Assembly: GCF_041886205.1 (NCBI RefSeq) | Contig: NZ_CP169029.1 | DNA: 64,000 bases | DNA from: Escherichia coli | Lineage (GTDB): Bacteria; Pseudomonadota; Gammaproteobacteria; Enterobacterales; Enterobacteriaceae | Reading direction: 5' to 3' (one strand) | In this document: positions 1 to 64,000 of the stretch, piece after piece | Position numbering within the stretch: the first letter of the stretch is position 1 | How the letters are laid out: each line of letters begins with the position of its first letter | Made by a program: the position numbers and the translations under genes | Notes under the pieces: generated by a model | Told to the model about the DNA's origin: nothing | The model's input: the letters and a program-made list of their open reading frames with translations, nothing else | Databases searched by the model: none

Positions 1-195
1 CGCTATTTGTAGCCCATTCAGTTGAGCATTGATAAGTTCAGCCTGACGCGGCGACATGTTATGCGTCGCCCACTGGCGTGGTGTAGCGATATACAACGCC
101 AGCACGCGTGCAGACGAATTGCGGCAGGCGGCAGCCAGTGCGAGATTATCGTGCAGACGTAAATCCTGGCGAAACCAGACCAGATGGGTAGTCAT
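1..195 (-). CDS. phr: deoxyribodipyrimidine photolyase, N-terminal part (gene continues beyond window start)
   Basis: Minus-strand ATG at 195 translates MTTHLVWFRQDLRLHDNLALAAACRNSSARVLALYI, recognised photolyase N-terminus; ATGA start/stop overlap with ybgA. Confidence 0.85.
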   Translation of the reverse strand, partial: MTTHLVWFRQDLRLHDNLALAAACRNSSARVLALYIATPRQWATHNMSPRQAELINAQLNGLQIA

Positions 196-701
196 AAAAC
201 TCCTGAATGGCGCAAGTTAATCACACGCGGCCAAAGTTCGAAATAACGCTGCCCTGAAAGCCAGGCGTCAGGATAAAGCGCCATATAGTGTTTGATACGC
301 ATCAGCGGCGCAAGAAGTGGTTGCTCGCCACGGCGATAACTGTCGATAAGCGCAGCCAGCTGCTGGCGTTCTGTGGAATCAATATGCGGGCGAAAATAAC
401 CCTGAACGTGCATCAAAACGTTGGTGTGGTCACGTCGGTTGGCGGGGTGAGAAAGCAAAACAACTACGCGTTGGCGGTACTGGTTGTAATAGTCATCCAG
501 ATTTTGCCACTGGTGAATATCAGCCACGAACGGGCCAAGTTTGCGGTACTCCGGCTGAGAATGCGCCAGAAAGACGAGTTTATAGCGGCTGTGATAATCG
601 AGAAGCGCCCCGCGCGTTAAGCCATGTTCTTTCAGTCGATGTAACTCATGAAGGGCAAAGATACGGATTAGGGTGCTGTCATCAAATCGTTGTAGATTCA
701 T
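192..701 (-). CDS. ybgA: DUF1722 family protein YbgA
   Basis: 169-aa reading frame from internal Met (MNLQRFDDSTLIRIF) of the 192-aa track ORF; immediately upstream of and overlapping phr. Confidence 0.8.
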   Translation of the reverse strand: MNLQRFDDSTLIRIFALHELHRLKEHGLTRGALLDYHSRYKLVFLAHSQPEYRKLGPFVADIHQWQNLDDYYNQYRQRVVVLLSHPANRRDHTNVLMHVQGYFRPHIDSTERQQLAALIDSYRRGEQPLLAPLMRIKHYMALYPDAWLSGQRYFELWPRVINLRHSGVL

Positions 702-744
702 TACTGCTCCTGAACGGTTTACAGGAGTAAGTGTAGACGGCGAA

Positions 745-780
745 AAGAAAAAAACCGCCAGCATCTCCACTAGCGGTTTT
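745..780 (-). terminator. rho-independent terminator downstream of ybfA
   Basis: Hairpin AAAACCGC-N14-GCGGTTTT with T-run on minus strand directly after ybfA stop. Confidence 0.5.
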
Positions 781-802
781 CAATGTATTCAAAACTCAGC
801 AA

Positions 803-1009
803 TCAATAAAAATCACCAGTTGCCTTTTCGGCCTGATCCATCCACACCGGTTTATCGCTGGTTTTCGACCAGACGCGATGCAGGTAGCTGTAAAAGCGGG
901 CGCGGTCTTTCCAGAAAAGCATGAAAGGCAGCGCCAGAACGCCCGCTGCAACCGCATAAGTACGGCGTAAAAAGATAAGCCATGCAGGATATTCTCTGTA
1001 GAGTTCCAT
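803..1009 (-). CDS. ybfA: small DUF2517 protein YbfA
   Basis: 68-aa [32 protein letters not shown]..., divergent from kdpFABC. Confidence 0.8.
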
Positions 1010-1217
1010 ACTTTTCTCCCCCTTTTGTATCTACCCGGTGAATGGCACCGGAAAAATGAATTTGTTTATCTGATGAAAATAGTACCGCCTTTTGTGTAAT
1101 TTTACTACTCATCCGACCACTTATTTTTGCTTATTGATGGTTTATTTACATTCATCCTGTAATTAAGTTACACAAAAGTTAAATTAATACTAAACATTAG
1201 TTAAATCATGGCTTTTG

Positions 1218-1250
1218 CCATTTTTATACTTTTTTTACACCCCGCCCGCA
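1218..1250 (+). promoter_or_regulatory. KdpE response-regulator binding site / kdpFABC promoter region
   Basis: Sequence CATTTTTATACTTTTTTTACACCCCGCCCG about 70-100 bp upstream of kdpF start, matches the T-rich KdpE box recalled for the kdpFABC promoter. Confidence 0.55.
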
Positions 1251-1321
1251 GATTTTTGCGAAATCTTTGCAGCCAGAATTCTACCCTTCCGGTATCACTT
1301 TTAGGCCACTGGAGGTGCACT

Positions 1322-1411
1322 GTGAGTGCAGGCGTGATAACCGGCGTATTGCTGGTGTTTTTATTACTGGGTTATCTGGTTTATGCCCTGATCAATGCGG
1401 AGGCGTTCTGA
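1322..1411 (+). CDS. kdpF: K+-transporting ATPase small subunit KdpF
   Basis: 29-aa frame from GTG: [28 protein letters not shown]; stop TGA overlaps kdpA ATG (ATGA). Confidence 0.8.
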
Positions 1412-3084
1412 TGGCTGCGCAAGGGTTCTTACTGATCGCCACGTTTTTACTGGTGTTAATGGTGCTGGCGCGTCCTTTAGGCAGCGGGCTGGCGCGGCTG
1501 ATTAATGACATTCCTCTTCCCGGTACAACGGGCGTTGAGCGCGTACTTTTTCGCGCACTTGGCGTCTCTGACCGTGAGATGAACTGGAAGCAATATCTCT
1601 GTGCCATTCTCGGCCTGAACATGCTGGGGCTGGCGGTGCTGTTTTTTATGTTGCTCGGTCAGCACTATCTGCCGCTTAATCCACAGCAGTTGCCGGGGCT
1701 GTCGTGGGATCTGGCGCTGAATACCGCCGTCAGCTTTGTCACGAATACCAACTGGCAATCTTACAGCGGTGAAACCACGTTGAGCTATTTCAGCCAGATG
1801 GCTGGCTTAACGGTGCAAAACTTTCTTTCTGCCGCCAGCGGGATTGCGGTGATTTTTGCCCTCATCCGTGCGTTTACCCGCCAGAGCATGAGCACACTCG
1901 GGAATGCCTGGGTCGATCTGCTACGCATCACGTTATGGGTGCTCGTCCCTGTGGCGTTGTTGATCGCACTGTTTTTTATTCAACAAGGTGCGCTGCAAAA
2001 CTTTCAGCCTTATCAGGCTGTGAATACCGTTGAAGGAGCGCAACAGCTGTTACCCATGGGGCCTGTAGCTTCTCAGGAAGCGATCAAGATGCTCGGTACT
2101 AACGGCGGTGGCTTCTTTAATGCCAACTCGTCGCATCCGTTTGAAAACCCAACCGCACTGACCAACTTCGTGCAGATGCTGGCGATCTTCTTGATCCCAA
2201 CGGCGCTGTGCTTTGCCTTTGGTGAAGTGACGGGCGATCGCCGCCAGGGGCGCATGTTGCTGTGGGCGATGTCAGTGATTTTTGTCATCTGCGTAGGCGT
2301 GGTGATGTGGGCAGAAGTTCAGGGTAATCCTCATCTGCTGGCGCTCGGCGCAGACAGCAGCATCAATATGGAAGGTAAAGAGAGCCGTTTCGGCGTGCTG
2401 GTCAGTAGCCTGTTTGCGGTCGTGACTACGGCGGCTTCCTGTGGCGCGGTGATTGCGATGCATGATTCGTTTACCGCTCTCGGTGGCATGGTGCCGATGT
2501 GGCTGATGCAAATTGGTGAAGTGGTGTTCGGCGGTGTCGGTTCTGGTCTTTACGGCATGATGCTGTTTGTCCTGCTGGCGGTGTTTATTGCCGGGCTGAT
2601 GATTGGTCGTACACCGGAATATCTGGGTAAAAAAATCGACGTACGTGAGATGAAACTGACTGCACTGGCGATTCTGGTCACCCCGACGCTGGTGCTGATG
2701 GGCGCGGCGCTGGCAATGATGACCGACGCCGGACGTAGCGCCATGCTCAACCCTGGCCCGCATGGTTTTAGCGAAGTGCTGTACGCCGTGTCATCCGCCG
2801 CTAACAACAACGGCAGCGCCTTTGCCGGATTAAGCGCCAACTCTCCGTTCTGGAACTGTTTACTGGCGTTCTGCATGTTTGTCGGTCGCTTCGGGGTGAT
2901 TATCCCGGTGATGGCAATTGCCGGTTCGCTGGTGAGTAAAAAGAGCCAACCCGCCAGCTCCGGCACGCTGCCAACGCACGGCCCGCTGTTTGTTGGCCTG
3001 TTAATCGGCACCGTGTTGCTGGTTGGCGCACTGACCTTTATCCCTGCCCTGGCGCTTGGTCCGGTGGCGGAATATCTCTCCTGA
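1411..3084 (+). CDS. kdpA: K+-transporting ATPase subunit A
   Basis: 557-aa frame from [14 protein letters not shown] within track ORF 1267..3084; polytopic membrane protein. Confidence 0.95.
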
Positions 3085-3106
3085 TGATATTGAGTGAGCA
3101 CTGAAT

Positions 3107-5155
3107 ATGAGTCGTAAACAACTGGCGCTATTCGAACCAACACTTGTCGTTCAGGCGCTGAAAGAAGCGGTGAAAAAATTAAACCCGCAGGCGCAATGGC
3201 GCAATCCGGTGATGTTTATCGTCTGGATCGGCAGTCTGCTGACCACCTGTATTAGCATCGCGATGGCAAGCGGTGCGATGCCCGGCAATGCGCTGTTTAG
3301 CGCGGCCATTAGCGGTTGGCTGTGGATCACCGTACTGTTCGCTAATTTCGCCGAGGCGCTGGCAGAAGGCCGCAGTAAAGCGCAGGCCAACAGTCTTAAA
3401 GGGGTGAAAAAAACTGCCTTTGCCCGCAAGCTGCGTGAGCCGAAATATGGCGCTGCGGCGGACAAAGTTCCTGCCGATCAACTGCGTAAAGGTGACATCG
3501 TGCTGGTAGAAGCTGGCGATATTATCCCCTGCGATGGTGAAGTCATTGAAGGCGGCGCATCGGTCGATGAAAGCGCCATCACCGGGGAATCGGCACCGGT
3601 GATCCGTGAATCCGGCGGCGATTTTGCCTCCGTCACCGGCGGTACGCGTATTCTTTCTGACTGGCTGGTGATTGAGTGTAGCGTTAACCCCGGAGAGACA
3701 TTTCTGGATCGGATGATCGCGATGGTGGAAGGCGCGCAGCGACGTAAAACGCCGAACGAGATTGCCCTGACCATCCTGCTGATTGCCCTGACTATCGTCT
3801 TTTTACTGGCAACCGCCACGCTGTGGCCGTTTTCCGCGTGGGGCGGTAATGCAGTCAGCGTAACGGTACTGGTGGCGCTGCTGGTCTGTCTGATCCCAAC
3901 CACTATTGGCGGCCTGTTGTCAGCGATCGGCGTCGCCGGGATGAGTCGGATGCTGGGCGCAAATGTGATTGCCACCAGCGGACGTGCAGTTGAAGCGGCA
4001 GGTGACGTTGACGTTCTGCTTCTGGATAAAACCGGCACCATCACACTCGGTAACCGTCAGGCGTCGGCGTTTATCCCCACGCAGGGCGTGGATGAAAAAA
4101 CGCTGGCTGACGCCGCACAACTGGCTTCGCTGGCTGATGAAACGCCGGAAGGCCGCAGTATTGTGATCCTCGCCAAGCAACGTTTTAACCTGCGCGAGCG
4201 CGATGTGCAGTCGCTCCATGCCACCTTTGTACCGTTTACTGCGCAAAGCCGGATGAGCGGGATCAACATCGACAACCGCATGATCCGTAAAGGTTCTGTC
4301 GATGCCATTCGTCGCCATGTTGAGGCTAACGGTGGTCACTTCCCTACCGATGTTGATCAAAAAGTCGATCAGGTTGCGCGTCAGGGAGCCACGCCGCTGG
4401 TGGTGGTGGAAGGTTCTCGTGTGCTGGGCGTTATTGCGCTGAAAGATATCGTCAAAGGCGGTATTAAAGAGCGCTTCGCCCAGCTGCGCAAAATGGGCAT
4501 TAAAACGGTGATGATTACCGGCGATAACCGTCTGACTGCCGCCGCGATTGCTGCGGAAGCGGGTGTCGATGATTTTCTCGCCGAAGCGACACCGGAGGCC
4601 AAGCTGGCATTGATCCGTCAGTATCAGGCGGAAGGTCGTTTGGTAGCGATGACCGGCGACGGCACCAACGATGCTCCGGCGCTGGCGCAGGCAGATGTCG
4701 CGGTGGCGATGAACTCCGGCACCCAGGCGGCGAAAGAGGCGGGCAATATGGTCGATCTCGACTCTAACCCGACCAAGTTGATCGAGGTGGTGCACATTGG
4801 CAAACAGATGCTGATGACCCGTGGCTCGCTGACCACCTTCAGCATTGCCAACGATGTGGCGAAATACTTCGCCATTATTCCGGCGGCATTCGCGGCAACG
4901 TATCCACAGTTAAATGCGCTGAACATCATGCGCCTGCATTCGCCCGACTCCGCCATTCTCAGTGCGGTGATTTTCAACGCCTTGATTATCGTCTTTTTGA
5001 TTCCCCTGGCGTTAAAAGGCGTGAGTTATAAACCGCTTACCGCTTCTGCCATGTTGCGCCGTAACTTATGGGTTTACGGTCTGGGTGGGCTGCTGGTGCC
5101 GTTTATTGGTATCAAAGTCATTGATTTACTGCTGACCGTTTGCGGTCTGGTGTGA
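3107..5155 (+). CDS. kdpB: K+-transporting P-type ATPase subunit B
   Basis: 682-aa ORF with P-type ATPase motifs ([19 protein letters not shown]). Confidence 0.97.
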
Positions 5156-5163
5156 GGTTTACC

Positions 5164-5736
5164 ATGCGTGGATTACGTCCGGCATTATCGACATTTATCT
5201 TTCTGTTATTGATTACTGGCGGCGTTTACCCGCTGCTGACCACCGTGCTGGGGCAATGGTGGTTTCCCTGGCAGGCCAATGGTTCGTTGATTCGTGAAGG
5301 TGATACGGTGCGCGGTTCGGCATTAATCGGGCAGAATTTTACCGGCAACGGCTATTTTCATGGTCGCCCGTCGGCAACGGCAGAAATGCCCTATAATCCA
5401 CAGGCTTCTGGCGGGAGCAATCTGGCGGTCAGTAACCCTGAGCTGGATAAACTAATAGCCGCACGCGTTGCTGCATTACGGGCCGCTAACCCGGATGCCA
5501 GCACGAGCGTTCCGGTTGAACTGGTGACGGCATCGGCAAGCGGGCTGGACAACAATATCACCCCGCAAGCGGCGGTCTGGCAAATCCCACGCGTGGCGAA
5601 AGCGCGTAATCTCAGCGTTGAACAGCTCACGCAACTGATCGCAAAATACAGCCAACAACCGCTGGTGAAATATATCGGCCAGCCGGTCGTCAACATTGTT
5701 GAACTCAATCTGGCGCTGGATAAACTTGATGAATAA
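5164..5736 (+). CDS. kdpC: K+-transporting ATPase subunit C
   Basis: 190-aa frame from [20 protein letters not shown]; track ORF begins 24 nt upstream at a TTG. Confidence 0.9.
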
Positions 5737-8413
5737 CGAACCCTTACGTCCCGACCCCGATCGTCTGCTGGAACAAACTGCCGCGCCGCATCGGGGGAAG
5801 CTGAAAGTTTTCTTCGGTGCCTGTGCAGGCGTCGGGAAGACCTGGGCGATGCTGGCAGAAGCCCAGCGACTGCGGGCGCAAGGGCTGGATATTGTGGTTG
5901 GCGTGGTAGAAACCCATGGGCGGAAAGATACCGCCGCCATGCTTGAAGGGCTGGCTGTTCTGCCGCCCAAACGCCAGGCGTACCGTGGGCGGCATATCAG
6001 CGAGTTTGATCTCGATGCCGCCCTCGCCCGCCGTCCGGCGCTGATCTTAATGGACGAACTGGCGCACAGTAATGCGCCAGGTTCTCGTCATCCTAAACGC
6101 TGGCAGGATATCGAAGAACTGCTGGAAGCTGGCATTGATGTTTTCACAACCGTCAACGTTCAGCATCTGGAAAGTCTGAATGATGTGGTCAGCGGCGTCA
6201 CCGGAATTCAGGTACGGGAAACCGTGCCCGATCCTTTTTTCGATGCCGCCGACGACGTAGTGCTGGTGGACTTGCCCCCGGACGATCTGCGCCAGCGGCT
6301 GAAAGAAGGCAAAGTCTATATTGCCGGGCAGGCGGAGCGCGCCATTGAACATTTTTTCCGCAAAGGCAATCTGATCGCCCTGCGTGAACTGGCACTGCGC
6401 CGTACTGCCGATCGCGTAGATGAGCAAATGCGCGCCTGGCGGGGGCATCCTGGTGAAGAGAAAGTGTGGCACACGCGCGACGCGATCCTTTTATGCATCG
6501 GGCATAACACCGGCAGTGAGAAACTGGTCCGCGCGGCGGCGCGGTTGGCCTCGCGCCTGGGTAGCGTCTGGCACGCGGTGTATGTTGAAACCCCTGCCCT
6601 GCATCGCTTACCGGAAAAAAAACGTCGGGCAATTCTCAGCGCCTTACGTCTGGCGCAGGAGCTGGGCGCGGAGACGGCAACACTTTCTGATCCAGCGGAA
6701 GAGAAAGCGGTAGTCCGTTATGCCCGTGAACATAATCTCGGCAAGATTATTCTCGGTCGCCCAGCCTCGCGCCGCTGGTGGCGTCGGGAAACGTTTGCTG
6801 ACCGACTGGCGCGCATCGCCCCCGATCTCGATCAGGTGCTGGTCGCGCTTGATGAACCACCCGCCCGCACGATTAACAACGCGCCGGATAGCCGCTCTTT
6901 TAAAGACAAGTGGCGGGTACAGATTCAGGGATGCGTGGTTGCCGCCGCGTTATGCGCCGTTATCACCTTAATTGCCATGCAGTGGCTGATGGCGTTTGAT
7001 GCCGCCAACCTGGTGATGCTGTATCTGCTTGGCGTGGTGGTAGTGGCGCTATTTTATGGACGCTGGCCTTCGGTGGTTGCTACCGTCATTAATGTGGTGA
7101 GTTTCGATCTCTTTTTTATCGCCCCACGCGGCACGCTCGCCGTCTCTGATGTGCAATATCTGCTGACCTTCGCGGTGATGTTAACCGTCGGGCTGGTGAT
7201 CGGGAACCTTACTGCTGGCGTGCGTTATCAGGCGCGGGTAGCCCGTTACCGCGAGCAACGCACACGGCACTTATATGAAATGTCGAAAGCTCTGGCGGTG
7301 GGCCGCAGTCCGCAGGACATCGCCGCCACCAGCGAACAATTTATTGCCTCCACGTTTCATGCCCGCAGTCAGGTGTTGTTGCCCGATGACAACGGTAAAT
7401 TGCAGCCGTTAACACATCCGCAAGGAATGACGCCGTGGGACGATGCCATCGCGCAGTGGAGTTTTGATAAAGGCCTGCCTGCGGGTGCGGGCACCGACAC
7501 GTTACCCGGTGTACCGTACCAAATTTTGCCGTTAAAAAGCGGCGAGAAAACCTACGGACTGGTGGTGGTGGAACCGGGGAATCTGCGTCAGTTGATGATC
7601 CCGGAGCAGCAGCGCCTGCTGGAGACGTTTACGCTGTTAGTCGCCAATGCGCTTGAGCGGCTGACGCTGACCGCCAGCGAAGAACAGGCGCGGATGGCAA
7701 GCGAACGTGAACAGATCCGCAACGCCCTGCTGGCGGCGCTTTCGCATGATTTACGCACTCCGCTTACGGTGCTGTTTGGTCAGGCAGAAATCTTAACGCT
7801 CGATCTGGCAAGCGAAGGATCACCCCACGCCCGCCAGGCCAGCGAGATTCGTCAGCATGTGCTGAACACTACCCGACTGGTGAATAATCTACTGGATATG
7901 GCGCGAATTCAGTCCGGCGGCTTTAATTTGAAGAAAGAGTGGTTAACGCTGGAAGAAGTAGTCGGCAGCGCGCTGCAAATGCTGGAACCGGGTTTATCGT
8001 CGCCCATCAATCTTTCTCTGCCAGAACCGCTGACCTTAATCCACGTTGACGGGCCACTCTTTGAACGGGTGCTGATTAATCTGCTGGAGAACGCGGTGAA
8101 ATATGCGGGTGCGCAGGCCGAAATTGGTATCGATGCCCACGTTGAGGGCGAAAATCTACAACTGGATGTCTGGGATAACGGGCCCGGTCTTCCGCCAGGC
8201 CAGGAGCAGACGATATTTGATAAGTTTGCTCGCGGGAATAAAGAGTCGGCAGTACCGGGGGTAGGGCTTGGACTGGCAATTTGTCGGGCGATAGTGGATG
8301 TACACGGGGGCACTATTACCGCGTTCAACCGACCGGAAGGTGGTGCCTGTTTTCGTGTTACACTTCCCCAGCAAACTGCCCCTGAACTTGAAGAATTTCA
8401 TGAGGATATGTGA
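5729..8413 (+). CDS. kdpD: sensor histidine kinase KdpD
   Basis: 894-aa frame from [16 protein letters not shown]; HisKA/HATPase region ([10 protein letters not shown] ... [11 protein letters not shown]); overlaps kdpC end by 8 nt. Confidence 0.95.
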
Positions 8414-9087
8414 CAAACGTTCTGATTGTTGAAGATGAACAGGCTATTCGTCGCTTTCTGCGCACGGCGCTGGAGGGCGACGGTATGCGCGTCTTTGAGG
8501 CCGAAACGCTGCAACGCGGCTTGCTGGAAGCGGCAACCCGTAAGCCAGATTTGATTATTCTCGATCTCGGCCTGCCCGATGGTGATGGGATTGAGTTTAT
8601 CCGCGACCTGCGCCAGTGGAGCGCGGTGCCGGTGATAGTGCTTTCCGCACGCAGCGAAGAGAGCGACAAAATCGCCGCGCTGGATGCCGGAGCGGATGAT
8701 TATCTGAGTAAGCCGTTTGGCATTGGCGAATTGCAGGCCCGTCTGCGCGTCGCATTACGCCGCCATTCAGCCACTGCCGCGCCCGATCCGGTAGTGAAAT
8801 TTTCCGATGTTACCGTCGATTTAGCCGCCCGCGTGATTCACCGGGGTGAGGAAGAGGTGCATCTCACCCCGATTGAATTCCGCCTGCTGGCGGTGCTGCT
8901 CAACAATGCCGGAAAAGTGCTCACCCAGCGCCAGCTTCTTAACCAGGTGTGGGGGCCAAACGCGGTCGAACACAGTCATTATTTGCGTATTTATATGGGA
9001 CATCTGCGACAAAAACTGGAACAGGATCCCGCTCGCCCCCGCCATTTCATTACTGAAACCGGTATTGGGTATCGGTTTATGCTTTAG
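8410..9087 (+). CDS. kdpE: response regulator KdpE
   Basis: 225-aa ORF, GTG start overlapping kdpD stop; receiver plus winged-helix OmpR-type. Confidence 0.95.
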   Translation: MTNVLIVEDEQAIRRFLRTALEGDGMRVFEAETLQRGLLEAATRKPDLIILDLGLPDGDGIEFIRDLRQWSAVPVIVLSARSEESDKIAALDAGADDYLSKPFGIGELQARLRVALRRHSATAAPDPVVKFSDVTVDLAARVIHRGEEEVHLTPIEFRLLAVLLNNAGKVLTQRQLLNQVWGPNAVEHSHYLRIYMGHLRQKLEQDPARPRHFITETGIGYRFML

Positions 9088-9097
9088 GCGGTTGAAT

Positions 9098-9185
9098 TAC
9101 CGGATGCGGCGTATACGCTTTATATGGCCTACGTAATGCTCCCGTAGGCATGATAAAACGCGCTAGCGTCGCATCAGGCATTGGC
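9098..9185. repeat. REP/BIME palindromic units
   Basis: CCGGATGCGGCGT... and GCGTCGCATCAGGC motifs typical of E. coli REP. Confidence 0.7.
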
Positions 9186-9201
9186 ACTCATATCGAAATG
9201 T

Positions 9202-9696
9202 TTAATGCGTATTTATCGCTTTCAACTCTTGCTGGCATTTTTCTGACTGACAGCGTCGCAACTCAATAATCCCGACATGCATCATCGAGCCAAAAAATCC
9301 GCTTTCGCTGACATAATCATCATTAACTATCGGTCGAGTGCCGGGCTTACCCTGGCAAATCCTCATAAAAAATGAGGTGTAGCACTGCCAGCCGAGATTT
9401 AAACTGGTCTTTTCTTGTGCTGACATATCGTGAAGATAAGTATGTTCTTTTTCGTTCCCGCCTGACAACTGCCAACGTCGGGTATTATCAGGTAAGTTAT
9501 CGCCAAGGCAATTTGTCTTACACCGGGAAGGCGCAATATTTACTGCAATGCTACCCGTTAATCCTCTGTTTTTATCTTTAGGGGTCAGTAACCAGTCACC
9601 AGCCAATGATGATTGTTCAGGTTGGGCGCATGCAGTCAGCAGTAATGTGGCGGTAATTAGTGACACTCTGACGACCAGACTCCCGTTGGTCTTCAT
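9202..9696 (-). CDS. ybfP: lipoprotein YbfP
   Basis: 164-aa ORF with signal peptide and lipobox (LLLTAC). Confidence 0.75.
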   Translation of the reverse strand: MKTNGSLVVRVSLITATLLLTACAQPEQSSLAGDWLLTPKDKNRGLTGSIAVNIAPSRCKTNCLGDNLPDNTRRWQLSGGNEKEHTYLHDMSAQEKTSLNLGWQCYTSFFMRICQGKPGTRPIVNDDYVSESGFFGSMMHVGIIELRRCQSEKCQQELKAINTH

Positions 9697-9746
9697 TGGG
9701 ATTTCCTTGAGCTATTCAGTTTGTTGACACAGTGTTCGTTGTTTTT

Positions 9747-9845
9747 GCCGGATGCGGCGTGAACGCCTTATCCGGCCTACAAAATCGCGCAAATTCAATA
9801 TATTGCACCATCTTTGTAGGCCTGATAAGCGTAGCGCATCAGGCA
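9747..9845. repeat. REP/BIME palindromic units
   Basis: GCCGGATGCGGCGTGAACGCCTTATCCGGCCTAC ... GCCTGATAAGCGTAGCGCATCAGGC. Confidence 0.75.
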
Positions 9846-9852
9846 GTCATAA

Positions 9853-9886
9853 GTAAAAAAGGGCGATCTTCCGACCGCCCTTTTTC
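9853..9886 (-). terminator. rho-independent terminator after pgm
   Basis: AAAAAGGGCG-loop-CGCCCTTTTT hairpin immediately 3' of pgm stop. Confidence 0.6.
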
Positions 9887-9899
9887 TTATTTAATGTGT

Positions 9900-11540
9900 T
9901 TACGCGTTTTTCAGAACTTCGCTAACAATCTCAACCGCTTCTTTCTCGATCTGCTTGCGATGTTCTTCCCCGAGGAAGCTTTCGCAGTAGATCTTATATG
10001 CGTCTTCCGTGCCTGACGGACGCGCGGCGAACCAGCCGTTGTCAGTCATCACTTTCAGGCCGCCGATAGAAGCACCGTTGCCCGGTGCCGCCGTCAGGCG
10101 CGCGGTGATTGGGTCGCCTGCCAGGGTGCTGGCGCTCACCATTTCCGGAGACAGCTTAGACAGCGCCGCTTTTTGTGCGGAAGTCGCAGCTGCCTGCAAA
10201 CGGTTGTAGCTCGGCGCACCAAAGCGTTTTGCCAGTTCGTTGTAGTGTTCCTGCGGGTTCTTACCGGTGACCGCGGTGATTTCCGCCGCCAGCAGACACA
10301 TAATGATGCCGTCTTTATCGGTGGACCACGGCGTGCCGTCGAAACGCAGGAAGGAAGCCCCTGCGCTCTCTTCGCCGCCAAAGCCGAAGCTACCGTCGAA
10401 CAGACCATCAACAAACCATTTGAAACCTACCGGTACTTCTACCAGCTTACGGCCCAAGTCATTGACCACACGGTCGATCATCGCAGAAGAAACCAGCGTT
10501 TTACCGACGGCAACATCTTTGCCCCACTGCGGACGATGCTGGAACAGGTAATTGATCGCCACCGCCAGGTAGTGGTTCGGATTCATCAAACCTGCCGGAG
10601 TGACGATACCGTGACGGTCATAATCCGGGTCGTTAGCAAACGCCAGATCGAACTTATCACGCAGTGCCAGCAGGCCCGCCATCGCACACTCGGAGGAGCA
10701 GTCCATACGGATCGCGCCGTCTTTATCAAGGTGCATAAAGCGGAAGGTTTGATCGACCTGATCGTTAACGATAGTCAGGTTGAGGTTGTAATACTCGCCA
10801 ATACGCTTCCAGTATTCGATACCGGAACCGCCCAGCGGATCAACGCCAAGCGTCAGGCCCGCTTTCTGAATCGCCGCCATATCAACGATATCGGCCAGCC
10901 CTTCCACGAACGGCTGCACCAGATCCTGCTCTTTCACATGACCGGATGCCATCGCTTCGTCGAGAGAGATACGCTTCACGCCTTTCAGGCCATCGGCCAG
11001 CAGTGCGTTGGCCCTGTCTTCCACCACTTTGGTGACGTTGGTATCAGCCGGGCCACCATTTGGCGGGTTGTACTTGATACCACCATCTTCCGGCGGGTTA
11101 TGGGACGGTGTAATCACGATACCGTCTGCCAGCGGGCCACCTTTTTTATTGTGAACCAGGATGGCATTGGAAACGGCAGGCGTCGGGGTGAAGCCATTGT
11201 TTTCCTGCACAATGACATCAACGCCGTTCGCTGCCAGCACTTCCAGTACGGAAATGAACGCAGGCTCGGACAGGGCGTGAGTATCTTTACCCACATAGCA
11301 AGGGCCAGTGATGCCGTTTTTCGCACGTTCTTCAGCAATTGCCTGAGCGATCGCCAGAATGTGCGGCTCGTTAAAGCTGTGGCGCGCTGCACTGCCACGG
11401 TGACCGGAAGTACCGAATTTCACCGCATGCTCCGCATTCCCTGCTTCTGGTTTCAGTACATAATATTGCGCCGTCAGTTGGGCGACGTTAATCAAATCAC
11501 TCTGTTGTGCAGGTTGGCCTGCACGATTGTGGATTGCCAT
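9900..11540 (-). CDS. pgm: phosphoglucomutase
   Basis: 546-aa frame from [22 protein letters not shown]; active-site TPSHNP motif. Confidence 0.97.
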
Positions 11541-11565
11541 TGCTTTGTCCTTTGTCTGCAACGTT

Positions 11566-12111
11566 TTAGATAGTTCCGCAAACCTTCTCAATCAATTCCG
11601 CCGGGAATTGCATCGACTGCATGATGTGTTCGATCATGCTGCATTTACGGCCGGTGTTGGTGTTGGTGATCACCCAATACGGCGTGCCTGGCACATGTTT
11701 CGGCTTGGTCTGATTACCATTTTTCAGCAGCGTTTGTTCATCTGCCGCAAAGTAAACGCGCGTACGACCGTGCAACGATTCCGTTGCTTCGGCAAACGCC
11801 TGGGCGTCAAGAGAATATAGTGTAGACAACAGCAGCATAAAGCGATTGACCGCTCGCTTTTGCTCTGCGTATTCATCCGAAAGCAGAAGTTCACGCATTG
11901 CGCGAACCTTGTCTTTAATCGTTTTGACCGGCTTCGCTTCGACGATAGCAGGTGACGCAACGCGAACCTCTTTCGTCACCGGAGCAGCAGGCTGTGATGC
12001 GGCGGAAAATTTCAACATACGCCGTAAAATGTCGGATGCGCTCTCGCCGATATGCTTAGTGTGGCTGGCAATATAGCTGTAGAGTTCATCATCAACTTCA
12101 ATCGTTTTCAT
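11566..12111 (-). CDS. seqA: replication initiation negative regulator SeqA
   Basis: 181-aa frame from [33 protein letters not shown] within larger track ORF; upstream of pgm. Confidence 0.95.
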
Positions 12112-12295
12112 CTTAATCCAGTGCAGTGTCTTAGCTGAATACAAGTCGCCAGGAGTATATGAATAAATCCCGGCAGCGGATAGCGTCAAGCCTGGCTTGC
12201 AGAAAAACTCGGAATAAACCTTATTTGTTGCAGCCCTGTGGCACAATGGTCAACATAATACCCTAACCCGACAACGCGAAAAAAAGAACTTTGCC

Positions 12296-13060
12296 ATGAA
12301 ATTGAATATCCGCGCGCAAACTGCACAAAACCAGCACAATAATTCTCCCATCGTTCTTGTCCATGGTCTTTTTGGCAGCCTCGACAACCTTGGCGTACTG
12401 GCTCGCGATCTGGTAAACGATCACAATATCATCCAGGTTGATATGCGTAACCACGGTCTTTCACCGAGAGATCCGGTAATGAATTACCCGGCGATGGCGC
12501 AGGATCTTGTTAATACCCTGGATGCACAGCAGATCGACAAAGCAACATTTATCGGTCACTCCATGGGCGGTAAAGCGGTAATGGCACTTACTGCACTGGC
12601 CCCCGATCGCATCGATAAACTGGTGGCGATCGATATCGCACCGGTCGACTATCACGTACGCCGTCATGATGAGATTTTCTCGGCTATCAACGCGGTCAGT
12701 GAATCGTACGCACAAACTCGCCAGCAAGCAGCAGCAATAATGCGCCAGCATCTTAATGAAGAAGGGGTGATTCAGTTTCTGTTGAAATCTTTTGTTGACG
12801 GGGAGTGGCGCTTTAACGTGCCGGTATTGTGGGATCAGTATCCGCATATTGTGGGTTGGGAGAAAATCCCGGCATGGGATCACCCTGCCCTATTTATCCC
12901 TGGTGGTAATTCTCCGTATGTTAGCGAGCAGTACCGTGATGATTTACTGGCACAATTTCCACAGGCACGGGCGCATGTGATTGCAGGCGCGGGTCACTGG
13001 GTCCATGCTGAAAAACCGGATGCGGTATTACGCGCTATCCGTCGCTATCTCAATGATTAA
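12296..13060 (+). CDS. ybfF: alpha/beta-hydrolase esterase YbfF
   Basis: 254-aa ORF with GHSMGG nucleophile elbow. Confidence 0.9.
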   Translation: MKLNIRAQTAQNQHNNSPIVLVHGLFGSLDNLGVLARDLVNDHNIIQVDMRNHGLSPRDPVMNYPAMAQDLVNTLDAQQIDKATFIGHSMGGKAVMALTALAPDRIDKLVAIDIAPVDYHVRRHDEIFSAINAVSESYAQTRQQAAAIMRQHLNEEGVIQFLLKSFVDGEWRFNVPVLWDQYPHIVGWEKIPAWDHPALFIPGGNSPYVSEQYRDDLLAQFPQARAHVIAGAGHWVHAEKPDAVLRAIRRYLND

Positions 13061-13199
13061 CGCAACTGATTAAAAACCCAGCGTCCGCGTCGCTTTCCGC
13101 GCGTGGGCGTTGGCGTGACTCATCGCGCTGATGTATTATGGCGCGCTATCCATCCGGGCAGAGGCCTGGCTGATTGTTTCCCCCGAAGTCACCAAGATC

Positions 13200-13493
13200 A
13201 TGGCCAAAGAACAAACGGACCGTACGACATTAGATCTGTTCGCGCACGAGCGTCGACCGGGACGACCGAAAACAAATCCGCTTTCGCGCGATGAACAGCT
13301 GCGTATTAATAAACGCAACCAACTAAAACGCGACAAAGTACGTGGCCTTAAGCGTGTCGAACTGAAGCTGAACGCGGAAGCTGTCGAGGCGCTGAACGAG
13401 CTGGCGGAATCGCGTAATATGAGCCGTAGCGAACTGATCGAAGAGATGTTAATGCAGCAACTGGCGGCGCTGCGTAGTCAGGGCATCGTTTAA
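13200..13493 (+). CDS. ybfE: LexA-regulated protein YbfE (CopG-like)
   Basis: 97-aa frame from [33 protein letters not shown]. Confidence 0.8.
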
Positions 13494-13632
13494 ATTTCCA
13501 CTTTCATGTAGCACAGTGTGCAGTCCTGCTCGTTTGCTGATTCCGCAAGACTGCCTGTTCTGCTATGATTGCCTTTATCCGTGGGCAATTTTCCACCCCC
13601 ATTTCAATAAGTTTCAAGAGGTTATTTCACTC

Positions 13633-14163
13633 ATGGCTATCACTGGCATCTTTTTCGGCAGCGACACCGGTAATACCGAAAATATCGCAAAAATGATTCA
13701 AAAACAGCTTGGTAAAGACGTTGCCGATGTCCATGACATTGCAAAAAGCAGCAAAGAAGATCTGGAAGCTTATGACATTCTGCTGCTGGGCATCCCAACC
13801 TGGTATTACGGCGAAGCGCAGTGTGACTGGGATGACTTCTTCCCGACTCTCGAAGAGATTGATTTCAACGGCAAACTGGTTGCGCTGTTTGGTTGTGGTG
13901 ACCAGGAAGATTACGCCGAATATTTCTGCGACGCATTGGGCACCATCCGCGACATCATTGAACCGCGCGGTGCAACCATCGTTGGTCACTGGCCAACTGC
14001 GGGCTATCATTTCGAAGCATCAAAAGGTCTGGCAGATGACGACCACTTTGTCGGTCTGGCTATCGACGAAGACCGTCAGCCGGAACTGACCGCTGAACGT
14101 GTAGAAAAATGGGTTAAACAGATTTCTGAAGAGTTGCATCTCGACGAAATTCTTAATGCCTGA
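13633..14163 (+). CDS. fldA: flavodoxin 1
   Basis: 176-aa frame [28 protein letters not shown] (FMN-binding flavodoxin signature). Confidence 0.97.
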
Positions 14164-14365
14164 TGTGATGCGGCGTAGACTCATGTCTACGCCGTATTAA
14201 TAGATAATGCCAATCAAAATAATTGCTACAAATTTGTAACTTTTGCTGTTGTACCTGTACAATGTCCCGGAGTTCAAGTGGCCTTGCCGTTGTAAATGTA
14301 AGCTGTGCCACGTTTTTATTAACAATATTTGCCAGGGACTTGTGGTTTTCATTTAGGCGTGGCAA

Positions 14366-14388
14366 TTCTATAATGATACGCATTATCT
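14366..14388 (+). promoter_or_regulatory. Fur box-like operator at uof/fur promoter
   Basis: TATAATGATACGCATTATC resembles GATAATGATAATCATTATC Fur consensus, just upstream of and overlapping the uof start. Confidence 0.5.
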
Positions 14389-14459
14389 CAAGAGCAAATT
14401 CTGTCACTTCTTCTAATGAAGTGAACCGCTTAGTAACAGGACAGATTCCGCATGACTGA
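14373..14459 (+). CDS. uof: upstream-of-fur leader peptide Uof
   Basis: 28-aa frame MIRIISRANSVTSSNEVNRLVTGQIPHD; its stop overlaps the fur ATG (translational coupling). Confidence 0.7.
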   Translation: MIRIISRANSVTSSNEVNRLVTGQIPHD

Positions 14460-14898
14460 TAACAATACCGCCCTAAAGAAAGCTGGCCTGAAAGTAACGC
14501 TTCCTCGTTTAAAAATCCTGGAAGTTCTTCAGGAGCCGGACAACCATCACGTCAGTGCGGAAGATTTATACAAACGTCTGATCGATATGGGTGAAGAAAT
14601 TGGTCTGGCTACGGTATATCGCGTACTGAACCAGTTTGACGACGCTGGTATCGTCACCCGCCACAATTTTGAAGGCGGTAAATCCGTATTTGAACTGACA
14701 CAGCAACATCACCACGATCACCTGATTTGCCTCGACTGCGGCAAGGTTATCGAATTTAGTGATGATTCCATCGAAGCGCGTCAGCGTGAAATTGCCGCAA
14801 AACATGGCATTCGCCTGACTAACCACAGTCTCTATCTTTACGGTCACTGTGCCGAAGGCGATTGCCGCGAAGATGAGCACGCGCACGAAGGCAAATAA
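14452..14898 (+). CDS. fur: ferric uptake regulator Fur
   Basis: 148-aa ORF MTDNNTALKKAGLKVTLPRLKILEVLQEP...HHHDHLICLDCGKV. Confidence 0.97.
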   Translation: MTDNNTALKKAGLKVTLPRLKILEVLQEPDNHHVSAEDLYKRLIDMGEEIGLATVYRVLNQFDDAGIVTRHNFEGGKSVFELTQQHHHDHLICLDCGKVIEFSDDSIEARQREIAAKHGIRLTNHSLYLYGHCAEGDCREDEHAHEGK

Positions 14899-14914
14899 GT
14901 CAGCCTGAACGAGA

Positions 14915-14941
14915 AAAGCCAACCTGCGGGTTGGCTTTTTT
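14915..14941 (+). terminator. bidirectional rho-independent terminator between fur and chiQ
   Basis: AAAAGCCAACC-TGCG-GGTTGGCTTTTTT hairpin with A/T runs on both sides. Confidence 0.7.
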
Positions 14942-14981
14942 ATGCAAGGGAAATAAGAAAAGCGAGAGTTACAGCTCTCAC

Positions 14982-15308
14982 TTATTTGTTATTACTGCGT
15001 ATTTCCTGCCAGACTTTATCACAATCGGCTTTCACCGCCTGATCATTTCCGGTTTGTGTTGCGCGCAGACACTGCTGATAATCCAGTACGCGTACACTTT
15101 CCTGGTCGGCAAACTGCTGATGTTGTTTCTCTTTCTTCAGCACGTTTAACACGCTCTGGCAGGCTTCAATTTTTTCTGGCGAACCTTGCGCGGTGTTGAT
15201 ACAGGCGCTGTATGCCTCTTTCAGACGGCTGTCTTCCTGTGGTGCGGTTGATTGCGCACAAGCTACCAGCCCTGATGCCATCATGGCGATGAGAATCAGT
15301 TTTTTCAT
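14982..15308 (-). CDS. chiQ: lipoprotein ChiQ (YbfN)
   Basis: 108-aa frame from MKKLILIAMMASGLVACAQS (lipobox), cotranscribed downstream of chiP. Confidence 0.8.
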   Translation of the reverse strand: MKKLILIAMMASGLVACAQSTAPQEDSRLKEAYSACINTAQGSPEKIEACQSVLNVLKKEKQHQQFADQESVRVLDYQQCLRATQTGNDQAVKADCDKVWQEIRSNNK

Positions 15309-15357
15309 AGCAAATTCCTCAAACGTGCGGCAGGCACAAAACCTGCCGCGTCGGGCA

Positions 15358-16764
15358 TCAGAAGATGGTGAATGGTGCAATTACCATAAATTTCACGTCA
15401 CGCTCATCCTGGAAGATGTTACCGTAACCGCCGCCCCAGCTTGGGATGTCGGAGTGGTTGTCGTATTCGGTGAAGTGCAGTTTGAACATCGTGCCTTTGG
15501 CGCGACCGTCCTGAATGGTGTAGACCGCATCCAGGCTGTAGGCAGACTCTTCAATAGTCCGGTTTTTGTCGTAGTACGCATCCGGATTGCTCTGCCAGGT
15601 CGCAGGTTTAGCATCCCATGCGTAAACGTAGGAAGCGCCGATGGCGAAGCCTGGAAGATTCCAGTTTTTCAGGTCATACATCGCACCGAAGAAGACCGCT
15701 TTTTCGCCGTTGGCGTTGAAGTCAGAACGGTTATCCCACCAGATATCCAGGCGACCATTCGAGGAAGCGTAGGTTGGGGTCATACGTTGCAGGAAGTATC
15801 CCTGCTGACCGTCAGCCTTAACCCAGGTGCCTTCGAGGCGCAAATCCACTACGTCAGCCGCCCGGTAACCAAAGGTCAACGCTTGCAGCCAGGCGGTGCC
15901 GTCATAAAGATCGTTGACGCTGCGATCGTCAACTTTATCGCGGGTACCATAGAACTGGTAGCTGGTGGTTAACGGGCTACCGGCGATATCAAATTTGTAG
16001 CTGGCTTTGGCAAAATATTGATCGATATACCCTTCCGCCTGACCAAATGCTGCTTCCAGTACGAAGTTATTTTTGAAGTCGTATTTCGCACCGATGGAGT
16101 GCAGGTAATCAACTTTGGTGGTTTTATCGTTCTGATAAAACTCATCCATTTCCAGATGCCACGGCGCTTTGTATTCGTTGGTCCACATGTAGGAGAAACT
16201 CAAGGCACCAGCATCGCCGTAATCAAAATTCGCTCCGGCTTCCGCACCCTGATAAGTACCTGGCATAAAGCTCCAGTGCGGCGCTAACAGCGTTTGACCA
16301 GTTGGCTGAATGTAACCTGCCCTCGCCCAAACCGGACCGTATTTAAATTTGGCCGCAGCTTTATACAGGCTTATACCGCTTTTGTCGCCGGACCAGTCTT
16401 CGTCATAGGCTTTATTACTTTTTGAAAACGCGATTTCGTTCGGGTGGGAGCTGTCGCCGTTTTCCGCCATTTCAATCGCCGTAAACGCAGCAATATCAAG
16501 GCCGAACATATCAGCAGCATAACCGGACTGAAAATCGAGGTTGGCATTCCAGGTGGAGTGAGAAAGGTTGGTTTTGTATTTGTCGCCGTCGGTAACATCT
16601 TTACGGTCGCGTTCACGCTGCCAGTAATATATACCGCCGGTTAAGGTTGAATCGTCGATGAATCCTTCGGCGCGAGCCTCCGGCATTGCCATAAAGCCCG
16701 ACATTGCTGTAACACCGGCGATAGCCAGCGCCAGCGTACTACGTTTGCCACTAAACGTACGCAT
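15358..16764 (-). CDS. chiP: chitooligosaccharide outer-membrane porin ChiP
   Basis: 468-aa ORF with signal peptide and C-terminal aromatic residue (…PFTIF). Confidence 0.9.
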
Positions 16765-17119
16765 GGGTTAATCCTCTTTGACGTATAAATTGCTGCACCA
16801 AAGGTGAACAGCGAAAAAATAAAAATTAAAAAAGTAGCGTTGAGAAAAGTCTCGCTGACTACAGGAACAGACTATTTTTCGCGACGCGAATTATCAATCT
16901 CTTTCTGTAACCAGAATGTAAGAACATGAGCAACCGCACATATTTTGATGATTTTTGTTATAAGGCTTAAGTTTGCGGTTGAAAGGCTTGCAGAAGAATA
17001 AAAGCGTGAAATTCCAGCAAGATGAAAGCGGTTACATTTTATTTAATTATGTTTTGTTATTTTAAATTTATTTTATGGATAAATTGCGAAGCGGAATTAA
17101 TTCGCGAAGAAAAGCAGAA

Positions 17120-17145
17120 AAAACGCCGCTGAACGCGGCGTTTTG
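17120..17145 (-). terminator. rho-independent terminator downstream of glnS
   Basis: AAAACGCCGC-TGAA-CGCGGCGTTTT hairpin with T-run on minus strand. Confidence 0.55.
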
Positions 17146-17163
17146 GATTGTTTGCATATTTCT

Positions 17164-17333
17164 TGCCGGATGCGGCGTGAACGCCTTAACCGGCCTACAA
17201 AAGCACGCAAACTCAATATATTGCAGAGATCATGTAGGCCTGATAAGCGTAGTGCATCAGGCAATTTAGCGTTTGAAACTGTTTGTCTGTTCCTTGCCGG
17301 ATGCGACGTAAACGCCCCATCCGGCATAGCGAA
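17164..17333. repeat. REP/BIME cluster (three REP units)
   Basis: GCCGGATGCGGCGTGAACGCC, GCCTGATAAGCGTAGTGCATCAGGC and GCCGGATGCGACGTAAACGCC units. Confidence 0.8.
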
Positions 17334-17341
17334 ACTTAAAA

Positions 17342-19006
17342 TTACTCGCCTACTTTCGCCCAGGTATCACGCAGCCCAACGGTGCGGTTAAATACCGGTT
17401 TTTCCGCCGTAGAATGGCGGCTATCGAGGCAGAAGTAACCTTCACGCTCAAACTGGAATGCTTTACCCGCAACCGCATCTTTCAGCGACGGTTCAGCAAA
17501 GCCCTGTTTGATCACCAGCGATTCCGGGTTAATCACCGACAGGAAATCATCCGCAGCACCAGGGTTCGGCACGCTGAACAGACGGTCGTACAGACGGATT
17601 TCAACCGGCAGCGCATGTGCCGCGCTCACCCAGTGAATAACACCTTTGACTTTACGACCATCTGCCGGATCTTTGCTTAAGGTGTCGGCGTCATAAGTAC
17701 AGAAGATGGTGGTGATATTGCCTTCGGCATCTTTCTCCACGCGTTCTGCCTTAATGACGTAAGCATTACGCAGACGCACTTCTTTACCCAGCACCAGACG
17801 TTTGTACTGCTTGTTAGCTTCTTCGCGGAAATCGGCGCGATCGATCCAAATCTCACCGCTAAACGGCACCTGGCGGCTACCCATTTCCGGTTTGTTCGGA
17901 TGGTTCGGCATGGTAACCATTTCGCCTTCGCCCTGATAGTTTTCGATAACCAGTTTCACCGGATCGATAACCGCCATTGCGCGCGGGGCGTTTTCGTTGA
18001 GATCTTCACGGATGCAGGATTCCAGCGACGCCATCTCAATGGTGTTGTCCTGCTTGGTCACGCCGATGCGTTTGCAGAACTCACGAATAGAAGCAGCAGT
18101 GTAACCACGACGACGCAGACCGGAAATGGTCGGCATACGCGGGTCATCCCAGCCTTCAACGTGCTTGTCGGTCACCAGCAGGTTCAGCTTACGCTTGGAC
18201 ATCACAGTGTATTCCAGATTCAGGCGCGAGAATTCGTACTGGCGCGGGTGAACAGGAATGGTGATGTTGTCCAGCACCCAGTCGTACAGGCGACGGTTGT
18301 CCTGGAACTCAAGCGTACACAGAGAGTGCGTAATACCTTCCAGGGCATCGCTGATGCAGTGGGTGAAGTCGTACATCGGGTAGATGCACCACTTGTTGCC
18401 AGTCTGGTGGTGTTCAGCAAATTTAATGCGGTACAGCACCGGATCGCGCATCACGATAAACGGTGAAGCCATGTCGATTTTCGCACGCAGGCAGGCTTTA
18501 CCTTCTTCAAAACCACCGGCACGCATTTTTTCGAACAGCGCCAGGTTCTCTTCAACGCTGCGGTCGCGGTACGGGCTGTTTTTACCCGGTTGCGTCAGGG
18601 TGCCGCGGTATTCGCGGATCTGTTCCGGCGTCAGTTCATCAACGTACGCCAGGCCTTTATTGATCAGTTCGATCGCATAGGCGTGGAGCTGATCAAAATA
18701 ATCGGAGGAGTAACGGACGTTACCAGACCAGTGAAAACCTAACCACTCTACGTCGTTTTTGATCGACTCAACATACTCGATATCTTCTTTTACCGGGTTA
18801 GTGTCGTCGAAACGCAGGTTGCACTGGCCTTTATAGTCCTGGGCGATCCCGAAGTTCAGGCAGATAGATTTCGCATGGCCAATATGCAGATAGCCATTCG
18901 GCTCCGGCGGGAAACGGGTGTGTACTGTGGTGTGCTTACCACTGGCCAGATCTTCATCGATGATCTGACGGATAAAGTTAGTCGGGCGGGCTTCTGCCTC
19001 ACTCAT
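17342..19006 (-). CDS. glnS: glutaminyl-tRNA synthetase
   Basis: 554-aa [27 protein letters not shown]; class I HIGH (HIGH at PNGYLHIGH) and MSK (VMSKR) motifs. Confidence 0.97.
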
Positions 19007-19165
19007 CGTGGATTCCTCAAAGCGTAAACAACGTATAACGGCGTATGATCTTATAAGCGGGACAGGCTGACAACTGTTAGTTTTTTAAAATTGATAATCT
19101 AACAAGGATTATGGGGATGATTGATGAAAAAAAAGCGGCAGAGAAGATCTCCACCGCTTGTCATT

Positions 19166-19200
19166 GTTGGATGCGACGCTCAAGCGTCGCATCAGGCATA
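19166..19200. repeat. REP palindromic unit
   Basis: GGATGCGACGCTCAAGCGTCGCATCAGGC. Confidence 0.7.
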
Positions 19201-19207
19201 AAGCAGA

Positions 19208-21154
19208 TTACTTTTTGATTTCATACAGCGGTGTTTGACCCGCCACAACATGGCCCTGAGCTTTAATGATCAAGCCACTGAAATCGTCGATATTGCTGCA
19301 AACCACCGGGCTAATCATCGAGCGGGCGTTAGCGTTCAGGTAATCCAGATCCATTTCCAGAATCGGTTGCCCTGCGCTTACCTGCGCACCCTCTTCCACC
19401 AGACGTTTAAAGCCTTTACCTTCCAGCGCTACGGTGTCGATACCCATATGGACGACGATCTCCGCGCCTTTTTCGGTTTCCAGGCAGAACGCGTGGTTGG
19501 TGTTGAAGATTTTCACGATTGTCCCTGCGGCTGGTGATACGACGATTTTATCTGTCGGTTTCACCGCCACACCGTCACCCACCGCTTTGCTGGCGAATGC
19601 TTCGTCAGGAACCTGATCCAGTGCCACGACATCACCGGTAATCGGCGATACCAGCTCCGCGATAGATACCGCGTTTGGTACAGCCTGCGGTTTTGCTACA
19701 GGCGCGGCAGTTGCCGGAGTTGCTTCAGCTGACGCAGCGGCTACCGGACCACGGGCAACAACTTTCTTCATTGCATCGCCGATGGATTCTGCTTTCGCGC
19801 CAACAATCACCTGAATAGTCTGTTTGTTCAGTTTCACTACACCAGAAGCACCCAGACGTTTACACATCGCATCGTTGACGCGGGCAGAGTCAGCCACGGT
19901 CAGGCGCAGACGGGTGATACAGGCGTCAATTGCTTTCAGGTTGTCAGTGCCGCCAACCGCAGCAATATAGTTGGTCGCCAGTTGATTGAGGCCTTCTTCA
20001 GTGTTGCTGTTGGCTTCTTCAGTAACGATCTCGTCTTCTTTATCTTCACGACCCGGCGTTTTCAGGTTGAACATGCGGATAACCAAACTGAACACCACGA
20101 AGTAGATAGCGAAGAAGACAACACCCATCACCAGCAGCATCCAGACGTTCTGGCTGGCGGCCGGCAGGTTATACATCAACGCGTAGTCGATAGCACCCGC
20201 AGAGAAAGAGAAGCCAGCATGGATACCCAGCAGCGTTGCCACAAACAGGCTGATACCGGTCAGCAGTGCGTGCAGGAGGTACAACAGCGGCGCAAGGAAC
20301 ATGAACAGGAATTCCAGCGGCTCAGTCACACCGGTCAGGAACGCAGTAACAGCAACAGAAAGCAGCATCCCGCCAACCATCGGACGACGCTCTTTCGGTG
20401 CTGCGAAGTACATCGCCAGCGCCGCCCCCGGCAGACCGAACATCATGATCGGGAAGAAGCCGGACATGAACATCCCCGCGGTGCCGTCACCGGCATAGAA
20501 GCGGTTAATGTCGCCGTGGAAAACCGTACCCGCCGCGTTGGTGAATTCACCAATCTGGAACCAGGCGATGGTGTTCAGTACCTGATGCAGACCGGTTGGG
20601 ATCAGCAGACGGTTGATGAAACCAAAGATACCGGAACCCAGCGCGCCCGCAGAAACGATCCACTCGCCGCCTGCATGGATAGCGTGCTGTACCGGCGGCC
20701 AGACATAACCAAAAATGGCCGCCAGCACCAGGCAGAAGAAGCCGGTGGCGATCGGCACAAAGCGTTTGCCGCCGAAGAAGCTCAGGAAGTCCGGCAGTTT
20801 AATATCGGACCAACGGTTATAGGCTGCACCACCAACCAGACCGGTAATGATACCCGCCAGTACACCCATGTTAATTTCTGGGTTGATGGTCACCATCGCT
20901 TTGGTTAACACAAAGTAACCGACCGCACCCGCCAGCGCCGCCGCACCTGCGCTGTCTTTCGACCAGCTGGATGCCACACCGATGGCGAAGATTAATGCGA
21001 GGTTATCAAAAATCGCACCGCCCGCCTGGGCAATAAACGCAACGTTAAGTAAATCTGGCTGACCGAATCGCAGCAACAGCGCCGCCACCGGCAGCACCGC
21101 GATAGGGAGCTGTAACGCCCTACCGAGTCGCTGGAAAAAACCTAAAATATTCAT
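19208..21154 (-). CDS. nagE: PTS N-acetylglucosamine-specific EIICBA component
   Basis: 648-aa ORF MNILGFFQRLGRALQLPIAVLP; EIIC membrane domain followed by EIIB and EIIA. Confidence 0.97.
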   Translation of the reverse strand: MNILGFFQRLGRALQLPIAVLPVAALLLRFGQPDLLNVAFIAQAGGAIFDNLALIFAIGVASSWSKDSAGAAALAGAVGYFVLTKAMVTINPEINMGVLAGIITGLVGGAAYNRWSDIKLPDFLSFFGGKRFVPIATGFFCLVLAAIFGYVWPPVQHAIHAGGEWIVSAGALGSGIFGFINRLLIPTGLHQVLNTIAWFQIGEFTNAAGTVFHGDINRFYAGDGTAGMFMSGFFPIMMFGLPGAALAMYFAAPKERRPMVGGMLLSVAVTAFLTGVTEPLEFLFMFLAPLLYLLHALLTGISLFVATLLGIHAGFSFSAGAIDYALMYNLPAASQNVWMLLVMGVVFFAIYFVVFSLVIRMFNLKTPGREDKEDEIVTEEANSNTEEGLNQLATNYIAAVGGTDNLKAIDACITRLRLTVADSARVNDAMCKRLGASGVVKLNKQTIQVIVGAKAESIGDAMKKVVARGPVAAASAEATPATAAPVAKPQAVPNAVSIAELVSPITGDVVALDQVPDEAFASKAVGDGVAVKPTDKIVVSPAAGTIVKIFNTNHAFCLETEKGAEIVVHMGIDTVALEGKGFKRLVEEGAQVSAGQPILEMDLDYLNANARSMISPVVCSNIDDFSGLIIKAQGHVVAGQTPLYEIKK

Positions 21155-21277
21155 CTTATTCCCCCTACGAGAACCCTATTTGGCTCGTTTAAAGCCGTAT
21201 TTTTATTTTGCTGCAAATTGTACTGCCGATGTTCTGTAATCAGATTGTTAGATCATCTGCTACAGAGTGTGTGAAAA

Positions 21278-21300
21278 TTTAATTCGTATCGCAAATTAAA
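21278..21300. promoter_or_regulatory. candidate NagC operator in nagE-nagB divergent region
   Basis: Palindrome TTTAATTCGTATCGCAAATTAAA in the intergenic region. Confidence 0.5.
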
Positions 21301-21308
21301 CGCGTGTC

Positions 21309-21330
21309 TTTTGTGAGTTTTGTCACCAAA
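21309..21330. promoter_or_regulatory. CRP binding site between nagE and nagB
   Basis: TGTGA-N6-TCACC match to CRP consensus TGTGA-N6-TCACA. Confidence 0.6.
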
Positions 21331-21486
21331 TATCGTTATCATCACTCCCTTTTACTGGCTAAACCAGAAAACTTATTTTATCATTCAAAAAATCAGGTCG
21401 AATTGACGCCTGTCTGCGCAAATCCAGGTTACGCTTAAAGATGCCTAATCCGCCAACGGCTTACATTTTACTTATTGAGGTGAATA

Positions 21487-23495
<2,009 letters not shown>

Positions 23496-23503
23496 GAGAA
23501 AGT

Positions 23504-24724
23504 ATGACACCAGGCGGACAAGCTCAGATAGGTAATGTTGATCTCGTAAAACAGCTTAACAGCGCGGCGGTTTATCGCCTGATTGACCAGTACGGGCCAA
23601 TCTCGCGGATTCAGATTGCCGAGCAAAGCCAGCTTGCCCCCGCCAGCGTAACCAAAATTACGCGTCAGCTTATCGAACGCGGGCTGATCAAAGAAGTTGA
23701 TCAGCAGGCCTCCACCGGGGGCCGCCGCGCTATCTCCATCGTCACCGAAACCCGCAATTTCCACGCAATCGGCGTACGGCTTGGTCGTCACGACGCCACC
23801 ATCACCCTGTTTGATCTCAGCAGCAAAGTGCTGGCAGAAGAACATTACCCGCTGCCGGAACGTACCCAGCAAACGCTGGAACATGCCCTGTTGAATGCCA
23901 TTGCTCAGTTTATTGATAGCTACCAGCGCAAACTGCGCGAGCTGATCGCGATTTCGGTGATCCTGCCAGGGCTTGTTGACCCGGACAGCGGCAAAATTCA
24001 TTACATGCCGCATATTCAGGTAGAAAACTGGGGGCTGGTAGAAGCTCTGGAAGAACGTTTTAAAGTGACCTGTTTCGTTGGTCACGATATCCGTAGTCTG
24101 GCGCTGGCGGAGCACTACTTCGGTGCAAGTCAGGATTGCGAAGACTCCATTCTGGTGCGTGTCCATCGCGGAACCGGGGCCGGGATTATCTCTAACGGGC
24201 GCATTTTTATTGGCCGCAACGGTAACGTCGGTGAAATTGGCCATATTCAGGTCGAACCGCTGGGTGAACGCTGCCACTGCGGCAACTTTGGCTGCCTGGA
24301 AACTATCGCCGCCAACGCTGCCATTGAACAACGGGTGTTGAATCTGTTAAAGCAGGGCTACCAGAGCCGCGTGCCGCTGGACGACTGCACCATCAAAACT
24401 ATCTGCAAAGCCGCGAACAAAGGCGATAGTCTGGCGTCGGAAGTAATTGAGTATGTCGGTCGTCATCTGGGTAAAACCATCGCCATTGCTATCAACTTAT
24501 TTAATCCGCAAAAAATTGTTATTGCCGGTGAAATCACCGAAGCCGATAAAGTGCTGCTCCCTGCTATTGAAAGCTGCATTAATACCCAGGCGCTGAAGGC
24601 GTTTCGCACTAATCTGCCGGTGGTACGTTCTGAGCTGGATCACCGCTCGGCAATCGGCGCTTTTGCGCTGGTAAAACGCGCCATGCTCAACGGTATTTTG
24701 CTCCAGCATTTGCTGGAAAATTAA
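23504..24724 (+). CDS. nagC: ROK-family transcriptional regulator NagC
   Basis: 406-aa ORF MTPGGQAQIGNVDLVKQLNSAAVYRLIDQYGPISR. Confidence 0.97.
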   Translation: MTPGGQAQIGNVDLVKQLNSAAVYRLIDQYGPISRIQIAEQSQLAPASVTKITRQLIERGLIKEVDQQASTGGRRAISIVTETRNFHAIGVRLGRHDATITLFDLSSKVLAEEHYPLPERTQQTLEHALLNAIAQFIDSYQRKLRELIAISVILPGLVDPDSGKIHYMPHIQVENWGLVEALEERFKVTCFVGHDIRSLALAEHYFGASQDCEDSILVRVHRGTGAGIISNGRIFIGRNGNVGEIGHIQVEPLGERCHCGNFGCLETIAANAAIEQRVLNLLKQGYQSRVPLDDCTIKTICKAANKGDSLASEVIEYVGRHLGKTIAIAINLFNPQKIVIAGEITEADKVLLPAIESCINTQALKAFRTNLPVVRSELDHRSAIGAFALVKRAMLNGILLQHLLEN

Positions 24725-24771
24725 TGTGCTTTTATAGTGGCGCTTATTGTTGTCAATATTCTGGGTAGTCC

Positions 24772-25524
24772 ATGACCATTAAAAATGTAATTTGCGATAT
24801 CGACGGCGTGCTGATGCACGATAACGTCGCCGTACCGGGTGCAGCGGAATTTTTGCACGGGATTATGGATAAAGGCCTGCCGCTGGTGTTGCTGACCAAC
24901 TATCCTTCGCAGACTGGGCAAGATCTGGCGAACCGCTTTGCCACCGCAGGTGTCGATGTACCTGACAGCGTGTTTTATACCTCTGCGATGGCGACTGCCG
25001 ATTTCCTGCGTCGCCAGGAAGGCAAGAAAGCGTATGTGGTGGGCGAAGGCGCACTGATTCATGAACTGTACAAAGCCGGTTTCACTATTACCGATGTGAA
25101 CCCTGATTTTGTGATTGTTGGCGAAACGCGTTCCTACAACTGGGACATGATGCATAAAGCGGCCTATTTCGTCGCTAATGGTGCACGCTTTATCGCCACC
25201 AACCCGGATACCCACGGGCGCGGTTTTTATCCGGCCTGTGGCGCGTTGTGTGCAGGGATCGAGAAAATCTCCGGGCGCAAACCGTTCTATGTCGGTAAGC
25301 CCAGTCCGTGGATCATCCGCGCGGCATTAAACAAAATGCAGGCGCATTCGGAAGAAACGGTGATTGTCGGCGATAACCTGCGTACCGATATTCTGGCGGG
25401 CTTCCAGGCAGGTCTGGAGACGATTCTGGTGCTTTCTGGTGTTTCGTCGCTCGACGATATCGACAGTATGCCGTTCCGCCCAAGTTGGATTTACCCATCG
25501 GTCGCTGAAATCGACGTTATCTGA
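24772..25524 (+). CDS. nagD: HAD-family ribonucleotide monophosphatase NagD
   Basis: 250-aa ORF MTIKNVICDIDGVLMHDN (HAD DxDG motif). Confidence 0.95.
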   Translation: MTIKNVICDIDGVLMHDNVAVPGAAEFLHGIMDKGLPLVLLTNYPSQTGQDLANRFATAGVDVPDSVFYTSAMATADFLRRQEGKKAYVVGEGALIHELYKAGFTITDVNPDFVIVGETRSYNWDMMHKAAYFVANGARFIATNPDTHGRGFYPACGALCAGIEKISGRKPFYVGKPSPWIIRAALNKMQAHSEETVIVGDNLRTDILAGFQAGLETILVLSGVSSLDDIDSMPFRPSWIYPSVAEIDVI

Positions 25525-25530
25525 ATAGCA

Positions 25531-25562
25531 ACCACGTCTCAGGACGTGGTTTCTTATTTTTA
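25531..25562 (+). terminator. rho-independent terminator after nagD
   Basis: ACCACGTC-TCAG-GACGTGGT hairpin followed by TTCTTATTTTT. Confidence 0.7.
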
Positions 25563-25765
25563 CCCATCATTAAAATCATCCCATTCAATAAAACCCGCCA
25601 AAAATTATCGATCCATCAATAAATACGCCACCGCACCATCCCCTTTTTCACAAATCAGCAATCACCATTACGTTTTTTATTTTTCCACCGCCAAATCTCT
25701 TGCGCACGTTGCTGCTTTGCGGCATTTTTTAAACAAGCAACCGCAACAAATTAATGGAGAAGGTT

Positions 25766-27430
25766 ATGTGTTCAATTTTTGGCGTATTCGATATCAAAAC
25801 AGACGCAGTTGAGCTGCGGAAGAAAGCCCTCGAGCTGTCACGCCTGATGCGTCATCGTGGCCCGGACTGGTCCGGTATTTATGCCAGCGATAACGCCATT
25901 CTCGCCCACGAACGTCTGTCAATTGTTGACGTTAACGCGGGGGCGCAACCTCTCTACAACCAACAAAAAACTCATGTGCTGGCGGTAAACGGTGAAATCT
26001 ACAACCACCAGGCACTGCGCGCCGAATATGGCGATCGTTATCAGTTCCAGACCGGATCTGACTGCGAAGTGATCCTCGCGCTGTATCAGGAAAAAGGACC
26101 GGAATTTCTCGACGACTTGCAGGGCATGTTTGCCTTTGCCCTGTACGACAGCGAAAAAAATGCATATCTGATTGGTCGCGACCATCTGGGGATCATCCCA
26201 CTGTATATGGGCTATGACGAACACGGTCAGCTGTATGTGGCCTCAGAAATGAAAGCCCTGGTGCCAGTTTGCCGCACGATTAAAGAGTTCCCGGCGGGGA
26301 GCTATTTGTGGAGTCAGGACGGCGAAATCCGTTCTTATTATCATCGCGACTGGTTCGACTTTGATGCAGTGAAAGATAACGTGACCGACAAAAACGAGCT
26401 GCGTCAGGCACTGGAAGATTCCGTTAAAAGCCATCTGATGTCTGATGTGCCTTACGGTGTGCTGCTTTCTGGTGGTCTGGATTCCTCAATTATTTCTGCG
26501 ATCACCAAGAAATACGCCGCCCGTCGCGTGGAAGATCAGGAACGTTCTGAAGCCTGGTGGCCGCAGTTACACTCCTTTGCTGTAGGTCTGCCGGGTTCAC
26601 CGGATCTGAAAGCAGCCCAGGAAGTGGCAAACCATCTGGGCACGGTGCATCACGAAATTCACTTCACTGTACAGGAAGGTCTGGATGCCATCCGCGACGT
26701 GATTTACCACATCGAAACTTATGATGTGACCACTATTCGCGCTTCAACACCGATGTATTTAATGTCGCGTAAGATCAAGGCGATGGGCATTAAAATGGTG
26801 CTGTCCGGTGAAGGTTCTGATGAAGTGTTTGGCGGTTATCTTTACTTCCACAAAGCGCCGAACGCTAAAGAACTGCATGAAGAGACGGTGCGTAAATTGC
26901 TGGCCCTGCATATGTATGACTGCGCCCGTGCCAACAAAGCGATGTCAGCCTGGGGCGTGGAAGCACGCGTTCCGTTCCTCGATAAGAAATTCCTTGATGT
27001 GGCGATGCGTATTAACCCACAGGATAAAATGTGCGGTAACGGCAAAATGGAAAAACACATCCTGCGTGAATGTTTTGAAGCGTATCTGCCTGCAAGCGTG
27101 GCCTGGCGGCAGAAAGAGCAGTTCTCCGATGGCGTCGGTTACAGTTGGATCGACACTCTGAAAGAAGTGGCGGCGCAGCAGGTTTCTGATCAGCAACTGG
27201 AAACTGCCCGCTTCCGCTTCCCGTACAACACGCCAACCTCAAAAGAAGCGTATCTGTACCGGGAGATCTTTGAAGAACTGTTCCCGCTTCCGAGCGCCGC
27301 TGAGTGCGTGCCTGGAGGTCCTTCCGTCGCGTGTTCTTCAGCTAAAGCTATCGAATGGGATGAAGCGTTCAAAAAAATGGACGATCCATCTGGTCGTGCG
27401 GTTGGTGTTCACCAGTCGGCATATAAGTAA
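25766..27430 (+). CDS. asnB: asparagine synthetase B (glutamine-hydrolysing)
   Basis: 554-aa frame from MCSIFGVFDIKTD (N-terminal Cys nucleophile) within track ORF 25754..27430. Confidence 0.97.
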   Translation: MCSIFGVFDIKTDAVELRKKALELSRLMRHRGPDWSGIYASDNAILAHERLSIVDVNAGAQPLYNQQKTHVLAVNGEIYNHQALRAEYGDRYQFQTGSDCEVILALYQEKGPEFLDDLQGMFAFALYDSEKNAYLIGRDHLGIIPLYMGYDEHGQLYVASEMKALVPVCRTIKEFPAGSYLWSQDGEIRSYYHRDWFDFDAVKDNVTDKNELRQALEDSVKSHLMSDVPYGVLLSGGLDSSIISAITKKYAARRVEDQERSEAWWPQLHSFAVGLPGSPDLKAAQEVANHLGTVHHEIHFTVQEGLDAIRDVIYHIETYDVTTIRASTPMYLMSRKIKAMGIKMVLSGEGSDEVFGGYLYFHKAPNAKELHEETVRKLLALHMYDCARANKAMSAWGVEARVPFLDKKFLDVAMRINPQDKMCGNGKMEKHILRECFEAYLPASVAWRQKEQFSDGVGYSWIDTLKEVAAQQVSDQQLETARFRFPYNTPTSKEAYLYREIFEELFPLPSAAECVPGGPSVACSSAKAIEWDEAFKKMDDPSGRAVGVHQSAYK

Positions 27431-27437
27431 GAAATGC

Positions 27438-27468
27438 GAAACAGCCCCGGTGAAATCCGGGGCTGTTT
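27438..27468 (+). terminator. rho-independent terminator after asnB
   Basis: AAACAGCCCCGG-TGAAAT-CCGGGGCTGTTT hairpin. Confidence 0.65.
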
Positions 27469-27741
27469 CAATTATTGAGGTGCCTGTTGATTCTGATATG
27501 CAGTAAGGAAATGTTCCGGGTTTGCCACATCACTGTTTGACAACTCATCACTGTAGGCCAGTATTTCATAGATTAATTTCCCACCACTATTGTTGAATTC
27601 CGAATTTCATCCTGTACGACAAAAGAATGGCTGTAGGGTGGGGAAAAAACACAAAGTAAACAATAATTGACGAATATAGCGCCACGCTGTTCGCAACCTA
27701 ACCAAACAGTCACTTTCGAGCAATTTTCCTTGAAAAAGAGG

Positions 27742-27770
27742 TTGACGCTGCAAGGCTCTATACGCATAAT
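27742..27770 (+). promoter_or_regulatory. sigma70 promoter of the tRNA operon
   Basis: TTGACG (-35), 17-bp spacer, CATAAT (-10), then GC-rich discriminator GCGCCCC typical of stringently controlled stable-RNA promoters. Confidence 0.6.
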
Positions 27771-27808
27771 GCGCCCCGCAACGCCGATAAGGTATCGCGA
27801 AAAAAGAT

Positions 27809-27885
27809 GGCTACGTAGCTCAGTTGGTTAGAGCACATCACTCATAATGATGGGGTCACAGGTTCGAATCCCGTCGTAGCCACCA
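27809..27885 (+). tRNA. metT: tRNA-Met (elongator, anticodon CAU)
   Basis: 77-nt GGCTACGTAGCTCAGTTGGTTAGAGC...GTAGCCACCA, anticodon loop CTCATAA. Confidence 0.95.
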
Positions 27886-27893
27886 TCTTTTTT

Positions 27894-27978
27894 GCGGGAG
27901 TGGCGAAATTGGTAGACGCACCAGATTTAGGTTCTGGCGCCGCAAGGTGTGCGAGTTCAAGTCTCGCCTCCCGCACCA
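27894..27978 (+). tRNA. leuW: tRNA-Leu (anticodon UAG)
   Basis: 85-nt GCGGGAGTGGCGAAATTGGTAGACGC...CTCCCGCACCA with long variable arm; anticodon loop TTTAGGT. Confidence 0.95.
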
Positions 27979-28001
27979 TTCACCAGAAAGCGTTGTACGG
28001 A

Positions 28002-28076
28002 TGGGGTATCGCCAAGCGGTAAGGCACCGGTTTTTGATACCGGCATTCCCTGGTTCGAATCCAGGTACCCCAGCCA
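28002..28076 (+). tRNA. glnU: tRNA-Gln (anticodon UUG)
   Basis: 75-nt TGGGGTATCGCCAAGCGGTAAGGCACCGGTTTTTGATACCGG...CCCCAGCCA. Confidence 0.95.
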
Positions 28077-28110
28077 TCTTCTTCGAGTAAGCGGTTCACC
28101 GCCCGGTTAT

Positions 28111-28185
28111 TGGGGTATCGCCAAGCGGTAAGGCACCGGTTTTTGATACCGGCATTCCCTGGTTCGAATCCAGGTACCCCAGCCA
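28111..28185 (+). tRNA. glnW: tRNA-Gln (anticodon UUG)
   Basis: Identical copy of the glnU sequence. Confidence 0.95.
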
Positions 28186-28200
28186 TCGAAGAAACAATCT

Positions 28201-28277
28201 GGCTACGTAGCTCAGTTGGTTAGAGCACATCACTCATAATGATGGGGTCACAGGTTCGAATCCCGTCGTAGCCACCA
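28201..28277 (+). tRNA. metU: tRNA-Met (elongator, anticodon CAU)
   Basis: Identical copy of the metT sequence. Confidence 0.95.
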
Positions 28278-28324
28278 AATTCTGAATGTGTCGAATATGT
28301 TCGGCAAATTCAAAACCAATTTGT

Positions 28325-28399
28325 TGGGGTATCGCCAAGCGGTAAGGCACCGGATTCTGATTCCGGCATTCCGAGGTTCGAATCCTCGTACCCCAGCCA
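28325..28399 (+). tRNA. glnV: tRNA-Gln (anticodon CUG)
   Basis: 75-nt TGGGGTATCGCCAAGCGGTAAGGCACCGGATTCTGATTCCGG...; anticodon CTG is wild type (not the supE amber-suppressor allele). Confidence 0.95.
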
Positions 28400-28436
28400 A
28401 TTTATTCAAGACGCTTACCTTGTAAGTGCACCCAGT

Positions 28437-28511
28437 TGGGGTATCGCCAAGCGGTAAGGCACCGGATTCTGATTCCGGCATTCCGAGGTTCGAATCCTCG
28501 TACCCCAGCCA
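28437..28511 (+). tRNA. glnX: tRNA-Gln (anticodon CUG)
   Basis: Identical copy of the glnV sequence. Confidence 0.95.
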
Positions 28512-28517
28512 CATTAA

Positions 28518-28545
28518 AAAAGCTCGCTTCGGCGAGCTTTTTGCT
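28518..28545 (+). terminator. rho-independent terminator of the tRNA operon
   Basis: AGCTCGC-TTCG-GCGAGCT hairpin followed by TTTTTGCTTTTCT. Confidence 0.8.
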
Positions 28546-28556
28546 TTTCTGCGTTC

Positions 28557-28655
28557 ATTCAATGTCGAATGCGATGTTGACACGTCTTATCCTTCAATGT
28601 CGGATGCGACGCTGCCGCGTCTTATCCGACCTACGGTTGGCACGCATCCGGCAAT
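28557..28655. repeat. REP/BIME palindromic units
   Basis: GTCGAATGCGATG / GTCGGATGCGACGCTGCCGCGTCTTATCCGACCTAC REP-like repeats. Confidence 0.7.
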
Positions 28656-28664
28656 GTTGTAAGG

Positions 28665-29840
28665 CTACAACCCTAACGCATATTTCAGCGCCTGACGTTT
28701 CAACACGCCAGCACGCTCCGCCGCCATTAACCCGAGATTACGCATAAAACGCAGTGGTGGCAGATTATTGCTGAATCCGGCATAAAACAGATCCATACCG
28801 CTTTGCATAATGAAGTTATCCGCCATGCGCCGCATCTGGTAGCGCTTGAGGACAGGATAACTGGCCCACGCTTCGCCGTAGCTGCGGGCATTCACCAGAA
28901 CATCAATCAGGGCATCGACATCACGATAACCAAGATTCACCCCCTGCCCCGCCAGCGGATGGATGGTATGCGCGGCATCGCCCACCAGCGCAAGCCCCGG
29001 CTGCACATACTGCAACGCATGTCGGCGCGTCAGCGGAAACGCACCAGCGGCAAGCGGTGTAACGTAACCCAGACGCGACGGGAAATGCTTCGCGATTTCC
29101 GCCTGGAGTTGCGCCATATTCATATTCTGCAACTGGCGAATACGCACCGGAGAGTCATACCACACCAGCGATGCCCAGTTATCAAACAACGGCAGAAACG
29201 CACGCGGTCCGTCCGGGGTAAATTGCTGCCAGGTGCTGTCGCCGGGATCGTTCTCACACTGTACGCTAATCAACATACACGACTGCGCATACTGCCAGGC
29301 ATGAACGCCAATTCCCGCCATCTGCCGCACCTGCGAATTTGCGCCGTCAGCACCAATCACCAGCTTCGCGCGAATCACTTCACCGCCCTTCAGTTCCAGC
29401 TCCTGAAGATCATTATCTCGATGTAATGCAATCAGCGAGTCTGGCACACGTAACGTTACTTTCGGATGAGCTTCCAGCGCCTGCCACAATGCCTGTTGCA
29501 GGACGGTGTTTTCCACCATATAGCCAAGCAACGGTAGCTTAAGTTCAGCGGCGTCAAACACCACATGCGCCGTTTCCCACTCCCACGTTTCCAGTCTGCG
29601 GTAAGGATGGCAACGCATAGCCTGTACTGCATCCCAGACCCCTAACCCTTTAAGCAATGATACCGATGCGGCGCTGATCGCCGAGATCCGCACGTCCGGT
29701 TGGCTATCAGCGACAAACGGTGCAGGTTCTGCGTGCTCGATCACCGTTACCGAAAATCCGTGCTGTGCCAGCCCCAGCGCCAGCGCGCCGCCGACCATTC
29801 CTCCGCCGACAATGGCAATTTCCGTTGGTTGATTTGTCAT
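28665..29840 (-). CDS. ubiF: 3-demethoxyubiquinol 3-hydroxylase (flavin monooxygenase)
   Basis: 391-aa frame from MTNQPTEIAIVGGGMVGGALALGL (FAD-binding GxGxxG). Confidence 0.95.
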   Translation of the reverse strand: MTNQPTEIAIVGGGMVGGALALGLAQHGFSVTVIEHAEPAPFVADSQPDVRISAISAASVSLLKGLGVWDAVQAMRCHPYRRLETWEWETAHVVFDAAELKLPLLGYMVENTVLQQALWQALEAHPKVTLRVPDSLIALHRDNDLQELELKGGEVIRAKLVIGADGANSQVRQMAGIGVHAWQYAQSCMLISVQCENDPGDSTWQQFTPDGPRAFLPLFDNWASLVWYDSPVRIRQLQNMNMAQLQAEIAKHFPSRLGYVTPLAAGAFPLTRRHALQYVQPGLALVGDAAHTIHPLAGQGVNLGYRDVDALIDVLVNARSYGEAWASYPVLKRYQMRRMADNFIMQSGMDLFYAGFSNNLPPLRFMRNLGLMAAERAGVLKRQALKYALGL

Positions 29841-29985
29841 GGTCAATCATCCTGTTAGCAATATGCTTTAAGTTTACAGGATTTTTACCCCCAAGGGCTG
29901 ATAACGCTCATACTGGTCACAACGGCAGCAAAGCATTACACTATGCGCCCTGCATTCCTGGCTACTATTTCGCAAGAGCAAGTCG

Positions 29986-31410
29986 ATGACCAAAAAACTC
30001 CATATTAAAACCTGGGGCTGTCAGATGAACGAGTACGATTCATCGAAGATGGCCGATCTGCTGGATGCCACCCACGGCTATCAACTGACCGACGTGGCGG
30101 AAGAAGCGGATGTGCTGCTGCTGAACACCTGCTCAATCCGCGAGAAGGCTCAGGAAAAAGTCTTCCATCAGTTGGGTCGCTGGAAACTGTTAAAAGAGAA
30201 GAATCCAGACCTGATTATCGGCGTCGGTGGCTGCGTGGCATCGCAAGAAGGCGAGCACATTCGCCAGCGCGCCCACTATGTCGATATTATTTTTGGGCCG
30301 CAAACGCTGCACCGTCTGCCGGAGATGATCAACTCCGTGCGCGGCGACCGCAGCCCGGTTGTAGATATCAGCTTCCCGGAAATCGAGAAGTTTGACCGTC
30401 TACCGGAACCGCGCGCCGAAGGGCCGACCGCGTTTGTCTCCATCATGGAAGGCTGCAATAAATATTGCACCTACTGCGTGGTGCCTTACACCCGTGGTGA
30501 AGAGGTAAGCCGTCCGTCTGACGATATTCTGTTTGAGATTGCCCAGCTTGCGGCTCAGGGCGTGCGTGAAGTCAATCTGCTCGGTCAGAACGTGAACGCC
30601 TGGCGTGGTGAAAACTACGACGGCTCCACCGGATCGTTTGCCGATCTGCTGCGTCTGGTTGCTGCGATCGACGGGATCGATCGTATTCGCTTTACCACCA
30701 GCCATCCGATCGAATTCACCGACGATATCATCGAAGTGTATCGCGACACGCCGGAGCTGGTGAGCTTCCTGCATCTGCCGGTACAGAGCGGTTCCGATCG
30801 CATTCTGAACCTGATGGGCCGTACTCATACGGCACTGGAGTACAAAGCGATCATCCGTAAACTGCGTGCGGCGCGTCCAGATATTCAGATCAGTTCTGAT
30901 TTCATCGTTGGCTTCCCTGGCGAAACCACCGAAGACTTCGAGAAAACGATGAAGCTGATTGCCGACGTCAATTTCGACATGAGCTACAGCTTTATCTTCT
31001 CTGCACGTCCGGGTACACCAGCCGCCGATATGGTTGATGATGTTCCGGAAGAAGAGAAGAAGCAACGTCTGTATATTCTGCAAGAACGTATCAATCAGCA
31101 AGCGATGGCATGGAGCCGCCGGATGCTCGGCACCACCCAGCGTATTCTGGTAGAAGGGACTTCGCGTAAGAGCATCATGGAGCTTTCCGGGCGTACCGAA
31201 AATAACCGCGTGGTCAACTTCGAGGGCACACCGGATATGATCGGTAAATTCGTCGATGTAGAAATTACCGACGTCTACCCGAACTCTCTGCGCGGTAAAG
31301 TGGTGCGTACTGAAGATGAAATGGGTCTGCGCGTGGCAGAAACACCGGAATCGGTGATTGCCCGTACCCGCAAAGAAAACGACCTTGGCGTGGGTTATTA
31401 TCAGCCGTAA
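29986..31410 (+). CDS. miaB: tRNA-i6A37 methylthiotransferase (radical SAM)
   Basis: 474-aa [22 protein letters not shown]; radical-SAM CxxxCxxC (CNKYCTYC). Confidence 0.97.
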
Positions 31411-31561
31411 TTCTCAGGCCCGCCGTTCCGGTGGGCCTTGTTTTTCTCTCTTTATCCCCATCTTTATCGCAATGCTTGCGCCTTTTTCCTGTGGCGTGAA
31501 TAATTTCCTTATAGGCCGGTGAATGTTCAGCTTCCGGCGGCATACAGATAAGAGGAACGGT

Positions 31562-32602
31562 TTGAACATAGACACTCGCGAAATCACCCTGGAGCCAGCA
31601 GACAACGCGCGTCTGTTGAGCCTGTGCGGCCCGTTTGATGACAACATCAAGCAGCTCGAACGCCGTCTCGGCATCGAGATCAATCGCCGCGACAACCACT
31701 TTAAACTGACCGGCCGTCCGATTTGCGTCACCGCTGCGGCAGACATTCTGCGTAGCCTGTATGTCGATACAGCCCCGATGCGCGGTCAGATTCAGGATAT
31801 CGAACCGGAACAGATCCACCTTGCGATTAAAGAAGCAAGGGTACTGGAGCAAAGCGCGGAGAGCGTGCCGGAGTACGGCAAAGCGGTCAATATCAAAACC
31901 AAACGCGGCGTAATTAAGCCGCGCACGCCAAACCAGGCGCAGTACATCGCCAATATTCTCGACCATGACATTACCTTCGGCGTTGGCCCGGCGGGTACGG
32001 GTAAAACCTACCTGGCAGTCGCTGCAGCAGTTGATGCCCTGGAGCGTCAGGAAATTCGCCGTATTCTGCTGACTCGTCCGGCGGTCGAAGCCGGTGAGAA
32101 ACTGGGCTTCCTGCCTGGCGATTTAAGCCAGAAAGTAGACCCGTATCTGCGCCCACTGTACGACGCGCTGTTTGAAATGCTGGGCTTTGAGAAAGTCGAG
32201 AAACTGATTGAGCGCAACGTTATTGAAGTCGCGCCGCTGGCCTATATGCGTGGTCGTACGCTGAACGACGCGTTTATCATTCTCGATGAGAGCCAGAACA
32301 CCACCATCGAACAGATGAAGATGTTCCTGACCCGTATCGGTTTTAACTCAAAAGCGGTTATCACCGGCGACGTCACACAGATCGACCTGCCGCGTAATAC
32401 TAAATCAGGCTTACGTCACGCCATCGAAGTGCTGGCCGATGTCGAAGAGATCAGCTTTAACTTCTTCCACAGCGAAGACGTGGTTCGTCACCCGGTGGTG
32501 GCGCGTATCGTTAACGCTTATGAAGCCTGGGAAAAAGCAGAACAAAAACGAAAAGCGGCGCTGGCGGCAGAACGCAAGCGCGAAGAACAGGAACAAAAAT
32601 GA
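31562..32602 (+). CDS. ybeZ: PhoH-like ATPase YbeZ
   Basis: 346-aa frame [18 protein letters not shown] from a TTG start (alternative upstream start 31523 in ORF track); Walker A GPAGTGKT. Confidence 0.85.
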
Positions 32603-33066
32603 GTCAGGTGATCCTCGATTTACAACTGGCATGTGAAGATAATTCCGGGTTACCGGAAGAGAGCCAGTTTCAGACATGGCTGAATGCGGTGATCCCGCAG
32701 TTTCAGGAAGAGTCGGAAGTGACGATTCGCGTGGTCGATACCGCCGAAAGCCACAGTCTGAATCTGACCTATCGCGGTAAGGATAAGCCGACCAACGTGC
32801 TCTCCTTCCCGTTTGAAGTGCCGCCTGGCATGGAGATGTCGCTACTGGGCGATCTGGTTATCTGCCGTCAGGTGGTTGAGAAGGAAGCTCAGGAGCAAGG
32901 CAAACCACTGGAGGCGCACTGGGCGCATATGGTGGTGCACGGCAGTCTGCATTTGTTAGGTTACGATCACATCGAAGATGACGAAGCAGAAGAAATGGAA
33001 GCCCTCGAAACAGAGATTATGCTTGCTCTGGGCTATGAGGATCCGTACATTGCCGAGAAAGAATAA
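32599..33066 (+). CDS. ybeY: endoribonuclease YbeY (16S rRNA 3' maturation)
   Basis: 155-aa ORF with [11 protein letters not shown] metal-binding motif; ATG overlaps ybeZ stop. Confidence 0.95.
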
Positions 33067-33155
33067 TTTGCCAGCCATTTGACTGGCAGACGTCCCCGCC
33101 GTTGGTGATTAACGACGGCGTTTTGATTAACTAACATGAGAACCCATACGACGCC

Positions 33156-34034
33156 ATGAGCGACGACAATTCACACAGTAGTGACACGATAAGCAACAAG
33201 AAGGGATTTTTCTCCCTGTTACTCAGCCAACTTTTCCACGGTGAACCGAAAAACCGTGACGAACTGCTGGCGCTGATCCGTGATTCCGGGCAGAACGACC
33301 TTATCGACGAAGATACGCGCGATATGCTCGAAGGGGTGATGGACATCGCAGACCAACGCGTTCGCGACATCATGATCCCCCGCTCCCAGATGATTACCCT
33401 GAAACGCAACCAGACGCTGGACGAATGCCTTGATGTCATCATCGAGTCCGCCCACTCACGTTTCCCGGTGATTAGCGAAGACAAAGATCACATTGAAGGG
33501 ATTCTGATGGCGAAAGACTTGCTGCCGTTTATGCGCAGCGATGCTGAAGCCTTCAGCATGGACAAAGTGTTACGTCAGGCGGTTGTCGTTCCTGAAAGTA
33601 AGCGCGTAGACCGGATGCTGAAAGAGTTTCGCTCTCAGCGTTACCACATGGCGATCGTCATCGACGAATTCGGTGGGGTTTCCGGTCTGGTGACCATTGA
33701 AGACATCCTGGAACTGATTGTTGGTGAGATTGAAGACGAGTATGACGAAGAAGATGATATCGACTTCCGTCAGCTGAGTCGTCATACCTGGACCGTGCGC
33801 GCACTGGCTTCCATCGAAGATTTCAACGAAGCGTTCGGCACCCACTTTAGCGATGAAGAAGTCGACACTATCGGTGGTCTGGTGATGCAGGCATTTGGGC
33901 ATCTTCCGGCGCGTGGCGAAACCATCGACATCGACGGTTACCAGTTCAAAGTGGCGATGGCCGACAGTCGGCGTATTATTCAGGTTCATGTCAAAATCCC
34001 GGATGACTCACCCCAGCCGAAGCTGGATGAATAA
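33156..34034 (+). CDS. corC: CBS-domain Mg/Co efflux-associated protein CorC (YbeX)
   Basis: 292-aa [30 protein letters not shown]. Confidence 0.93.
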
Positions 34035-34058
34035 AACCGAAACTGGATAGATAACTAC

Positions 34059-35597
34059 ATGGCTTTTGCCTCATTAATTGAACGCCAGCGCATTCGCCTG
34101 CTGCTGGCGTTAGTATTCGGTGCCTGCGGAACGCTGGCCTTCTCTCCTTACGACGTCTGGCCTGCGGCGATTATTTCGTTGATGGGGCTTCAGGCGTTGA
34201 CCTTTAACCGCCGTCCACTCCAGTCTGCCGCTATTGGCTTTTGCTGGGGATTTGGCCTCTTTGGCAGCGGTATTAACTGGGTCTATGTCAGCATCGCGAC
34301 CTTTGGCGGAATGCCTGGCCCGGTTAACATCTTCCTGGTGGTGCTGCTGGCGGCGTATTTGTCGCTGTATACCGGACTGTTTGCTGGCGTGCTGTCGCGT
34401 CTGTGGCCGAAAACCACCTGGCTGCGCGTAGCGATTGCCGCCCCTGCCCTCTGGCAAGTGACCGAGTTTCTGCGCGGTTGGGTACTGACAGGCTTCCCAT
34501 GGTTACAGTTCGGCTATAGCCAGATTGATGGCCCGTTAAAAGGGCTGGCACCGCTAATGGGCGTGGAAGCCATTAACTTCCTACTGATGATGGTTAGCGG
34601 CCTGCTGGCACTGGCGTTGGTCAAACGCAACTGGCGTCCGCTGGCGGTAGCCGTCGTGCTGTTTGCCCTTCCCTTCCCGCTGCGTTACATCCAGTGGTTT
34701 ACCCCGCAACCGGAGAAAACCATTCAGGTTTCGATGGTTCAGGGCGATATTCCGCAATCGCTGAAATGGGACGAAGGCCAGCTTCTTAATACGCTGAAGA
34801 TTTACTACAACGCAACGGCACCGCTGATGGGCAAATCATCGTTGATTATCTGGCCAGAGTCGGCGATAACCGATCTGGAAATTAATCAGCAACCGTTCCT
34901 CAAAGCACTGGACGGTGAGTTGCGTGATAAAGGTAGCTCGCTGGTAACCGGGATTGTCGACGCGCGTCTCAATAAGCAGAACCGCTACGATACCTACAAC
35001 ACCATCATCACGCTGGGTAAAGGTGCACCGTACAGCTACGAATCAGCCGATCGCTATAACAAAAACCATCTGGTACCGTTTGGCGAGTTTGTCCCGCTGG
35101 AGTCGATTCTGCGTCCGTTAGCACCGTTCTTTGATCTGCCGATGTCGTCGTTCAGCCGTGGGCCATATATCCAGCCGCCGCTGTCGGCAAATGGTATTGA
35201 GCTTACTGCGGCTATTTGCTACGAGATCATTCTCGGCGAGCAAGTGCGCGATAACTTCCGCCCGGATACCGACTACCTGCTGACTATCTCCAACGATGCG
35301 TGGTTTGGTAAGTCTATTGGTCCATGGCAGCACTTCCAGATGGCGCGAATGCGTGCGCTGGAGCTGGCGCGCCCACTGTTGCGCAGCACCAACAACGGCA
35401 TTACGGCAGTGATTGGCCCGCAGGGTGAGATTCAGGCGATGATCCCGCAGTTCACCCGCGAGGTGTTGACCACTAATGTGACGCCAACCACCGGACTCAC
35501 ACCGTATGCACGTACCGGCAACTGGCCGCTGTGGGTGCTGACGGCGCTGTTTGGTTTTGCCGCTGTGTTGATGAGTCTGCGTCAGCGACGTAAATAA
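34059..35597 (+). CDS. lnt: apolipoprotein N-acyltransferase
   Basis: 512-aa [38 protein letters not shown]; multiple TM segments plus nitrilase-like domain. Confidence 0.95.
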
Positions 35598-35642
35598 TCC
35601 CTTCTTATCGTGCCGGAATACATCCCATATTTCGGCACGCTC

Positions 35643-35672
35643 ACCGGATGCGGCATCAGTGCATTATCCGGA
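35643..35672. repeat. REP-like palindromic unit
   Basis: CCGGATGCGGCATCAGTGCATTATCCGG. Confidence 0.55.
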
Positions 35673-35696
35673 TAACAATATTCTCCTATCCAACTT

Positions 35697-35712
35697 TGGC
35701 ACATCTATTGCT
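35697..35712 (+). promoter_or_regulatory. candidate sigma54 (-24/-12) promoter upstream of gltI
   Basis: TGGCAC-N5-TTGCT, exact match to the TGGCAC-N5-TTGCW consensus spacing, about 280 bp upstream of gltI ATG. Confidence 0.45.
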
Positions 35713-35993
35713 TTGTTATACAAGGCAAAGCTTGAACCAGCATCAGTACAACCCGGTTGCACCACAGCAATCCACCGGTAGCACCAAAAGAGTGCATTTT
35801 AAGAATTTTGCTTCGGAATGGTGCGGTGCACCTCGCAAAAACAAACAATAAAACATCAATATCTTTACATTTAGCCAAACTAAATGTTACCTAACAGGCA
35901 CAACACTGCACAATAAAGTTGCAGACAATAACAACACAAACACTCACAACGGGTATCCATGCGTTCTTAACGCAGAAGATAAAGGAGTTGGAT

Positions 35994-36902
35994 ATGCAAT
36001 TACGTAAAACTGCCACAGCAATCCTCGCCCTGGCGCTTTCCGCAGGACTGGCACAGGCAGATGACGCCGCCCCGGCAGCAGGCAGTACGCTGGACAAAAT
36101 CGCCAAAAACGGTGTGATTGTCGTCGGTCACCGTGAATCTTCAGTACCTTTCTCTTATTACGACAATCAGCAAAAAGTGGTGGGTTACTCGCAGGATTAC
36201 TCCAACGCCATTGTTGAAGCAGTGAAAAAGAAACTCAACAAACCGGACTTGCAGGTAAAACTGATTCCGATTACCTCACAAAACCGTATTCCACTGCTGC
36301 AAAACGGCACTTTCGATTTTGAATGTGGTTCTACCACCAACAACGTCGAACGCCAAAAACAGGCGGCTTTCTCTGATACTATTTTCGTGGTCGGTACGCG
36401 CCTGCTGACCAAAAAGGGCGGCGATATCAAAGATTTTGCCGACCTGAAAGGCAAAGCCGTAGTCGTCACTTCCGGCACTACTTCTGAAGTTTTGCTCAAC
36501 AAACTGAATGAAGAGCAAAAAATGAATATGCGCATCATTAGCGCCAAAGATCACGGTGACTCTTTCCGTACCCTGGAAAGCGGTCGTGCCGTTGCCTTTA
36601 TGATGGATGACGCTCTGCTGGCCGGTGAACGTGCGAAAGCGAAGAAACCAGACAACTGGGATATCGTCGGCAAGCCGCAGTCTCAGGAAGCCTACGGTTG
36701 CATGTTGCGTAAAGATGATCCGCAGTTCAAAAAGCTGATGGATGACACTATCGCTCAGGTGCAGACTTCCGGTGAAGCGGAAAAATGGTTTGATAAATGG
36801 TTCAAAAATCCAATTCCGCCGAAAAACCTGAACATGAATTTCGAACTGTCAGACGAAATGAAAGCACTGTTCAAAGAACCGAATGACAAAGCACTGAACT
36901 AA
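35994..36902 (+). CDS. gltI: glutamate/aspartate ABC transporter periplasmic binding protein
   Basis: 302-aa frame from MQLRKTATAILALALSAGLAQA (signal peptide) within track ORF 35919..36902. Confidence 0.95.
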   Translation: MQLRKTATAILALALSAGLAQADDAAPAAGSTLDKIAKNGVIVVGHRESSVPFSYYDNQQKVVGYSQDYSNAIVEAVKKKLNKPDLQVKLIPITSQNRIPLLQNGTFDFECGSTTNNVERQKQAAFSDTIFVVGTRLLTKKGGDIKDFADLKGKAVVVTSGTTSEVLLNKLNEEQKMNMRIISAKDHGDSFRTLESGRAVAFMMDDALLAGERAKAKKPDNWDIVGKPQSQEAYGCMLRKDDPQFKKLMDDTIAQVQTSGEAEKWFDKWFKNPIPPKNLNMNFELSDEMKALFKEPNDKALN

Positions 36903-37058
36903 TTACAAGAACCAGGGGCGGAAATTCTAGCCCTCTCGATTGTTACGTAGCACGGACAGACTATACGCCTGATGGTCGTTCCCCATCGGGCCTGAAAACC
37001 GCAATACGCTGGGTAACAATCTTCGAGGGTAGCAGTTAACGCTGCTACCCTCTTTTTT
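36903..37058 (+). ncRNA. sroC: SroC small RNA (processed from gltI-gltJ spacer)
   Basis: Position between gltI and gltJ with strong intrinsic terminator hairpin; boundaries approximate. Confidence 0.5.
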
Positions 37059-37060
37059 CT
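37025..37060 (+). terminator. rho-independent terminator in gltI-gltJ spacer
   Basis: GAGGGTAGCAG-TTAAC-GCTGCTACCCTC followed by TTTTTTCT. Confidence 0.85.
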
Positions 37061-37071
37061 GGAGTAGATTT

Positions 37072-37812
37072 ATGTCTATAGACTGGAACTGGGGTATTTT
37101 TTTACAACAAGCCCCGTTCGGCAACACCACCTATCTTGGTTGGATCTGGAGTGGTTTTCAGGTGACGATCGCTTTGTCGATCTGCGCCTGGATTATCGCT
37201 TTCCTCGTCGGTTCATTTTTCGGCATTTTACGTACCGTTCCAAACCGTTTTCTCTCCGGTCTGGGTACGTTGTATGTCGAACTGTTCCGCAACGTGCCGT
37301 TGATTGTGCAATTCTTTACCTGGTATCTGGTGATCCCGGAGCTGCTGCCGGAGAAAATCGGCATGTGGTTTAAGGCCGAGCTGGATCCCAACATTCAGTT
37401 TTTCCTTTCATCCATGCTCTGCCTGGGGCTGTTTACCGCCGCCCGTGTTTGCGAACAGGTACGCGCCGCTATTCAGTCGCTGCCGCGTGGGCAGAAGAAT
37501 GCCGCGCTGGCGATGGGTCTGACGCTACCGCAGGCTTACCGCTACGTGCTGTTGCCTAACGCGTATCGCGTTATCGTCCCACCAATGACTTCCGAGATGA
37601 TGAACCTGGTGAAAAACTCCGCCATCGCCTCGACTATCGGTCTGGTGGATATGGCAGCGCAGGCGGGTAAATTGCTCGACTACTCGGCCCACGCCTGGGA
37701 GTCGTTTACCGCCATTACGCTTGCGTATGTGTTGATTAACGCTTTTATCATGCTGGTGATGACGCTGGTTGAACGTAAAGTTCGCCTGCCCGGCAACATG
37801 GGGGGCAAATAA
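37072..37812 (+). CDS. gltJ: glutamate/aspartate ABC transporter permease
   Basis: 246-aa [31 protein letters not shown]. Confidence 0.95.
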
Positions 37813-38486
37813 TGTACGAGTTTGACTGGAGTTCCATTGTTCCTTCCCTGCCATATCTGCTCGACGGGCTGGTGATCACCCTGAAAATCACCGTCACGGC
37901 AGTCGTGATTGGTATTTTGTGGGGTACCATGCTGGCGGTGATGCGCTTGTCCAGCTTCGCGCCTGTTTCGTGGTTTGCCAAAGCCTACGTTAACGTATTC
38001 CGCTCGATTCCTTTAGTCATGGTTTTGCTGTGGTTTTACTTGATTGTGCCGGGATTTCTGCAAAATGTGCTGGGATTATCGCCAAAAAATGATATTCGTT
38101 TAATTTCGGCGATGGTGGCGTTTTCGATGTTTGAAGCGGCCTACTATTCAGAGATTATCCGTGCCGGTATTCAAAGTATTTCTCGTGGTCAGTCGAGCGC
38201 CGCGCTGGCGTTGGGAATGACTCACTGGCAGTCGATGAAACTGATTATTCTGCCGCAGGCGTTCCGCGCGATGGTGCCGCTGCTGCTCACTCAGGGCATC
38301 GTACTGTTCCAGGATACCTCGCTGGTGTATGTGTTATCTCTGGCCGATTTCTTCCGTACCGCCTCAACCATTGGTGAGCGTGATGGTACGCAGGTTGAGA
38401 TGATCCTGTTTGCCGGATTTGTTTATTTCGTTATTAGCCTTAGCGCGTCGTTGTTGGTCAGCTACTTGAAAAGAAGGACAGCATAA
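37812..38486 (+). CDS. gltK: glutamate/aspartate ABC transporter permease
   Basis: 224-aa ORF; ATG overlaps gltJ stop. Confidence 0.95.
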
Positions 38487-39211
38487 TGATTACCCTGAAA
38501 AATGTTTCAAAATGGTATGGTCACTTTCAGGTGCTGACCGACTGCTCAACCGAAGTGAAAAAAGGCGAAGTAGTGGTGGTTTGCGGCCCGTCTGGTTCCG
38601 GCAAATCAACGCTGATTAAAACCGTCAACGGCCTCGAACCAGTGCAGCAAGGTGAAATCACCGTCGATGGTATCGTGGTTAACGACAAGAAAACCGATCT
38701 GGCAAAGCTGCGTTCTCGCGTCGGGATGGTATTCCAACATTTCGAGCTGTTCCCTCATCTGTCGATTATCGAAAACCTGACCCTGGCGCAGGTGAAAGTG
38801 CTTAAACGCGATAAAGCACCGGCTCGTGAAAAAGCATTGAAATTGCTGGAGCGCGTGGGACTTTCCGCACATGCCAATAAATTTCCGGCGCAGCTTTCCG
38901 GCGGCCAGCAGCAGCGTGTGGCGATCGCTCGCGCATTGTGTATGGATCCTATTGCCATGCTGTTCGACGAACCGACATCGGCGCTGGATCCGGAGATGAT
39001 CAACGAAGTGCTGGACGTAATGGTCGAACTGGCGAACGAAGGAATGACCATGATGGTGGTGACCCACGAAATGGGCTTTGCCCGTAAAGTGGCGAATCGG
39101 GTGATCTTTATGGACGAGGGTAAAATTGTCGAAGACTCGCCGAAAGACGCTTTCTTCGATGATCCGAAATCGGACCGCGCAAAAGATTTCCTCGCGAAAA
39201 TCCTGCATTAA
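38486..39211 (+). CDS. gltL: glutamate/aspartate ABC transporter ATP-binding protein
   Basis: 241-aa ORF with Walker [10 protein letters not shown] and ABC signature LSGGQQQR. Confidence 0.97.
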
Positions 39212-39328
39212 TCACTCTGGCGCGCATACCCAATTGCGCGCCATCTCACGCTTTATCGTTTCGCCCCTCGTATCTGTTACATCCTGGCGTTACCCTTGTC
39301 GCAAAGAAGCACACAACAAGGAGCAACA

Positions 39329-40264
39329 ATGGCACTGCCAATTCTGTTAGATTGCGACCCAGGTCATGACGACGCTATCGCAATAGTTCTCGCCCTCGCC
39401 TCACCAGAGCTTGATGTCAAAGCAATTACGTCTTCCGCCGGAAACCAGACACCAGAAAAAACCTTACGCAATGTTCTGCGTATGCTGACCTTGCTTAATC
39501 GCACCGATATTCCGGTAGCAGGCGGTGCGGTAAAACCGTTAATGCGTGAGTTGATTATCGCGGACAATGTGCACGGCGAAAGCGGTCTGGATGGCCCGGC
39601 ATTACCGGAACCGACGTTCGCACCGCAAAACTGTACGGCGGTAGAGCTGATGGCGAAAACGCTGCGCGAAAGTGCGGAACCTGTCACGATTGTGTCTACC
39701 GGACCGCAAACTAACGTTGCCTTGCTGCTCAATAGCCATCCGGAACTGCATAGCAAAATTGCCCGTATCGTGATTATGGGCGGCGCAATGGGGCTGGGTA
39801 ATTGGACGCCTGCGGCTGAATTTAATATTTACGTTGACCCGGAAGCGGCAGAAATTGTCTTCCAGTCAGGGATCCCGGTGGTGATGGCCGGTCTGGATGT
39901 TACTCACAAAGCACAAATCCACGTTGAAGACACTGAGCGTTTCCGCGCGATTGGCAACCCTGTTTCAACCATTGTTGCCGAACTGCTGGATTTCTTCCTC
40001 GAATATCATAAAGACGAAAAATGGGGCTTTGTCGGCGCACCGCTGCATGACCCATGCACCATCGCCTGGCTGTTAAAACCGGAGTTGTTTACCACTGTTG
40101 AGCGCTGGGTTGGCGTGGAAACACAGGGGAAATATACCCAGGGAATGACGATTGTTGATTATTATTATCTGACAGACAATAAACCGAATGCCATCGTAAT
40201 GGTCGATATTGATCGTCAGGGCTTTGTTGATTTACTGGCTGATCGTCTGAAATTTTACGCTTAA
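39329..40264 (+). CDS. rihA: pyrimidine-specific ribonucleoside hydrolase
   Basis: 311-aa frame from [20 protein letters not shown] (DxDxxxDD nucleoside hydrolase motif). Confidence 0.95.
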
Positions 40265-40347
40265 CACACGTCATTGATTAAGATCACCACGCGTTACCCG
40301 GGTGGTCTTAATCTGTTTATCTCTTTTTCCTTTAAGATATAAATGCA

Positions 40348-42018
40348 ATGGATAATGCAGAACTCGCCATTGGTATCGATCTCGGTACTACCAATAGTTT
40401 AATTGCCGTCTGGAAAGACGGTGCCGCGCAATTAATTCCAAATAAGTTCGGTGAATATTTAACACCATCCATAATTAGCATGGATGAAAACAATCATATT
40501 TTAGTCGGAAAACCGGCTGTATCACGGCGTACTTCGCATCCGGATAAAACGGCAGCGTTATTTAAACGTGCAATGGGCAGTAATACCAACTGGCGGTTAG
40601 GCAGCGACACATTTAACGCGCCAGAACTGTCCTCTTTGGTATTACGCTCATTAAAAGAAGATGCCGAAGAATTTCTGCAACGTCCGATTAAAGATGTGGT
40701 GATCTCCGTTCCGGCTTATTTCAGCGATGAACAACGCAAGCATACCCGTTTAGCAGCGGAGTTAGCCGGGTTAAATGCGGTACGCTTAATTAATGAACCC
40801 ACAGCAGCTGCGATGGCACATGGCCTGCATACGCAACAAAATACCCGCTCGCTGGTTTTTGATCTCGGTGGCGGCACGTTTGACGTCACGGTGCTCGAAT
40901 ACGCCACGCCGGTGATTGAAGTTCACGCCTCCGCTGGCGACAACTTTCTTGGCGGCGAAGATTTTACTCATATGCTGGTGGATGAAGTTTTAAAACGCGC
41001 CGCAGTGGCTAAAAACATGCTCAACGAAAGTGAGCTGGCAGCCCTGTACACCAGCGTGGAAGCGGCAAAATGCGGCAATCAATTACCGCTGCAAATTAGC
41101 TGGCAGTATCAGGAAGAAACGCGGGAATGCGAATTTTACGAGAACGAACTGGAAGATTTGTGGTTGCCGCTGCTCAATCGCTTGCGAGTGCCGATTGAAC
41201 AGGCGTTGCGCGATGCGCGTCTGAAGCCGAGTCAAATCGACAGTCTGGTGCTGGTTGGCGGCGCGTCACAAATGCCGCTGGTGCAGCGAATCGCCGTGCG
41301 TCTGTTTGGCAAATTACCGTATCAAAGTTACGATCCGAGCACCATTGTCGCGCTGGGCGCAGCAATCCAGGCCGCCTGCCGCTTACGCAGTGAAGATATT
41401 GAAGAAGTGATCCTCACTGATATTTGCCCTTACTCGTTGGGTGTTGAAGTTAACCGTCAGGGCGTATCCGGCATTTTCTCGCCGATTATTGAACGAAACA
41501 CCACAGTACCGGTGTCGCGTGTAGAAACTTACTCGACCATGCACCCGGAGCAGGATTCAATTACGGTTAACGTCTATCAGGGAGAAAACCACAAAGTTAA
41601 AAATAACATTCTGGTGGAATCCTTCGATGTGCCGTTGAAGAAAACCGGGGCTTATCAGTCGATTGATATTCGCTTTAGTTATGATATCAACGGGTTGCTT
41701 GAAGTTGACGTGCTTCTGGAAGACGGCAGCGTTAAGTCCAGAGTGATTAACCACAGCCCGGTAACATTGAGCGCACAGCAGATTGAAGAGAGTCGGACGC
41801 GGTTATCCGCATTGAAAATTTATCCGCGCGATATGCTCATCAACCGTACCTTTAAGGCCAAACTGGAAGAGTTGTGGGCGCGGGCGCTGGGTGACGAGCG
41901 AGAAGAGATCGGCCGGGTGATCACCGATTTTGATGCGGCGTTGCAGTCAAACGATATGGCCCGCGTCGATGAAGTTCGTCGACGGGCGAGCGATTATTTG
42001 GCTATTGAGATCCCTTAA
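40348..42018 (+). CDS. hscC: Hsp70-family chaperone HscC
   Basis: 556-aa ORF MDNAELAIGIDLGTTNSLIAVW; Hsp70 ATPase signatures (IDLGTTNS, DLGGGTFD). Confidence 0.95.
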   Translation: MDNAELAIGIDLGTTNSLIAVWKDGAAQLIPNKFGEYLTPSIISMDENNHILVGKPAVSRRTSHPDKTAALFKRAMGSNTNWRLGSDTFNAPELSSLVLRSLKEDAEEFLQRPIKDVVISVPAYFSDEQRKHTRLAAELAGLNAVRLINEPTAAAMAHGLHTQQNTRSLVFDLGGGTFDVTVLEYATPVIEVHASAGDNFLGGEDFTHMLVDEVLKRAAVAKNMLNESELAALYTSVEAAKCGNQLPLQISWQYQEETRECEFYENELEDLWLPLLNRLRVPIEQALRDARLKPSQIDSLVLVGGASQMPLVQRIAVRLFGKLPYQSYDPSTIVALGAAIQAACRLRSEDIEEVILTDICPYSLGVEVNRQGVSGIFSPIIERNTTVPVSRVETYSTMHPEQDSITVNVYQGENHKVKNNILVESFDVPLKKTGAYQSIDIRFSYDINGLLEVDVLLEDGSVKSRVINHSPVTLSAQQIEESRTRLSALKIYPRDMLINRTFKAKLEELWARALGDEREEIGRVITDFDAALQSNDMARVDEVRRRASDYLAIEIP

Positions 42019-42024
42019 ACACGA

Positions 42025-42058
42025 CTGCCGGATGCGGCGTAAACGCTGCATCCGGCAT
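42025..42058. repeat. REP palindromic unit between convergent hscC and djlC
   Basis: GCCGGATGCGGCGTAAACGCTGCATCCGGC. Confidence 0.7.
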
Positions 42059-42077
42059 CGGCGCAAAAAACACATCG

Positions 42078-43529
42078 TCAGCTAAACAACATCGCGATTT
42101 TGCCGAGAGCATAACCTATCACCAGCACCGTTAAACTGATTTTGATAATGCCGGTAATGCTCTGTGGTTTTTCATCCTCATCATGTATTTCTTCATGGTT
42201 TTCAGGTGTTGGCTCATCGACATCTTCATCCTCCGGCTCCAGTTTCACTTTCGTCAACAGCATCCGGGTGACAATGGCCTCTAATGGATGAGCATCTCCG
42301 CCTTCCAGCCTTGTATTAAGACGGGCCAGCATCTCTTGTTTCGGAAACGCTTCAAGTACTACCTGTTCCGCTACCCGATACAAATCCAGTAACGGTGAAT
42401 CTTGCTCTGTCTCGCTACCGACTCTCGATTTCCACCACGCCCATGCTTTGCGTTTGAAGAATAACGACTCAATAAACGATTGACCTAACGGCGATAATTT
42501 TCCGCTATGTAAAATCTCCGCCCATAACAGCCGCGTCCGGGCGCTCTCACCAGGAACATATTTCAATGGTTTACCTTGCGCATCTACCATGCTCTGCGCT
42601 TCGATAACCATCACTAATAACGCGAAATAATCTGGGCAATGACGCTTACTCCACTGCAACAACAAATTATCAGCTTGTGTAGATGGGTAACTTTCCCGGT
42701 ACGCGCAGAGATCGGCAAGCAGGCTTTCCCCCTCGCCGCAGTACAACCTTTGAGCACACAAGTAATATCGGGCATCTTCGCTTTCTGGTTCTTCCATTTG
42801 CCACTGTTTGGCTACAGGAATGAGTTCCGCCATACCTGTTTGCACCGAGCTGTACCAGCGCAACAGTTTGCGATGTAACTTTGCATCATCAGGAATGAAC
42901 CACGGACCTTCCATCGCCAGAAACGCAGTGACATAGTCAGGATGGTAACGGCAGCAACGTTCCAGCGCGAAGTAATACTCAACCGTCTGGTTCTGCAACG
43001 CAACGGGAAATTCCAGAAGGCTAAGGAAATCGAAACAATCACCAGCCTGAATGGCCTCAAGAAAAGCCTCCCTTTCTTCCTCATCCATTCCTTCGCTGTC
43101 ATTAAACGAATGCCAGTTCAAACGCTCTGCCAGCAAAGAAGCACAATTTAATGAAAGATATCGCGCTTCTATAGCGATTGCACACAGCGGCCAGCGTAAT
43201 TGATAGACATCCTCCATGTTCCAGGTATTTAATTGCTGAATAAATTTCTGCCAGGCGGAGGGCTGAAAACGATCACTTTCTGAATCCAGTAATGTCCTGA
43301 ATGCACGTAGTATTTCATGTTCAGCGGCGGCATCTTTATCTTCATTATCTGCTTCCTCGACAGGATTTACCGCCAGTCGCAGCGCCTCTTCATAGGCCTG
43401 GCGTAATGCTTTAAACCCTTGCGGATCGGTTTCGGGATGACATAACGGTAAGCGAGCAAGATAAGCCTGGCGGATAATGTCTATTTGCGTCGTGCTTTCA
43501 ATTTCGAGGATTTGCCAACATGTTTTCAT
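42078..43529 (-). CDS. djlC: J-domain co-chaperone DjlC (YbeV), C-terminally tail-anchored
   Basis: 483-aa [38 protein letters not shown]; C-terminal hydrophobic segment [22 protein letters not shown]. Confidence 0.9.
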
Positions 43530-44233
43530 AGGTCGCTCACATCCTTAAGCGTTACCGGGCATTCAGGCTGGGCAGTTAATGGCTGCCAGGGAAGCGTGGC
43601 ATAGAAACGATCGCTTCCCGCTGCCAGCTCTTCGAACATCCGACTCCCGGCGCTATCGTATTTGTACAGGGTTAGCGCCTCGCGTAGCGAAGTGTTGTCT
43701 TCGCACTGAGAAGATTGCCAGTAGAGACGTCCTAACGAATAGGCAGAAAAATAGTGCATCCAGCTGTGATAGTAATGGTGAGCTCGTACATAGACGCGCG
43801 ATTGCAGCCATAAACTCTCTTCTTCCGTCAGCCACTTGTTGAGCACACCGACCCGTGACAGAAACCCCATTCGAACATAATCCCAGGCTTTGATTCCCCC
43901 TTCTCCACAGCACATAGCGGTTTGGGCAACGAATTGGGTATAAATCAACCCTCTCTCCGAGCCACCAGCAATTAATGCTTTCCACTCTTCAGGGGAAGAG
44001 CGATGCCATGTCAGATATAAGCCAGCTAAATCATTGGCATGACCATCATCAGTCATCTGATAAATAGTCTGAATTAAATCATCACGATTATTTATTCCCT
44101 AGGATGATGAGAGATCGAATTCTTTTATCCCGGTATACATTTTTGGCGAGTCATGCGCGGGTTTGCAACCCTGATTAAGTATTTCCATGGGCGCAGAAAG
44201 CGCAAAAAGAAGATATTGTTCATCCTTATTCAT
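43526..44233 (-). pseudogene. ybeU: DUF1266 protein YbeU interrupted by in-frame amber codon at codon 45
   Basis: Reading frame from ATG at 44233 ([23 protein letters not shown]...EFDLSSS) hits TAG at 44099..44101, then continues in the same frame to stop at 43526; paralog ybeR has Trp at the equivalent position. Confidence 0.65.
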
Positions 44234-44334
44234 TTGTTAATAATCCCTTAAGTGCATTAACTGACTACTTTTTTATTATTGATAAGTATAAACTTGACGC
44301 TTTCAAAATAAAAAGAAAATCGAAGTATTCACAT

Positions 44335-44889
44335 ATGAATAAAAAATTAATGTATATATTCTCAATATTTATAGTTGCAGCAATTACCTGTATTAGCCAA
44401 CCCAAGAAAACAACGTTGCGTGATAAAGCCATGGTGAATTATGCCTTAGATTATTTAAGCTCACCGGGCAGTCTTCCATTCACCACGGCGGCCACGGAGC
44501 TTTCCGCGATTCATGGTCACTCAACGTCGCAATATCGCCTTGGAGAATTTTATCTTCATGGTAGCGACGGTAAACCACTGGATTATACACAGGCGAGATA
44601 CTGGTATGAGCAATCAGCGGAACAGGAAAATCCACGCGCGCAAAGTAAACTGGGGTGGATCTACCTCAAAGGTCTGGGGGTCAAACCCGACACCCGTAAA
44701 GCAATTCTCTGGTATAAGGAAGCAGCTGAACAAGGGTATGCTCATGCTCAATATACTTTAGGTTTGATCTACAGAAATGGCTCAGGTATTAATGTTAACC
44801 ATTATGAATCTCAAAAATGGTTAAAACTGGCCGCCAAACAACATTACAAAAATGCGGAAAGATTACTTGCCGGGCTTCCCGCACATTAA
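44335..44889 (+). CDS. ybeT: Sel1-repeat protein YbeT
   Basis: 184-aa ORF with signal/TM N-terminus and Sel1-like repeats ([27 protein letters not shown]). Confidence 0.85.
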
Positions 44890-44898
44890 CGTCGACTG

Positions 44899-46322
44899 TC
44901 AACCGAACAGATGGAGTATTTTCCCTATCAAACCAGCAAAGATAAAAATATAGAAAATAATTTTAATGATGCCCAGACAGCCTGGCCCACCATCGTCAAC
45001 GGGCATTGGCTGCGGTTGCGGCTCCGGTTCAACAGTTTGCTTCTCGGTAAAATTCGCCGCCTGAATTAATAATCGACGAATAATTAATGCTTCCAGTGGA
45101 CAACGATCTTCTGCATCAAGGCGGCTCATAATCGGCATTAATGATTCTTCTGTTGGTTGGCCTGCACTAATTGTTTGGCAACTAAATATAATGGCCATAA
45201 GGGATGTTCTGTATCACGCGTGAGTGAGATCCGCGGCTTACGTCCTTTGTGCAAAACCATCTCGACCAGTGAACGCCCCAGAGCAGAGAGTTTTTCATCG
45301 CTGAGTATTTCGTATAAATGAAAACGCGTACGGGCGCTGTCGCCGGGGATATAAAGTAGCGGTTTTCCCTGATCGTTAACCAGTTCACGAGCTTCAATCA
45401 TCATCACCACTAACGGGTAATAATCGACCCGATGCTGACGGCACCATTGCAATATTAAAGCATCCGCCTGGGTGGAGGGATACTCGCGCCAGTAGTCACA
45501 AAGTTCTGCCAGCAAGCTTTCGCCTTCTCCACAATAGACGCGTTGTGCGTATTCATAATAACGCGCATCTTCATTATCAGATTCAGCTTCCCGCCACGAC
45601 CGGGCGTAATCCAGGAGTTCGGGAATTCCCAGGCGACCTGCGCTATACCAGCGGAGTAAATTTCTGTGCAGTTTTGCATCATCGGGGATAATCACTGCGC
45701 GATGTTGCGCTAAATACAATGTCAGCCATTCTGGATGCGATGACCAAATCCGAGCGAACATTTGGTAAAAATCGATGGTGTCATTTTGCACGGCAACGGG
45801 CAGATGCAGAATGGTCTGGAAGTTAAAAACATTCCCCTTCGCAATGGCATATAAAAAGGATTCCAGTTCTTCTTCGTCTATTTCCCCGGTATTTTCCTCC
45901 TGTAACCACCGCAATCTTTCTGCTAATAACACCACGCACTCGAAGGATAAATGGGCCGTGTTCATGGCTATTGAGCACAGCGACCAGCGTAATTCATCAA
46001 TCTCATCCATCGAGCAATAATTTAATTGCTGAATGAATCGCTGCCAGGCGGAGGGCAGAAAACGTTCACTATCAGAGGCAAGTAACGCACGAAAGGCGAG
46101 CAGAATTTCATGTTCTGCTACCTCATATTCTTCTGGTTGCCAAACAGATTTAGCAGGCGACTGCGCAATCCGGAGCGCTTCCTCATACGCCTGACGAAGT
46201 TGTTTAAAACCCTGCGGATCGGTTTCTGGATGAAAGGACGGTAACAGCGCCAGATAAGCGCGGCGGATAATATCGACGTCAGTCGTTTCCTCTATTTCGA
46301 GAATCTTCCAGCAATTTTTCAT
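44899..46322 (-). pseudogene. djlB: J-domain protein DjlB (YbeS) split by a frameshift at a CCAA tandem repeat
   Basis: N-terminal 394-aa ORF (46322..45138) and overlapping 99-aa ORF (45198..44899) in another frame are both collinear with paralog DjlC; total span 1424 nt is not a multiple of 3. Confidence 0.65.
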
Positions 46323-47026
46323 AGGTCGCTCATATCCTTAAGCGTTTCCGGGCATACAGAATAGTAAGCCAATGGTTGCCAGGACAAGGTGGGGTAATAC
46401 GCATCATCACTGGCAAATAATTGATAAAACATATCATTGCCGGAATCGTCGTATTCTTTACGCGCTAAGAATTCACGTAATAACTGCAGATTATCATCCT
46501 CGGGAGACTGCCAATATTGCCGACCAAAGGTATAACCGGCAAAGTATTGCCGCCAGTTACGATAATAACGTAGAGCCCGTAGATGAATGCGCGACTGGAT
46601 CCATAGACTTTCTTCTTCGCTCAACCAGTTATTAAGTACGCCCATTCGGCTTAAAAAACCCATCCGGACATAATCCCAGGCTTTAATTCCTCCCTCACCA
46701 CAGCATTCGGCGGTGCTGGCGACAAATTGCGCATAAGCCTGACCTTGCTCATTTAGTTCAGCAAGATAGTCACGCCATTCACACGGAGAATAACGAAACC
46801 AGCGGTGATAAAACCCTGCCAACCGAGCGGCATGACCGTTATCGATCATTCGGTGAATTGTGCGCAGCAGGTCATCACGGTCATCAATTCCCCATGAGGA
46901 AGAAAGGTCAAAAAAGCATGTACCTAAATACATTTTGGGTGATGAATGCGAAGGTAAACAGCATTCATTGCGTATTTCCATCGGAGTTGACAGAGCAAAC
47001 AGTAATTTTTGCGACTCCATGTCCAT
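46319..47026 (-). CDS. ybeR: DUF1266 protein YbeR
   Basis: 235-aa ORF, paralog of ybeU; stop overlaps djlB start (4-nt overlap). Confidence 0.85.
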
Positions 47027-47190
47027 GATAATTTATCCTTAAATATTCACTAAATAAATATCAACTACATTGCGAGGATCATTTATTTATACCTTTCTGA
47101 CGCGACATAATACGCATAAAATAAGTCTTACGCAAAAATGGAACACATAAAAATATAATATACTTTATCTGCAACCATAAGGAAATGATA

Positions 47191-48168
47191 ATGATTTTTA
47201 CGTCAAGTTGCTGCGATAATTTATCAATAGATGAGATTATCGAACGTGCTGAACAAGGCGATTGCGAGGCTCAATATATTGTTGGGTTTTATTATAATCG
47301 CGATAGCGCAATTGACTCTCCGGACGACGAAAAGGCCTTTTACTGGCTGAAGCTTGCCGCTGAGCAAGGCCATTGTGAAGCACAATATTCCTTGGGGCGG
47401 AAATACTCCGAGGAGAAAAGCCGTCATAAAGATAATGAGCAAGCCATCTTTTGGCTGAAAAAAGCAGCCCTACAAGGCCATACTTTCGCTTCCAACGCCC
47501 TTGGCTGGATACTGGATCGTGGAGAAGACCCCAACTATAAAGAAGCGGTTGCCTGGTATCAGATAGCCGCGGAGAGCGGAATGTCTTATGCGCAAAATAA
47601 TCTTGGATGGATGTACAGAAATGGCAACGGAGTCGCACAAGACTATACGCTGGCATTTTTCTGGTACAAACAAGCTGCATTACAAGGCCATAGTTACGCA
47701 CAAGACAATCTGGCCGATCTTTATAAAGACGGAGAAGGCGTTGCTCAAAACAAGTCACTCGCCGCATTCTGGTATTTGAAAAGCGCACAGCAGGGTAATC
47801 GGCACGCCCAGTTTCAAATTGCATGGGATTATAACGCTGGCGAAGGGGTGGACCAGGACTATAAGCAAGCGATGTACTGGTATCTGAAGGTTGCTGCTCA
47901 GGAAAGCGTCGGCGCTTACGTCAACATCGGTTATATGTATAAACACGGACAAGGCGTTGAGAAAGATTATCAGGCCGCCTTTGAATGGTTTACGAAAGCC
48001 GCTGAATGCAATGACGCCACAGCCTGGTATAACCTGGCCATTATGTATCACTACGGAGAAGGAAGACCTGTCGATCTCCGACTGGCTCTCGACCTGTATC
48101 GTAAAGTTCAGTCATCCGGAACCAGAGATGTCAGTCAAGAAATTCGTGAGATTGAGGATTTACTGTAG
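47191..48168 (+). CDS. ybeQ: Sel1-repeat protein YbeQ
   Basis: 325-aa frame (MIFTSSCCDNLSIDEI) with about eight Sel1-like repeats (AQYxLGxxY pattern). Confidence 0.85.
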   Translation: MIFTSSCCDNLSIDEIIERAEQGDCEAQYIVGFYYNRDSAIDSPDDEKAFYWLKLAAEQGHCEAQYSLGRKYSEEKSRHKDNEQAIFWLKKAALQGHTFASNALGWILDRGEDPNYKEAVAWYQIAAESGMSYAQNNLGWMYRNGNGVAQDYTLAFFWYKQAALQGHSYAQDNLADLYKDGEGVAQNKSLAAFWYLKSAQQGNRHAQFQIAWDYNAGEGVDQDYKQAMYWYLKVAAQESVGAYVNIGYMYKHGQGVEKDYQAAFEWFTKAAECNDATAWYNLAIMYHYGEGRPVDLRLALDLYRKVQSSGTRDVSQEIREIEDLL

Positions 48169-48175
48169 AGATAAA

Positions 48176-48212
48176 AACAAGGGCCGGGGAATTTCATTCG
48201 GCCCATATTCTC
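48176..48212. terminator. bidirectional terminator between convergent ybeQ and ybeL
   Basis: GGGCCGGGG-AATTTCATT-CGGCCC hairpin with T/A runs on both sides. Confidence 0.55.
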
Positions 48213-48237
48213 TTTATTGCTGTGCGAAATCAGACTA

Positions 48238-48720
48238 TTACGGCTCGAACGGGCGTCTCTGGAACTGATCATGACCACATTTCGGGCATAGCGTCAGCAC
48301 TTCCGGTGTGTAGATCGGGAGATGGAAGTGACATTTCTCGCAGACCAGATTCCCCAGCCCTACCACTTCTCCGCTGTGATAAACCCCGTGATGATTGAGA
48401 TCCTGGAAAACTTCACGCCATTCAAGCTGCGTTTTATCGGTGATGTCTGCCAGCTCCTGCCATAAGCTTTCTTTAATCACACGCATAAAGACGCTGTCAG
48501 ATTCTTCTTTCAGGCTCTCTTCATAGCTCATGGCGAACTCTTCCAGGTCACGTCTGACAGCTCGCGTCAGCTCATCGACCTCGGTTCGCGTTAACTCCCC
48601 TGTTTTTATTACGCGCTCGCGCGCCTGTTCCACCAGTGCGTCGATATCACGTTCGCCATTGCGCAGGCGTTCGCTCAGTGACGCGACCAGTTCACGGTAA
48701 TATTGAGCAACCTTGTTCAT
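48238..48720 (-). CDS. ybeL: DUF1451 zinc-ribbon protein YbeL
   Basis: 160-aa ORF MNKVAQYYRELVASLSERLRNGERDID; C-terminal CxxC...CPKCGH. Confidence 0.85.
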   Translation of the reverse strand: MNKVAQYYRELVASLSERLRNGERDIDALVEQARERVIKTGELTRTEVDELTRAVRRDLEEFAMSYEESLKEESDSVFMRVIKESLWQELADITDKTQLEWREVFQDLNHHGVYHSGEVVGLGNLVCEKCHFHLPIYTPEVLTLCPKCGHDQFQRRPFEP

Positions 48721-48954
48721 CGTTTCATCTCCCGGGTCGTTAACTGACTATAATAATAGACGTTCTTTGTTCCTTGCTTTGCTAATACGCCCACAAACTC
48801 TGTAAATTAATGTACGAATAATCCGGGCATCATTTCAACGTCGAGTGCGCGAAAGGCTGTTTTGACGCGGACGTTTGGGCTATGCTATGCGGATCTGAAA
48901 AACCACCTCAACGCTACATTTGTAGCCGTATTGAAAACAGGACCACTGGCTGCC

Positions 48955-51537
48955 ATGCAAGAGCAATACCGCCCGGAAGAGATAGAATCCAAAGTACAGC
49001 TTCATTGGGATGAGAAGCGCACATTTGAAGTAACCGAAGACGAGAGCAAAGAGAAGTATTACTGCCTGTCTATGCTTCCCTATCCTTCTGGTCGACTACA
49101 CATGGGCCACGTACGTAACTACACCATCGGTGACGTGATCGCCCGTTACCAGCGCATGCTGGGCAAAAACGTTCTGCAGCCGATCGGCTGGGACGCGTTT
49201 GGTCTGCCTGCGGAAGGCGCGGCGGTGAAAAACAACACCGCTCCGGCACCGTGGACGTACGACAACATCGCGTATATGAAAAACCAGCTCAAAATGCTGG
49301 GCTTTGGTTATGACTGGAGCCGCGAGCTGGCAACCTGTACGCCGGAATACTACCGTTGGGAACAGAAATTCTTCACCGAGCTGTATAAAAAAGGCCTGGT
49401 ATATAAGAAGACTTCTGCGGTCAACTGGTGCCCGAACGACCAGACCGTACTGGCGAACGAACAAGTTATCGACGGCTGCTGCTGGCGCTGCGATACCAAA
49501 GTTGAGCGTAAAGAGATCCCGCAGTGGTTTATCAAAATCACCGCTTACGCTGACGAGCTGCTCAACGATCTGGATAAACTGGATCACTGGCCAGACACCG
49601 TTAAAACCATGCAGCGTAACTGGATCGGTCGTTCCGAAGGCGTGGAGATCACCTTCAACGTTAACGACTATGACAACACGCTGACCGTTTACACTACCCG
49701 CCCGGACACCTTTATGGGTTGTACCTACCTGGCAGTAGCTGCGGGTCATCCGCTGGCGCAGAAAGCGGCGGAAAATAATCCTGAACTGGCGGCCTTTATT
49801 GACGAATGCCGTAACACCAAAGTTGCCGAAGCTGAAATGGCGACAATGGAGAAAAAAGGCGTCGATACTGGCTTTAAAGCTGTTCACCCATTAACGGGCG
49901 AAGAAATTCCCGTTTGGGCAGCAAACTTCGTATTGATGGAGTACGGCACGGGCGCAGTTATGGCGGTTCCGGGTCACGACCAGCGCGACTACGAGTTTGC
50001 CTCTAAATACGGCCTGAACATCAAACCGGTTATCCTGGCGGCTGACGGCTCTGAGCCAGATCTTTCTCAGCAAGCCCTGACTGAAAAAGGCGTGCTGTTC
50101 AACTCTGGCGAGTTCAACGGTCTTGACCATGAAGCGGCCTTCAACGCCATCGCCGATAAACTGACTGCGATGGGCGTTGGCGAGCGTAAAGTGAACTACC
50201 GCCTGCGCGACTGGGGTGTTTCTCGTCAGCGTTACTGGGGCGCGCCGATTCCGATGGTGACGCTGGAAGACGGTACCGTAATGCCGACCCCGGACGACCA
50301 GCTGCCGGTGATCCTGCCGGAAGATGTGGTAATGGACGGCATTACCAGCCCGATTAAAGCAGATCCTGAGTGGGCGAAAACTACCGTTAACGGTATGCCA
50401 GCGCTGCGTGAAACCGACACTTTCGACACCTTTATGGAGTCCTCCTGGTACTATGCGCGCTACACTTGCCCGGAGTACAAAGAAGGTATGCTGGATTCTA
50501 AAGCGGCTAACTACTGGCTGCCGGTGGATATCTACATTGGTGGTATCGAACACGCCATTATGCACCTGCTCTACTTCCGCTTCTTCCACAAACTGATGCG
50601 TGATGCAGGCATGGTGAACTCTGACGAACCAGCGAAACAGTTGCTGTGTCAGGGTATGGTGCTGGCAGATGCCTTCTACTATGTTGGTGAAAACGGCGAA
50701 CGTAACTGGGTTTCCCCGGTTGATGCTATCGTTGAACGTGACGAGAAAGGCCGTATCGTGAAAGCGAAAGACGCGGCAGGCCATGAACTGGTTTATACCG
50801 GCATGAGCAAAATGTCCAAGTCGAAGAACAACGGTATCGACCCGCAGGTGATGGTTGAACGTTACGGCGCGGACACCGTTCGTCTGTTTATGATGTTTGC
50901 TTCTCCGGCTGATATGACTCTCGAATGGCAGGAATCCGGCGTGGAAGGGGCTAACCGCTTCCTGAAACGTGTCTGGAAACTGGTGTACGAGCATACAGCA
51001 AAAGGTGATGTTGCGGCACTGAACGTTGATGCACTGACTGAAGATCAGAAAGCGCTGCGTCGCGATGTGCATAAAACTATCGCTAAAGTGACCGATGATA
51101 TCGGCCGTCGTCAGACCTTCAACACCGCAATTGCGGCGATTATGGAGCTGATGAACAAACTGGCGAAAGCACCGACCGATGGCGAGCAGGATCGCGCTCT
51201 GATGCAGGAAGCACTGCTGGCCGTTGTCCGTATGCTTAACCCGTTCACCCCGCACATCTGCTTCACGCTGTGGCAGGAACTGAAAGGCGAAGGCGATATC
51301 GACAACGCGCCGTGGCCGGTTGCTGACGAAAAAGCGATGGTGGAAGACTCCACGCTGGTTGTGGTGCAGGTTAACGGTAAAGTCCGTGCCAAAATCACCG
51401 TTCCGGTGGACGCAACGGAAGAACAGGTTCGCGAACGTGCTGGCCAGGAACATCTGGTAGCAAAATATCTTGATGGCGTTACTGTACGTAAAGTGATTTA
51501 CGTACCAGGTAAACTCCTCAATCTGGTCGTTGGCTAA
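48955..51537 (+). CDS. leuS: leucyl-tRNA synthetase
   Basis: 860-aa frame from [22 protein letters not shown]; HMGH and KMSKS class I motifs. Confidence 0.97.
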
Positions 51538-51551
51538 GCGCGGGAGGAAGC

Positions 51552-52133
51552 GTGCGATATCTGGCAACATTGTTGTTATCTCTGGCGGTGTTAATCACCG
51601 CCGGGTGTGGCTGGCATCTGCGTGATACCACGCAGGTTCCTTCCACTATGAAGGTCATGATTCTGGACTCAGGCGATCCGAACGGGCCATTAAGCCGTGC
51701 GGTGCGTAACCAGTTACGTCTGAATGGTGTCGAGTTGCTTGATAAAGAAACCACGCGTAAGGACGTTCCATCCCTGCGTTTGGGTGCTGTATCAATCTCG
51801 CAGGATACCGCGTCGGTTTTCCGTAATGGTCAAACTGCGGAATATCAGATGGTGATGACTGTTAGCGCGTCGGTATTGATTCCTGGACGAGATATCTACC
51901 CGATTAGCGCCAAAGTCTTCCGTTCGTTCTTCGATAACCCGCAAATGGCGTTAGCGAAAGATAACGAGCAGGAAATGATCATTAAAGAGATGTACGACCG
52001 TGCTGCCGAACAGCTGATTCGTAAGCTACCAAGCATCCGTGCTGCGGATATTCGTTCCGACGAAGAACAGACGTCGACCACAACGGATACTCCGGCAACG
52101 CCTGCACGCGTCTCCACCACGCTGGGTAACTGA
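51552..52133 (+). CDS. lptE: LPS assembly lipoprotein LptE
   Basis: 193-aa ORF from [22 protein letters not shown] lipobox. Confidence 0.93.
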
Positions 52134-53164
52134 TGATTCGGTTGTACCCGGAACAACTCCGCGCGCAGCTCAATGAAGGGCTGCGCGCGGCGTATCTTTT
52201 ACTTGGTAACGATCCTCTGTTATTGCAGGAAAGCCAGGACGCTGTTCGTCAGGTAGCTGCGGCACAAGGATTCGAAGAACACCACACTTTTTCCATTGAT
52301 CCCAACACTGACTGGAATGCGATCTTTTCGTTATGCCAGGCCATGAGTCTGTTTGCCAGTCGACAAACGCTATTGCTGTTGTTACCAGAAAACGGACCGA
52401 ATGCGGCGATCAATGAACATCTTCTCACACTCACCGGACTTCTGCATGACGACCTGCTGTTGATCGTCCGCGGTAATAAATTAAGCAAAGCGCAAGAAAA
52501 TGCCGCCTGGTTTACTGCTCTTGCGAATCGCAGCGTGCAGGTGACCTGTCAGACACCGGAGCAGGCTCAGCTTCCCCGCTGGGTTGCTGCGCGCGCAAAA
52601 CAGCTCAACTTAGAACTGGATGACGCTGCAAATCAGGTGCTCTGCTACTGTTATGAAGGTAACCTGCTGGCGCTGGCCCAGGCACTGGAGCGTTTATCGC
52701 TGCTCTGGCCAGACGGCAAACTGACATTACCGCGCGTTGAACAGGCGGTGAATGATGCCGCGCATTTCACCCCTTTTCATTGGGTTGATGCTTTGTTGAT
52801 GGGAAAAAGTAAGCGCGCGTTGCATATTCTTCAGCAACTGCGTCTGGAAGGCAGCGAGCCGGTTATTTTGTTGCGCACATTACAACGTGAACTGTTGTTA
52901 CTGGTTAACCTGAAACGCCAGTCTGCCCATACGCCACTGCGTGCGTTGTTTGATAAGCATCGGGTATGGCAGAACCGCCGGGGCATGATGGGCGAGGCGT
53001 TAAATCGCTTAAGCCAGCCGCAGTTACGTCAGGCCGTGCAACTCCTGACACGAACGGAACTCACCCTCAAACAAGATTACGGTCAGTCAGTGTGGGCAGA
53101 GCTGGAAGGGTTATCTCTTCTGTTGTGCCATAAACCCCTGGCGGACGTATTTATCGACGGTTGA
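52133..53164 (+). CDS. holA: DNA polymerase III delta subunit
   Basis: 343-aa [33 protein letters not shown]; start overlaps lptE stop. Confidence 0.95.
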
Positions 53165-53165
53165 T

Positions 53166-53807
53166 ATGAAATCTTTACAGGCTCTGTTTGGTGGCACCTT
53201 TGATCCGGTGCACTATGGTCATCTAAAACCCGTGGAAACGCTGGCGAATTTGATTGGTCTGACGCGGGTCACAATAATCCCTAATAATGTTCCTCCACAT
53301 CGTCCCCAGCCGGAAGCGAACAGCGGGCAGCGTAAACACATGCTTGAACTGGCGATTGCCGGCAAGCCATTATTTACTCTTGATGAACGCGAGCTAAAGC
53401 GCAATGCCCCCTCTTACACTGCGCAAACACTGAAAGAGTGGCGGCAGGAACAAGGACCGGACGTGCCGCTGGCGTTTATTATTGGTCAGGATTCATTGCT
53501 GACCTTTCCGACCTGGTACGAATACGAAACGATACTCGACAATGCACATTTGATCGTCTGTCGGCGTCCAGGTTACCCACTTGAAATGACGCAACCGCAA
53601 TACCAGCAATGGCTGGAAGATCATTTGACACATAACCCGGAAGATCTTCACCTTCAGCCTGCCGGTAAAATTTATCTGGCTGAAACGCCGTGGTTTAACA
53701 TCTCGGCGACCATCATCCGCGAACGTTTGCAAAACGGTGAATCGTGTGAGGATTTATTGCCGGAACCGGTATTGACTTACATTAACCAACAAGGCTTGTA
53801 TCGCTGA
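53166..53807 (+). CDS. nadD: nicotinate-nucleotide adenylyltransferase
   Basis: 213-aa [22 protein letters not shown] (nucleotidyltransferase HxGH motif). Confidence 0.95.
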
Positions 53808-53830
53808 TACCTGTCGTTACGGAGGGCATG

Positions 53831-54442
53831 ATGCGACTGTGGTTAATTCGTCATGGAGAAACACAAGCGAATGTCGATGGTCTGTACAGCGGTCATGCTC
53901 CCACCCCCCTGACCGCACGCGGTATTGAGCAAGCGCAAAATCTGCATACACTGCTACATGATGTTTCCTTTGACCTGGTTTTATGCAGTGAACTGGAACG
54001 GGCACAGCATACCGCGCGACTGGTTCTCAGTGACCGCCAGCTCCCCGTTCATATCATCCCTGAACTCAACGAAATGTTTTTTGGCGACTGGGAGATGCGA
54101 CATCATCGCGACCTCATGCAAGAAGATGCCGAAAACTATAGCGCGTGGTGCAATGACTGGCAGCATGCTATCCCCACGAACGGTGAAGGATTTCAGGCAT
54201 TTTCGCAACGTGTGGAAAGATTTATCGCAAGGCTTAGTGAATATCATCACTATCAGAATATTGTAGTCGTCAGCCATCAGGGCGTACTGAGTCTGTTAAT
54301 TGCTCGTCTAATTGGCATGCCTGCCGAGTCTATGTGGCATTTTCGCGTTGACCAGGGGTGTTGGAGCGCCATTGATATCAACCAAAAATTCGCGACGCTA
54401 CGTGTCCTCAATAGCCGTGCCATCGGGGTCGAGAATGCATGA
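53831..54442 (+). CDS. cobC: alpha-ribazole phosphatase (histidine phosphatase family)
   Basis: 203-aa frame MRLWLIRHGETQANVDGLYSG (RHG phosphoglycerate-mutase-like motif). Confidence 0.9.
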   Translation: MRLWLIRHGETQANVDGLYSGHAPTPLTARGIEQAQNLHTLLHDVSFDLVLCSELERAQHTARLVLSDRQLPVHIIPELNEMFFGDWEMRHHRDLMQEDAENYSAWCNDWQHAIPTNGEGFQAFSQRVERFIARLSEYHHYQNIVVVSHQGVLSLLIARLIGMPAESMWHFRVDQGCWSAIDINQKFATLRVLNSRAIGVENA

Positions 54443-54683
54443 CTTTTCTGTTTTTTTACGGGTAAGCCGCAACGACCATTGACAGCCCCGGGCAGGCTGA
54501 TATTCTCCGCAGCCAGACTTTTTCCGCCAGACACGACTTTGTAGAAATTGTTTTACAAAAATGGCGATGCAATCTGCGGCGCGGGGTGGGATGATAGCCC
54601 ACTTTCGAAAGCCGATTCGGCGACAATTGTCCCGAAATCGCCTCTGGTTCAGGTATACTGACAGACCATTTTTATCTATTTGA

Positions 54684-55019
<336 letters not shown>

Positions 55020-55022
55020 TGC

Positions 55023-55490
55023 GTGAAGCTGCAACTTGTCGCCGTGGGAACGAAAATGCCGGACTGGGTACAAACCGGTTTTACCGAGTACCTGCGTCGT
55101 TTTCCGAAAGATATGCCCTTCGAGCTGATTGAAATTCCGGCCGGAAAACGCGGCAAGAATGCGGACATCAAGCGCATACTCGACAAAGAGGGTGAGCAGA
55201 TGTTGGCGGCCGCAGGCAAAAACCGCATTGTCACCCTCGATATTCCAGGCAAGCCCTGGGATACGCCGCAGTTAGCCGCTGAGCTGGAACGCTGGAAGCT
55301 GGATGGTCGCGACGTCAGTCTACTGATTGGCGGGCCTGAAGGGTTGTCGCCTGCCTGTAAAGCGGCGGCGGAGCAGAGCTGGTCGCTGTCGGCGCTTACC
55401 CTCCCCCATCCGCTGGTTCGCGTGCTGGTCGCAGAGAGTCTGTACCGGGCGTGGAGCATCACCACCAACCATCCTTATCACCGTGAGTGA
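55023..55490 (+). CDS. rlmH: 23S rRNA m3-pseudouridine1915 methyltransferase
   Basis: 155-aa [30 protein letters not shown]. Confidence 0.95.
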
Positions 55491-55520
55491 TAAGGGAGCT
55501 TTGAGTAGAAAACGCAGCGG

Positions 55521-57422
55521 ATGAAACTACAGAACTCTTTTCGCGACTATACGGCAGAGTCCGCGCTGTTTGTGCGCCGGGCGCTGGTCGCCTTTTTGGG
55601 GATTTTGCTGCTGACCGGCGTGCTTATCGCCAACCTGTATAATCTGCAAATTGTTCGCTTTACCGACTACCAGACCCGCTCTAATGAAAACCGCATTAAG
55701 CTGGTGCCTATCGCGCCCAGCCGCGGCATTATCTACGACCGTAACGGTATCCCTCTGGCCCTCAACCGCACTATCTACCAGATAGAAATGATGCCGGAGA
55801 AAGTCGATAACGTGCAGCAAACGCTGGACGCTTTGCGCAGCGTGGTAGATCTGACCGATGACGATATTGCTGCATTCCGAAAAGAGCGCGCACGTTCACA
55901 CCGTTTCACCTCTATTCCGGTGAAAACTAACCTGACCGAAGTACAAGTAGCTCGCTTTGCCGTCAATCAGTACCGTTTTCCGGGTGTTGAAGTTAAAGGC
56001 TATAAACGTCGTTACTATCCTTACGGTTCGGCGTTGACCCACGTCATCGGCTATGTGTCGAAAATCAACGATAAAGACGTCGAACGCCTGAATAATGACG
56101 GCAAACTGGCCAACTATGCGGCAACGCATGATATCGGTAAGCTGGGCATTGAGCGTTACTATGAAGACGTGCTGCACGGTCAGACCGGTTATGAAGAGGT
56201 TGAAGTTAACAACCGTGGGCGTGTTATTCGCCAGTTAAAAGAAGTACCACCGCAAGCCGGACACGATATTTACCTGACGCTGGATCTCAAACTCCAGCAA
56301 TATATTGAAACGCTGCTGGCGGGTAGCCGCGCAGCTGTGGTAGTCACCGATCCGCGTACAGGTGGGGTGCTGGCGCTGGTTTCCACGCCTAGTTATGACC
56401 CAAACCTGTTTGTTGACGGTATCTCCAGCAAAGATTATTCCGCCTTGCTGAACGACCCGAATACACCGCTGGTGAACCGCGCCACACAGGGGGTTTATCC
56501 TCCCGCGTCTACAGTTAAACCCTATGTGGCGGTTTCGGCATTAAGCGCCGGGGTGATCACGCGCAATACGACGCTGTTTGACCCAGGCTGGTGGCAACTG
56601 CCAGGTTCGGAAAAACGTTATCGTGACTGGAAAAAATGGGGCCACGGGCGTCTGAATGTCACAAGATCGCTGGAAGAATCTGCGGATACCTTCTTCTATC
56701 AGGTGGCCTACGATATGGGGATCGATCGCCTCTCCGAATGGATGGGTAAATTCGGTTATGGTCATTACACCGGTATCGACCTGGCGGAAGAACGTTCCGG
56801 CAACATGCCTACCCGCGAATGGAAACAGAAACGCTTTAAAAAACCGTGGTATCAGGGTGACACCATTCCGGTTGGTATCGGCCAGGGTTACTGGACAGCG
56901 ACCCCAATCCAGATGAGTAAGGCACTGATGATCCTGATTAATGACGGTATCGTGAAGGTTCCGCATTTGCTGATGAGCACCGCCGAAGACGGCAAACAGG
57001 TGCCATGGGTACAACCGCATGAACCGCCCGTCGGCGATATTCATTCCGGTTACTGGGAGCTGGCGAAAGACGGTATGTACGGTGTTGCTAACCGCCCTAA
57101 CGGTACGGCGCATAAATACTTTGCCAGCGCACCGTACAAAATTGCGGCGAAATCTGGTACCGCTCAGGTCTTCGGTCTGAAAGCGAACGAAACCTATAAT
57201 GCGCACAAAATTGCCGAGCGTTTACGTGACCACAAACTGATGACCGCCTTTGCGCCATACAACAATCCGCAAGTGGCTGTCGCCATGATTCTGGAGAACG
57301 GCGGCGCGGGTCCGGCGGTTGGTACGCTGATGCGCCAGATCCTCGACCACATTATGCTGGGTGATAACAATACCGATCTGCCTGCGGAAAATCCTGCGGT
57401 TGCCGCAGCGGAGGACCATTAA
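55521..57422 (+). CDS. mrdA: penicillin-binding protein 2 (elongasome transpeptidase)
   Basis: 633-aa ORF; transpeptidase motifs STVK, SGN (KSGT region). Confidence 0.97.
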
Positions 57423-57424
57423 TC

Positions 57425-58537
57425 ATGACGGATAATCCGAATAAAAAAACATTCTGGGATAAAGTCCATCTCGATCCCACAATGCTGCTGATCTTACTGG
57501 CATTGCTGGTTTACAGCGCCCTGGTTATCTGGAGCGCCAGCGGTCAGGATATTGGCATGATGGAGCGTAAAATAGGCCAAATCGCGATGGGTCTGGTCAT
57601 CATGGTGGTGATGGCGCAAATTCCTCCACGCGTTTATGAAGGCTGGGCCCCCTATCTCTATATCATCTGTATTATTTTGCTGGTGGCGGTAGATGCTTTC
57701 GGTGCCATCTCTAAAGGCGCTCAACGCTGGCTGGACCTCGGTATTGTTCGTTTTCAGCCGTCGGAAATTGCCAAAATAGCCGTACCACTGATGGTTGCGC
57801 GCTTTATCAACCGCGACGTTTGCCCGCCATCGTTGAAGAACACTGGCATCGCGCTGGTGCTGATATTTATGCCCACGCTGCTGGTGGCTGCACAGCCTGA
57901 CCTGGGAACATCAATCCTCGTTGCGCTTTCCGGTCTGTTTGTACTGTTCCTCTCTGGCCTTAGCTGGCGTCTGATTGGCGTCGCAGTAGTGCTGGTGGCG
58001 GCGTTCATTCCTATTCTGTGGTTCTTCCTGATGCATGATTACCAGCGCCAGCGCGTAATGATGCTCCTGGACCCGGAATCAGACCCACTCGGCGCGGGCT
58101 ATCACATTATTCAGTCTAAAATTGCTATTGGCTCCGGCGGATTACGCGGCAAAGGCTGGCTGCATGGCACTCAGTCACAACTTGAATTTCTACCCGAACG
58201 CCATACCGACTTTATCTTCGCGGTACTGGCGGAAGAGCTGGGATTAGTGGGCATTCTGATTCTGCTCGCTCTCTACATTCTGCTGATCATGCGCGGGCTG
58301 TGGATAGCCGCCAGAGCGCAAACTACCTTTGGTCGCGTCATGGCTGGCGGCTTAATGCTGATATTATTCGTTTATGTCTTCGTAAATATTGGTATGGTAA
58401 GCGGTATTCTGCCGGTTGTAGGGGTTCCGCTCCCACTGGTCAGTTATGGAGGATCAGCGCTAATTGTGCTGATGGCTGGGTTCGGGATTGTAATGTCAAT
58501 CCACACCCACAGGAAAATGTTGTCGAAAAGCGTGTAA
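57425..58537 (+). CDS. mrdB: SEDS peptidoglycan glycosyltransferase RodA
   Basis: 370-aa polytopic membrane [36 protein letters not shown]. Confidence 0.97.
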
Positions 58538-58547
58538 GAGGTGCGCA

Positions 58548-59636
58548 ATGCGTAAGCAGTGGCTCGGGATCTGCATCGCGGCAGGAATGCTCGCGGCATG
58601 TACAAGCGATGATGGTCAGCAACAGACGGTAAGTGTACCGCAGCCTGCGGTATGTAACGGCCCCATAGTTGAAATTAGCGGGGCGGACCCGCGTTTCGAA
58701 CCACTGAACGCGACGGCAAATCAGGATTACCAGCGCGACGGTAAAAGCTACAAAATCGTGCAGGATCCGTCTCGATTTAGCCAGGCGGGACTGGCGGCAA
58801 TCTATGATGCCGAACCAGGCAGTAACCTGACGGCCTCTGGCGAAGCTTTCGATCCGACACAGCTGACGGCGGCCCATCCAACGCTTCCGATCCCCAGCTA
58901 CGCCAGAATCACTAACCTGGCTAACGGGCGAATGATCGTGGTGCGCATTAATGATCGCGGCCCTTACGGCAACGACCGCGTTATTTCGCTTTCTCGCGCG
59001 GCAGCTGACCGTCTTAACACGTCAAACAACACCAAAGTTCGTATCGATCCGATTATTGTCGCCCAGGATGGTTCGCTTTCTGGTCCTGGTATGGCCTGTA
59101 CCACAGTTGCCAAACAGACTTACGCCCTGCCTACACCTCCCGATTTAAGCGGTGGCGCGGGAACAAGTTCAGTGTCTGGCCCGCAGGGTGACATTCTTCC
59201 GGTCAGTAATTCGACGCTAAAAAGCGAAGATCCGACCGGCGCGCCGGTAACCAGCAGCGGTTTCCTCGGCGCACCAACGACCTTAGCGCCTGGTGTACTG
59301 GAAGGCAGCGAACCGACGCCTGCGCCACAGCCCGTTGTTACAGCTCCGTCGACAACGCCTGCAACCTCGCCTGCAATGGTGACACCGCAAGCCGCCTCGC
59401 AAAGCGCCAGCGGCAACTTTATGGTGCAAGTCGGGGCCGTAAGCGATCAGGCTCGTGCGCAACAGTACCAACAGCAACTGGGACAGAAGTTCGGCGTCCC
59501 CGGTCGCGTAACTCAAAATGGCGCGGTCTGGCGGATCCAGCTTGGCCCCTTCGCCAGCAAAGCCGAAGCCAGTACCTTGCAGCAACGTTTGCAAACCGAA
59601 GCCCAATTACAGTCATTTATTACCACCGCGCAGTAG
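58548..59636 (+). CDS. rlpA: septal ring lytic transglycosylase lipoprotein RlpA
   Basis: 362-aa ORF with lipobox (LAACTS), DPBB domain and C-terminal SPOR domain. Confidence 0.95.
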   Translation: MRKQWLGICIAAGMLAACTSDDGQQQTVSVPQPAVCNGPIVEISGADPRFEPLNATANQDYQRDGKSYKIVQDPSRFSQAGLAAIYDAEPGSNLTASGEAFDPTQLTAAHPTLPIPSYARITNLANGRMIVVRINDRGPYGNDRVISLSRAAADRLNTSNNTKVRIDPIIVAQDGSLSGPGMACTTVAKQTYALPTPPDLSGGAGTSSVSGPQGDILPVSNSTLKSEDPTGAPVTSSGFLGAPTTLAPGVLEGSEPTPAPQPVVTAPSTTPATSPAMVTPQAASQSASGNFMVQVGAVSDQARAQQYQQQLGQKFGVPGRVTQNGAVWRIQLGPFASKAEASTLQQRLQTEAQLQSFITTAQ

Positions 59637-59775
59637 CGTAAAGCAGGCATCTGATGTGTCAATTTCTGTAAATGACGTTAACAAAGTCACGCGGAAAGTC
59701 AGATGCCTGCCGGTAGTGCATTTGCTATAGTAGGGCACTTTTTTTAATTCCATCACGGATGTCGTAGTTCAGACC

Positions 59776-60987
59776 ATGAATACCATTTTTTCCGCTCGTA
59801 TCATGAAGCGCCTGGCGCTCACCACGGCTCTTTGCACAGCCTTTATCTCTGCTGCACATGCCGATGACCTGAATATCAAAACTATGATCCCGGGTGTACC
59901 GCAGATCGATGCGGAGTCCTACATCCTGATTGACTATAACTCCGGCAAAGTGCTCGCCGAACAGAACGCAGATGTCCGCCGCGATCCTGCCAGCCTGACC
60001 AAAATGATGACCAGTTACGTTATCGGCCAGGCAATGAAAGCCGGTAAATTTAAAGAAACTGATTTAGTCACTATCGGCAACGACGCATGGGCCACCGGTA
60101 ACCCGGTGTTTAAAGGTTCTTCGCTGATGTTCCTCAAACCGGGCATGCAGGTTCCGGTTTCTCAGCTGATCCGCGGTATTAACCTGCAATCGGGTAACGA
60201 TGCTTGCGTCGCCATGGCCGATTTTGCCGCTGGTAGCCAGGACGCTTTTGTTGGCTTGATGAACAGCTACGTTAACGCCCTGGGCCTGAAAAACACCCAC
60301 TTCCAGACGGTACATGGTCTGGATGCTGATGGTCAGTACAGCTCCGCGCGAGATATGGCGCTGATCGGCCAGGCATTGATCCGTGACGTACCGAATGAAT
60401 ACTCGATCTATAAAGAAAAAGAATTTACGTTTAACGGTATTCGCCAGCTGAACCGTAACGGCCTGTTATGGGATAACAGCCTGAATGTCGACGGCATCAA
60501 AACCGGACACACTGACAAAGCAGGTTACAACCTTGTTGCTTCTGCGACTGAAGGCCAGATGCGCTTGATCTCTGCGGTGATGGGCGGACGTACTTTTAAA
60601 GGCCGTGAAGCCGAAAGTAAAAAACTGTTAACCTGGGGCTTCCGTTTCTTCGAAACCGTTAACCCACTGAAAGTAGGTAAAGAGTTCGCCTCTGAACCGG
60701 TTTGGTTTGGTGATTCTGATCGCGCTTCGTTAGGGGTTGATAAAGACGTGTACCTGACCATTCCGCGTGGTCGCATGAAAGATCTGAAAGCCAGCTATGT
60801 GCTGAACAGCAGTGAATTGCATGCGCCGCTGCAAAAGAATCAGGTCGTCGGAACTATCAACTTCCAGCTTGATGGCAAAACGATCGAGCAACGCCCGCTG
60901 GTTGTGTTGCAAGAAATCCCGGAAGGTAACTTCTTCGGCAAAATCATTGATTACATTAAATTAATGTTCCATCACTGGTTTGGTTAA
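59776..60987 (+). CDS. dacA: D-alanyl-D-alanine carboxypeptidase PBP5
   Basis: 403-aa ORF with SxxK (SLTK), SGN and KTG motifs. Confidence 0.97.
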
Positions 60988-61040
60988 AAATTGAACACTT
61001 GAAAGTGTAATTTCCGTCCCCATATACTAAGCATCAGTAA

Positions 61041-61075
61041 AAAAAACTCCCGCCTTCTGGCGGGAGTTGCTATTT
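61041..61075 (+). terminator. rho-independent terminator after dacA
   Basis: CTCCCGCC-TTCT-GGCGGGAG hairpin then TTGCTATTT. Confidence 0.7.
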
Positions 61076-61098
61076 AATTACGTTACGCCGGAGCTGAC

Positions 61099-61362
61099 AT
61101 GAAAACCAAACTTAACGAACTGCTTGAATTCCCTACTCCTTTTACTTACAAAGTTATGGGGCAGGCGTTACCTGAGCTGGTTGATCAGGTGGTTGAAGTG
61201 GTACAGCGCCATGCGCCAGGTGACTACACCCCAACGGTAAAACCAAGCAGCAAAGGCAACTACCACTCGGTATCTATCACTATCAACGCCACTCATATCG
61301 AGCAGGTTGAAACACTGTATGAAGAACTGGGCAAAATCGATATTGTCCGCATGGTTCTGTAA
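61099..61362 (+). CDS. ybeD: UPF0250 protein YbeD
   Basis: 87-aa [35 protein letters not shown]. Confidence 0.93.
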
Positions 61363-61462
61363 CTCGCTTCTCCGTTACCCGGCCCCTGGTCGGGTAACTC
61401 CCCTCTCCTCGCTGTGATATACTTTTCCCCCACTTTTACTCATTCTCCACGGAGATGCCGTT

Positions 61463-62104
61463 TTGTATCAGGATAAAATTCTTGTCCGCCAGCTCGGTCT
61501 TCAGCCTTACGAGCCAATCTCCCAGGCTATGCATGAATTCACCGATACCCGCGATGATAGTACCCTTGATGAAATCTGGCTGGTCGAGCACTATCCGGTA
61601 TTCACCCAAGGTCAGGCAGGAAAAGCGGAGCACATTTTAATGCCGGGTGATATTCCGGTGATCCAGAGCGATCGCGGTGGGCAGGTGACTTATCACGGGC
61701 CGGGGCAACAGGTGATGTATGTGTTGCTTGATCTGAAACGCCGTAAACTCGGTGTGCGTGAACTGGTGACCTTGCTTGAGCAAACAGTGGTGAATACCCT
61801 AGCTGAACTGGGTATAGAAGCGCATCCTCGGGCTGACGCGCCTGGTGTCTATGTCGGGGAAAAGAAAATTTGCTCACTGGGTTTACGAATTCGACGCGGT
61901 TGTTCATTCCACGGTCTGGCATTAAACGTCAATATGGATCTTTCACCATTTTTACGTATTAATCCTTGTGGGTATGCCGGAATGGAAATGGCTAAAATAT
62001 CACAATGGAAACCCGAAGCGACGACTAATAATATTGCTCCACGTTTACTGGAAAATATTTTAGCGCTACTAAACAATCCTGACTTCGAATATATTACCGC
62101 TTAA
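61463..62104 (+). CDS. lipB: octanoyltransferase LipB
   Basis: 213-aa ORF from TTG start, [26 protein letters not shown]. Confidence 0.95.
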
Positions 62105-62362
62105 TTCCATACATCAATGGCCCAATTTACACTGGGTCATTACTCATAATACCTGCTAATGCTTTACATCTCCTTCGCGTTTGTATATTTTCTTTATCAC
62201 TTGCAGAAATGCGATGCTACGCCTTGCTCCGTAACTCACCCCATTGATTAACCTATTGAAATAGTTGATTATGGTGAGCAAAAGCGTTCCGTTCCAATTA
62301 GACATAAGATTATTGTAATTTTTTAAATATTATTTTTCCATGAATAAAATTGGAGTAAGTGC

Positions 62363-63316
62363 GTGGATTGTAATAATCATATCGAACCCTGTTTAAGCAG
62401 AAAGTCGTCAGAAGGTAAACCACAAATATTTACAACCTTACGAAATATTGATCTTAACCTTCTGACTATTTTTGAAGCTGTATATGTACATAAAGGGATC
62501 GTTAATGCAGCGAAAGTGCTTAATCTGACCCCCTCGGCAATCAGTCAGTCTATTCAGAAACTGCGCGTTATATTCCCTGACCCATTGTTTATTCGCAAAG
62601 GCCAGGGTGTCACTCCTACCGCATTTGCGATGCATCTACATGAGTATATCAGTCAGGGTCTTGAGTCCATTCTTGGCGCGCTGGATATCGAAGGAAGCTA
62701 TGATAAGCAACGAACGATAACTATTGCGACCACTCCCTCGGTCGGAGCCCTGGTCCTTCCTGTCATCTATCGGGCGATTAAAACTCACTATCCGCAGCTT
62801 TTACTGCGCAACCCGCCCATCAGCGACGCGGAAAACCAACTCAGTCAGTTTCAAACTGATCTCATCATCGATAACATGTTTTGCACCAATCGAACGGTGC
62901 AACATCATGTTCTGTTCACCGACAATATGGTGTTAATTTGCCGCGAGGGAAATCCACTACTCTCTTTAGAAGATGACAGAGGGACTATCGACAACGCTGC
63001 GCATGTACTCCTGTTACCGGAAGGGCAAAATTTCAGCGGTCTGCGGCAGAGAGTCCAAGAGATGTTTCCGGACCGGCAAATCAATTTCACCAGCTACAAC
63101 ATTTTGACAATCGCTGCACTGGTTGCCAACAGTGACATGTTAGCGATTATTCCCAGCCGTTTTTATAACCTGTTTAGCCGTTGTTGGCCGCTGGAAAAAC
63201 TGCCTTTTCCGTCCTTAAATGAGGAGCAAATTGAATTCTCTATCCACTACAACAAATTCAGCCTGCGTGATCCCATCCTGCACGGGGTAATAGATGTTAT
63301 CCGTAATGCATTTTGA
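62363..63316 (+). CDS. ybeF: LysR-family transcriptional regulator YbeF
   Basis: 317-aa ORF with N-terminal HTH (LNLLTIFEAVYVHKGIVNAAKVLNLTPSAISQSIQKLR). Confidence 0.85.
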   Translation: MDCNNHIEPCLSRKSSEGKPQIFTTLRNIDLNLLTIFEAVYVHKGIVNAAKVLNLTPSAISQSIQKLRVIFPDPLFIRKGQGVTPTAFAMHLHEYISQGLESILGALDIEGSYDKQRTITIATTPSVGALVLPVIYRAIKTHYPQLLLRNPPISDAENQLSQFQTDLIIDNMFCTNRTVQHHVLFTDNMVLICREGNPLLSLEDDRGTIDNAAHVLLLPEGQNFSGLRQRVQEMFPDRQINFTSYNILTIAALVANSDMLAIIPSRFYNLFSRCWPLEKLPFPSLNEEQIEFSIHYNKFSLRDPILHGVIDVIRNAF

Positions 63317-63524
63317 AAAAGTATTGTTACAGCCAGATCACAGCGCAGAACGATAAAATGGCACAATCCAACAACAATTTTACATTTTCGCGACCGCTTT
63401 GGCTGCTTTCAGGTCCGTTTCAATGATATACTGCCAGTCGTTAATTCAAAAATAGTTGATAATTACAACAATCTATTGAATTGAAACGCTTTCCTTCGTA
63501 ATTCGCAACTGGAACACGCACGCT

Positions 63525-64000
63525 ATGAGTAAACCCATTGTGATGGAACGCGGTGTTAAATACCGCGATGCCGATAAGATGGCCCTTATCCCGGTTAAAA
63601 ACGTGGCAACAGAGCGCGAAGCCCTGCTGCGCAAGCCGGAATGGATGAAAATCAAGCTTCCAGCGGACTCTACACGTATCCAGGGCATCAAAGCCGCAAT
63701 GCGCAAAAATGGCCTGCATTCTGTCTGCGAGGAAGCCTCCTGCCCTAACCTGGCGGAATGCTTCAACCACGGCACAGCAACGTTTATGATCCTCGGCGCT
63801 ATTTGTACCCGCCGTTGTCCGTTCTGTGATGTTGCCCACGGTCGCCCGGTAGCTCCTGATGCCAATGAACCAGTGAAACTGGCGCAGACCATTGCCGATA
63901 TGGCGCTGCGTTATGTGGTTATCACCTCCGTTGACCGTGATGACCTGCGCGATGGCGGTGCCCAGCACTTTGCGGATTGCATTACTGCCATTCGGGAAAA
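63525..64000 (+). CDS. lipA: lipoyl synthase, N-terminal part (gene continues beyond window end)
   Basis: [32 protein letters not shown]...; radical-SAM cysteines CEEASCPN and CTRRCPFC. Confidence 0.93.

Follow-up and report, generated by a model that had tools for sequence, protein, structure and literature searches.

The ybfA-ybgA junction of an Escherichia coli genome carries an unoccupied allele of the RhsC locus

In Escherichia coli K-12 the genes ybfA and ybgA are kept apart by the RhsC element. In the stretch of E. coli DNA analysed here (64,000 nucleotides of contig NZ_CP169029.1, hereafter called the window) both genes are immediate neighbours. This raises the question of whether RhsC never entered the site from which the window derives or was lost from it, and whether the spacer between ybfA and ybgA is a target that Rhs elements use repeatedly.

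Layout of the junction and comparison with K-12

Gene positions combine the sequence, the list of open reading frames (ORFs) and the RefSeq annotation of strain LHM10-1, which is identical over window positions 1..1300. In window coordinates, the features of the junction are as follows.

1..195, minus strand: 5' end (first 195 nt) of phr (phrB, photolyase), as annotated in LHM10-1 and MG1655
192..701, minus strand: ybgA, 169 aa, DUF1722 (Pfam PF08349, E 2.3e-35), from the ORF list and the LHM10-1 annotation
702..739, minus strand: segment of the spacer that is also present in occupied genomes; on the ybgA side, homology to K-12 starts at 739 (CGTCTACAC...)
711..707, minus strand: AGGAG Shine-Dalgarno sequence of ybgA, 5 nt upstream of the ATG (701..699), read from the sequence
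740..748, minus strand: 9 bp (TCTTTTCGC on the minus strand, i.e., in K-12 orientation), present in empty alleles only; K-12 has the 9,568-bp RhsC element instead (MG1655 729395..738962)
781..750, minus strand: predicted intrinsic-terminator hairpin of ybfA, 14-bp stem with three G·U pairs and a GAGA loop, from a terminator scan and RNA folding
803..1009, minus strand: ybfA, 68 aa, DUF2517 (Pfam PF10725, E 2.9e-34), from the ORF list and the LHM10-1 annotation
1322..1411, plus strand: kdpF, first gene of the kdpFABC operon and conserved left flank of the Rhs locus, from the annotation

The proteins on both sides of the 101-bp spacer (702..802) are close to their K-12 counterparts, with identities of 100% for YbfA and 99.4% for YbgA. 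The start of phr overlaps the stop codon of ybgA, and kdpA comes after kdpF on the plus strand. A preliminary description of this DNA, which had placed ybfA and ybgA directly side by side with about 100 bp and a terminator hairpin in between, is borne out; the spacer additionally holds the ribosome binding site of ybgA, of which the AGGAG motif is present in every allele aligned. An ORF spanning 192..770 with a GTG start was rejected as ybgA, since it crosses the hairpin and differs from the annotated gene. No Rfam family was detected in the spacer at E<=1. Likewise, the Rfam scan of window 500..1400 yielded no tRNA or other genuine RNA family, the sole hit being a weak mir-498 match at 899..937 inside ybfA, which is attributed to chance. 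Scans for the sigma-70 consensus gave no match in the window spacer and none in a stretch of K-12 made up of the final 260 bp of the element and the ybgA start, and a literature search for a mapped ybgA/phr promoter found nothing useful. Judged by its sequence, window 702..802 is an ordinary spacer composed of a predicted terminator and a ribosome binding site.

The hairpin begins 21 nt past the ybfA stop codon and is followed by a T-tract that runs to about position 743. It thus has the structure of a rho-independent terminator, namely a GC-rich stem-loop followed by a U-run on the 3' side of a stop codon. In a 66-nt context its predicted folding energy is -19.9 kcal/mol (z = -2.7), compared to -31.8 kcal/mol for the K-12 hairpin in the same context, so that the stem of the window is weaker by about 12 kcal/mol. 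The hairpin is kept in all alleles that retain the ybfA-side flank, and the substitutions in it are G·U-compatible. Structure and conservation suggest that it would act as the terminator of ybfA.

Comparison with MG1655 gives the following gene order: ybfA (729134-729340), rhsC (729583-733776), ybfB, ybfO', ybfC, ybfQ, ybfL', ybfD (to 738853), and ybgA (739001-739510). The coding sequences of ybfA and ybgA are 9,660 bp apart in MG1655 versus 101 bp in the window. In pairwise alignments window 1300..749 corresponds to MG1655 728843..729394 with 99.3% identity, and window 739..1 to MG1655 738963..739701 with 99.2% identity; homology to K-12 stops at window position 749 and restarts at 739. The intervening 9,568 bp have no counterpart in window 1..1300. 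The placement of an RhsC element of roughly 10 kb between ybfA and ybgA in K-12, as given in the preliminary description, is confirmed by annotation and alignment alike, and rhsC is located between both genes, not elsewhere. The left boundary of RhsC falls within the T-tract after the ybfA terminator stem and the right boundary abuts CGTCTACAC and precedes the ybgA ATG by 38 nt. The K-12 insert is a classic Rhs composite with a core of 57-66% GC and tips and an H-repeat region of 30-42% GC. Both flanks (kdpFABC-ybfA and ybgA-phr) have the same gene order and orientation in the window and in MG1655, and the ybfA-ybgA interval of the window (101 bp) contains no rhs/YD-repeat sequence, immunity gene, orphan tip or H-repeat (ISAs1). 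The window carries an unoccupied allele of the RhsC locus.

Besides the junction, further differences from K-12 were observed. Within ybgA, five differences are located inside 17 bp (positions 420, 429, 432, 435, and 436), and each version of this 420..436 patch occurs in other strains; the cluster has the appearance of a short recombined segment, the remainder of ybgA being K-12-like. At window 9086..9200, between the end of ybfP and the 3' end of kdpE, about 115 bp of REP-like sequence replace a 5,150-bp K-12 block comprising ybfG'-ybfI'-potE-speF-speFL (MG1655 715908..721057). In K-12 the 3' end of kdpE recurs as ybfI, an 89% copy, so that duplicated kdpE 3' sequence encloses the speF-potE block. 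A junction of ybfP and kdpE resembling that of the window was found in 246 of 5,426 genomes, and strain 22AR0747 has the order pgm-potE-speF-kdpE without ybfP. In the gltI-lnt spacer the IS5D insertion of K-12 (MG1655 687851..689045) is absent from the window at about 35890..35894, and the asnB-umpH spacer (window 25552..25581) comprises about 30 bp versus about 170 bp in MG1655 (699377..699546), which probably reflects REP/BIME copy number.

The length of ybgA differs within the family. In many other Enterobacteriaceae (loci L007, L013, L018, and others) the gene that follows ybfA encodes a 318-aa protein in which a 2-thiouracil desulfurase domain (PF04463, formerly DUF523) is fused to DUF1722. 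A short ybgA (157-189 aa) with a similar spacer of about 100 bp occurs in Escherichia, the Citrobacter freundii group, Trabulsiella, and K. spallanzanii, and the short protein of E. coli matches DUF1722 only. The lineages with a short ybgA seem to have lost the desulfurase half.

Occupied and empty alleles in E. coli

In a set of 5,426 complete E. coli genomes, the site is contiguous and thus empty in about 1,310 (24%; 1,306 with a 151-bp probe). The K-12 left junction was found in 3,720 and the K-12 right junction in 3,209 of these genomes. A second type of left junction, represented by strain GPEC673 and diverging from the ybfA stop codon onwards, is present in 96 of the 5,426; about 100 further genomes match just the first approximately 90 bases of the 211-base GPEC673 query, 21 of which are ybfA coding sequence. 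Most empty genomes carry a divergent, B2-like flank with 84-85% identity across the 151-bp probe. An allele exactly like that of the window, with the hairpin sequence CTAGTGGAGATG, is rare and occurs in 8 genomes.

Occupied genomes differ in internal content and in the sequence of the right end of the element. All four right junctions that were read, those of K-12, DC71, GPEC673, and 22AR0747, are located at the same base of the ybgA flank, directly before CGTCTACAC. The allele of 22AR0747 is an occupied one on the B2-like flank haplotype. In GPEC673 the element comprises 15.7 kb with a DcrB-like fragment, three rhs fragments, two SymE toxin genes, three ISAs1 copies, and several orphan tips; set beside the vgrG gene at this place in E. 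whittamii (see below), it indicates that the content of the island varies widely between genomes. In DETEC-S586 the hairpin is of the occupied type (CCAGCGG); behind it come about 55 bp of different sequence and an IS1, and ybgA is truncated. This site was altered secondarily, and none of those marks is present in the window.

The K-12 junctions lack the signatures of transposition or site-specific integration that were looked for. The preliminary description had proposed target duplications as something to look for at 702..802; in the shuffle test of the K-12 junctions none was detected beyond chance, the longest shared direct word being 6 nt, a length reached by 105 of 300 shuffles. Terminal inverted repeats beyond chance are likewise absent, as the longest inverted word between the first and the last 150 bp of the element has 7 nt (reached by 79 of 100 shuffles), and the annotation of K-12 RhsC contains no integrase. 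Two short resemblances were dismissed: a (T)ATCA motif near both K-12 ends is at chance level as a repeat in this T-rich context, and the loose similarity of the last 8 nt of the element (TTTCTCAA) to the TTTTCGC of the empty site is within chance for the same reason. At the K-12 insertion nine bases were replaced and not duplicated.

These observations bear on the possibility that the spacer is a reusable, att-like target at the terminator which received Rhs elements in repeated independent insertions. The existence of two left-junction types, as well as the occurrence of occupied alleles on both flank haplotypes, would be in agreement with repeated use. Nevertheless, we regard it as very unlikely, given that the K-12 ends show neither target duplication nor terminal inverted repeats, that no integrase or tRNA is associated with the site, and that the right junction is identical to the base in the occupied E. 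coli alleles read. Moreover, the K-12 left junction recurs base for base in E. albertii and E. whittamii, which fits common descent and recombination with later internal rearrangement, and no other genus among the 80 loci described below has rhs at this site. Since target duplications and other insertion signatures are missing, the junction would instead record one old event. The earlier proposal that the junction maps where an Rhs element inserts can be kept, now resolved to the base, but as the trace of one old event and not as a reusable target.

Age of the insertion and history of the empty allele

The ybfA loci of 80 GTDB Enterobacteriaceae species, covered by one contig scan, were compared; no GTDB representative of E. 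coli, E. fergusonii, E. marmotae, or E. ruysiae could be recognised by name among these 80, so that the Escherichia outgroup sample is incomplete. At 71 of the 80 loci phr is located just downstream of ybfA on the same strand. A ybgA homologue directly follows ybfA at 29 loci of other Enterobacteriaceae species, with a spacer of about 90-120 bp in most of them, and outside Escherichia none of the 80 loci has rhs at the ybfA-phr site. Two further loci, L004 and L006, belong to non-coli Escherichia; they are empty, with ybgA following ybfA after spacers of 101 bp, and read TGTTTTCGC and TATGTACGC, respectively, at the position of the window 9-mer. Other empty alleles, including those of non-coli Escherichia, thus carry homologous 8-9 bp at this position. 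The window is colinear with this arrangement, as found in L004, L006, and most of the 29 Enterobacteriaceae loci, and displays no deletion scar.

The left junction of K-12, GGCGGTTTTTT(T) followed directly by GTATCAGGAAGA, is also present in E. albertii (L080), E. whittamii (L003), and Escherichia sp. MOD1-EC7003 (L005). In these three genomes it reads TTTTTT followed by GTATCAGGAAGA, with a slight difference in MOD1-EC7003, where ATTAGGAAGA comes after the T-run. In case of E. albertii the junction leads into an rhs gene with 91.6% DNA identity to rhsC, and in case of E. whittamii directly into vgrG (L003 9873..11441). Because these three relatives share the left junction, the insertion would be older than E. 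coli. Jackson et al. 2009 described the locus as Rhs "position 5" (kdpA-phr), reported a complete rhs at this position in E. albertii, scored strains as present, pseudogene, relic or absent per position (their Fig. 3a), and inferred that the ancestral E. coli carried rhs at position 5 and that loss was frequent (PMC2935791). The outgroup comparison reproduces their conclusion that the insertion predates E. coli, here as read from shared junction sequences. In the genome paper of E. coli W, b0699-b0706 are tabulated as a variable Rhs position (PMC3032704).

An empty site in E. coli could also have arisen if RhsC had been precisely excised or deleted from an occupied site like that of K-12. Rhs elements are known as "rearrangement hot spots" and are often partly deleted, and DETEC-S586 exemplifies an IS1-associated truncation at this very locus. 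Such an origin is nonetheless most improbable for the adjacency seen in the window. The occupied ends have no direct repeats longer than the chance-level 6-nt word, the spacer is exactly 101 bp long as in L004 and L006, and the 9 bp TCTTTTCGC, which are matched in the empty sites of non-coli Escherichia, do not occur in occupied alleles, so that a deletion cannot recreate them. Since excision could not regenerate the 9-mer, the spacer of the window would descend from uninterrupted DNA. The empty allele is, by sequence comparison, the pre-insertion structure.

The structure of the allele has to be distinguished from the history of the strain. Compared to K-12, the flanks of the window differ at 0 of 500 positions on the ybfA side and at 5 of 650 on the ybgA side, and they are closer to those of occupied K-12 than to the flanks of any other empty allele sampled. 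There is no difference from K-12 over 773..1598, the next one being at 1599, and one difference over 437..739; the bases of empty type are limited to about 740..772. On the ybfA side all four differences are situated in the hairpin (763, 765, 769, and 772), packed into 10 nt inside 826 bp that are otherwise identical to K-12. Three of them create G·U pairs and one sits in the loop. As the flanks are nearly identical to those of K-12, recombination would have changed the occupancy of the site either in the lineage of the window or in that of K-12.

It is therefore a possibility of some weight, although in our assessment the less probable course, that a K-12-like, occupied ancestor of the window was emptied again by homologous recombination with empty-site DNA, in which a few tens of bases on each side were replaced. 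The essentially K-12-like flanks, the confinement of empty-type bases to the immediate surroundings of the site, the rarity of the exact window allele, and the occupied ancestor with frequent loss inferred by Jackson et al. (PMC2935791) are all consistent with such a secondary loss. The same pattern would, however, result if the K-12 lineage had gained the element on a window-like flank. Furthermore, ybfA and the ybfA-kdpF spacer differ at only 0-18 positions per 500 bp across E. coli, and owing to this high conservation the identity of the flanks carries little information; single nucleotide polymorphisms of the flanks, tried as a means to polarise gain versus loss, were uninformative, because the ybfA region is too conserved and mosaic. 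With either course the spacer sequence itself derives from an uninterrupted allele. The designation of the window as an "unoccupied ancestral site" in the preliminary description accordingly applies to the allele, which is unoccupied and ancestral in structure with regard to the 9-mer and the 101-bp spacers of the outgroups; it is not established for the strain or the species, as the insertion predates E. coli.

The hairpin offers a further view of the relation between both states. CCAGCGG is shared by the sampled occupied alleles that retain the hairpin and by the empty alleles of non-coli Escherichia. Two of the four changes in the window (CCAGCGG to CTAGTGG) are common to other non-B2 empty alleles of E. 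coli, B2-like empty alleles read CCGGTGG, and the other two (GAAAC to GAGAT) occur in the rare allele of the window only. Because of the distribution of CCAGCGG, the empty alleles of E. coli share at least one derived base: the T in GTGG was found in 9 of 9 sampled E. coli empty alleles and in none of the sampled hairpin-retaining occupied or non-coli empty alleles, a linkage drawn from few sampled alleles and from one or two polymorphic positions. It is tempting to speculate that the presence/absence difference at RhsC, with both states found in E. coli as well as in other Escherichia species and on both flank haplotypes, is a trans-species polymorphism that arose before E. coli, in which the E. 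coli empty alleles constitute a lineage of their own with derived hairpin substitutions, and which is explained by long-term balancing selection on the costs and benefits of Rhs toxin and immunity better than by simple gain and loss. We consider this rather unlikely.

Taken together, the window very probably carries an unoccupied RhsC allele whose compact spacer was never interrupted, the element of occupied genomes going back to a single old insertion and alleles having been exchanged by recombination. Under this model the ybfA transcript would end at the hairpin 781..750 and its T-run, and about 40 nt further on the ribosome binding site and start of ybgA-phr would follow. The majority of E. 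coli genomes have a composite Rhs toxin island right after the terminator T-run, in place of 9 bp. This island combines an rhs core rich in GC with AT-rich toxin tips and their immunity genes, besides orphan tips and remnants of ISAs1/H-repeats. The insertion would represent a single event, older than E. coli, followed by vertical descent and by internal remodelling through tip displacement and ISAs1 activity. Since both states are found on both types of flank and the state-specific bases are restricted to a few tens of nucleotides, recombination would repeatedly have moved alleles between backgrounds. Empty and occupied alleles would both have persisted and been transferred among lineages by homologous recombination through the conserved flanks, with the spacer of the window descending from DNA that was never interrupted.

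Relation to known Rhs loci

The closest known counterpart is the RhsC element of K-12 (b0700-b0706) at Rhs position 5, with the same locus, the same flanking genes, and flanks that are 99.2-99.3% identical up to the junction. The window differs by the lack of the whole 9,568-bp element, with 9 bp in its place, and by the four hairpin substitutions. With the Rhs-free alleles of natural E. coli it likewise shares a clean presence/absence difference at a fixed map position, and there is no difference in kind. Hill et al. (Genetics 1995) reportedly surveyed the ECOR collection for presence and absence of Rhs elements in the same way. A more remote similarity exists to vgrG-rhs islands of type VI secretion effectors, as E. 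whittamii has vgrG after the same left junction and the elements of E. coli consist of rhs, immunity genes, and orphan tips; none of those genes is present at the junction in the window, and the K-12 copy is devoid of vgrG.

The locus is a well-documented polymorphic Rhs locus, and the presence/absence difference described here is real but already known: reports on the variable presence of Rhs at this position date back to the 1990s, with a comparative study in 2009. The additional value is modest. The boundaries of RhsC are now fixed to the base, after the T-run of the ybfA terminator and before CGTCTACAC, and clean empty alleles without a transposition signature are found beside an insertion that would predate the species. 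The lack of a transposition signature together with the persistence of clean empty alleles fits a spread and loss of Rhs elements by homologous recombination in their flanks, not by a dedicated mobility of their own.

Follow-up and report, generated by a model that had tools for sequence, protein, structure and literature searches.

Gene order in Escherichia coli K-12 MG1655, ybfP-ybfG-ybfI-potE-speF-speFL-kdpE (b0689-b0694), places 5,149 bp between the stop codons of kdpE and ybfP, an interval that holds the pseudogenes ybfG and ybfI together with potE, speF and speFL, the last encoding the arrest-peptide leader of SpeF. Another close point of reference is the enterobacterial REP/BIME family (Y, Z1 and Z2 types; BIME-1/RIP type), which comprises 34-36-bp imperfect palindromes that fit a consensus and lie between convergent genes as inverted Y/Z pairs. 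In the window, by which we mean the whole 64,000-nucleotide stretch of E. coli contig NZ_CP169029.1 analysed here, the same two stop codons (9085-9087 for kdpE and 9202-9204 for ybfP) are separated by 114 bp (9088-9201) that carry such a pair, one Y- and one Z2-type REP, bearing out the original prediction that kdpE adjoins ybfP across about 115 bp of REP/BIME sequence. Our literature search (ybfI/kdpE, ybfP, and speF/potE by phylogroup or in strain 042) found no description of this junction. As set out below, we consider it very likely that the haplotype of the window is one of five or more that occur naturally at kdpE/pgm, an old one without speFL-speF-potE, ybfI and ybfG, in which the REP is a resident element and not a scar. 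The features on which the comparison rests are as follows.

8410-9087, plus strand: kdpE, response regulator of 225 aa, last gene of kdpFABCDE (NCBIfam KdpE equivalog)
9088-9098, no strand: linker GCGGTTGAATT, 11 nt from the kdpE stop to the first REP
9099-9132, plus strand: Y-type REP, degenerate, repeated in direct orientation at 9747-9780
9133-9746, no strand: 614-bp segment (spacer, Z2-REP, ybfP and the sequence upstream of ybfP), absent in kdpE-BIME-pgm strains
9144-9179, minus strand: Z2-type REP, opposite in orientation to the Y-REP and 2 mismatches off the consensus
9202-9696, minus strand: ybfP, predicted lipoprotein of 164 aa with 92% full-length amino acid identity to K-12 YbfP
9747-9780, plus strand: Y-type REP, perfect (0 mismatches), left arm of the ybfP-pgm BIME
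9781-9815 and 9816-9844, no strand: BIME spacer and inverted Z-type REP, conserved in K-12, 042, TB06051 and SCPM-O-B-8794
9861-9880, no strand: presumed pgm terminator, a G+C hairpin between an A-run and a T-run, from reading of the sequence
9900-11540, minus strand: pgm, phosphoglucomutase (NCBIfam TIGR01132, 1074 bits; 100% amino acid identity to K-12 Pgm)

The kdpE reading frame scores 486.7 bits against NCBIfam NF007820 (cut-off 325) with residues 1-225 of 225 covered, lies downstream of kdpD (5696-8413) and is 98% identical to its K-12 counterpart up to 9085, where it ends in TAG, whereas the K-12 gene ends in TGA. Its 3' half (8750-9000) is a lineage-specific divergent patch with 91-96% identity to each other E. 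coli compared, as against 97-100% for the adjoining kdpD/kdpE segments. On the other side of the gap, pgm and seqA follow ybfP downstream on the same strand. As we read the arrangement, the kdp operon ends at kdpE and is followed by the 11-nt linker, the Y/Z2 BIME, the convergent ybfP, a second BIME and pgm.

Both REPs in the kdpE/ybfP gap are extragenic, and they lie on opposite strands 11 nt apart, as expected of an inverted-pair BIME. The REPs were identified by matching to Y- and Z2-REP consensus strings, and shuffled sequences gave an expectation of 0 chance matches for Z2. By a count made by eye, the Y-REP at 9099-9132 agrees with the perfect copy at 9747-9780 at about 28 of 34 bases, and apart from this partly decayed Y copy the pair is an unremarkable member of its family. 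The predicted RNA fold of the BIME pairs the two REPs (-44.6 kcal/mol, with a z-score of only -1.7), a search of the 114-bp gap for intrinsic terminators found none, and the Rfam family naRNA4, which is REP-derived, matches at 9147-9227 below threshold. By analogy with established REP biology, the BIME hairpins would probably end or stabilise the convergent kdpE and ybfP transcripts. In the second BIME, the Rfam family ES036 (CssrF sRNA) matches at 9781-9823 with 40.3 bits, above its gathering score of 37.6; this family appears to be a model of a BIME spacer. A near-perfect Y-REP (1 mismatch) also occurs at 17,165-17,198 in the chiP-glnS intergenic region, and the BIME there cross-matches that between ybfP and pgm at about 87%.

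Alignment to MG1655 showed that kdpE, ybfP, the ybfP-pgm BIME, pgm and the other flanks are collinear at 98-98.5% identity, and that K-12 has 5,149 bp (speFL, speF, potE, ybfI and ybfG) where the window has its 114-bp BIME. Genes do therefore lie between kdpE and ybfP in the reference, and the expectation of an approximately 5-kb K-12 block with potE and speF proved accurate in size and in these two genes, although the presumed ybfG/ybfH pair is a single pseudogene, ybfG, and the block as predicted lacked ybfI and speFL. Searches of the 64-kb window with the K-12 genes (tblastn and blastn) gave no match to speF, potE, speFL or ybfG, the sole match to any part of the K-12 block being a 142-bp similarity between kdpE and ybfI. 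The original prediction had further implied that the block was deleted from a K-12-like chromosome with the REP marking the scar, that is, that the 5.15-kb speFL-speF-potE-ybfI-ybfG segment was recently excised, for example by a REP-mediated event. REPs are known substrates for rearrangement, the K-12 block sits exactly between the two stop codons, and a REP-like remnant is present between K-12 potE and ybfI, all as such a deletion would have it. However, window and K-12 are collinear only up to 9085 and again from 9201, and nothing between these points matches: the 114 bp have no counterpart in the 5.15-kb K-12 interval or at its edges, where kdpE is followed by an AT-rich stretch and a terminator-like hairpin and then by speFL. 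A simple deletion derivative of K-12 would carry K-12 breakpoint sequence only at its junction, and the window carries other DNA there. The ybfP allele of the window is, moreover, 6% off that of K-12.

The DNA at the junction instead finds its counterpart in strains that have neither speF-potE nor ybfP. TB06051 aligns with the window at 5659-9132 (98.0%) and at 9746-13295 (98.1%), and both alignments overlap on the single Y-REP of TB06051, so that the window order corresponds to the bare kdpE-BIME-pgm form plus 614 bp bounded by a duplicated Y-REP. SCPM-O-B-8794 (locus L005), a divergent Escherichia labelled E. coli with about 94% identity, stands in the same relation to the window. This bare haplotype, found in TB06051, ECNB21-M121 and the divergent SCPM-O-B-8794, shares with the window the linker after the TAG stop, the Y-REP, the pgm-side spacer and Z-REP and the absence of speF-potE, and differs from it in lacking the 614-bp segment with Z2-REP and ybfP and in having one Y-REP where the window has two. 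Following the TAG stop, TB06051 reads GCGGTTAAAT and then its REP, and the window reads GCGGTTGAATT and then its Y-REP; the two linkers are nearly identical to each other, similar to those of 042, locus L094 and SCPM-O-B-8794, and unrelated to the K-12 sequence 3' of kdpE. The perfect Y-REP at 9747-9780 is likewise orthologous to the lone Y-REP of the kdpE-BIME-pgm strains. Since linker and Y-REP are thus orthologous to the bare form and unrelated to K-12, the kdpE-side REP is best read as a resident intergenic REP and not as the scar of a deletion. Insertion of the 614-bp unit, or recombination between Y-REP and Y-REP, would interconvert the bare and the window forms.

How old the architecture may be is indicated by the EAEC strain 042 (kdpE, EC042_RS03730; ybfP, EC042_RS03725), which has the same order, kdpE-linker-Y-REP-Z2-REP-ybfP-BIME-pgm, and shows 17 kb of collinearity with the window. 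The spacers of the two strains are 83.8% identical (18 of 111 aligned positions differ, plus 3 gap columns) and their ybfP genes 94.5%. The Y-REP after kdpE is intact in 042, where it fits the consensus perfectly and does not differ from the second Y-REP copy, whereas it has decayed in the window at about 6 of 34 positions. Synonymous divergence (dS) between window and 042 is 0.13 for ybfP, 0.10 for pgm and 0.165 for kdpE. The spacer identity and a ybfP dS close to that of the core genes, a divergence of neutral level, point to an old architecture, about as old, judged from these sequences, as the core-gene divergence of the two lineages. An architecture held in common with 042 at 16% spacer difference and a ybfP dS of 0.13 is not recent, and together with the linker and Y-REP shared with the bare form this renders a recent deletion in a K-12-like ancestor highly improbable. 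Strains 042 and UMN026 have been placed in group D, with IAI39 and SMS-3-5 set apart (Chaudhuri et al. 2010, PMC2808357).

In the pgm-nagE flank, the window lineage comes nearest (99.0-99.3%) to strains like O121:H19 and O103 STEC, which we take to be phylogroup B1, and the nearest strains examined (99.2-99.3%) carry the form in which the speFL-speF-potE cassette lies between kdpE and pgm. Haplotypes at this locus have thus been shuffled by recombination, and either the window lineage imported its haplotype in this way or its relatives did so with theirs. A 250-bp sliding identity profile against eight strains is mosaic throughout, with no clean recombination borders and no imported patch delimited by it, and its only locally divergent stretch runs from the 3' part of kdpE through ybfP.

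Among 5,426 complete E. coli genomes the convergent kdpE/pgm region occurs as at least five natural haplotypes. The cassette-only form, with kdpE-speFL-speF-potE against pgm and without ybfP, accounts for 3,197 genomes (59%; for example UTI89, O157:H7 and the type strain ATCC 11775), and the K-12 order for 1,834 (34%), including IAI39, in which ybfG is intact. K-12 is therefore a minority form and no natural yardstick for the locus. The window order kdpE-BIME-ybfP-BIME-pgm is present in 249-253 genomes (approximately 4.6%), the finished reference strain 042 among them, so that the claimed absence of the block is indeed a difference between strains. The bare kdpE-BIME-pgm form is found in about 55 genomes (approximately 1%), a figure obtained by subtracting the roughly 253 window-type genomes from 308 junction matches, which include them owing to how matches were joined. 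The arrangement kdpE-ybfG-ybfP without speF is confined to 5 genomes, for example CUWW10 (L090, 3001-4452) and GF4-3 (L091), in which both kdpE and the DUF2625 gene next to it (ybfG) are intact, ybfP comes after them and speF-potE is missing; several of the five carry IS1 copies nearby.

The same genomes bear on whether the block is truly missing. REP/BIME repeats can confuse short-read assemblers, and a collapse of the assembly at the REP, with speF-potE truly residing in the interval, had been named as a circumstance that would undo the finding. Yet the window is 100% identical to E. coli LHM10-1 over the junction region, identity across the junction amounts to 99.9-100% in 10 complete genomes assembled independently of one another (hosts: pig, pigeon, cattle, human, frog, bear and poultry), and the architecture recurs in some 240 more complete genomes, 042 among them. 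These observations mark a lineage-level difference, and we give an assembly collapse almost no credence. A relocated copy of the block is also very improbable: speF-potE DNA is present at full length in 5,038 genomes and wholly absent in 295, and the cassette-only and K-12 orders together place 5,031 speF genomes at the locus, which leaves essentially no room for copies elsewhere. From these counts, speF-potE is very probably absent from the window strain and not relocated.

Beyond E. coli, kdpE and pgm are convergent neighbours in every one of 80 Enterobacterales loci, a sample without E. fergusonii, E. marmotae and E. ruysiae. No other gene separates the two in Serratia, Pantoea, Erwinia, Dickeya, Buttiauxella, Kosakonia and several members of Citrobacter and Enterobacter, and the gap is filled by speFL-speF-potE in E. 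albertii, S. enterica arizonae, other Citrobacter and Enterobacter, Kluyvera, Leclercia, Lelliottia and Yokenella; ybfP is in none of the 80 loci. This pattern of presence and absence indicates that the cassette at the kdpE/pgm spot is a recurrent polymorphism that spans genera. In Pseudocitrobacter faecalis (L018) and Enterobacter sp. kpr-6 (L036) a speF-like gene (81-82% amino acid identity) directly follows kdpE, with speFL and potE undetectable at these two loci; it may represent another type of decarboxylase cassette at this hotspot.

Counter to the reading that we prefer, the cassette lies directly against pgm in E. albertii, Salmonella, UTI89 and O157 (the latter two we take to be phylogroups B2 and E, respectively), and the speF-less family could on this account ultimately descend from an ancient loss. 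The ancestor would then have been kdpE-speFL-speF-potE-pgm, and the speF-less family would stem from one old deletion with subsequent acquisition of the BIME and ybfP. The position of the cassette against pgm in UTI89, O157, E. albertii, S. arizonae and 59% of E. coli agrees with such a history, as against the more distant Enterobacterales, which have kdpE against pgm, and the divergent SCPM-O-B-8794 (approximately 94% identity), whose bare BIME form has the linker in common with the window. The cassette is also patchy in Citrobacter and Enterobacter, which makes a gain at the same spot equally plausible. We regard an ancient loss as possible though distinctly short of probable; it bears on ultimate polarity only and is compatible with an old haplotype that does not derive from K-12. 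The hairpin at 9861-9880 is common to all haplotypes; in UTI89, O157 and E. albertii it separates potE from pgm.

Whichever polarity holds, an old speF-less haplotype at kdpE/pgm accords with a relic in K-12 itself. The pseudogene ybfI is a 142-bp 3' end of kdpE that is 89% identical to the kdpE of the window and ends at the stop codon; it lies just downstream of potE and directly upstream of ybfG-ybfP, in the same orientation. As a kdpE 3' relic in this position, it suggests that a speF-less kdpE-ybfG-ybfP arrangement predates the K-12 order. In the simplest reading, the K-12 order looks like a recombinant hybrid, which would have arisen when a cassette chromosome (kdpE-speFL-speF-potE) and a speF-less kdpE-ybfG-ybfP-pgm chromosome were fused, one end of the join being illegitimate. 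On this basis we tentatively propose, with a little under even confidence, that the kdpE/pgm region is an ancient multi-allelic polymorphism with two families (the cassette, and the BIME with or without ybfP/ybfG) that persist across deep lineages of E. coli, in which K-12 is a hybrid and ybfI the kdpE 3' scar of an illegitimate join aided by homology. If so, the long persistence of two families would be a hint that inducible ornithine decarboxylation is under balancing or niche-dependent selection. We also considered the five extant kdpE-ybfG-ybfP genomes as living ancestors of the K-12 order and rejected them in this role: in CUWW10, kdpE does not differ from that of K-12 as far as the stop, beyond which the sequence is the one that lies downstream of ybfI, so that at least this genome is more in keeping with a secondary deletion than with an ancestral form, the deletion running through the final ~19 bp of kdpE/ybfI homology.

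The gene that faces kdpE across the gap is ybfP by sequence similarity, by the lipobox with its cysteine in the N-terminus MKTNGSLVVRVSLITATLLLTAC (...LLLTAC|AQPE) and by its position next to pgm. Its product matches no Pfam or NCBIfam family and falls into only 27 protein clusters among 5.8 billion proteins, all from E. coli where named; no ybfP was found outside E. coli in this search, the most distant match (63% amino acid identity) being an E. coli with the same architecture. Window and K-12 ybfP differ by 6% at the nucleotide and 8% at the amino acid level; the alleles are deeply split, with 5-6% between the classes of the window, 042, IAI39 and K-12 and a distance of 14% for one E. coli allele. 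The dN/dS ratio of ybfP is 0.2-0.3, compared to 0.00-0.04 for its neighbours pgm and kdpE at similar dS, which points to relaxed purifying selection, and positive selection, which we had considered, was dropped on the same ratio. ybfP is listed as an accessory gene in a mastitis pan-genome study (PMC11390585).

From the known roles of the missing genes, we infer that the window strain lacks the acid/ornithine-inducible ornithine decarboxylase SpeF, its leader SpeFL and the putrescine/ornithine antiporter PotE, and that its putrescine must come via SpeC or SpeA/SpeB, encoded outside the window. Approximately 5-6% of sequenced E. coli (all speF-less forms) should likewise lack acid-inducible ornithine decarboxylase and PotE exchange, which makes the speF-less haplotypes relevant to decarboxylase-based phenotyping, mild-acid physiology and studies of polyamine export. 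A pangenome study counts speF with the most frequently pseudogenised E. coli genes (PMC13322260). The K-12 gene order, present in a third of genomes and recombinant in appearance, is unsafe as an ancestral reference. In other respects the junction represents accessory-genome variation of an ordinary kind, at a hotspot of known type; knowledge of REP elements, the kdp system and polyamine metabolism is unchanged by it, and its practical consequences are limited.

Elsewhere in the window, ybgA and ybfA are directly adjacent (739-749), and the 9.5-kb RhsC element of K-12 (rhsC-ybfB-ybfO-ybfC-ybfQ-ybfL-ybfD, MG1655 729,394-738,963) is absent from the window, 042, UTI89 and IAI39. The K-12 IS5D between gltI and lnt (MG1655 687,851-689,045) is absent from the window as well (at approximately 35,887-35,894). 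The asnB-umpH gap is a second REP presence/absence polymorphism, where K-12 has two inverted REPs that form a BIME of about 170 bp and the window has about 30 bp of unrelated sequence (25,551-25,582).

Follow-up and report, generated by a model that had tools for sequence, protein, structure and literature searches.

Which elements of this Escherichia coli DNA make up the leader of fur, does the short reading frame that runs into the fur start correspond to uof, and how much of the regulation ascribed to uof can be read from the DNA? In enteric bacteria Fur is the master regulator of iron, and uof serves as a textbook case of a small RNA acting via an upstream open reading frame. The window analysed here is a stretch of 64,000 nucleotides (64 kb), in which the region of interest is the E. 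coli ybfF-ybfE-fldA-uof-fur-chiQ-chiP segment. We are highly confident that it carries the already described E. coli uof-fur leader with its known regulatory arrangement. The uof-fur observation is correct but ordinary, and finding it here adds nothing new.

According to the sequence and the list of open reading frames, the ATG at 14373 starts a 28-codon frame (14373..14459, + strand; translation MIRIISRANSVTSSNEVNRLVTGQIPHD) whose TGA occupies 14457-14459. The fur gene (14452..14898, + strand, 148 aa; NCBIfam equivalog NF006999, 309 bits, and RefSeq annotation) begins with the ATG at 14452-14454. The two frames share 8 nt, ATGACTGA, and the uof TGA ends 5 nt past the fur ATG. The gene upstream is fldA (flavodoxin 1; 13633..14163, + strand), placed by RefSeq on identical DNA and by the list of reading frames. 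A RefSeq coding sequence, ‘uof: fur leader peptide’, maps exactly to 14373..14459 on DNA that is 100% identical to the window, and in MG1655 this gene is annotated as b4637, ‘RyhB-regulated fur leader peptide’. The predicted product scores 85.2 bits against the NCBIfam equivalog NF011344 ‘fur leader peptide’ (cutoff 71), aligning over residues 1-28 of 28, and its exact sequence is that of UniProt LPFUR_ECOLI. The initial annotation, which had described a 28-codon frame overlapping the fur ATG, was right on this point. Its codons include the rare ATA and AGA and four UCN serine codons, UCA at codon 6 among them.

The peptide is identical to that of K-12, and no base differs from MG1655 between the fldA stop codon and the end of uof. 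Between 14150 and 14900 the strain of the window differs from MG1655 by only four substitutions, all of them downstream of uof (within or after fur). An 851-nt query covering the fldA 3′ end, uof and fur (14100-14950) was 100% identical to several E. coli chromosomes and had a match in 5424 of 5426 complete E. coli genomes; two genomes had no match, and one of the 5427 matching places was on a plasmid. Elsewhere in the window, Rfam gave a gathering-score match to the sroC small RNA (36898-37060, 170.8 bits), a cluster of seven tRNA genes (27809-28508) and a marginal match to the ES036 (CssrF) small RNA (9781-9823, 40.3 bits against a cutoff of 37.6).

The presence of a Fur-box-like sequence over the uof start had also been claimed, and the search bore this out. 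TATAATGATACGCATTATC (14369..14387, + strand) agrees with the 19-bp consensus GATAATGATAATCATTATC at 16 of 19 positions and is the sole match with three or fewer mismatches in the 64 kb, where 0.01 would be expected by chance. This predicted operator overlaps both the uof ATG and the -10 element of a proximal fur promoter (TTTTCA-17-TATAAT; 14346..14374, + strand; 10 of 12 matches in a promoter scan). The Fur box begins with a perfect -10 hexamer, TATAAT (14369-14374), with the -35-like TTTTCA 17 bp upstream, and the final two letters of this hexamer supply the A and T of the uof start codon. TATAAT is invariant in 64 aligned Enterobacteriaceae leaders. From the promoter geometry, the proximal start site is predicted at ∼ 14380-14383, within uof codons 3-4, and a start site of the proximal fur promoter within uof is stated in the literature (PMC6191717; PMC7867234). 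With such a geometry, RNA made from the Fur-repressed proximal promoter is expected to begin within uof (∼ 14381) and should be unable to encode it.

A second promoter-like site, TTGTAA-18-TACAAT, was found by the scan at 14234..14263 (+ strand), within a conserved block at ∼ 14218-14264 in which CTACAA.TTT.TAACTTT...CTGTACAAT is invariant or nearly invariant across 14 genera. This block of the fldA-fur spacer (CTACAAATTTGTAACTTTT-N9-CTGTACAAT) equals the proximal -10/Fur box in conservation, and probably represents the distal uof promoter plus a regulator site. Zheng et al. are said to have mapped, in 1999, an OxyR site upstream of fur. A separate promoter upstream of uof, Puof, is named in the literature (PMC6191717; PMC7867234); we infer that the site at 14234..14263 is probably this promoter, whose transcript would hold the whole of uof.

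Transcripts may also enter from fldA. The fldA intrinsic terminator (14171..14201, + strand) consists of a 10-bp stem, CGGCGTAGAC / GTCTACGCCG, followed by a weak T-tail; published Term-seq data place a 3′ end at MG1655 710,897(-), which is position 14201 of the window, with an intrinsic terminator score of 19.7 (PMC7815308 supplement). Read-through transcripts of fldA carry uof-fur, and cotranscription of ybfE-fldA-uof-fur was seen in an RNA-seq study (PMC4161252). With the proximal start predicted inside uof, a transcript has to come from the distal promoter or from fldA read-through to encode uof, and the layer of control in which RyhB acts on uof initiation should therefore apply to these transcripts only. 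The initial annotation had spoken of the known autoregulatory and RyhB-sensitive leader arrangement. Its identification as uof stands, and the arrangement can be refined: the Fur box is the operator of the proximal promoter, whose -10 takes in the A and T of the uof start codon. Hence Fur autoregulation (at the DNA level, on the proximal promoter) and uof/RyhB control (at the RNA level, on transcripts that start upstream of 14373) are superimposed and act largely on different transcripts.

Coupling and RyhB control themselves rest on published experiments, not on sequence. According to the literature, fur translation is coupled to uof, RyhB blocks uof initiation and the UCA at codon 6 is read in a MiaB-dependent manner (PMC7534054; PMC7466049; PMC6191717; PMC12683245); the experiments on uof translation, on coupling and on the RyhB block of initiation are as summarised in PMC7534054 and PMC7466049, and the MiaB feature is described in PMC7466049. 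In the proposed mechanism, ribosomes translating uof would be delivered to, or would re-initiate at, the weakly Shine-Dalgarno-driven fur start, which would amount to translational coupling. Under iron limitation RyhB and Hfq would pair around the uof start and its early codons; this pairing would block uof initiation and lower Fur synthesis. Decoding of UCA at codon 6 would need tRNA carrying the MiaB-made ms2i6A modification. Separately, at the DNA level, Fe-Fur bound to the Fur box would repress the proximal promoter, with whose -10 the box coincides.

Both Shine-Dalgarno sequences are weak. The uof Shine-Dalgarno interaction is calculated at -3.6 kcal/mol, and 23% of random ATGs in the window do at least as well. 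That of fur (AGGA, 14438..14441, + strand, with a 10-nt spacer, lying in uof codons 22-24) has an anti-Shine-Dalgarno duplex of -4.0 kcal/mol, and 18% of random ATGs do as well. A80 and ACAGGAC are invariant in the 64 aligned Enterobacteriaceae leaders.

For the pairing with RyhB, duplexes of 30-nt windows with the RyhB core were calculated and set against a background distribution; the RyhB sequence used is 100% identical in E. coli genomes (BLAST) and matches Rfam RF00057. A bipartite complementary region is predicted at 14374..14401 (+ strand), in which 14374-14379 would pair with RyhB 60-65, and GAGCAA at 14392-14397 with UUGCUC of RyhB 42-47, G44 and C45 included. Inversion of these two bases (G44C/C45G) is reported to abolish repression of uof and fur, and according to the same paper RyhB reduces the short fur transcript without reducing the long uof-fur transcript (PMC6191717). 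Complementarity above background was not found at uof in these 30-nt windows: the best duplex over uof reaches -12.5 kcal/mol, against a mean of -10.7 (sd 3.9) and a 5% quantile of -18.0 for random 30-mers of the window. In a published benchmark the literature model of the RyhB-uof duplex was likewise not computationally predictable, and some validated pairs were unsupported by up to three of nine aligned sequences (PMC3018821). Unconstrained RNAduplex calculations with full-length RyhB and the whole leader returned a meaningless duplex of ∼ 120 nt with very large internal loops and were replaced. At the ryhB locus itself (301-390 of locus L002, E. coli SK1144) and at hits H11-H13 the RefSeq records inspected show no annotated feature over ryhB; RF00057 matches at 83 bits.

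How far the frame is conserved was assessed in 80 Enterobacterales fur loci, in each of which the leader was scored. An ORF of 28-30 codons running from the ATG embedded in the -10 to a TGA at +5 is present in 36 of the 80. Seven loci have an ORF that ends at a +1 TGA, four have the leader ATG in frame with fur, one has lost the uof stop (49-aa ORF), and in 32 the frame is truncated or has no ATG. Among the 36 uof-type leaders the distance between the two ATGs is 79, 82 or 85 nt, the frame being kept by multiples of three. Among the truncated leaders, those of Salmonella arizonae, C. sedlakii and two other close relatives have each lost 1 nt, and the frame is also broken, by different indels, in Klebsiella/Raoultella and in Atlantibacter.

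Some of the deviating loci deserve description. The 1-nt deletion of C. sedlakii, Enterobacter sp. Bisph1, Citrobacter sp. Awk 4 and Salmonella arizonae falls into the loop of the hairpin described below, and the ORF ends after 16 codons at a TGA in the hairpin 3′ arm, 30 nt before fur. At four loci (Buttiauxella, Dryocola and an Enterobacter sp.) the -10-embedded ATG stands ∼ 66-69 nt upstream of fur and in frame with it, with no stop between them; here transcripts from an upstream promoter could encode a Fur protein with 22-23 extra N-terminal residues (172-173 aa). The lost stop is that of Enterobacter asburiae, where a synonymous ACT-to-ACA change in fur codon 2 removes the uof TGA and extends the frame to 49 codons, 68 nt into fur. 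Codon 6, which is TCA in the window in agreement with the MiaB-decoding model (PMC7466049), is a proline codon in Enterobacter and Kosakonia.

Both ends of the frame are set by other elements: the uof ATG is fixed by the -10/Fur box TATAATGA, and the overlapping TGA is forced by the Met-Thr-Asp codons of Fur. TATAATG is present in 73 of 81 leaders and ATGACTGA in nearly all loci. With the conserved flanks held fixed, 40% of dinucleotide shuffles of the intervening sequence leave the 28-codon frame open, and the open frame alone is not beyond chance. An ORF reaching fur is kept in 49 of the 73 TATAATG leaders against 31 expected from the shuffles; the loci are not phylogenetically independent. 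A comparison of codon variants among 23 distinct sequences of the 79-nt class detected no constraint at the peptide level (distinct synonymous to nonsynonymous variants 14:47 in the uof frame versus 12:52 and 7:50 in the shifted frames) and no third-position excess in the uof frame. The lack of peptide constraint fits a leader in which translation, not the product, matters; it fits the absence of any coding role equally well. By itself the sequence supports the uof mechanism, or a coding function, weakly, and neither the reading frame nor the RyhB pairing would be supportable from it alone.

A feature of the leader that does stand out is an RNA hairpin in uof codons 11-18 (14404..14424, + strand), the only helix in the centroid fold. 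Its arms, TCACTTC (14404-14410) and GAAGTGA (14418-14424), form 7 bp around the loop TTCTAAT (14411-14417), and other genera have hairpins with different stem sequences at the same position. RNAalifold applied to a MAFFT alignment missed it, divergent genera being misaligned, and was replaced by a covariance model built from 21 leaders, with which 57 Enterobacteriaceae leaders were aligned. In this alignment 89.7% of cells are paired, and six of eight pairs have changed on both sides (compensatory changes); an alignment fitted to the model favours the hairpin, and slid and shuffled controls were set beside it. Covariation is 0.209 versus 0.129 in the shuffles, none of 500 of which reach 0.209, and at most 0.062 in the slid controls. 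The hairpin is kept in species whose uof frame is broken and is conserved more widely than the frame. Among the RNA features of the leader, the strongest constraint falls on this conserved hairpin and not on the peptide. The overall structure of the leader was not found to be unusual (z = +0.43 and +0.14). No U-tract or alternative pairing partner is present at 14404-14424, and the hairpin is not a terminator. Among its possible roles are mRNA stabilisation and, because the ARN-rich AAGAGCAAA precedes it, a context for Hfq/RyhB.

Published Term-seq coordinates, mapped via MG1655, also reveal an abundant RNA 3′ end at 14453 (+ strand), the U of the fur AUG, in the uof/fur overlap. This end, MG1655 710,645(-), was recorded with 137,086 and 180,817 reads in two conditions (PMC7815308 supplements 1 and 3), ∼ 3 times the reads of the fldA terminator; it has a Rho score of 1.10 (No) and an intrinsic terminator score of 1.13, and is absent from the main-text discussion (PMC7815308). 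The covarying hairpin and this abundant non-terminator end together allow a reading in which the leader RNA acts beyond uof. A stable fragment with the RyhB-complementary site would then accumulate and could serve RyhB/Hfq as a decoy, or work as a switch governed by processing. We regard this as improbable. If it were true, the fragment would measure ∼ 73 nt when transcribed from the proximal promoter and ∼ 185 nt when transcribed from the distal promoter; translation of uof would then matter only for those transcripts, a minority, whose start lies upstream of the Fur-repressed promoter.

Three other interpretations of the locus have to be weighed against the described uof-fur leader. The mechanical list of reading frames contains a 78-aa ORF that is open from a TTG (14223..14459), and one could take this ORF for the genuine gene and uof for its C-terminal portion. 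Its span is the one under which the initial annotation reported the leader (14223-14459). The initial annotation had already called this ORF spurious, a product of the six-frame track merging uof into a longer frame, and we agree. The TTG has no Shine-Dalgarno sequence (+0.6 kcal/mol) and sits within the promoter block conserved in 14 genera, upstream of the distal -35. The in-frame extension before the uof ATG is not conserved, ranging from 9 to 69 codons in relatives (E. albertii has 9, another E. coli 32), and RefSeq and NCBIfam know only the 28-aa product. The ORF was rejected as a gene, and the chance that it is one is negligible. Equally negligible is the chance of a classical attenuation leader of the trpL/thrL kind that controls a downstream terminator, a reading that was also rejected. 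A short leader ORF, rare codons and an internal hairpin are what such a leader would offer, but this is a single hairpin with neither U-tract nor alternative partner, and the alternative terminator/antiterminator hairpins of a trpL-type attenuator were not found. Moreover, the leader is not unusually structured, and the 3′ end at 14453 scores neither as an intrinsic terminator nor as Rho-dependent.

The third idea is that the uof frame is largely incidental. What is conserved would then be the overlapping non-coding elements (the -10/Fur box, the hairpin and the fur Shine-Dalgarno sequence), the ATG and TGA would be by-products of TATAATGA and the Fur Met-Thr-Asp codons, and RyhB/Hfq would work at the level of the leader RNA itself (by affecting its stability or by occluding it directly) and not via a translated upstream ORF. 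Several observations speak for this: codon-level constraint is lacking, shuffling often leaves the frame open, close relatives have broken it independently, and hairpin and Shine-Dalgarno sequence are conserved beyond it. In addition, proximal-promoter transcripts would have no uof ATG, and the mRNA that RyhB is reported to affect is the short fur mRNA starting inside uof (PMC6191717). Against this stand the published translation of uof, its coupling to fur and the RyhB block of its initiation (PMC7534054; PMC7466049), the 3-nt indels that keep the frame across genera, and the excess of leaders whose ORF reaches fur, in loci that are not phylogenetically independent. On balance we consider an incidental frame unlikely. 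The preferred reading remains the described uof-fur leader, of which the peptide match, the overlap with fur, the Fur box and the UCA at codon 6 are all found here. Since the uof start codon is part of the Fur-repressed -10, care is called for in working with start-codon mutants and in assigning the transcript of origin.

The ‘RyhB-regulated fur leader peptide’ uof was reportedly described by Vecerek, Moll and Blasi in EMBO J 2007. Among sRNA-controlled leader peptides, thrL and ivbL, which are repressed by GcvB, resemble it in that the sRNA blocks initiation at a short upstream ORF and thereby lowers downstream expression (PMC7534054). However, thrL and ivbL act by transcription attenuation, whereas uof, according to the literature, acts by translational coupling via the stop/start overlap; neither the fold nor the Term-seq scores indicate a terminator after uof. 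Most other Enterobacterales fur leaders share the -10/Fur-box core and the fur Shine-Dalgarno sequence and start, and those of Enterobacteriaceae share the position of the hairpin, but less than half of the loci have the uof-type frame; elsewhere it is replaced by a +1-frame ORF or a fur-in-frame ATG, or is truncated or absent, and Yersinia enterocolitica is reported to have no uof (PMC7867234). With the uof of E. coli K-12 (b4637, LPFUR_ECOLI) the leader in the window shares the peptide, the fur overlap, the Fur box and the UCA at codon 6, and the two do not differ.

Follow-up and report, generated by a model that had tools for sequence, protein, structure and literature searches.

The sigma54/NtrC promoter of gltIJKL in Escherichia coli and a conserved array of NtrC-type sites in its leader

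Described systems closest to the gltI promoter

The sigma54 promoter glnAp2 of Escherichia coli combines a -24/-12 element with several NtrC dyads that lie 60-120 bp from the promoter centre, lacks a conserved IHF site and shares its control region with a second, sigma70 promoter. All of these features recur in front of gltI, which heads gltI-sroC-gltJKL, the operon for the glutamate/aspartate transporter. At glnA, however, the NtrC sites lie upstream and overlap an upstream sigma70 promoter, whereas gltI reverses this order: the sigma54 promoter comes first, followed by NtrC-type sites in the transcribed leader and then by the sigma70 promoter. Activator sites downstream of a sigma54 start are known from other bacteria, namely the downstream activating sequence of Bacillus subtilis rocG (bound by RocR), which acts by looping from ~1.5 kb away, beyond the gene, and the ftr elements of Caulobacter (FlbD), which also act by looping. 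These systems involve other activators and other organisms, and the gltI sites fall within the first ~100 nt of the leader.

Within E. coli, glnHp2, glnK, nac, astC, rutA, ddpX and yhdW belong to the same regulon as gltI and share its motif types and its nitrogen-scavenging logic, several of them also preceding genes for periplasmic binding proteins. They differ from gltI in the side on which NtrC-type sites lie (upstream, as opposed to downstream at gltI), and leaders at other NtrC promoters measure 18-93 nt (Bonocora 2015, Table 1) as against ~270 nt at gltI.

The gltI promoter itself (gltIp, or ybeJ) has been described in both E. coli and Salmonella, with the same element as in the 64-kb stretch of DNA analysed here (the window); the Salmonella site differs by one base of the N5 segment. 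In K-12, sigma54 ChIP-seq identified it as site OS04, with the motif TTGGCACATCTATTGCT (FAT 21, PSSM 11.7; Bonocora 2015, Table 1), a 17-mer identical to positions 35696-35712 of the window. The same study flagged OS04 as an EcoCyc predicted promoter (not confirmed) and assigned it to insH3, because in K-12 an IS5 copy sits between OS04 and gltI; the window lacks this insertion, and its promoter is still joined to gltI. In Salmonella LT2, the orthologous sequence TGGCACGTCTATTGCTTT (STM0665) is a sigma54 ChIP-chip site with a PSSM score of 22.1 (Samuels 2013), and gSELEX detected binding of purified NtrC, as well as of RpoN holoenzyme, to the insH-lnt spacer of K-12 (Shimada 2021). Occupancy of the element by sigma54 is thus on record from ChIP-seq, ChIP-chip and gSELEX. 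NtrC binding to the region is likewise documented by gSELEX and by a ChIP-seq peak assigned to gltIJKL, for which the supporting reference given is 'gene expression analysis' (Brown 2014); individual sites are below the resolution of both methods.

Expression data point in the same direction. ybeJ (gltI) was one of a small number of genes whose expression fell upon loss of rpoN, by at least 2-fold in the deletion mutants of both CFT073 and EDL933 (Switzer 2022). gltIJKL was predicted to be an NtrC-dependent operon, and gltI rose 1.8-fold with the promiscuous activator DctD250 in Salmonella (Samuels 2013), so the sigma54 share may be modest next to that of the sigma70 promoter. Both a sigma70 and a sigma54 promoter were ascribed to gltIJKL by Miyakoshi 2022, who found that nitrogen limitation induced SroC, derived from the gltI mRNA, in Salmonella, O157 and O111. 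In K-12 the induction was marginal, for which they blamed the IS5 insertion. Nitrogen induction is documented by these SroC data and by the listing of Brown 2014. Positions 35697-35712 are, then, the documented sigma54/NtrC promoter of gltIJKL, which was already known and is not new.

Sequence, position and conservation of the element

The element, designated TGGCACATCTATTGCT, matches all 11 specified positions of TGGCAC-N5-TTGCW, and its conserved doublets, GG at 35698-35699 and GC at 35710-35711, are 10 nt apart (Table 1). Neither strand of the window holds another exact copy of TGGCAC-N5-TTGCT, and the end of the element lies 282 nt before the gltI ATG. With a start predicted at ~35723-35724, the leader would measure ~270 nt. 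In dinucleotide-preserving shuffles of the window, the same string occurred at 0.06 matches per window, with at least one match in 6 of 100 shuffles. That the match exceeds chance is shown by conservation and by the published binding data, not by motif statistics.

These results bear out most of a preliminary description of the locus, made from the sequence alone, which had placed an exact sigma54 element at these coordinates ~280 nt before the gltI ATG, with a long leader, and had put its chance rate at about one per ten windows, in agreement with the shuffles. The gene order it assumed, with gltI and gltJKL downstream of the motif, agrees with the ORF list and the RefSeq annotation. Its suggestion of an NtrC-dependent promoter is supported by the published sigma54 and NtrC binding, rpoN dependence and nitrogen induction; the assay it proposed, gltI expression in rpoN mutants, turned out to be in print already, with the reduction in CFT073 and EDL933 cited above. 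The call was thus a correct rediscovery, in which a genuine sigma54 promoter was recognised from sequence alone.

Table 1. Features of the lnt-gltI region, in window coordinates
Feature	Position	Strand	Sequence or content	Basis or remark
lnt	34059-35597		upstream gene	ORF list, RefSeq annotation
Sigma54 -24/-12 promoter element	35697-35712	+	TGGCAC-ATCTA-TTGCT	exact consensus, ChIP-seq identity, conservation
Variable spacer	35713-35757	+	predicted start and first ~35 nt of leader	sequence not conserved
NtrC-type site 1	35758-35774	.	TGCACCACAGCAATCCA; centre ~+43	left half strong, right half weak
NtrC-type site 2	35780-35796	.	AGCACCAAAAGAGTGCA; GCAC-N7-GTGCA, variable centre; centre ~+65	best conserved dyad
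NtrC-type site 3	35809-35825	.	TGCTTCGGAATGGTGCG; centre ~+94	right half GGTGCGG invariant
A-rich tract	35833-35860	+	CGCAAAAACAAACAATAAAAC...	invariant TCGCAAA and AACA columns in alignment A1
Proximal sigma70-like promoter (putative)	35864-35893	+	-35 TTTACA 35864-35869; TG 35885-35886; weak -10 TACCTA 35888-35893	
IS5D target	35891-35894	.	CTAA	K-12 junction sequences mapped onto the window
Fourth NtrC-like match	35907-35923	.	TGCACAATAAAGTTGCA	3 mismatches; ambiguous
C/A-rich block of gltI 5' UTR	35925-35950	+	GcvB sRNA target and translational enhancer	conserved in A1
Small stem-loop	35960-35974	+	TGCGTT-CTT-AACGCA	covariation across genera
gltI (ybeJ)	35994-36902	+	periplasmic glutamate/aspartate-binding protein	ORF list, RefSeq annotation of identical sequence
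sroC	36898-37060		GcvB sponge sRNA	Rfam, 170.8 bits

Conservation was assessed by scanning one genome per species with GltI, which yielded 80 loci from ~30 genera of Enterobacteriaceae; the alignment built of the region, A1, covers 28 genera. Every one of these 80 other species carried the full consensus TGGCAY-N5-TTGCW on the gltI strand, at a distance of 287-365 nt (mostly 289-301 nt) from the ATG, so that, with the window included, the element faced gltI on the + strand in 81 of 81 sequences. The core positions were invariant in A1, while the N5 segment between them varied freely among the 80 species. A weaker sigma54-like string, TGGCGCGYCCGCTGCT, was found inside the lnt coding sequence of many genera, ~570-680 nt upstream of gltI (loci L008-L081); the most likely reason is that the coding sequence is conserved, and its counterpart in the window, TGGCGCGCCCACTGTT, lacks the GC doublet.

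Within E. coli, three forms of the lnt-gltI spacer occur. The window type, which is 100% identical to that of strain 6EVA, is uninterrupted in 1,833 complete genomes, and the K-12 type is the window type with IS5D inserted at its CTAA target. In the third type, found in 3,207 genomes, lnt and gltI are separated by a gene of ~1.9 kb for a rhomboid-family protease, which runs on the other strand and is frameshifted in O104:H4. Homology between the window type and the third type starts only at ~35749, downstream of the sigma54 motif, and the breakpoint thus falls between the motif and the NtrC-type sites described below. Yet the third haplotype carries TGGCATGTAAGTTGCT between unrelated flanks, and the spacing to the conserved block is the same (58 vs 59 nt). 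As the -24/-12 element is kept at the same distance within otherwise unrelated sequence, the element itself is evidently under selection.

Nothing upstream of the motif was conserved in A1 (28 genera); that region is occupied by lnt terminator hairpins, by REP-like elements or, in the third haplotype, by another gene. In the window, the lnt stop is followed by a hairpin with an 11-bp stem at 35609-35639, which has no T-run, and 3' of it by a REP-like palindrome at 35644-35671. On the - strand, 35612-35673 match the REP-derived naRNA4 of Rfam below threshold, with 21.9 bits where the gathering score is 59.5.

NtrC-type sites and other elements of the leader

We scanned the 81 sequences, including 300 bp upstream of the motif, for matches to TGCACCANNNTGGTGCA with up to 4 mismatches. 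The matches piled up at three positions, +61/62, +83/84 and +112/113 from the motif start, corresponding to three conserved dyads of the TGCACC-N5-GGTGCA type in cis. In the window they span 35758-35825, which is ~+35 to +102 relative to the predicted start and 45-115 bp 3' of the motif. By contrast, the 300 bp upstream of the motif held almost no such matches in the 81 sequences, and none that recurred, including at -70 to -150, where enhancers typically lie. The preliminary description had looked to the 100-200 bp upstream of the promoter for NtrC half-sites; there were none, and the conserved sites proved to lie on the other side, downstream. An upstream enhancer is nevertheless a typical and not a strictly defining feature of such promoters, because NtrC enhancers reportedly work independently of their position.

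The three sites are not equally strong. Site 2 occupied the equivalent position in 81 of 81 sequences, with both half-sites invariant in A1, and is one of only six matches with up to 3 mismatches in the 64-kb window, two of which fall in the 397-bp lnt-gltI spacer. Sites 1 and 3 each have 4 mismatches in E. coli; the left-half GCAC of site 1 was invariant in A1, and a match to this site within 4 mismatches was present in about 40 of the 81 loci. Matches with up to 4 mismatches have a background of 0.625 per kb. Across the array, A1 showed invariant half-sites (GCAC...GTGCA) around variable centres, the pattern characteristic of a dyad bound by a protein. This downstream layout was kept in all 81 Enterobacteriaceae sequences. 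Site 3 is followed by a small palindrome, GGTGCGGTGCACC, at 35819-35831.

As a positive control, the same scan was run on ten classical NtrC/sigma54 promoters of K-12. It found the glnAp2 sites at exactly -140 and -108 and returned upstream sites at eight of the ten promoters (glnA, glnH, nac, astC, rutA, yhdW, glnK and ddpX); at yeaG and argT it detected no NtrC-type sites. nac gave one 4-mismatch match at +123, consistent with the background rate, and gltI was the only scanned promoter with all of its sites downstream. Measured from the promoter centre, the array sites lie 61, 83 and 112 bp away, which is normal for NtrC enhancers; the side alone is unusual.

Between the motif and the array, the spacer is longer by ~12, 23, 31-32 or 35 bp in Atlantibacter, Cedecea, Buttiauxella and some Enterobacter (loci L054, L059-L061, L064, L065, L068, L070, L075, L077 and L082-L084). 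These insertions are near whole helical turns and might reflect face-of-helix constraints, but the independent events are too few, and the increments of +12, +23, +31 and +35 bp fit whole turns only loosely, so helical phasing was not adopted. An IHF site was also considered and discarded, as only 13 of the 81 loci, with E. coli not among them, had WATCAR-N4-TTR (with up to 1 mismatch) at a shared offset. Neither feature favours a particular loop geometry. A fourth NtrC-like match, closer to gltI, is ambiguous: it doubles as a CTGCA...TGCAG inverted repeat, was present in 18 of the 81 loci and is kept in Escherichia, Salmonella and some Citrobacter but not in other genera; in the Enterobacter group another hairpin, CTCGC...GCGAG, takes its place.

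We also considered whether the array could serve a second sigma54 promoter nearer to gltI, an arrangement that would restore the canonical geometry. The candidate in the window, AGGCACAACACTGCAC at ~35897, has GG-N9-GC spacing. In the final 200 nt, GG-N10-GC is missing from 65 of the 81 loci and poorly matched in the rest; K-12 sigma54 ChIP-seq shows no peak adjoining gltI. Given these counts, the array does not belong to another sigma54 promoter. The published ChIP-seq peak was likewise set aside as a means of placing NtrC, since the peaks are given as 80-bp bins (Brown 2014). At glnK, glnH and rutA, too, these bins fall on the sigma54 motif, and hence they do not tell on which side NtrC binds.

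Downstream of the array, the A-rich tract may serve the proximal promoter as an UP-like element or reflect intrinsic curvature. The stretch that follows it probably represents the proximal sigma70 promoter named in the literature, to judge by its conservation: TTTACA and, 15 nt later, TG.TA.C.A (35885-35893) were invariant in A1. A generic sigma70 scan of the lnt-gltI spacer called no promoter on the + strand, and a mapped start for the putative proximal promoter did not turn up in the literature. Within the same stretch lies a perfect 8-bp inverted repeat, ACATTTAG-N5-CTAAATGT, and the stretch may be a sigma70 promoter alone or also an operator for some regulator. The CTAA target duplication of IS5D lies inside the putative -10, so that the insertion in K-12 cut gltI off from the sigma54 promoter, the NtrC array and the TTTACA box, and with the last from most of the proximal promoter.

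Nearer to the gene, the role of the C/A-rich block as GcvB target and translational enhancer was described for Salmonella gltI (Miyakoshi 2015, citing Sharma 2007). The small stem-loop behind it lies 9 nt upstream of the Shine-Dalgarno sequence AGGAG (35983-35987); 86% of cells were paired, as compared with 21-48% in slid controls, and four of its six pairs had changed on both sides. It may affect the stability of the 5' UTR or access to the ribosome-binding site. A structured leader or attenuator was considered and rejected, as the fold was unremarkable (z = -1.67) and the + strand of the spacer held no terminator-like site. With the RNA not unusually structured, the length of the leader is explained by DNA-level elements and not by an RNA fold.

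A model of nitrogen control at gltI and its alternatives

Very probably, this region comprises the sigma54-dependent, NtrC-activated promoter of gltI-sroC-gltJKL, with the three dyads downstream as its putative enhancer. Published work shows sigma54 holoenzyme at 35697-35712, NtrC on the spacer, and a gltI that requires rpoN and, where IS5 is absent, answers to nitrogen limitation. The holoenzyme binds as a closed complex, which phosphorylated NtrC activates when nitrogen is limiting, and transcription from the predicted start at ~35723 runs through a ~270-nt leader into gltI. The array, to go by its sequence, would be the enhancer: NtrC-P bound to the three dyads would loop back from the transcribed side to the closed complex, and on its way into gltI-sroC-gltJKL the polymerase would then cross both the enhancer and the sigma70 promoter. 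The proximal sigma70-type promoter would supply basal expression, and in K-12 the IS5 insertion disconnects the whole nitrogen-responsive module from gltI. More speculatively, passage through bound NtrC could limit the maximal output. The leader would thus be long because it holds the enhancer, the A-rich tract, the proximal sigma70 promoter and the GcvB-targeted 5' UTR. On this model, and rather more tentatively, gltIJKL may be the one natural enterobacterial NtrC/sigma54 promoter with its enhancer inside its own leader (+35 to +102). The searchable literature held no prior description of a downstream NtrC layout at gltI, key older reviews being beyond reach.

The principal alternative accepts the sigma54 promoter and concerns the function of the array, which, instead of being the enhancer, might modulate the sigma70 promoter or act as a brake or roadblock on sigma54 transcripts, with activation coming from NtrC bound elsewhere or in solution. 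The array does lie between the two promoters, ~75-135 bp upstream of the proximal one, and NtrC sites at glnA have the additional role of repressing a sigma70 promoter. Moreover, the classical E. coli sites that we recovered were all upstream, bar the 4-mismatch match at nac, so a downstream enhancer would be exceptional. We nonetheless regard this alternative as unlikely: upstream of the motif nothing is conserved over 28 genera, no site within 4 mismatches recurs, and the DNA is wholly replaced between E. coli haplotypes. Simple occlusion is unlikely too, as the array is clear of the proximal -35 and -10.

It is far less probable still that the element binds sigma54 unproductively and that gltI responds to nitrogen indirectly, for instance through Nac or the SroC/GcvB circuit. 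Many sigma54 sites indeed show no detectable transcription (Bonocora 2015), DctD250 raised gltI by no more than 1.8-fold in Salmonella, and our literature search found no mapped transcript start at ~35723-35724 for gltI. An unproductive site, however, fits poorly with the reduced gltI expression in rpoN mutants of two pathotypes, with the binding of NtrC next to the element, with the orientation and position kept in 81 of 81 sequences and, in K-12, with the drop of the nitrogen response to a marginal level when IS5 separates the module from gltI. Finally, a chance match without function, although expected in ~6% of windows of this size, is refuted by the conservation of the element in 80 of 80 other species next to a variable spacer and by sigma54 occupancy in vivo in two species, and its probability is negligible.

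The sigma54 promoter of gltI bears on SroC as well. The window carries a full-length sroC, whose sRNA is processed from the 3' end of gltI and acts as a sponge for GcvB, and nitrogen-dependent SroC production should follow from the gltI sigma54 promoter. In strains free of IS5, this promoter drives gltI and therefore SroC, which ties nitrogen status to the GcvB regulon. K-12, with IS5D between the sigma54 module and gltI, is accordingly ill suited as a model of how nitrogen controls gltI and SroC, and annotation based on K-12 hides the gltI sigma54 promoter under insH3.

The layout with a downstream enhancer is the only part of these findings that is possibly new. If it holds true, each activated polymerase must cross the very NtrC oligomer that activated it, so the promoter could be self-limiting, and the nitrogen module would stay attached to gltI while the DNA upstream is freely replaced. 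If confirmed, gltIJKL would provide a natural enterobacterial system for studying a sigma54 polymerase that meets its own activator in its path.

Follow-up and report, generated by a model that had tools for sequence, protein, structure and literature searches.

What does a hairpin followed by a run of T residues do inside the glt operon of Escherichia coli, between the gene for a periplasmic binding protein and the permease/ATPase genes that lie downstream? The answer, about which we have hardly any doubt, is that this spacer is the sroC locus of E. coli with its leaky terminator, and that the RNA ending there is a processed small regulatory RNA (sRNA) that destroys another sRNA, GcvB. The window, meaning the whole stretch of 64,000 nucleotides that was analysed, contains the following genes around the spacer:

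35994-36902, + strand: gltI, periplasmic glutamate/aspartate-binding protein, whose mRNA is the parent of SroC (open reading frame; RefSeq annotation)
37072-37812, + strand: gltJ, one of the permease/ATPase genes gltJKL (open reading frame; K-12 annotation)
37812-38486, + strand: gltK, likewise of gltJKL (open reading frame; K-12 annotation)
38486-39211, + strand: gltL, likewise of gltJKL (open reading frame; K-12 annotation)

The ATG of gltI was placed at 35994 by means of the 909-nt K-12 gltI coding sequence, and its TAA stop codon occupies positions 36900-36902. With the ATG of gltJ at 37072, the spacer runs from 36903 to 37071 and is 169 nt long, and not 170 nt as in a preliminary description of this DNA, which had rightly recognized that it ends in a perfect 11-bp hairpin plus a T-run. 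The arms GAGGGTAGCAG (37025-37035) and CTGCTACCCTC (37042-37052) are perfectly complementary (11/11 Watson-Crick pairs); on top of these, a U·G pair closes the loop, which consists of the 4 nt UAAC. This makes a terminator hairpin of 12 pairs, 7 of them G-C, with a stability of -21.3 kcal/mol, and six T residues (37053-37058) lie directly 3′ of it. The element is indeed positioned just before the gltJ start, and the "12 nt" originally given for the distance becomes 13 nt when counted from the end of the T-run, or 11 nt from the annotated 3′-end of the sRNA at 37060.

This is a G+C-rich stem-loop with a U-tract immediately after it, the definition of an intrinsic terminator. In a consensus scan of 35500-39400, no other terminator-like site came close to it in strength, and the full hairpin is present only once in the 64-kb window. 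A rough calculation gives about 0.1 chance occurrences per 64 kb for a perfect 11-bp hairpin whose loop measures 3-8 nt, and about 1e-5 to 1e-4 for the same hairpin followed by T6. The end of the spacer is thus laid out as follows:

37025-37052, + strand: terminator stem-loop SL3 (SroC nt 128-155), with 11 Watson-Crick pairs, U·G and the UAAC loop (minimum free energy, MFE, fold)
37053-37058, + strand: terminator U-tract (T6 in the sequence), the presumed Hfq-binding 3′ tail, with Hfq binding taken from the literature
37061-37064, + strand: gltJ Shine-Dalgarno sequence GGAG, just after the U-tract and lying 7 nt ahead of the ATG, conserved in the alignment

Which RNA ends at this terminator? 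A scan of the whole window with Rfam identified sroC (RF00369) with 170.8 bits (gathering score 45; E = 7e-36), and the match spans model positions 1-163 of 163 without truncation. At the homologous position, 686681-686843, the K-12 MG1655 chromosome is annotated with the "small regulatory RNA SroC" (b4763). The proposed assignment to SroC is borne out on both counts, and the feature reads:

36898-37060, + strand: SroC small RNA, 163 nt (Rfam RF00369; K-12 b4763; fold z = -5.86)

Alignment to the annotated sroC, which had been suggested as a check, gives 162 identical nucleotides out of 163, the single difference being a U for a C at 36928. The geometry is also that of K-12 (b4763 relative to b0655 and b0654), with the sRNA overlapping the last 5 nt of gltI and ending 11 nt before the gltJ ATG. 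The boundaries first offered as approximate, 36903-37071, therefore describe the spacer well and the sRNA poorly, as the latter begins 5 nt inside gltI. For the experimental ends of SroC, the K-12 annotation and later papers served as sources; sroC and gltI are both absent from the main text of a 3′-end mapping paper (PMC7815308).

A 261-nt query located the sroC locus, as a single copy, in 5421 of the 5426 complete E. coli genomes, with many matches at 100% identity; sroC is already known, and the allele in the window is a common one in E. coli. The strain behind the window is thus an E. coli other than K-12. Under this match the RefSeq/PGAP annotation lists gltI and gltJ only, so the sRNA is easily missed in most records. 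As a discovery the locus is unimportant, since sroC is annotated in the K-12 reference, has its own Rfam family and has been the subject of experiments since 2003 and 2015. Its value lies in the annotation of the window, as SroC is a hub regulator whose destruction of GcvB raises the expression of a large regulon of amino-acid transport and metabolism.

SroC is a highly structured molecule. The 163 nt fold with -64.1 kcal/mol (z = -5.86 against dinucleotide shuffles, with 0/200 shuffles as stable), and the MFE structure is made of three elements: a hairpin (nt 18-37), a long stem-loop (nt 41-124) and the terminator (nt 128-155). The first two are:

36915-36934, + strand: SL1, small 5′ hairpin (SroC nt 18-37; MFE structure and K-12 alignment)
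36938-37021, + strand: SL2, long central stem-loop presenting both GcvB-pairing sites (SroC nt 41-124; MFE structure and covariation)

Homologues were collected by a pattern scan with one genome per species, which gave at least 80 loci among the matches listed, all from Enterobacteriaceae by title except for one mislabelled record (see below). From these, 67 canonical loci plus the window were aligned with MAFFT, making 68 sequences. Because the retrieval pattern fixed the apical loop of SL2, three adjoining pairs and part of the bulge, the invariance of these parts is there by construction.

On the 68 sequences, RNAalifold again predicted the long stem-loop as well as the terminator, and 13 of 31 pairs show compensatory changes. 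In the covariation count, 96.5% of cells pair, compared with 37-52% once the partners are slid by 1-3 columns. Two-sided (compensatory) cells number 217, against 76.6 ± 6.6 in shuffles, and 0/500 shuffles reach the observed covariation score. These compensatory changes are concentrated in the stem presenting the apical loop. SL1 was not recovered by RNAalifold on the MAFFT alignment because of gaps; a direct pair count has 88.7% of its cells pairing across the 68 sequences, with weak covariation in this gappy part of the alignment. The only substitution that distinguishes the window from K-12 (36928) lies in SL1, where it turns a G-C pair into a G-U pair.

The terminator is formed in the full-length MFE of 68/68 homologues, and its U-tail measures 7-9 nt in 64 of the 68. 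Across 67 distinct sequences, 100% of cells pair in a core of 8 pairs, whose columns are invariant or vary on one side only. There is no compensatory change in this stem, and invariance by itself neither supports nor contradicts it. Stem length is lineage-specific (window 37033-37044, alignment columns 148-160), which explains the poor Rfam alignment over the hairpin. Most genera carry only the 8-pair core, (A)GGGUAGC/GCUACCC(U); compared with these and with Salmonella, the Escherichia stem is longer (12 pairs vs. 8) owing to some 9-10 additional nucleotides in its centre, and Kluyvera is extended in another way.

Two observations were made in passing among the homologues. The record "Chryseobacterium sp. 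18061" (CACSKA010000002.1) contains an enterobacterial gltI-sroC-gltJ locus closely like that of "Citrobacter sp. 18056" (CACSJR010000009.1), from the same project, and the former assembly is probably mislabelled or contaminated. In addition, an imperfect-palindrome repeat of ~100-130 nt is inserted in the sroC region of some Citrobacter, Phytobacter, Yokenella and unnamed Enterobacteriaceae species. It has two insertion points: the interval between the gltI stop and SL1 (loci L026, L036, L037, L070 and L078), and the 3′ half of SL2 (L017, L053, L057 and L077). The repeat is a dispersed intergenic one, with E. coli genomes carrying it at a median of 9 places, and presumably resembles the ERIC/IRU elements. 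The loci that bear it keep the GcvB-pairing sites and the terminator, and the insertions should alter the length or the fold of SroC in those species.

How is such an RNA made, and what does it do? According to Miyakoshi, Chao and Vogel (PMC4474525), gltIJKL has a single promoter and a leaky Rho-independent terminator, from which result a monocistronic gltI mRNA, SroC, and the full operon mRNA. The terminator is conserved and generates the 3′-end of SroC, while the sRNA itself is a 5′-monophosphorylated processing product of the gltI mRNA. Its 5′-end is made by RNase E, both in vivo and in vitro, and correct maturation needs Hfq (PMC4474525). Pairing between SroC and GcvB at two short sites then triggers the decay of GcvB by RNase E (PMC4474525). 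Both biological suggestions of the preliminary description agree with the literature: an attenuation step separating the binding-protein gene from the permease genes corresponds to the published leaky terminator (PMC4474525), and a 3′-derived sponge sRNA is what has been described (PMC4474525; PMC9438474).

What the window itself contains fits this picture. Between 35500 and 39400, the consensus scan picked up no sigma-70-like promoter site on the + strand, which is consistent with SroC being made by processing. The stop and start codons of gltJ, gltK and gltL overlap; from this arrangement, the common strand and the lack of a promoter-like site in the scan, we infer that gltJKL is probably supplied by partial read-through of the terminator. 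The annotated 5′-end of SroC falls between GA and ACU, which, in our reading, does not obviously conform to the RNase E consensus.

Termination, RNase E processing, Hfq dependence and GcvB decay would be carried over to the window from experiments on nearly identical E. coli and Salmonella RNAs, and the course of events would then be as follows. Transcription from the single gltIJKL promoter would meet the leaky terminator (37025-37052 and the U-tract). Terminated transcripts would become monocistronic gltI mRNA, yielding an excess of binding protein, and read-through transcripts would allow gltJKL to be expressed. RNase E decay of the gltI mRNA from the 5′ side would stop at 36898, leaving as a remnant the very stable, Hfq-bound and 5′-monophosphorylated SroC of 163 nt. 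The SL2 loop UCGUUCC would pair with GcvB nt 13-19 and the bulge GGACAGAC with GcvB nt 156-163, upon which GcvB would be degraded by RNase E. Its loss would lift the repression of many amino-acid transport and metabolism mRNAs, and gltI itself would be de-repressed through a C/A-rich site at 35916-35953, making a feed-forward loop.

Since GcvB is not encoded in the window, the K-12 gcvB sequence was used for an exact-complement search and for site-level energies. Accessible perfect complements turned up at two sites only, both in SL2:

36954-36961, + strand: GcvB-pairing site GGACAGAC (SroC nt 57-64, in the bulge), perfect 8-bp complementarity to GcvB nt 156-163 (R3/SL4 region)
36976-36982, + strand: GcvB-pairing site UCGUUCC (SroC nt 79-85, in the SL2 apical loop), perfect 7-bp complementarity to GcvB nt 13-19 (SL1)

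In SroC, 14 nt separate the two sites, in agreement with the published spacing. The core of the GGACAGAC pairing has an energy of -12.6 kcal/mol, which becomes -15.3 once flanks are included, and the columns of this site are invariant in the 68 sequences, partly through the retrieval pattern. The UCGUUCC site has an energy of -9.0 to -10.9 kcal/mol and a mean probability of being unpaired of 1.00. SroC C60 lies opposite GcvB G160, corresponding to the published pair C63G/G160C (the Salmonella numbering being that of E. coli + 3), and C84 lies opposite G14, corresponding to C87G/G14C. Complementarity of this kind is not rare by chance: 18.7% of dinucleotide shuffles of SroC also contain an 8-mer complement to GcvB together with a distinct 7-mer one. 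What establishes the pairing is therefore the published mutational and probing work. It is proved by the compensatory mutations SroC C63G/C87G with GcvB G160C/G14C (PMC4474525). In the prose of that paper the order of the labels BS1 and BS2 along SroC looks crossed relative to the complementarity (PMC4474525), and the sites are for this reason named here by their GcvB partner. The identity of SroC, its fold, its conservation and covariation, its intact pairing sites and the anatomy of its terminator are established here.

Two other results of the pairing search were set aside. A full-length RNAduplex of SroC against GcvB runs end to end with -77.9 kcal/mol, a value that is meaningless as intramolecular structure is ignored. 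A second 8-nt complement, ACCGCAAU (SroC nt 101-108; 36998-37005), to GcvB nt 189-196 in its terminator stem is probably due to chance, because both partners are buried in helices, namely SroC SL2 and the GcvB terminator stem.

The proposed feed-forward loop depends on GcvB acting on the parental mRNA, whose 5′ UTR contains the published target site (PMC4474525):

35916-35953, + strand: C/A-rich GcvB target site in the gltI 5′ UTR (RNAduplex with GcvB R1; site published for the gltI 5′ UTR)

An RNAduplex of 35890-36010 with GcvB nt 61-95 (R1) gives a near-continuous duplex over these positions, with -40.1 kcal/mol, and this target region differs from that of K-12 by 1 nt. The effect of SroC on its target is a strong one. 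In Salmonella, deleting sroC prolongs GcvB's half-life from 1.7 min to >15 min (PMC4474525). In E. coli, SroC lowers it from >16 min to 3.8 min, its own half-life being >16 min (PMC10250213). By RIL-seq, 67,138 GcvB-SroC chimeric reads were counted, making up to ~70% of GcvB chimeras in stationary phase (PMC9299463). SroC has also been reported to act as a sponge of MgrR, with consequences for polymyxin susceptibility, and to repress the flagellar mRNAs fliE and flhBAE in Salmonella (PMC9438474).

Could the hairpin instead stabilise the gltI mRNA passively at its 3′ side, shielding it from 3′ exonucleases in the manner of the REP/BIME elements of malE-malF, involving neither termination nor a functional sRNA? 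This is a common route to differential expression of binding protein and permease in ABC operons (PMC4474525), and a hairpin of -21.3 kcal/mol is certainly very stable. A stabiliser, however, needs no U-tract, and here a tract of 7-9 nt is kept in 64/68 homologues; the 130 nt upstream of the hairpin form a conserved, covarying structure matching an sRNA family. The element is also single-copy, with a median of 1 place per genome over 5421 genomes and a unique occurrence in the window, where a dispersed REP would be repeated. Furthermore, gltI was explicitly contrasted with the stabiliser mechanism in the work that showed the trans-acting function (PMC4474525). We thus consider simple stabilisation very improbable. 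Membership in the REP/BIME group was rejected as well, with no multi-copy repeat and no REP-type hairpin at the site.

That SroC is instead transcribed independently, from a promoter of its own within the 3′-end of gltI, would have precedents, as other sRNAs embedded in 3′ UTRs (DapZ, MicL) do have internal promoters (PMC4474525). Yet no sigma-70-like site is seen on the + strand in 35500-39400, and the published 5′-end carries a monophosphate, coincides with no transcription start site and depends on RNase E in vivo and in vitro (PMC4474525), which leaves next to no room for this origin. We give just as little credit to the idea that the conserved sequence is really an antisense gene for a small protein. 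An open frame of 67 aa with a GTG start does exist on the − strand (36927-37130), but Pfam gives no match to it at E ≤ 1, only 24 of 67 related species retain an antisense open stretch of 67 aa or more, and the frame overlaps the gltJ start in antisense. The substitutions, moreover, are paired compensatory changes in RNA stems and are not codon-like, and the antisense frame is probably spurious. No evidence was found that contradicts the SroC reading.

SroC as found in the window is the same RNA as that of K-12 (b4763) and Salmonella Typhimurium (RF00369), with the same locus, length, ends, fold, two GcvB sites and terminator. It resembles the processed (type II) 3′-UTR sRNAs CpxQ, SdhX, NarS, MalH and OppZ, which are released by RNase E, use the intrinsic terminator of their mRNA, carry a 5′ monophosphate and bind Hfq (PMC9438474; PMC10250213). 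Contrary to these, SroC comes from a terminator internal to its operon and not from the operon end, and its main target is not an mRNA, but another sRNA, for which it acts as a sponge. A functional parallel can be seen in the chbBC spacer that traps ChiX, where an mRNA-derived RNA also pairs with an Hfq-dependent sRNA and lowers its activity, a form of mRNA cross-talk (PMC4474525). In that case pairing opens the ChiX terminator to PNPase, while SroC brings about the cleavage of GcvB by RNase E without being consumed itself (PMC4474525). With the REP/BIME hairpins of malE-malF, the shared feature is an excess of binding protein over the ABC permease subunits. Those hairpins are dispersed repeats that block exonucleases, whereas the hairpin of SroC is unique, is followed by a U-tract and would, by analogy with the published RNAs, act as a leaky terminator.

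What sets the leakiness of this terminator? The segment CCCUC (nt 34-38; 36931-36935), in the 3′ arm of SL1, could base-pair with its complement GAGGG (nt 128-132; 37025-37029), in the 5′ arm of the terminator, which would lengthen SL2 at its base. When nascent transcripts of 135-150 nt are folded, this competing helix is the predicted minimum-energy state, and it loses only once the 3′ arm of the terminator is complete (-56.2 vs. -64.1 kcal/mol at full length). In 64 of the 68 homologues, at least 3 of the 5 nt pair upstream in the nascent MFE. The helix is pairable in 98.3% of alignment cells, and shows no compensatory changes because its columns are almost invariant.

The possibility of regulated termination in the spacer was already raised by others (PMC4474525), and the folding model points to a conserved, antiterminator-like helix that might set the leakiness, or even have it regulated. 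We hold this to be improbable: the evidence permits a role for the competing helix and does not support it. If true, SL1, the competing helix and the terminator would together form a three-way switch tuning SroC and gltI against gltJKL, possibly in response to a trans factor.

Other features of the window deserve a brief mention. In K-12, an IS5 element (IS5D) lies ~105 nt upstream of the gltI ATG, whereas positions 35600-35890 of the window are an uninterrupted lnt-gltI intergenic region; homology to K-12 upstream of gltI resumes at ~35890, at CTAA. As the IS5 is absent, the native gltI promoter region is intact in the window, unlike in K-12. Elsewhere, a match to the Rfam sRNA ES036 (CssrF) at 9781-9823 (+) is barely over threshold, with 40.3 bits against 37.6 (E = 1.2e-4). 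Finally, seven tRNA genes are found at 27809-28511 (+), in the order Met(CAT)-Leu(TAG)-Gln(TTG)-Gln(TTG)-Met(CAT)-Gln(CTG)-Gln(CTG), a cluster that we take to be the E. coli metT-leuW-glnUW-metU-glnVX operon.

What the first reader, a model, noticed from the sequence alone, without database searches (positions are those of the whole stretch)
42078..48168. AT-rich compositional block from djlC to ybeQ suggests an old horizontally acquired islet
By eye this stretch is markedly more AT-rich than the flanking housekeeping genes (hscC/rihA on one side, leuS on the other). It carries duplicated genes of unknown function and is bounded by a REP element on the hscC side and a hairpin terminator on the ybeL side. 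That is the signature of accessory rather than core DNA. I did not compute GC content.
Basis: inference. Interest (0 to 1): 0.25.

Follow-up and report, generated by a model that had tools for sequence, protein, structure and literature searches.

The report
AT-rich accessory HscC chaperone islet
The AT-rich stretch is real, but it is the already known, dispensable gene cluster for E. coli's third Hsp70 chaperone (HscC and its helpers): it is old, missing from about a fifth of strains and decaying in this one, so it is ordinary.

Summary
Window 42078-48168 has 45.8% GC against 51.8% for the rest, and is the lowest 6.1-kb stretch in the 64 kb. Its six genes have GC3 0.38-0.50 and CAI 0.21-0.27; neighbouring genes average 0.57 and 0.38.

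The boundaries are wrong. The unit that comes and goes in E. coli is window 40271-48236 and includes hscC. Of 5,426 complete genomes, rihA and ybeL are in more than 99.9%, hscC in 81% and the full block in 68%. A shared 2.8-kb internal deletion is in 10%. In 18%, including CFT073, rihA sits directly next to ybeL.

The cluster encodes HscC, two paralogous tail-anchored J-domain co-chaperones (DjlC, DjlB), a DUF1266 gene overlapping each of them (ybeU, ybeR), and two Sel1-repeat genes (ybeT, ybeQ). The djl/DUF1266 pair is an old tandem duplication.

The cluster occupies the same locus in other Escherichia, Salmonella, Citrobacter enshiensis and Klebsiella spallanzanii, so it is old and its absence is a loss. 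A DUF1266, J-protein and HscC cassette also occurs at unrelated loci elsewhere. No mobility genes, tRNA or flanking repeats were found.

In this strain ybeU has a nonsense codon and djlB a frameshift. Horizontal origin is plausible but not proven. Interest is low.

The parts
40271..48236 (.). Whole variable unit (7,966 bp, 46.6% GC). In 963 E. coli genomes it is replaced by a 44-bp spacer containing a REP-like hairpin.
   Evidence: Alignment of the empty site in L005 to the window. Junction survey. CFT073 has ybeL next to rihA. GC.
40276..40313 (+). Hairpin followed by a T-rich tract downstream of rihA (likely the rihA terminator), in the 83-bp rihA-hscC spacer (38.6% GC).
   Evidence: Sequence. 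Fold -24.4 kcal/mol, z -5.7.
40348..42018 (+). hscC, an Hsp70-family ATPase (556 aa). Composition is intermediate: GC 0.498, GC3 0.526, CAI 0.29, with the first 300 bp at 44% GC.
   Evidence: Pfam HSP70, E 6.6e-115. Annotation. Composition. Found in 4,409 of 5,426 genomes.
42025..42058 (.). REP element between the convergent genes hscC and djlC.
   Evidence: Inverted repeat I14. Motif recurs in the window, 6 matches against 0.02 expected. Fold -32 kcal/mol, z -7.5.
42078..43529 (-). djlC (483 aa): J-domain co-chaperone of HscC with an HPE motif at residue 31 and a C-terminal hydrophobic tail anchor (residues 464-482).
   Evidence: Pfam DnaJ, 19 bits, below the cut-off. Hydropathy and motif. 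ATPase stimulation and membrane insertion are from the literature (PMC8215388).
43526..44233 (-). ybeU (DUF1266), a pseudogene in this strain: Trp45 TGG is changed to TAG at 44099-44101. Its stop overlaps the djlC start by 4 bp.
   Evidence: Comparison with K-12. RefSeq note 'internal stop'. W45 is invariant in alignment A1. Pfam DUF1266.
44234..44334 (.). Divergent ybeU/ybeT intergenic region, 24.8% GC. It is presumably where the divergent promoters lie and a likely H-NS target.
   Evidence: GC. ybeT and ybeU-djlC (called ybeU-hscD in the paper, taken here to be ybeU-djlC) are in the H-NS regulon and rise on SlyA over-expression in K-12 (PMC5797941).
44335..44889 (+). ybeT (184 aa): Sel1-repeat protein with an N-terminal hydrophobic signal-like segment. 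It has the lowest GC in the window (0.427, GC3 0.383). It is present in the Escherichia loci examined and absent from the Salmonella and Citrobacter loci.
   Evidence: Pfam Sel1. Hydropathy. tblastn against L008, L010 and L011-L013. Gene maps.
44899..46322 (-). djlB, a pseudogene in this strain. A 4-bp deletion between window 45161 and 45162 truncates it at 394 aa and removes the C-terminal tail anchor.
   Evidence: Alignment to K-12. RefSeq note 'frameshifted'. The tail anchor is present only in the downstream 99-aa ORF.
46319..47026 (-). ybeR (DUF1266, 235 aa), intact. Its stop overlaps the djlB start by 4 bp.
   Evidence: Pfam DUF1266, E 7e-46. AlphaFold model is all-alpha, pLDDT 91.6.
47027..47190 (.). 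Divergent ybeR/ybeQ intergenic region, 26.8% GC.
47191..48168 (+). ybeQ (325 aa): Sel1-repeat protein with 8 repeats and no signal sequence.
   Evidence: Pfam Sel1, E 1.5e-61. Hydropathy. Positional homologues in Salmonella and Citrobacter are also Sel1 proteins.
48181..48204 (+). Terminator-like hairpin after ybeQ (8-bp stem, 6 G-C pairs).
   Evidence: Fold -16.4 kcal/mol, z only -1.3.

Best explanation
The AT-rich block is most of an old, dispensable, poorly expressed accessory cluster. Its true extent is hscC to ybeQ (window 40271-48236).

The cluster encodes E. coli's third Hsp70 system. HscC is the ATPase. DjlC and DjlB are paralogous J-domain co-chaperones anchored in the inner membrane by a C-terminal tail. 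From published work on K-12, they recruit HscC to the membrane and stimulate its ATPase. Each djl gene is overlapped by 4 bp by an upstream DUF1266 gene (ybeU, ybeR). I infer that the pair is made together and that the DUF1266 protein acts as an adaptor or client. Sel1-repeat proteins (ybeQ, and ybeT in Escherichia) are transcribed divergently from very AT-rich spacers that, in K-12, lie in the H-NS regulon.

History. A DUF1266, J-protein and HscC cassette was present at the ybeL/glt locus before Escherichia, Salmonella and Citrobacter diverged. I infer it was acquired from outside. The J/DUF1266 pair then duplicated in tandem. ybeT was added on the Escherichia branch. The non-Hsp70 genes have diverged far faster than the flanking genes. 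The cluster has since been lost completely in about 18% of E. coli and partly in about 10%. In the strain of this window it is decaying (ybeU nonsense codon, djlB frameshift).

The low GC reflects a foreign origin, or long-term weak selection on silenced genes, or both.
For: - Composition.
- Presence and absence: hscC in 4,409, the block in 4,447 (at least 80% of it in 3,689), rihA in 5,421 and ybeL in 5,424 of 5,426 genomes.
- The identical empty junction is in 963 genomes, including CFT073. A shared internal-deletion junction is in 566 genomes. One strain has an IS1-associated deletion.
- Domains: HSP70, J-domain, DUF1266 and Sel1.
- Tandem duplication with a 2,793-bp period.
- Tail anchors and the HPE motif.
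- Pseudogene lesions.
- Same locus in S. enterica subsp. salamae, C. enshiensis, K. spallanzanii (single module) and three other Escherichia species.
- E. coli against Salmonella identity: flanking proteins 91-95.5%, except LptE at 80%; HscC 83%; DjlC 56%; YbeU 64%; DjlB 47.5%; YbeR 63%; YbeQ 52%.
- Cassette at unrelated loci: Gilliamella (between a BON-domain gene and xseA) and two other contigs, one with two DUF1266 genes and three DjlB-like genes.
- Literature: DjlC stimulates the HscC ATPase; both DjlB and DjlC are described as tail-anchored, with membrane insertion shown for DjlC; deletion of hscC or of both djl genes causes Cd2+ sensitivity; HscC is below the detection limit in proteomics; its distribution is sporadic, which the review takes to suggest HGT (PMC8215388).
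- Literature: membership of the H-NS regulon and a rise on SlyA over-expression (PMC5797941). A DUF1266 gene is up 308-fold in a table of genes de-repressed when H-NS is lost in strain 042; which locus it is was not checked (PMC7582179).
- The region is deleted in the viable reduced-genome strain DGF-298 (PMC10652928).
Against: - Nothing marks a transfer event. There is no integrase or transposase, no tRNA, no flanking direct repeats and no copy in phages. The 8 hits in the plasmid collection look like chromosomal sequence filed as plasmid: six records are 0.28-4.9 Mb, but one full-length hit lies in a 113-kb record and was not examined.
- The GC3 deficit varies between genera, about -5 to -8 points in Salmonella, -10 in Citrobacter and -10 to -15 in E. 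coli. This is not what a single fading donor signature predicts, and it fits a steady state of weak selection.
- Per-gene deviations are modest, z -1 to -3. Native genes such as lipB, ybeF and ybeD are as AT-rich.
- hscC itself is compositionally near-normal.
- The empty site carries a REP-like hairpin that has no counterpart at the islet edges, so a simple one-step deletion is not demonstrated.
- The roles proposed for DUF1266 and the Sel1 proteins are inferred only from gene order and from DUF1266-TPR fusions elsewhere.
Confidence: 0.75

Rival explanations
1. Native, vertically inherited genes. The cluster has always belonged to this enterobacterial lineage. Its AT-richness is the equilibrium of AT-biased mutation under weak selection on rarely expressed, H-NS-bound genes, and not a relic of a foreign donor. 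Absence from some strains and genera is simply repeated deletion of dispensable DNA.
For: - Syntenic in four genera.
- The GC3 deficit varies between the three genera.
- dN/dS is mildly raised, 0.20-0.27 for djlC, ybeU, ybeT and ybeQ against 0-0.15 in the flanking genes.
- Very low CAI, and HscC, DjlB and DjlC are undetectable by proteomics (PMC8215388).
- No mobility signature.
Against: - The same cassette lies at unrelated loci in Gilliamella and in other contigs.
- Among the source names given for the 95 clusters of YbeR relatives, only Escherichia/Shigella, Salmonella, Pseudocitrobacter, Kluyvera and C. enshiensis appear. None is from K. pneumoniae or Enterobacter, although many clusters carry no name.
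- GC3 is lower than in equally low-CAI native genes.
- The review literature describes HscC as sporadically distributed (PMC8215388).
Confidence: 0.2
2. A recently acquired, still mobile genomic island (integrative element, prophage remnant or transposon) inserted between hscC and ybeL.
For: Variable presence in E. coli. IS1 or IS5 elements are associated with the locus in a few strains.
Against: - No integrase, transposase, tRNA or flanking repeats in the window.
- No match in phages. Most plasmid-collection hits are chromosome-sized records, with one 113-kb record left unexamined.
- Same locus, with 47-83% protein identity, in other genera.
- The variable unit includes hscC.
Confidence: 0.02
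3. A conflict or defence module. The HscC, tail-anchored J-protein and DUF1266 cassette, with its Sel1 partners, would be a membrane-associated system that acts against phages, toxins or host factors. That role would explain its fast evolution, paralogue expansion, patchy distribution and silencing.
For: - The non-Hsp70 components are only 47-64% identical between E. coli and Salmonella, where most flanking proteins are 91-95%.
- Tandem expansion to two or three J/DUF1266 units.
- The locus is a hot spot for other accessory genes.
- It lies in the H-NS regulon (PMC5797941).
- The known phenotypes, Cd2+ and UV sensitivity, are weak and unexplained (PMC8215388).
Against: - No significant match to any of the PADLOC models.
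- No nuclease, toxin or effector domain was found.
- The DUF1266 fold matches nothing informative.
- Within E. coli dN/dS is below 0.3, so selection is purifying rather than diversifying.
- The cluster is pseudogenised or deleted in many strains.
Confidence: 0.08

Closest known systems
HscC-DjlB/DjlC Hsp70 system of E. coli K-12 (older names Hsc62/YbeW, YbeS, YbeV/Hsc56)
   Same: The genes, order and locus are the same. The block is 97.3% identical to K-12 in nucleotides. The domains and tail anchors match the published description (PMC8215388).
   Different: In this strain djlB is frameshifted and loses its tail anchor, and ybeU carries a nonsense codon. Only the HscC-DjlC arm and ybeR, ybeQ and ybeT remain intact.
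H-NS-silenced, AT-rich accessory DNA of enterobacteria (xenogeneic silencing targets)
   Same: Coding GC is below the flanking genes and the divergent promoter spacers have 25-27% GC. The K-12 orthologues ybeT and ybeU-djlC are listed in the H-NS regulon and rise on SlyA over-expression (PMC5797941). The cluster is variably present.
   Different: It is much older and less AT-rich than typical silenced islands. It has no mobility genes and sits at the same locus across genera.
Classical tRNA-associated genomic or pathogenicity islands
   Same: Atypical composition, strain-variable presence, and insertion in a hot-spot region that carries different cargo in related species.
   Different: No integrase, no tRNA or att repeats, only 8 kb, and no virulence or resistance cargo.

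Membership tests
Horizontally acquired genomic island (classical definition) | Base composition and codon usage differ from the surrounding chromosome | tested here: met
   45.8% against 51.8% GC. GC3 0.45 against 0.57. CAI 0.23 against 0.38. Permutation tests gave 28 and 4 of 20,000. hscC itself is near normal.
Horizontally acquired genomic island (classical definition) | Present in some strains and absent from others, with a recognisable empty site | tested here: met
   963 of 5,426 genomes have rihA, a 44-bp spacer, then ybeL. 566 share an internal deletion. 3,689 carry at least 80% of the block.
Horizontally acquired genomic island (classical definition) | Mobility genes (integrase, transposase) or carriage on phage or plasmid | tested here: not met
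   Pfam on all ORFs finds none. No phage match. Most plasmid-collection hits are chromosome-sized records; one 113-kb record was not examined.
Horizontally acquired genomic island (classical definition) | Insertion next to a tRNA or tmRNA gene, with flanking direct repeats | tested here: not met
   No tRNA in 36000-52000. No direct repeat pairs the two edges.
Horizontally acquired genomic island (classical definition) | Patchy distribution, or a phylogeny that conflicts with the species tree | tested here: inconclusive
   The cassette lies at unrelated loci in Gilliamella and other contigs, and named relatives come from few enterobacterial genera. No tree reconciliation was done, and the genome-contig scan was too restrictive, returning only 7 loci.
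HscC-type Hsp70 system | Hsp70 ATPase of about 550-580 aa (HscC subfamily) | tested here: met
   556 aa, Pfam HSP70 E 6.6e-115. RefSeq names it 'molecular chaperone HscC'. The length range is from PMC8215388.
HscC-type Hsp70 system | Adjacent class C J-domain co-chaperone with an N-terminal J-domain | tested here: met
   DnaJ domain at residues 4-47 of DjlC and DjlB, but at 19-22 bits, below Pfam's 27.8 cut-off, and with HPE instead of HPD. The precomputed family PF27158 DjlB_C_2nd hits the homologues.
HscC-type Hsp70 system | C-terminal tail anchor on the co-chaperone | tested here: met
   DjlC residues 464-482 have a mean hydropathy of 1.99. The DjlB anchor is encoded, but in this strain it lies out of frame after the 4-bp deletion.
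HscC-type Hsp70 system | The J-protein stimulates the HscC ATPase | not testable with these tools
   Reported for K-12 DjlC only (Kluck et al. 2002, as reviewed in PMC8215388).
REP (repetitive extragenic palindromic) element | Matches the GCCGGATG...CATCCGGC palindrome, is extragenic and is multi-copy | tested here: met
   At 42027-42056. The same 20-mer recurs at 9099, 9747, 17165 and 17296, against 0.02 matches expected. The hairpin folds at -32 kcal/mol, z -7.5.
Known anti-phage defence systems | At least one protein matches a defence-system model | tested here: not met
   The PADLOC scan gave nothing significant; the only matches had E of about 1e-3 and came from Sel1/TPR repeats.

The most novel reading that the evidence does not exclude
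The cassette of DUF1266, a tail-anchored J-protein (in one to three copies) and a convergent HscC would be a distinct, horizontally spreading, membrane-associated Hsp70 module. DUF1266, a confidently predicted all-alpha fold with no solved relative, would be its specificity factor. Its real role would be in biological conflict or envelope stress rather than general protein folding. That role would explain its fast divergence, copy-number expansion, silencing and frequent loss.
Probability: 0.1. Interest if true: 0.55.

Novelty: already known. Interest (0 to 1): 0.15.

Why it matters
It matters little for discovery. The genes, their chaperone role, their place in the H-NS regulon and the sporadic distribution of HscC are all published.

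- The variable unit includes hscC.
- Three common alleles circulate in E. coli: full, half-deleted and empty.
- The cluster predates the split of Escherichia and Salmonella.
- ybeT is a later addition.
- This strain carries a decaying copy.

It also illustrates a general caution: AT-richness alone cannot separate an old foreign origin from long-term weak selection on silenced genes.

The open biological question is what the DUF1266 and Sel1 partners of this Hsp70 system do.

Tried and rejected
- Rfam on 38000-50000: no family.
- PADLOC on all eight proteins: nothing significant.
- Sequence search of YbeR and DjlC against PDB chains: no credible hit.
- Genome-contig scan with the DUF1266 alignment: the two peptide patterns were too strict. 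It returned 7 loci and missed E. coli and Salmonella themselves, so it cannot support any claim of absence.
- One look-up of encoding contigs failed, and one contig was too short to show context.
- The promoter-consensus scan was not enriched: 8 sites against 13.4 expected.
- Phage and plasmid searches found no evidence of mobile carriage, though one 113-kb plasmid-collection record holding the whole unit was not examined.
- The literature search for island or phylogroup papers on hscC returned nothing relevant.
- Rejected: that the half-size allele arose by recombination between the paralogous modules. Its junction joins the 3' end of djlB to the middle of ybeQ.
- Rejected: that ybeT and ybeQ belong to the in-register duplication. 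They are similar only at the repeat level, and YbeT has an N-terminal hydrophobic segment that YbeQ lacks.
- Noted limit: in Tannerella a distant DUF1266 gene has no J-protein or Hsp70 neighbour, so the link holds for the YbeR/YbeU-like subfamily only.

Full report
**Identity of the window.** The window is Escherichia coli chromosome. It is nearly identical to strain wlxctx60, isolated from Asian black bear faeces. The gene order around the finding is:
- gltIJKL
- rihA (39329-40264, +)
- hscC (40348-42018, +)
- djlC (42078-43529, -)
- ybeU (43526-44233, -)
- ybeT (44335-44889, +)
- djlB (44899-46322, -)
- ybeR (46319-47026, -)
- ybeQ (47191-48168, +)
- ybeL (48238-48720, -)
- leuS (48955-51537, +)

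**Observation.** The compositional claim is correct and now has numbers.
- The block 42078-48168 has 45.8% GC against 51.8% for the rest of the window. It is essentially the lowest 6.1-kb stretch of the 64 kb.
- The two sharpest troughs, 36-38% GC in 500-bp windows, coincide with the divergent intergenic regions ybeU/ybeT (24.8% GC) and ybeR/ybeQ (26.8% GC).
- The six genes have GC 0.43-0.48, GC3 0.38-0.50 and CAI 0.21-0.27.
- A six-gene run this low arose in 28 of 20,000 gene-order permutations for GC and 4 of 20,000 for GC3. The genes also have lower GC3 than native genes of equally low CAI (0.45 against 0.55, P=0.005).
- Individually the deviations are modest, z -1 to -3. A few native genes (lipB, ybeF, ybeD) are as AT-rich.
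- The REP element (42025-42058) and the hairpin after ybeQ (48181-48204) both exist.

**The boundaries are wrong.** I surveyed 5,426 complete E. coli genomes.
- rihA is in 5,421 and ybeL in 5,424.
- hscC is in only 4,409. The djlC-ybeQ block is in 4,447, and at least 80% of it is in 3,689.
- In strain FDAARGOS_1262 and in CFT073, rihA is followed directly by ybeL.
- Alignment places the breakpoints at window 40271 and 48236. The 7,966 bp between them are replaced by a 44-bp spacer containing a REP-like hairpin.
- That exact junction is in 963 genomes, 17.7%.
- A second common allele, in 566 genomes (10.4%), has lost most of djlB, all of ybeR and the 5' two-thirds of ybeQ.
- Other alleles involve IS1 or IS5.

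So hscC is part of the variable unit, not a housekeeping flank. The REP lies between the convergent genes hscC and djlC, inside the unit.

**What the cluster encodes.**
- HscC is an Hsp70.
- DjlC and DjlB carry a short, divergent N-terminal J-domain. It scores below Pfam's cut-off and has HPE where HPD is usual. Both have a C-terminal hydrophobic tail.
- According to the review PMC8215388, DjlC is the J-protein that stimulates the HscC ATPase; DnaJ, CbpA and HscB do not. Both proteins are described as tail-anchored, with membrane insertion shown for DjlC. Deletion of hscC, or of both djl genes, gives Cd2+ sensitivity. All three proteins are below the proteomic detection limit.
- ybeU and ybeR are DUF1266 genes. 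Each overlaps the start of the following djl gene by 4 bp.
- ybeT and ybeQ are Sel1-repeat proteins.
- djlC-ybeU and djlB-ybeR form an in-register tandem duplication with a 2,793-bp period, 71-76% nucleotide and 54-58% protein identity.
- ybeT and ybeQ resemble each other only repeat by repeat. YbeT alone has an N-terminal hydrophobic segment.

**Age.** The cluster lies at the same locus in several relatives.
- S. enterica subsp. salamae and Citrobacter enshiensis have ybeQ, ybeR, djlB, ybeU, djlC and hscC, without ybeT.
- Klebsiella spallanzanii has one DUF1266/J pair plus hscC and no Sel1 gene.
- Two unnamed Escherichia species and E. whittamii have all seven genes.

Presence is therefore ancestral for Escherichia, and the empty allele is most simply a loss. 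ybeT, the most AT-rich gene, was added on the Escherichia branch. That insertion split what is a single four-gene operon in Salmonella.

Most flanking proteins are 91-95.5% identical between E. coli and Salmonella (LptE is 80%). HscC is 83%, and the other islet proteins only 47-64%. Within E. coli, dN/dS is 0.07-0.27, which is purifying but somewhat relaxed selection.

**Evidence bearing on foreign origin.**
- In favour: a cassette of DUF1266, an overlapping J-protein and a convergent HscC occurs at unrelated loci in a Gilliamella genome and in two other contigs. One of these has two DUF1266 genes and three DjlB-like genes. Named relatives of YbeR come from only a few enterobacterial genera. 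The review literature calls the distribution of HscC sporadic and suggests transfer (PMC8215388).
- Against, or neutral: there is no integrase, tRNA or flanking repeat, and no phage copy; the plasmid-collection hits look like chromosomal sequence, with one 113-kb record left unexamined. The GC3 deficit varies between genera, from -5 to -15 points. That fits a steady state of weak selection on silenced genes as well as it fits a fading donor signature.

Horizontal acquisition is therefore plausible but not shown.

**Silencing and dispensability.**
- ybeT and ybeU-djlC are listed in the H-NS regulon and rise when SlyA is over-expressed (PMC5797941).
- A DUF1266 gene is strongly de-repressed when H-NS is lost in strain 042. 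Which locus it is was not checked (PMC7582179).
- The region is deleted in the viable reduced-genome strain DGF-298 (PMC10652928).

**State in this strain.**
- ybeU has Trp45 (invariant in the family) changed to a stop codon at 44099-44101.
- djlB has a 4-bp deletion at about 45161. It ends the protein at 394 aa and cuts off the tail anchor.

**Function of the unknown partners.**
- A confident model of YbeR (pLDDT 91.6) is all-alpha and has no informative structural neighbour.
- Elsewhere DUF1266 is fused to TPR repeats. This weakly supports a link with the neighbouring Sel1/TPR-like genes.
- A distant Tannerella DUF1266 gene has no J-protein or Hsp70 neighbour.
- No defence-system model matches.

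**Verdict.** The block is accessory and old, but its boundaries and the role of hscC were misjudged, and horizontal origin is unproven. The feature is already known, and interest is low.

Noticed in passing
window 8410-11540: speF-potE, which lie between pgm and kdpE in CFT073, are absent here. In their place is a 164-aa ORF (9202-9696; GC 0.453, CAI 0.19, no Pfam match) bracketed by REP elements at 9099-9118 and 9747-9766.
   Followed up: partly
window 192-1009: ybgA and ybfA are adjacent, 101 bp apart. The rhsC-ybfB...ybfD block that separates them in K-12 (listed in PMC10652928) is absent.
   Followed up: no
[not shown]
   Followed up: partly
window 19007-19207; L022 13714-22693: CFT073 has nine extra genes between nagE and glnS (sialidase family, D-threonate kinase and dehydrogenase, a DeoR regulator and others). 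The window has only a 201-bp spacer.
   Followed up: no
L014 14020-17532; L008 3784-8263 and 16094-17335: The ybeL/glt locus collects other cargo in relatives. K. spallanzanii has a two-partner secretion pair (TPS and ShlB) between hscC and gltL. S. salamae has a four-gene sugar-acid cluster between leuS and ybeL, and a 413-aa ORF with no Pfam match between hscC and rihA.
   Followed up: partly
L015 10001-10388: The end of a contig labelled Paenibacillus sp. USDA918EY is 100% identical at protein level to E. coli YbeU. This is probably contamination or a chimeric assembly.
   Followed up: no
window 43437-43445 (djlC) and 46230-46238 (djlB): Both J-domains carry HPE instead of the canonical HPD tripeptide, and both score below Pfam's DnaJ cut-off.
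   Followed up: partly
proteins P0201, P0234, P0163, P0180; L017 517-2061: In other bacteria DUF1266 is fused to TPR repeats or to a Cu_amine_oxidN1 domain. In a Tannerella contig it sits next to a YkuD-type L,D-transpeptidase, with no J-protein or Hsp70 nearby.
   Followed up: partly
window 51552-52133: lptE is unusually divergent for an essential gene: 93.8% nucleotide identity to K-12 (dS 0.19, 12 non-synonymous changes) and only 80% protein identity to Salmonella, next to leuS at 95.5%.
   Followed up: no

Follow-up and report, generated by a model that had tools for sequence, protein, structure and literature searches.

A clade-restricted amber codon in ybeU, very probably an inherited pseudogene of one Escherichia coli lineage

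The ybeU locus and its interrupted frame

The window, a stretch of 64,000 nucleotides of Escherichia coli DNA, contains the gene order rihA-hscC-djlC-ybeU-ybeT-djlB-ybeR-ybeQ, as judged from Pfam hits and from the annotation of near-identical RefSeq genomes (Table 1). The function of YbeU, a DUF1266 protein, is unknown. Its frame runs on the minus strand from the ATG at 44233 to the TGA at 43528..43526, and is interrupted by the TAG read at 44101..44099, after which the same frame resumes as GINNRDDLIQTIYQM... and stays open as far as the TGA. Beyond codon 45, the frame is 98% identical to intact YbeU. The stop is premature, in frame and inside an otherwise full-length homologous ORF, as expected of a nonsense pseudogene.

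An earlier note, made from the letters of the window, had described this amber codon in a 235-codon frame and had attributed it to a single G-to-A change, on the ground that the paralogue YbeR has Trp at the aligned position. The sequence bears out both the stop and the Trp of YbeR, and LHM10-1, the nearest relative with an intact ybeU, with C at plus-strand 44100 (TGG on the coding strand), supports the single-base origin. The 176-aa ORF starting at Met60, which the note had also mentioned, is found in the ORF list.

Table 1. Features of the ybeU region and of the tRNA-Gln genes in the window
Feature	Position	Strand	Description
tRNA-Gln(CTG) genes (two), glnV/glnX type	28325..28511	+	Wild-type anticodons, no supE
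hscC, Hsp70 partner of DjlC/DjlB	40348..42018	+	ORF list, Pfam; private Y158H at 40819
djlC, intact J-domain co-chaperone gene, 483 aa	42078..43529	-	ORF list, Pfam
ATGA overlap, ybeU stop/djlC start	43526..43529	-	Sequence; site of translational coupling
ybeU pseudogene	43526..44233	-	235-codon DUF1266 frame, interrupted at codon 45
Residual 176-aa ORF from Met60 (hypothetical restart product)	43526..44056	-	ORF list
Amber TAG, ybeU codon 45	44099..44101	-	Derived T vs ancestral C at plus-strand 44100
N-terminal 44-codon fragment, product of the native start	44099..44233	-	ORF list; SD -5.2 kcal/mol at start
djlB, truncated, 394 aa, without C-terminal tail anchor	45138..46322	-	475 aa in LHM10-1
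(GTTG)2 repeat in djlB (CAAC on coding strand)	45152..45159	-	4-bp slippage deletion; LHM10-1 has (GTTG)3
ybeR, intact DUF1266 paralogue	46319..47026	-	59% identical, Trp at 45

The locus contains two similar pairs of genes. YbeR has the length of YbeU (235 aa) and the same DUF1266 span (41-216), and ybeR overlaps djlB, a gene for a DjlB/C-type J-protein, by the same ATGA-type 4 nts (46319-46322) as ybeU overlaps djlC. The two pairs differ in which member is damaged, ybeR being intact but its partner djlB broken, and the ybeU/djlC pair showing the reverse. A PADLOC search with YbeU, DjlC, HscC and YbeT gave no match to a defence system, with a sub-threshold PtuA hit for YbeT only.

Conservation and predicted structure around codon 45

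With the Trp restored, YbeU matches the Pfam family DUF1266 (PF06889) over residues 41-216 with an E-value of 3.5e-45 and 154.8 bits against a cutoff of 27, and the TAG sits right at the beginning of the domain. S44, W45 and I47 never vary in an alignment of 26 homologues (40-98% identity), which come from Escherichia, Salmonella, Citrobacter, Kluyvera, Leminorella and a metagenome. The AlphaFold2 model of YbeU built from this alignment is confident (mean pLDDT 85.6, pTM 0.86) and all-alpha, with predicted helices at residues 3-11, 14-19, 42-45, which holds W45, and 50-62 (pLDDT about 95), followed by ten more. A sequence search of the PDB found no relative. An invariant motif, the start of the domain and a confidently modelled helix hence all suggest that the stop lies at a damaging position.

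Distribution and ancestry of the amber allele

A 1001-base query covering ybeU (43400-44400) was run against 5,426 complete E. coli genomes, none of which matched it at 100%, the best differing by one base. The 61-mer centred on the TAG is exact in two of the 4,263 locus-bearing genomes, 6EVA and wlxctx60, and 4262 of 4264 matching records are one base off this 61-mer. Both carriers are complete RefSeq genomes, the former from human faeces in Singapore and the latter from faeces of an Asiatic black bear in Japan, and in both PGAP flags ybeU as pseudogenic on account of an "internal stop" (SE698_RS05855 and AC6IW3_RS05845, respectively). They have the TAG at codon 45, the (GTTG)2 frameshift in djlB and the gene neighbourhood of the window, from which they differ by private SNPs only. 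LHM10-1 encodes an intact YbeU of 235 aa (WP_089601905.1), with the locus, length and djlC overlap seen in the window. Its ybeU, annotated as a functional CDS, has TGG at codon 45 and differs from the window by one base over 43400-44400.

In a base-by-base alignment, plus-strand 44100 is T in the window, 6EVA and wlxctx60 and C in LHM10-1 and the outgroup PT62. The three carriers differ from each other at 10-14 sites per 25 kb (the window at 10 from wlxctx60 and at 14 from 6EVA), from LHM10-1 at 23-25 sites (23 for the window) and from PT62 at about 227. Three derived bases are common to them, at 35927, 44100 and 44448. The first is A in the amber clade and G in LHM10-1 and PT62, while the last (T>A) is a change in ybeT, F38L at codon 38, on the same branch as ybeU W45amber.

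The allele extends beyond complete genomes. The exact 176-aa ORF is called on 186 public contigs (e.g., EKI54955.1, from "E. coli N1", and KHG91239.1), and five sampled contigs from different projects all share this TAG, each adding 1-4 private SNPs over 5.5 kb. Comparison with ybeU of other E. coli, which the earlier note had proposed, hence yields TGG in intact relatives, as in every orthologue inspected, and the same TAG in seven assemblies beyond the window (6EVA, wlxctx60 and the five contigs). In GenBank, the residual ORF (e.g., EKI54955.1) is often entered as a protein, sometimes under the name "putative tRNA ligase", which is unsupported by Pfam, where DUF1266 is the only hit, or by structure searches.

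Because the carriers share the TAG yet hold private SNPs, the allele is inherited. As judged from these alignments, W45amber is shown to have arisen once, on the branch to a small E. coli clade that has since diversified. Its members are the window, 6EVA and wlxctx60, together with the carriers found among the public contigs, roughly 186 in number. The source strain of the window has its own SNPs relative to the four compared genomes, namely ybeQ A234V (47891) and synonymous changes at lnt V339 (35075) and gltJ P170 (37581). This makes it a separate member of the clade, identical to no complete RefSeq genome. Dated roughly with commonly quoted E. coli substitution rates, the pairwise divergence of 4-6 x 10^-4, recombination being ignored, suggests an age of centuries to about a millennium for the amber allele.

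The linked djlB lesion

Every carrier of the ybeU amber codon examined also has the (GTTG)3>(GTTG)2 frameshift in djlB, by which DjlB loses its membrane tail anchor, and the remnant encoding this anchor lies inside an ORF at 44899..45198. PGAP labels djlB as "frameshifted" in 6EVA, wlxctx60 and PT62. PT62 and LP5-1, pigeon strains that are more distant and have an intact ybeU, share the deletion, but the closer LHM10-1 group lacks it. Since slippage in a repeat may be recurrent, the deletion in PT62/LP5-1 may equally well reflect recurrence or common ancestry, i.e., an older polymorphism. The amber lineage thus keeps one DUF1266 gene, ybeR, and one J-protein gene, djlC, from different modules.

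Can a functional YbeU still be made?

The earlier note had left three options for the interrupted frame: a null allele, a restart at Met60 or a sequencing error. The first is the best reading, the second is unlikely and the third is excluded.

A restart at Met60 (ATG 44056) would yield a 176-aa YbeU with some function and would preserve the coupling to djlC. This is the most tenable of the alternatives, even if the odds are clearly against it. E. coli is well known to reinitiate translation after early nonsense codons, the restart proteins of lacI amber mutants being the classic example, and ybeU has the same layout of an early nonsense codon with an in-frame ATG a few codons on. This ATG, the first start codon 3′ of the TAG, lies 42 nts past the stop, and no carrier examined has a break in the 176-codon frame. 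Unlike in the lacI restarts, however, the candidate start has no SD-like element and the segment lost belongs to a conserved domain. No SD pairing was found in the 17 nts upstream of Met60, where the duplex energy is +0.4 kcal/mol against -5.2 for the native ybeU start, the native starts of ybeU, djlC, ybeR and djlB ranging from -5.2 to -6.8 kcal/mol. Furthermore, two out-of-frame SD-like starts sit between the TAG and Met60, opening ORFs of 2-3 codons. The Met60 product would be without positions 2-20 of the DUF1266 profile (about 19 of 175) and the invariant S44-W45-x-I47 motif and, according to the model, without the helices at 3-11, 14-19 and 42-45 and nearly all of that at 50-62. None of the proteins in the 26-homologue alignment is a full-length homologue that starts naturally at Met60. 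An efficient or useful restart at Met60 is therefore unlikely.

Readthrough of the amber codon, by a suppressor tRNA encoded elsewhere or by near-cognate decoding, would have to give useful amounts of full-length YbeU, and is less probable still. Basal readthrough of UAG exists in E. coli, and the suppressor check covered the glnV/glnX region, with serU, tyrT, leuX, trpT and others lying outside the window. Within it, the earlier note had read the glnV and glnX anticodons as wild type, with no supE suppression from these loci, and it was right to do so: both tRNA-Gln genes (28325-28399 and 28437-28511) have CTG, and the supE-type CTA was found at neither. Amber suppressors are rare among natural isolates and, position 45 being invariantly Trp, a Gln, Tyr, Lys, Ser or Leu inserted there would probably harm the protein. 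Nor is the TAG conserved: the 61-mer that holds it is missing from all but two of the matching records, and the codon is TGG in every orthologue inspected. Programmed recoding, which would call for a conserved stop, was considered and is ruled out by the confinement of the TAG to one small clade. The two tRNA-Gln genes belong to a seven-gene tRNA cluster at 27809-28511, Met-Leu-Gln-Gln-Met-Gln-Gln in the metT-leuW-glnU-glnW-metU-glnV-glnX arrangement, in which all anticodons are wild type.

An error of sequencing or assembly in a strain that really has TGG can be dismissed, for although the window has a homopolymer of private length at another site, about 31440 (T5 vs T6), the TAG is a substitution in non-repetitive sequence, is always linked to the djlB frameshift and to the clade SNPs at 35927 and 44448, and recurs in two complete genomes that were sequenced independently and in five assemblies from different projects, each with private SNPs. 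These independent assemblies effectively answer in the negative the case that the earlier note had set against its own reading, that of CCA in place of CTA at plus-strand 44099..44101. The T5 run itself (31435-31440, in the miaB-ybeZ intergenic region; T6 in wlxctx60, 6EVA, LHM10-1 and PT62) comes directly after a GC-rich inverted repeat and is either real or a homopolymer sequencing artefact.

Overlap with djlC and possible polarity

The overlap of 4 nts by which a DUF1266 gene runs into a downstream J-protein gene recurs among distant homologues, at 6711-6714 in contig L013 and at 985-988 in contig L014. These two homologues come from Leminorella richardii, at 43% identity, and from a metagenome, at 40% identity, and in the metagenome contig an Hsp70 gene adjoins the pair. 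Such an arrangement points to DUF1266 and DjlB/C-type J-proteins as a probable coupled two-protein module, and this conserved coupled pairing supports the view that YbeU would work with DjlC and HscC.

The stop in ybeU may consequently reach beyond ybeU itself. With 573 nts left untranslated ahead of djlC, polarity is possible, and djlC is possibly affected by it. With regard to Rho polarity, the stretch past the TAG contains 22% C and 27% G, with modest C>G windows only, and djlC has its own SD (-6.8 kcal/mol). For both E. coli junctions, ybeU/djlC and ybeR/djlB, a small hairpin was predicted whose loop exposes AGGA. Predicted RNA structure at these two junctions was no better than in shuffled controls (z of -0.19 and -1.21, respectively), hence nothing indicates that structure blocks the start of djlC. 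A promoter and terminator scan of 41900-44500 gave fewer hits than shuffled sequences and nothing useful.

Dispensability of the operon

Lists of the H-NS and LeuO regulons include the ybeU-djlC operon, whose expression goes up only 2.8-fold upon SlyA overexpression (PMC5797941). An hns mutant of strain 042 has a DUF1266 gene among its most strongly de-repressed genes (PMC7582179). HscC, DjlB and DjlC escape detection by quantitative proteomics, while deletion of hscC, or of djlB and djlC together, leads to Cd2+ sensitivity, and in the same review HscC is also tied to UV resistance (PMC8215388). About 20% of complete E. coli genomes gave no megablast match to ybeU. In addition, many YbeU/YbeR-like proteins with independent truncations turned up among the homologues from E. 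coli and Shigella, several on megabase contigs. Loss of ybeU would be tolerated because the operon is silenced by H-NS, poorly expressed and dispensable, and because the intact paralogue ybeR and the J-protein gene djlC remain.

Substitutions within the clade

Beyond the stop itself, ybeU shows no positive sign of decay, the downstream frame being fully open in all carriers. This appears to fit a fairly young lesion and, equally, some residual constraint. The three ybeU substitutions in wlxctx60 and 6EVA are two synonymous changes and the conservative E202D, and one of the five sampled contigs (L012) has P25L, upstream of the stop.

The surrounding genes were also compared. Eight of the 18 within-clade SNPs in 25 kb fall in hscC-djlC-ybeU (40348-44233), which makes up 3.9 kb or 15.5% of the length and holds 16% of the differences between PT62 and LHM10-1 (Fisher p = 0.006), although the test was post hoc, five of the eight come from 6EVA alone and without this genome the count is 3 of 10. 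Three of the 18 lie in ybeU (p = 0.036). Non-synonymous changes account for five of the eight, namely hscC Y158H in the window and hscC E256K, djlC A413T, djlC W103S and ybeU E202D in 6EVA. Relaxed selection in the clade was considered on the basis of this enrichment and is not relied on, the signal being post hoc and driven by 6EVA; relaxed constraint may extend to the whole HscC system, which is a lead only. As for the 6EVA cluster, import by recombination was rejected: djlC W103S is unique to 6EVA among 4357 genomes and was hence not imported from a sampled lineage. The cluster may be an assembly error.

Interpretation and significance

Considered together, these observations make it very probable, on sequence evidence, that ybeU is here an inherited, lineage-specific pseudogene and most likely a null allele. 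One C>T transition at plus-strand 44100 turned the invariant Trp45 into an amber codon (TGG>TAG on the coding strand). Translation from the native ATG would end with the release of a 44-residue fragment, the remaining 573 nts would be largely untranslated and the translationally coupled expression of djlC may drop. The pseudogene status of the allele is already known, in that RefSeq annotates the same TAG in this way, and the amber codon is an ordinary case of the routine decay of a silenced, dispensable accessory gene. For annotation, it follows that ybeU should carry a pseudogene label in this strain and that neither the 44-aa nor the 176-aa ORF should be entered as a gene. The haplotype combining W45amber with the (GTTG)2 repeat of djlB provides a convenient marker for one E. 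coli sublineage.

It is conceivable, if rather doubtful, that the two duplicated modules of a DUF1266 protein and a J-protein have decayed reciprocally, with ybeU and djlB lost and YbeR and DjlC left. Alternatively, the excess of private substitutions could mean that the clade is discarding the whole HscC system. The natural ybeU/djlB double mutants are possible test strains for the role of DUF1266 proteins in the HscC/DjlB/DjlC system, for example in Cd2+ assays. If HscC still works in these strains, the reciprocal decay would amount to genetic evidence from nature that one module can stand in for the other and that DUF1266 proteins are generic partners of DjlB/C-type co-chaperones.
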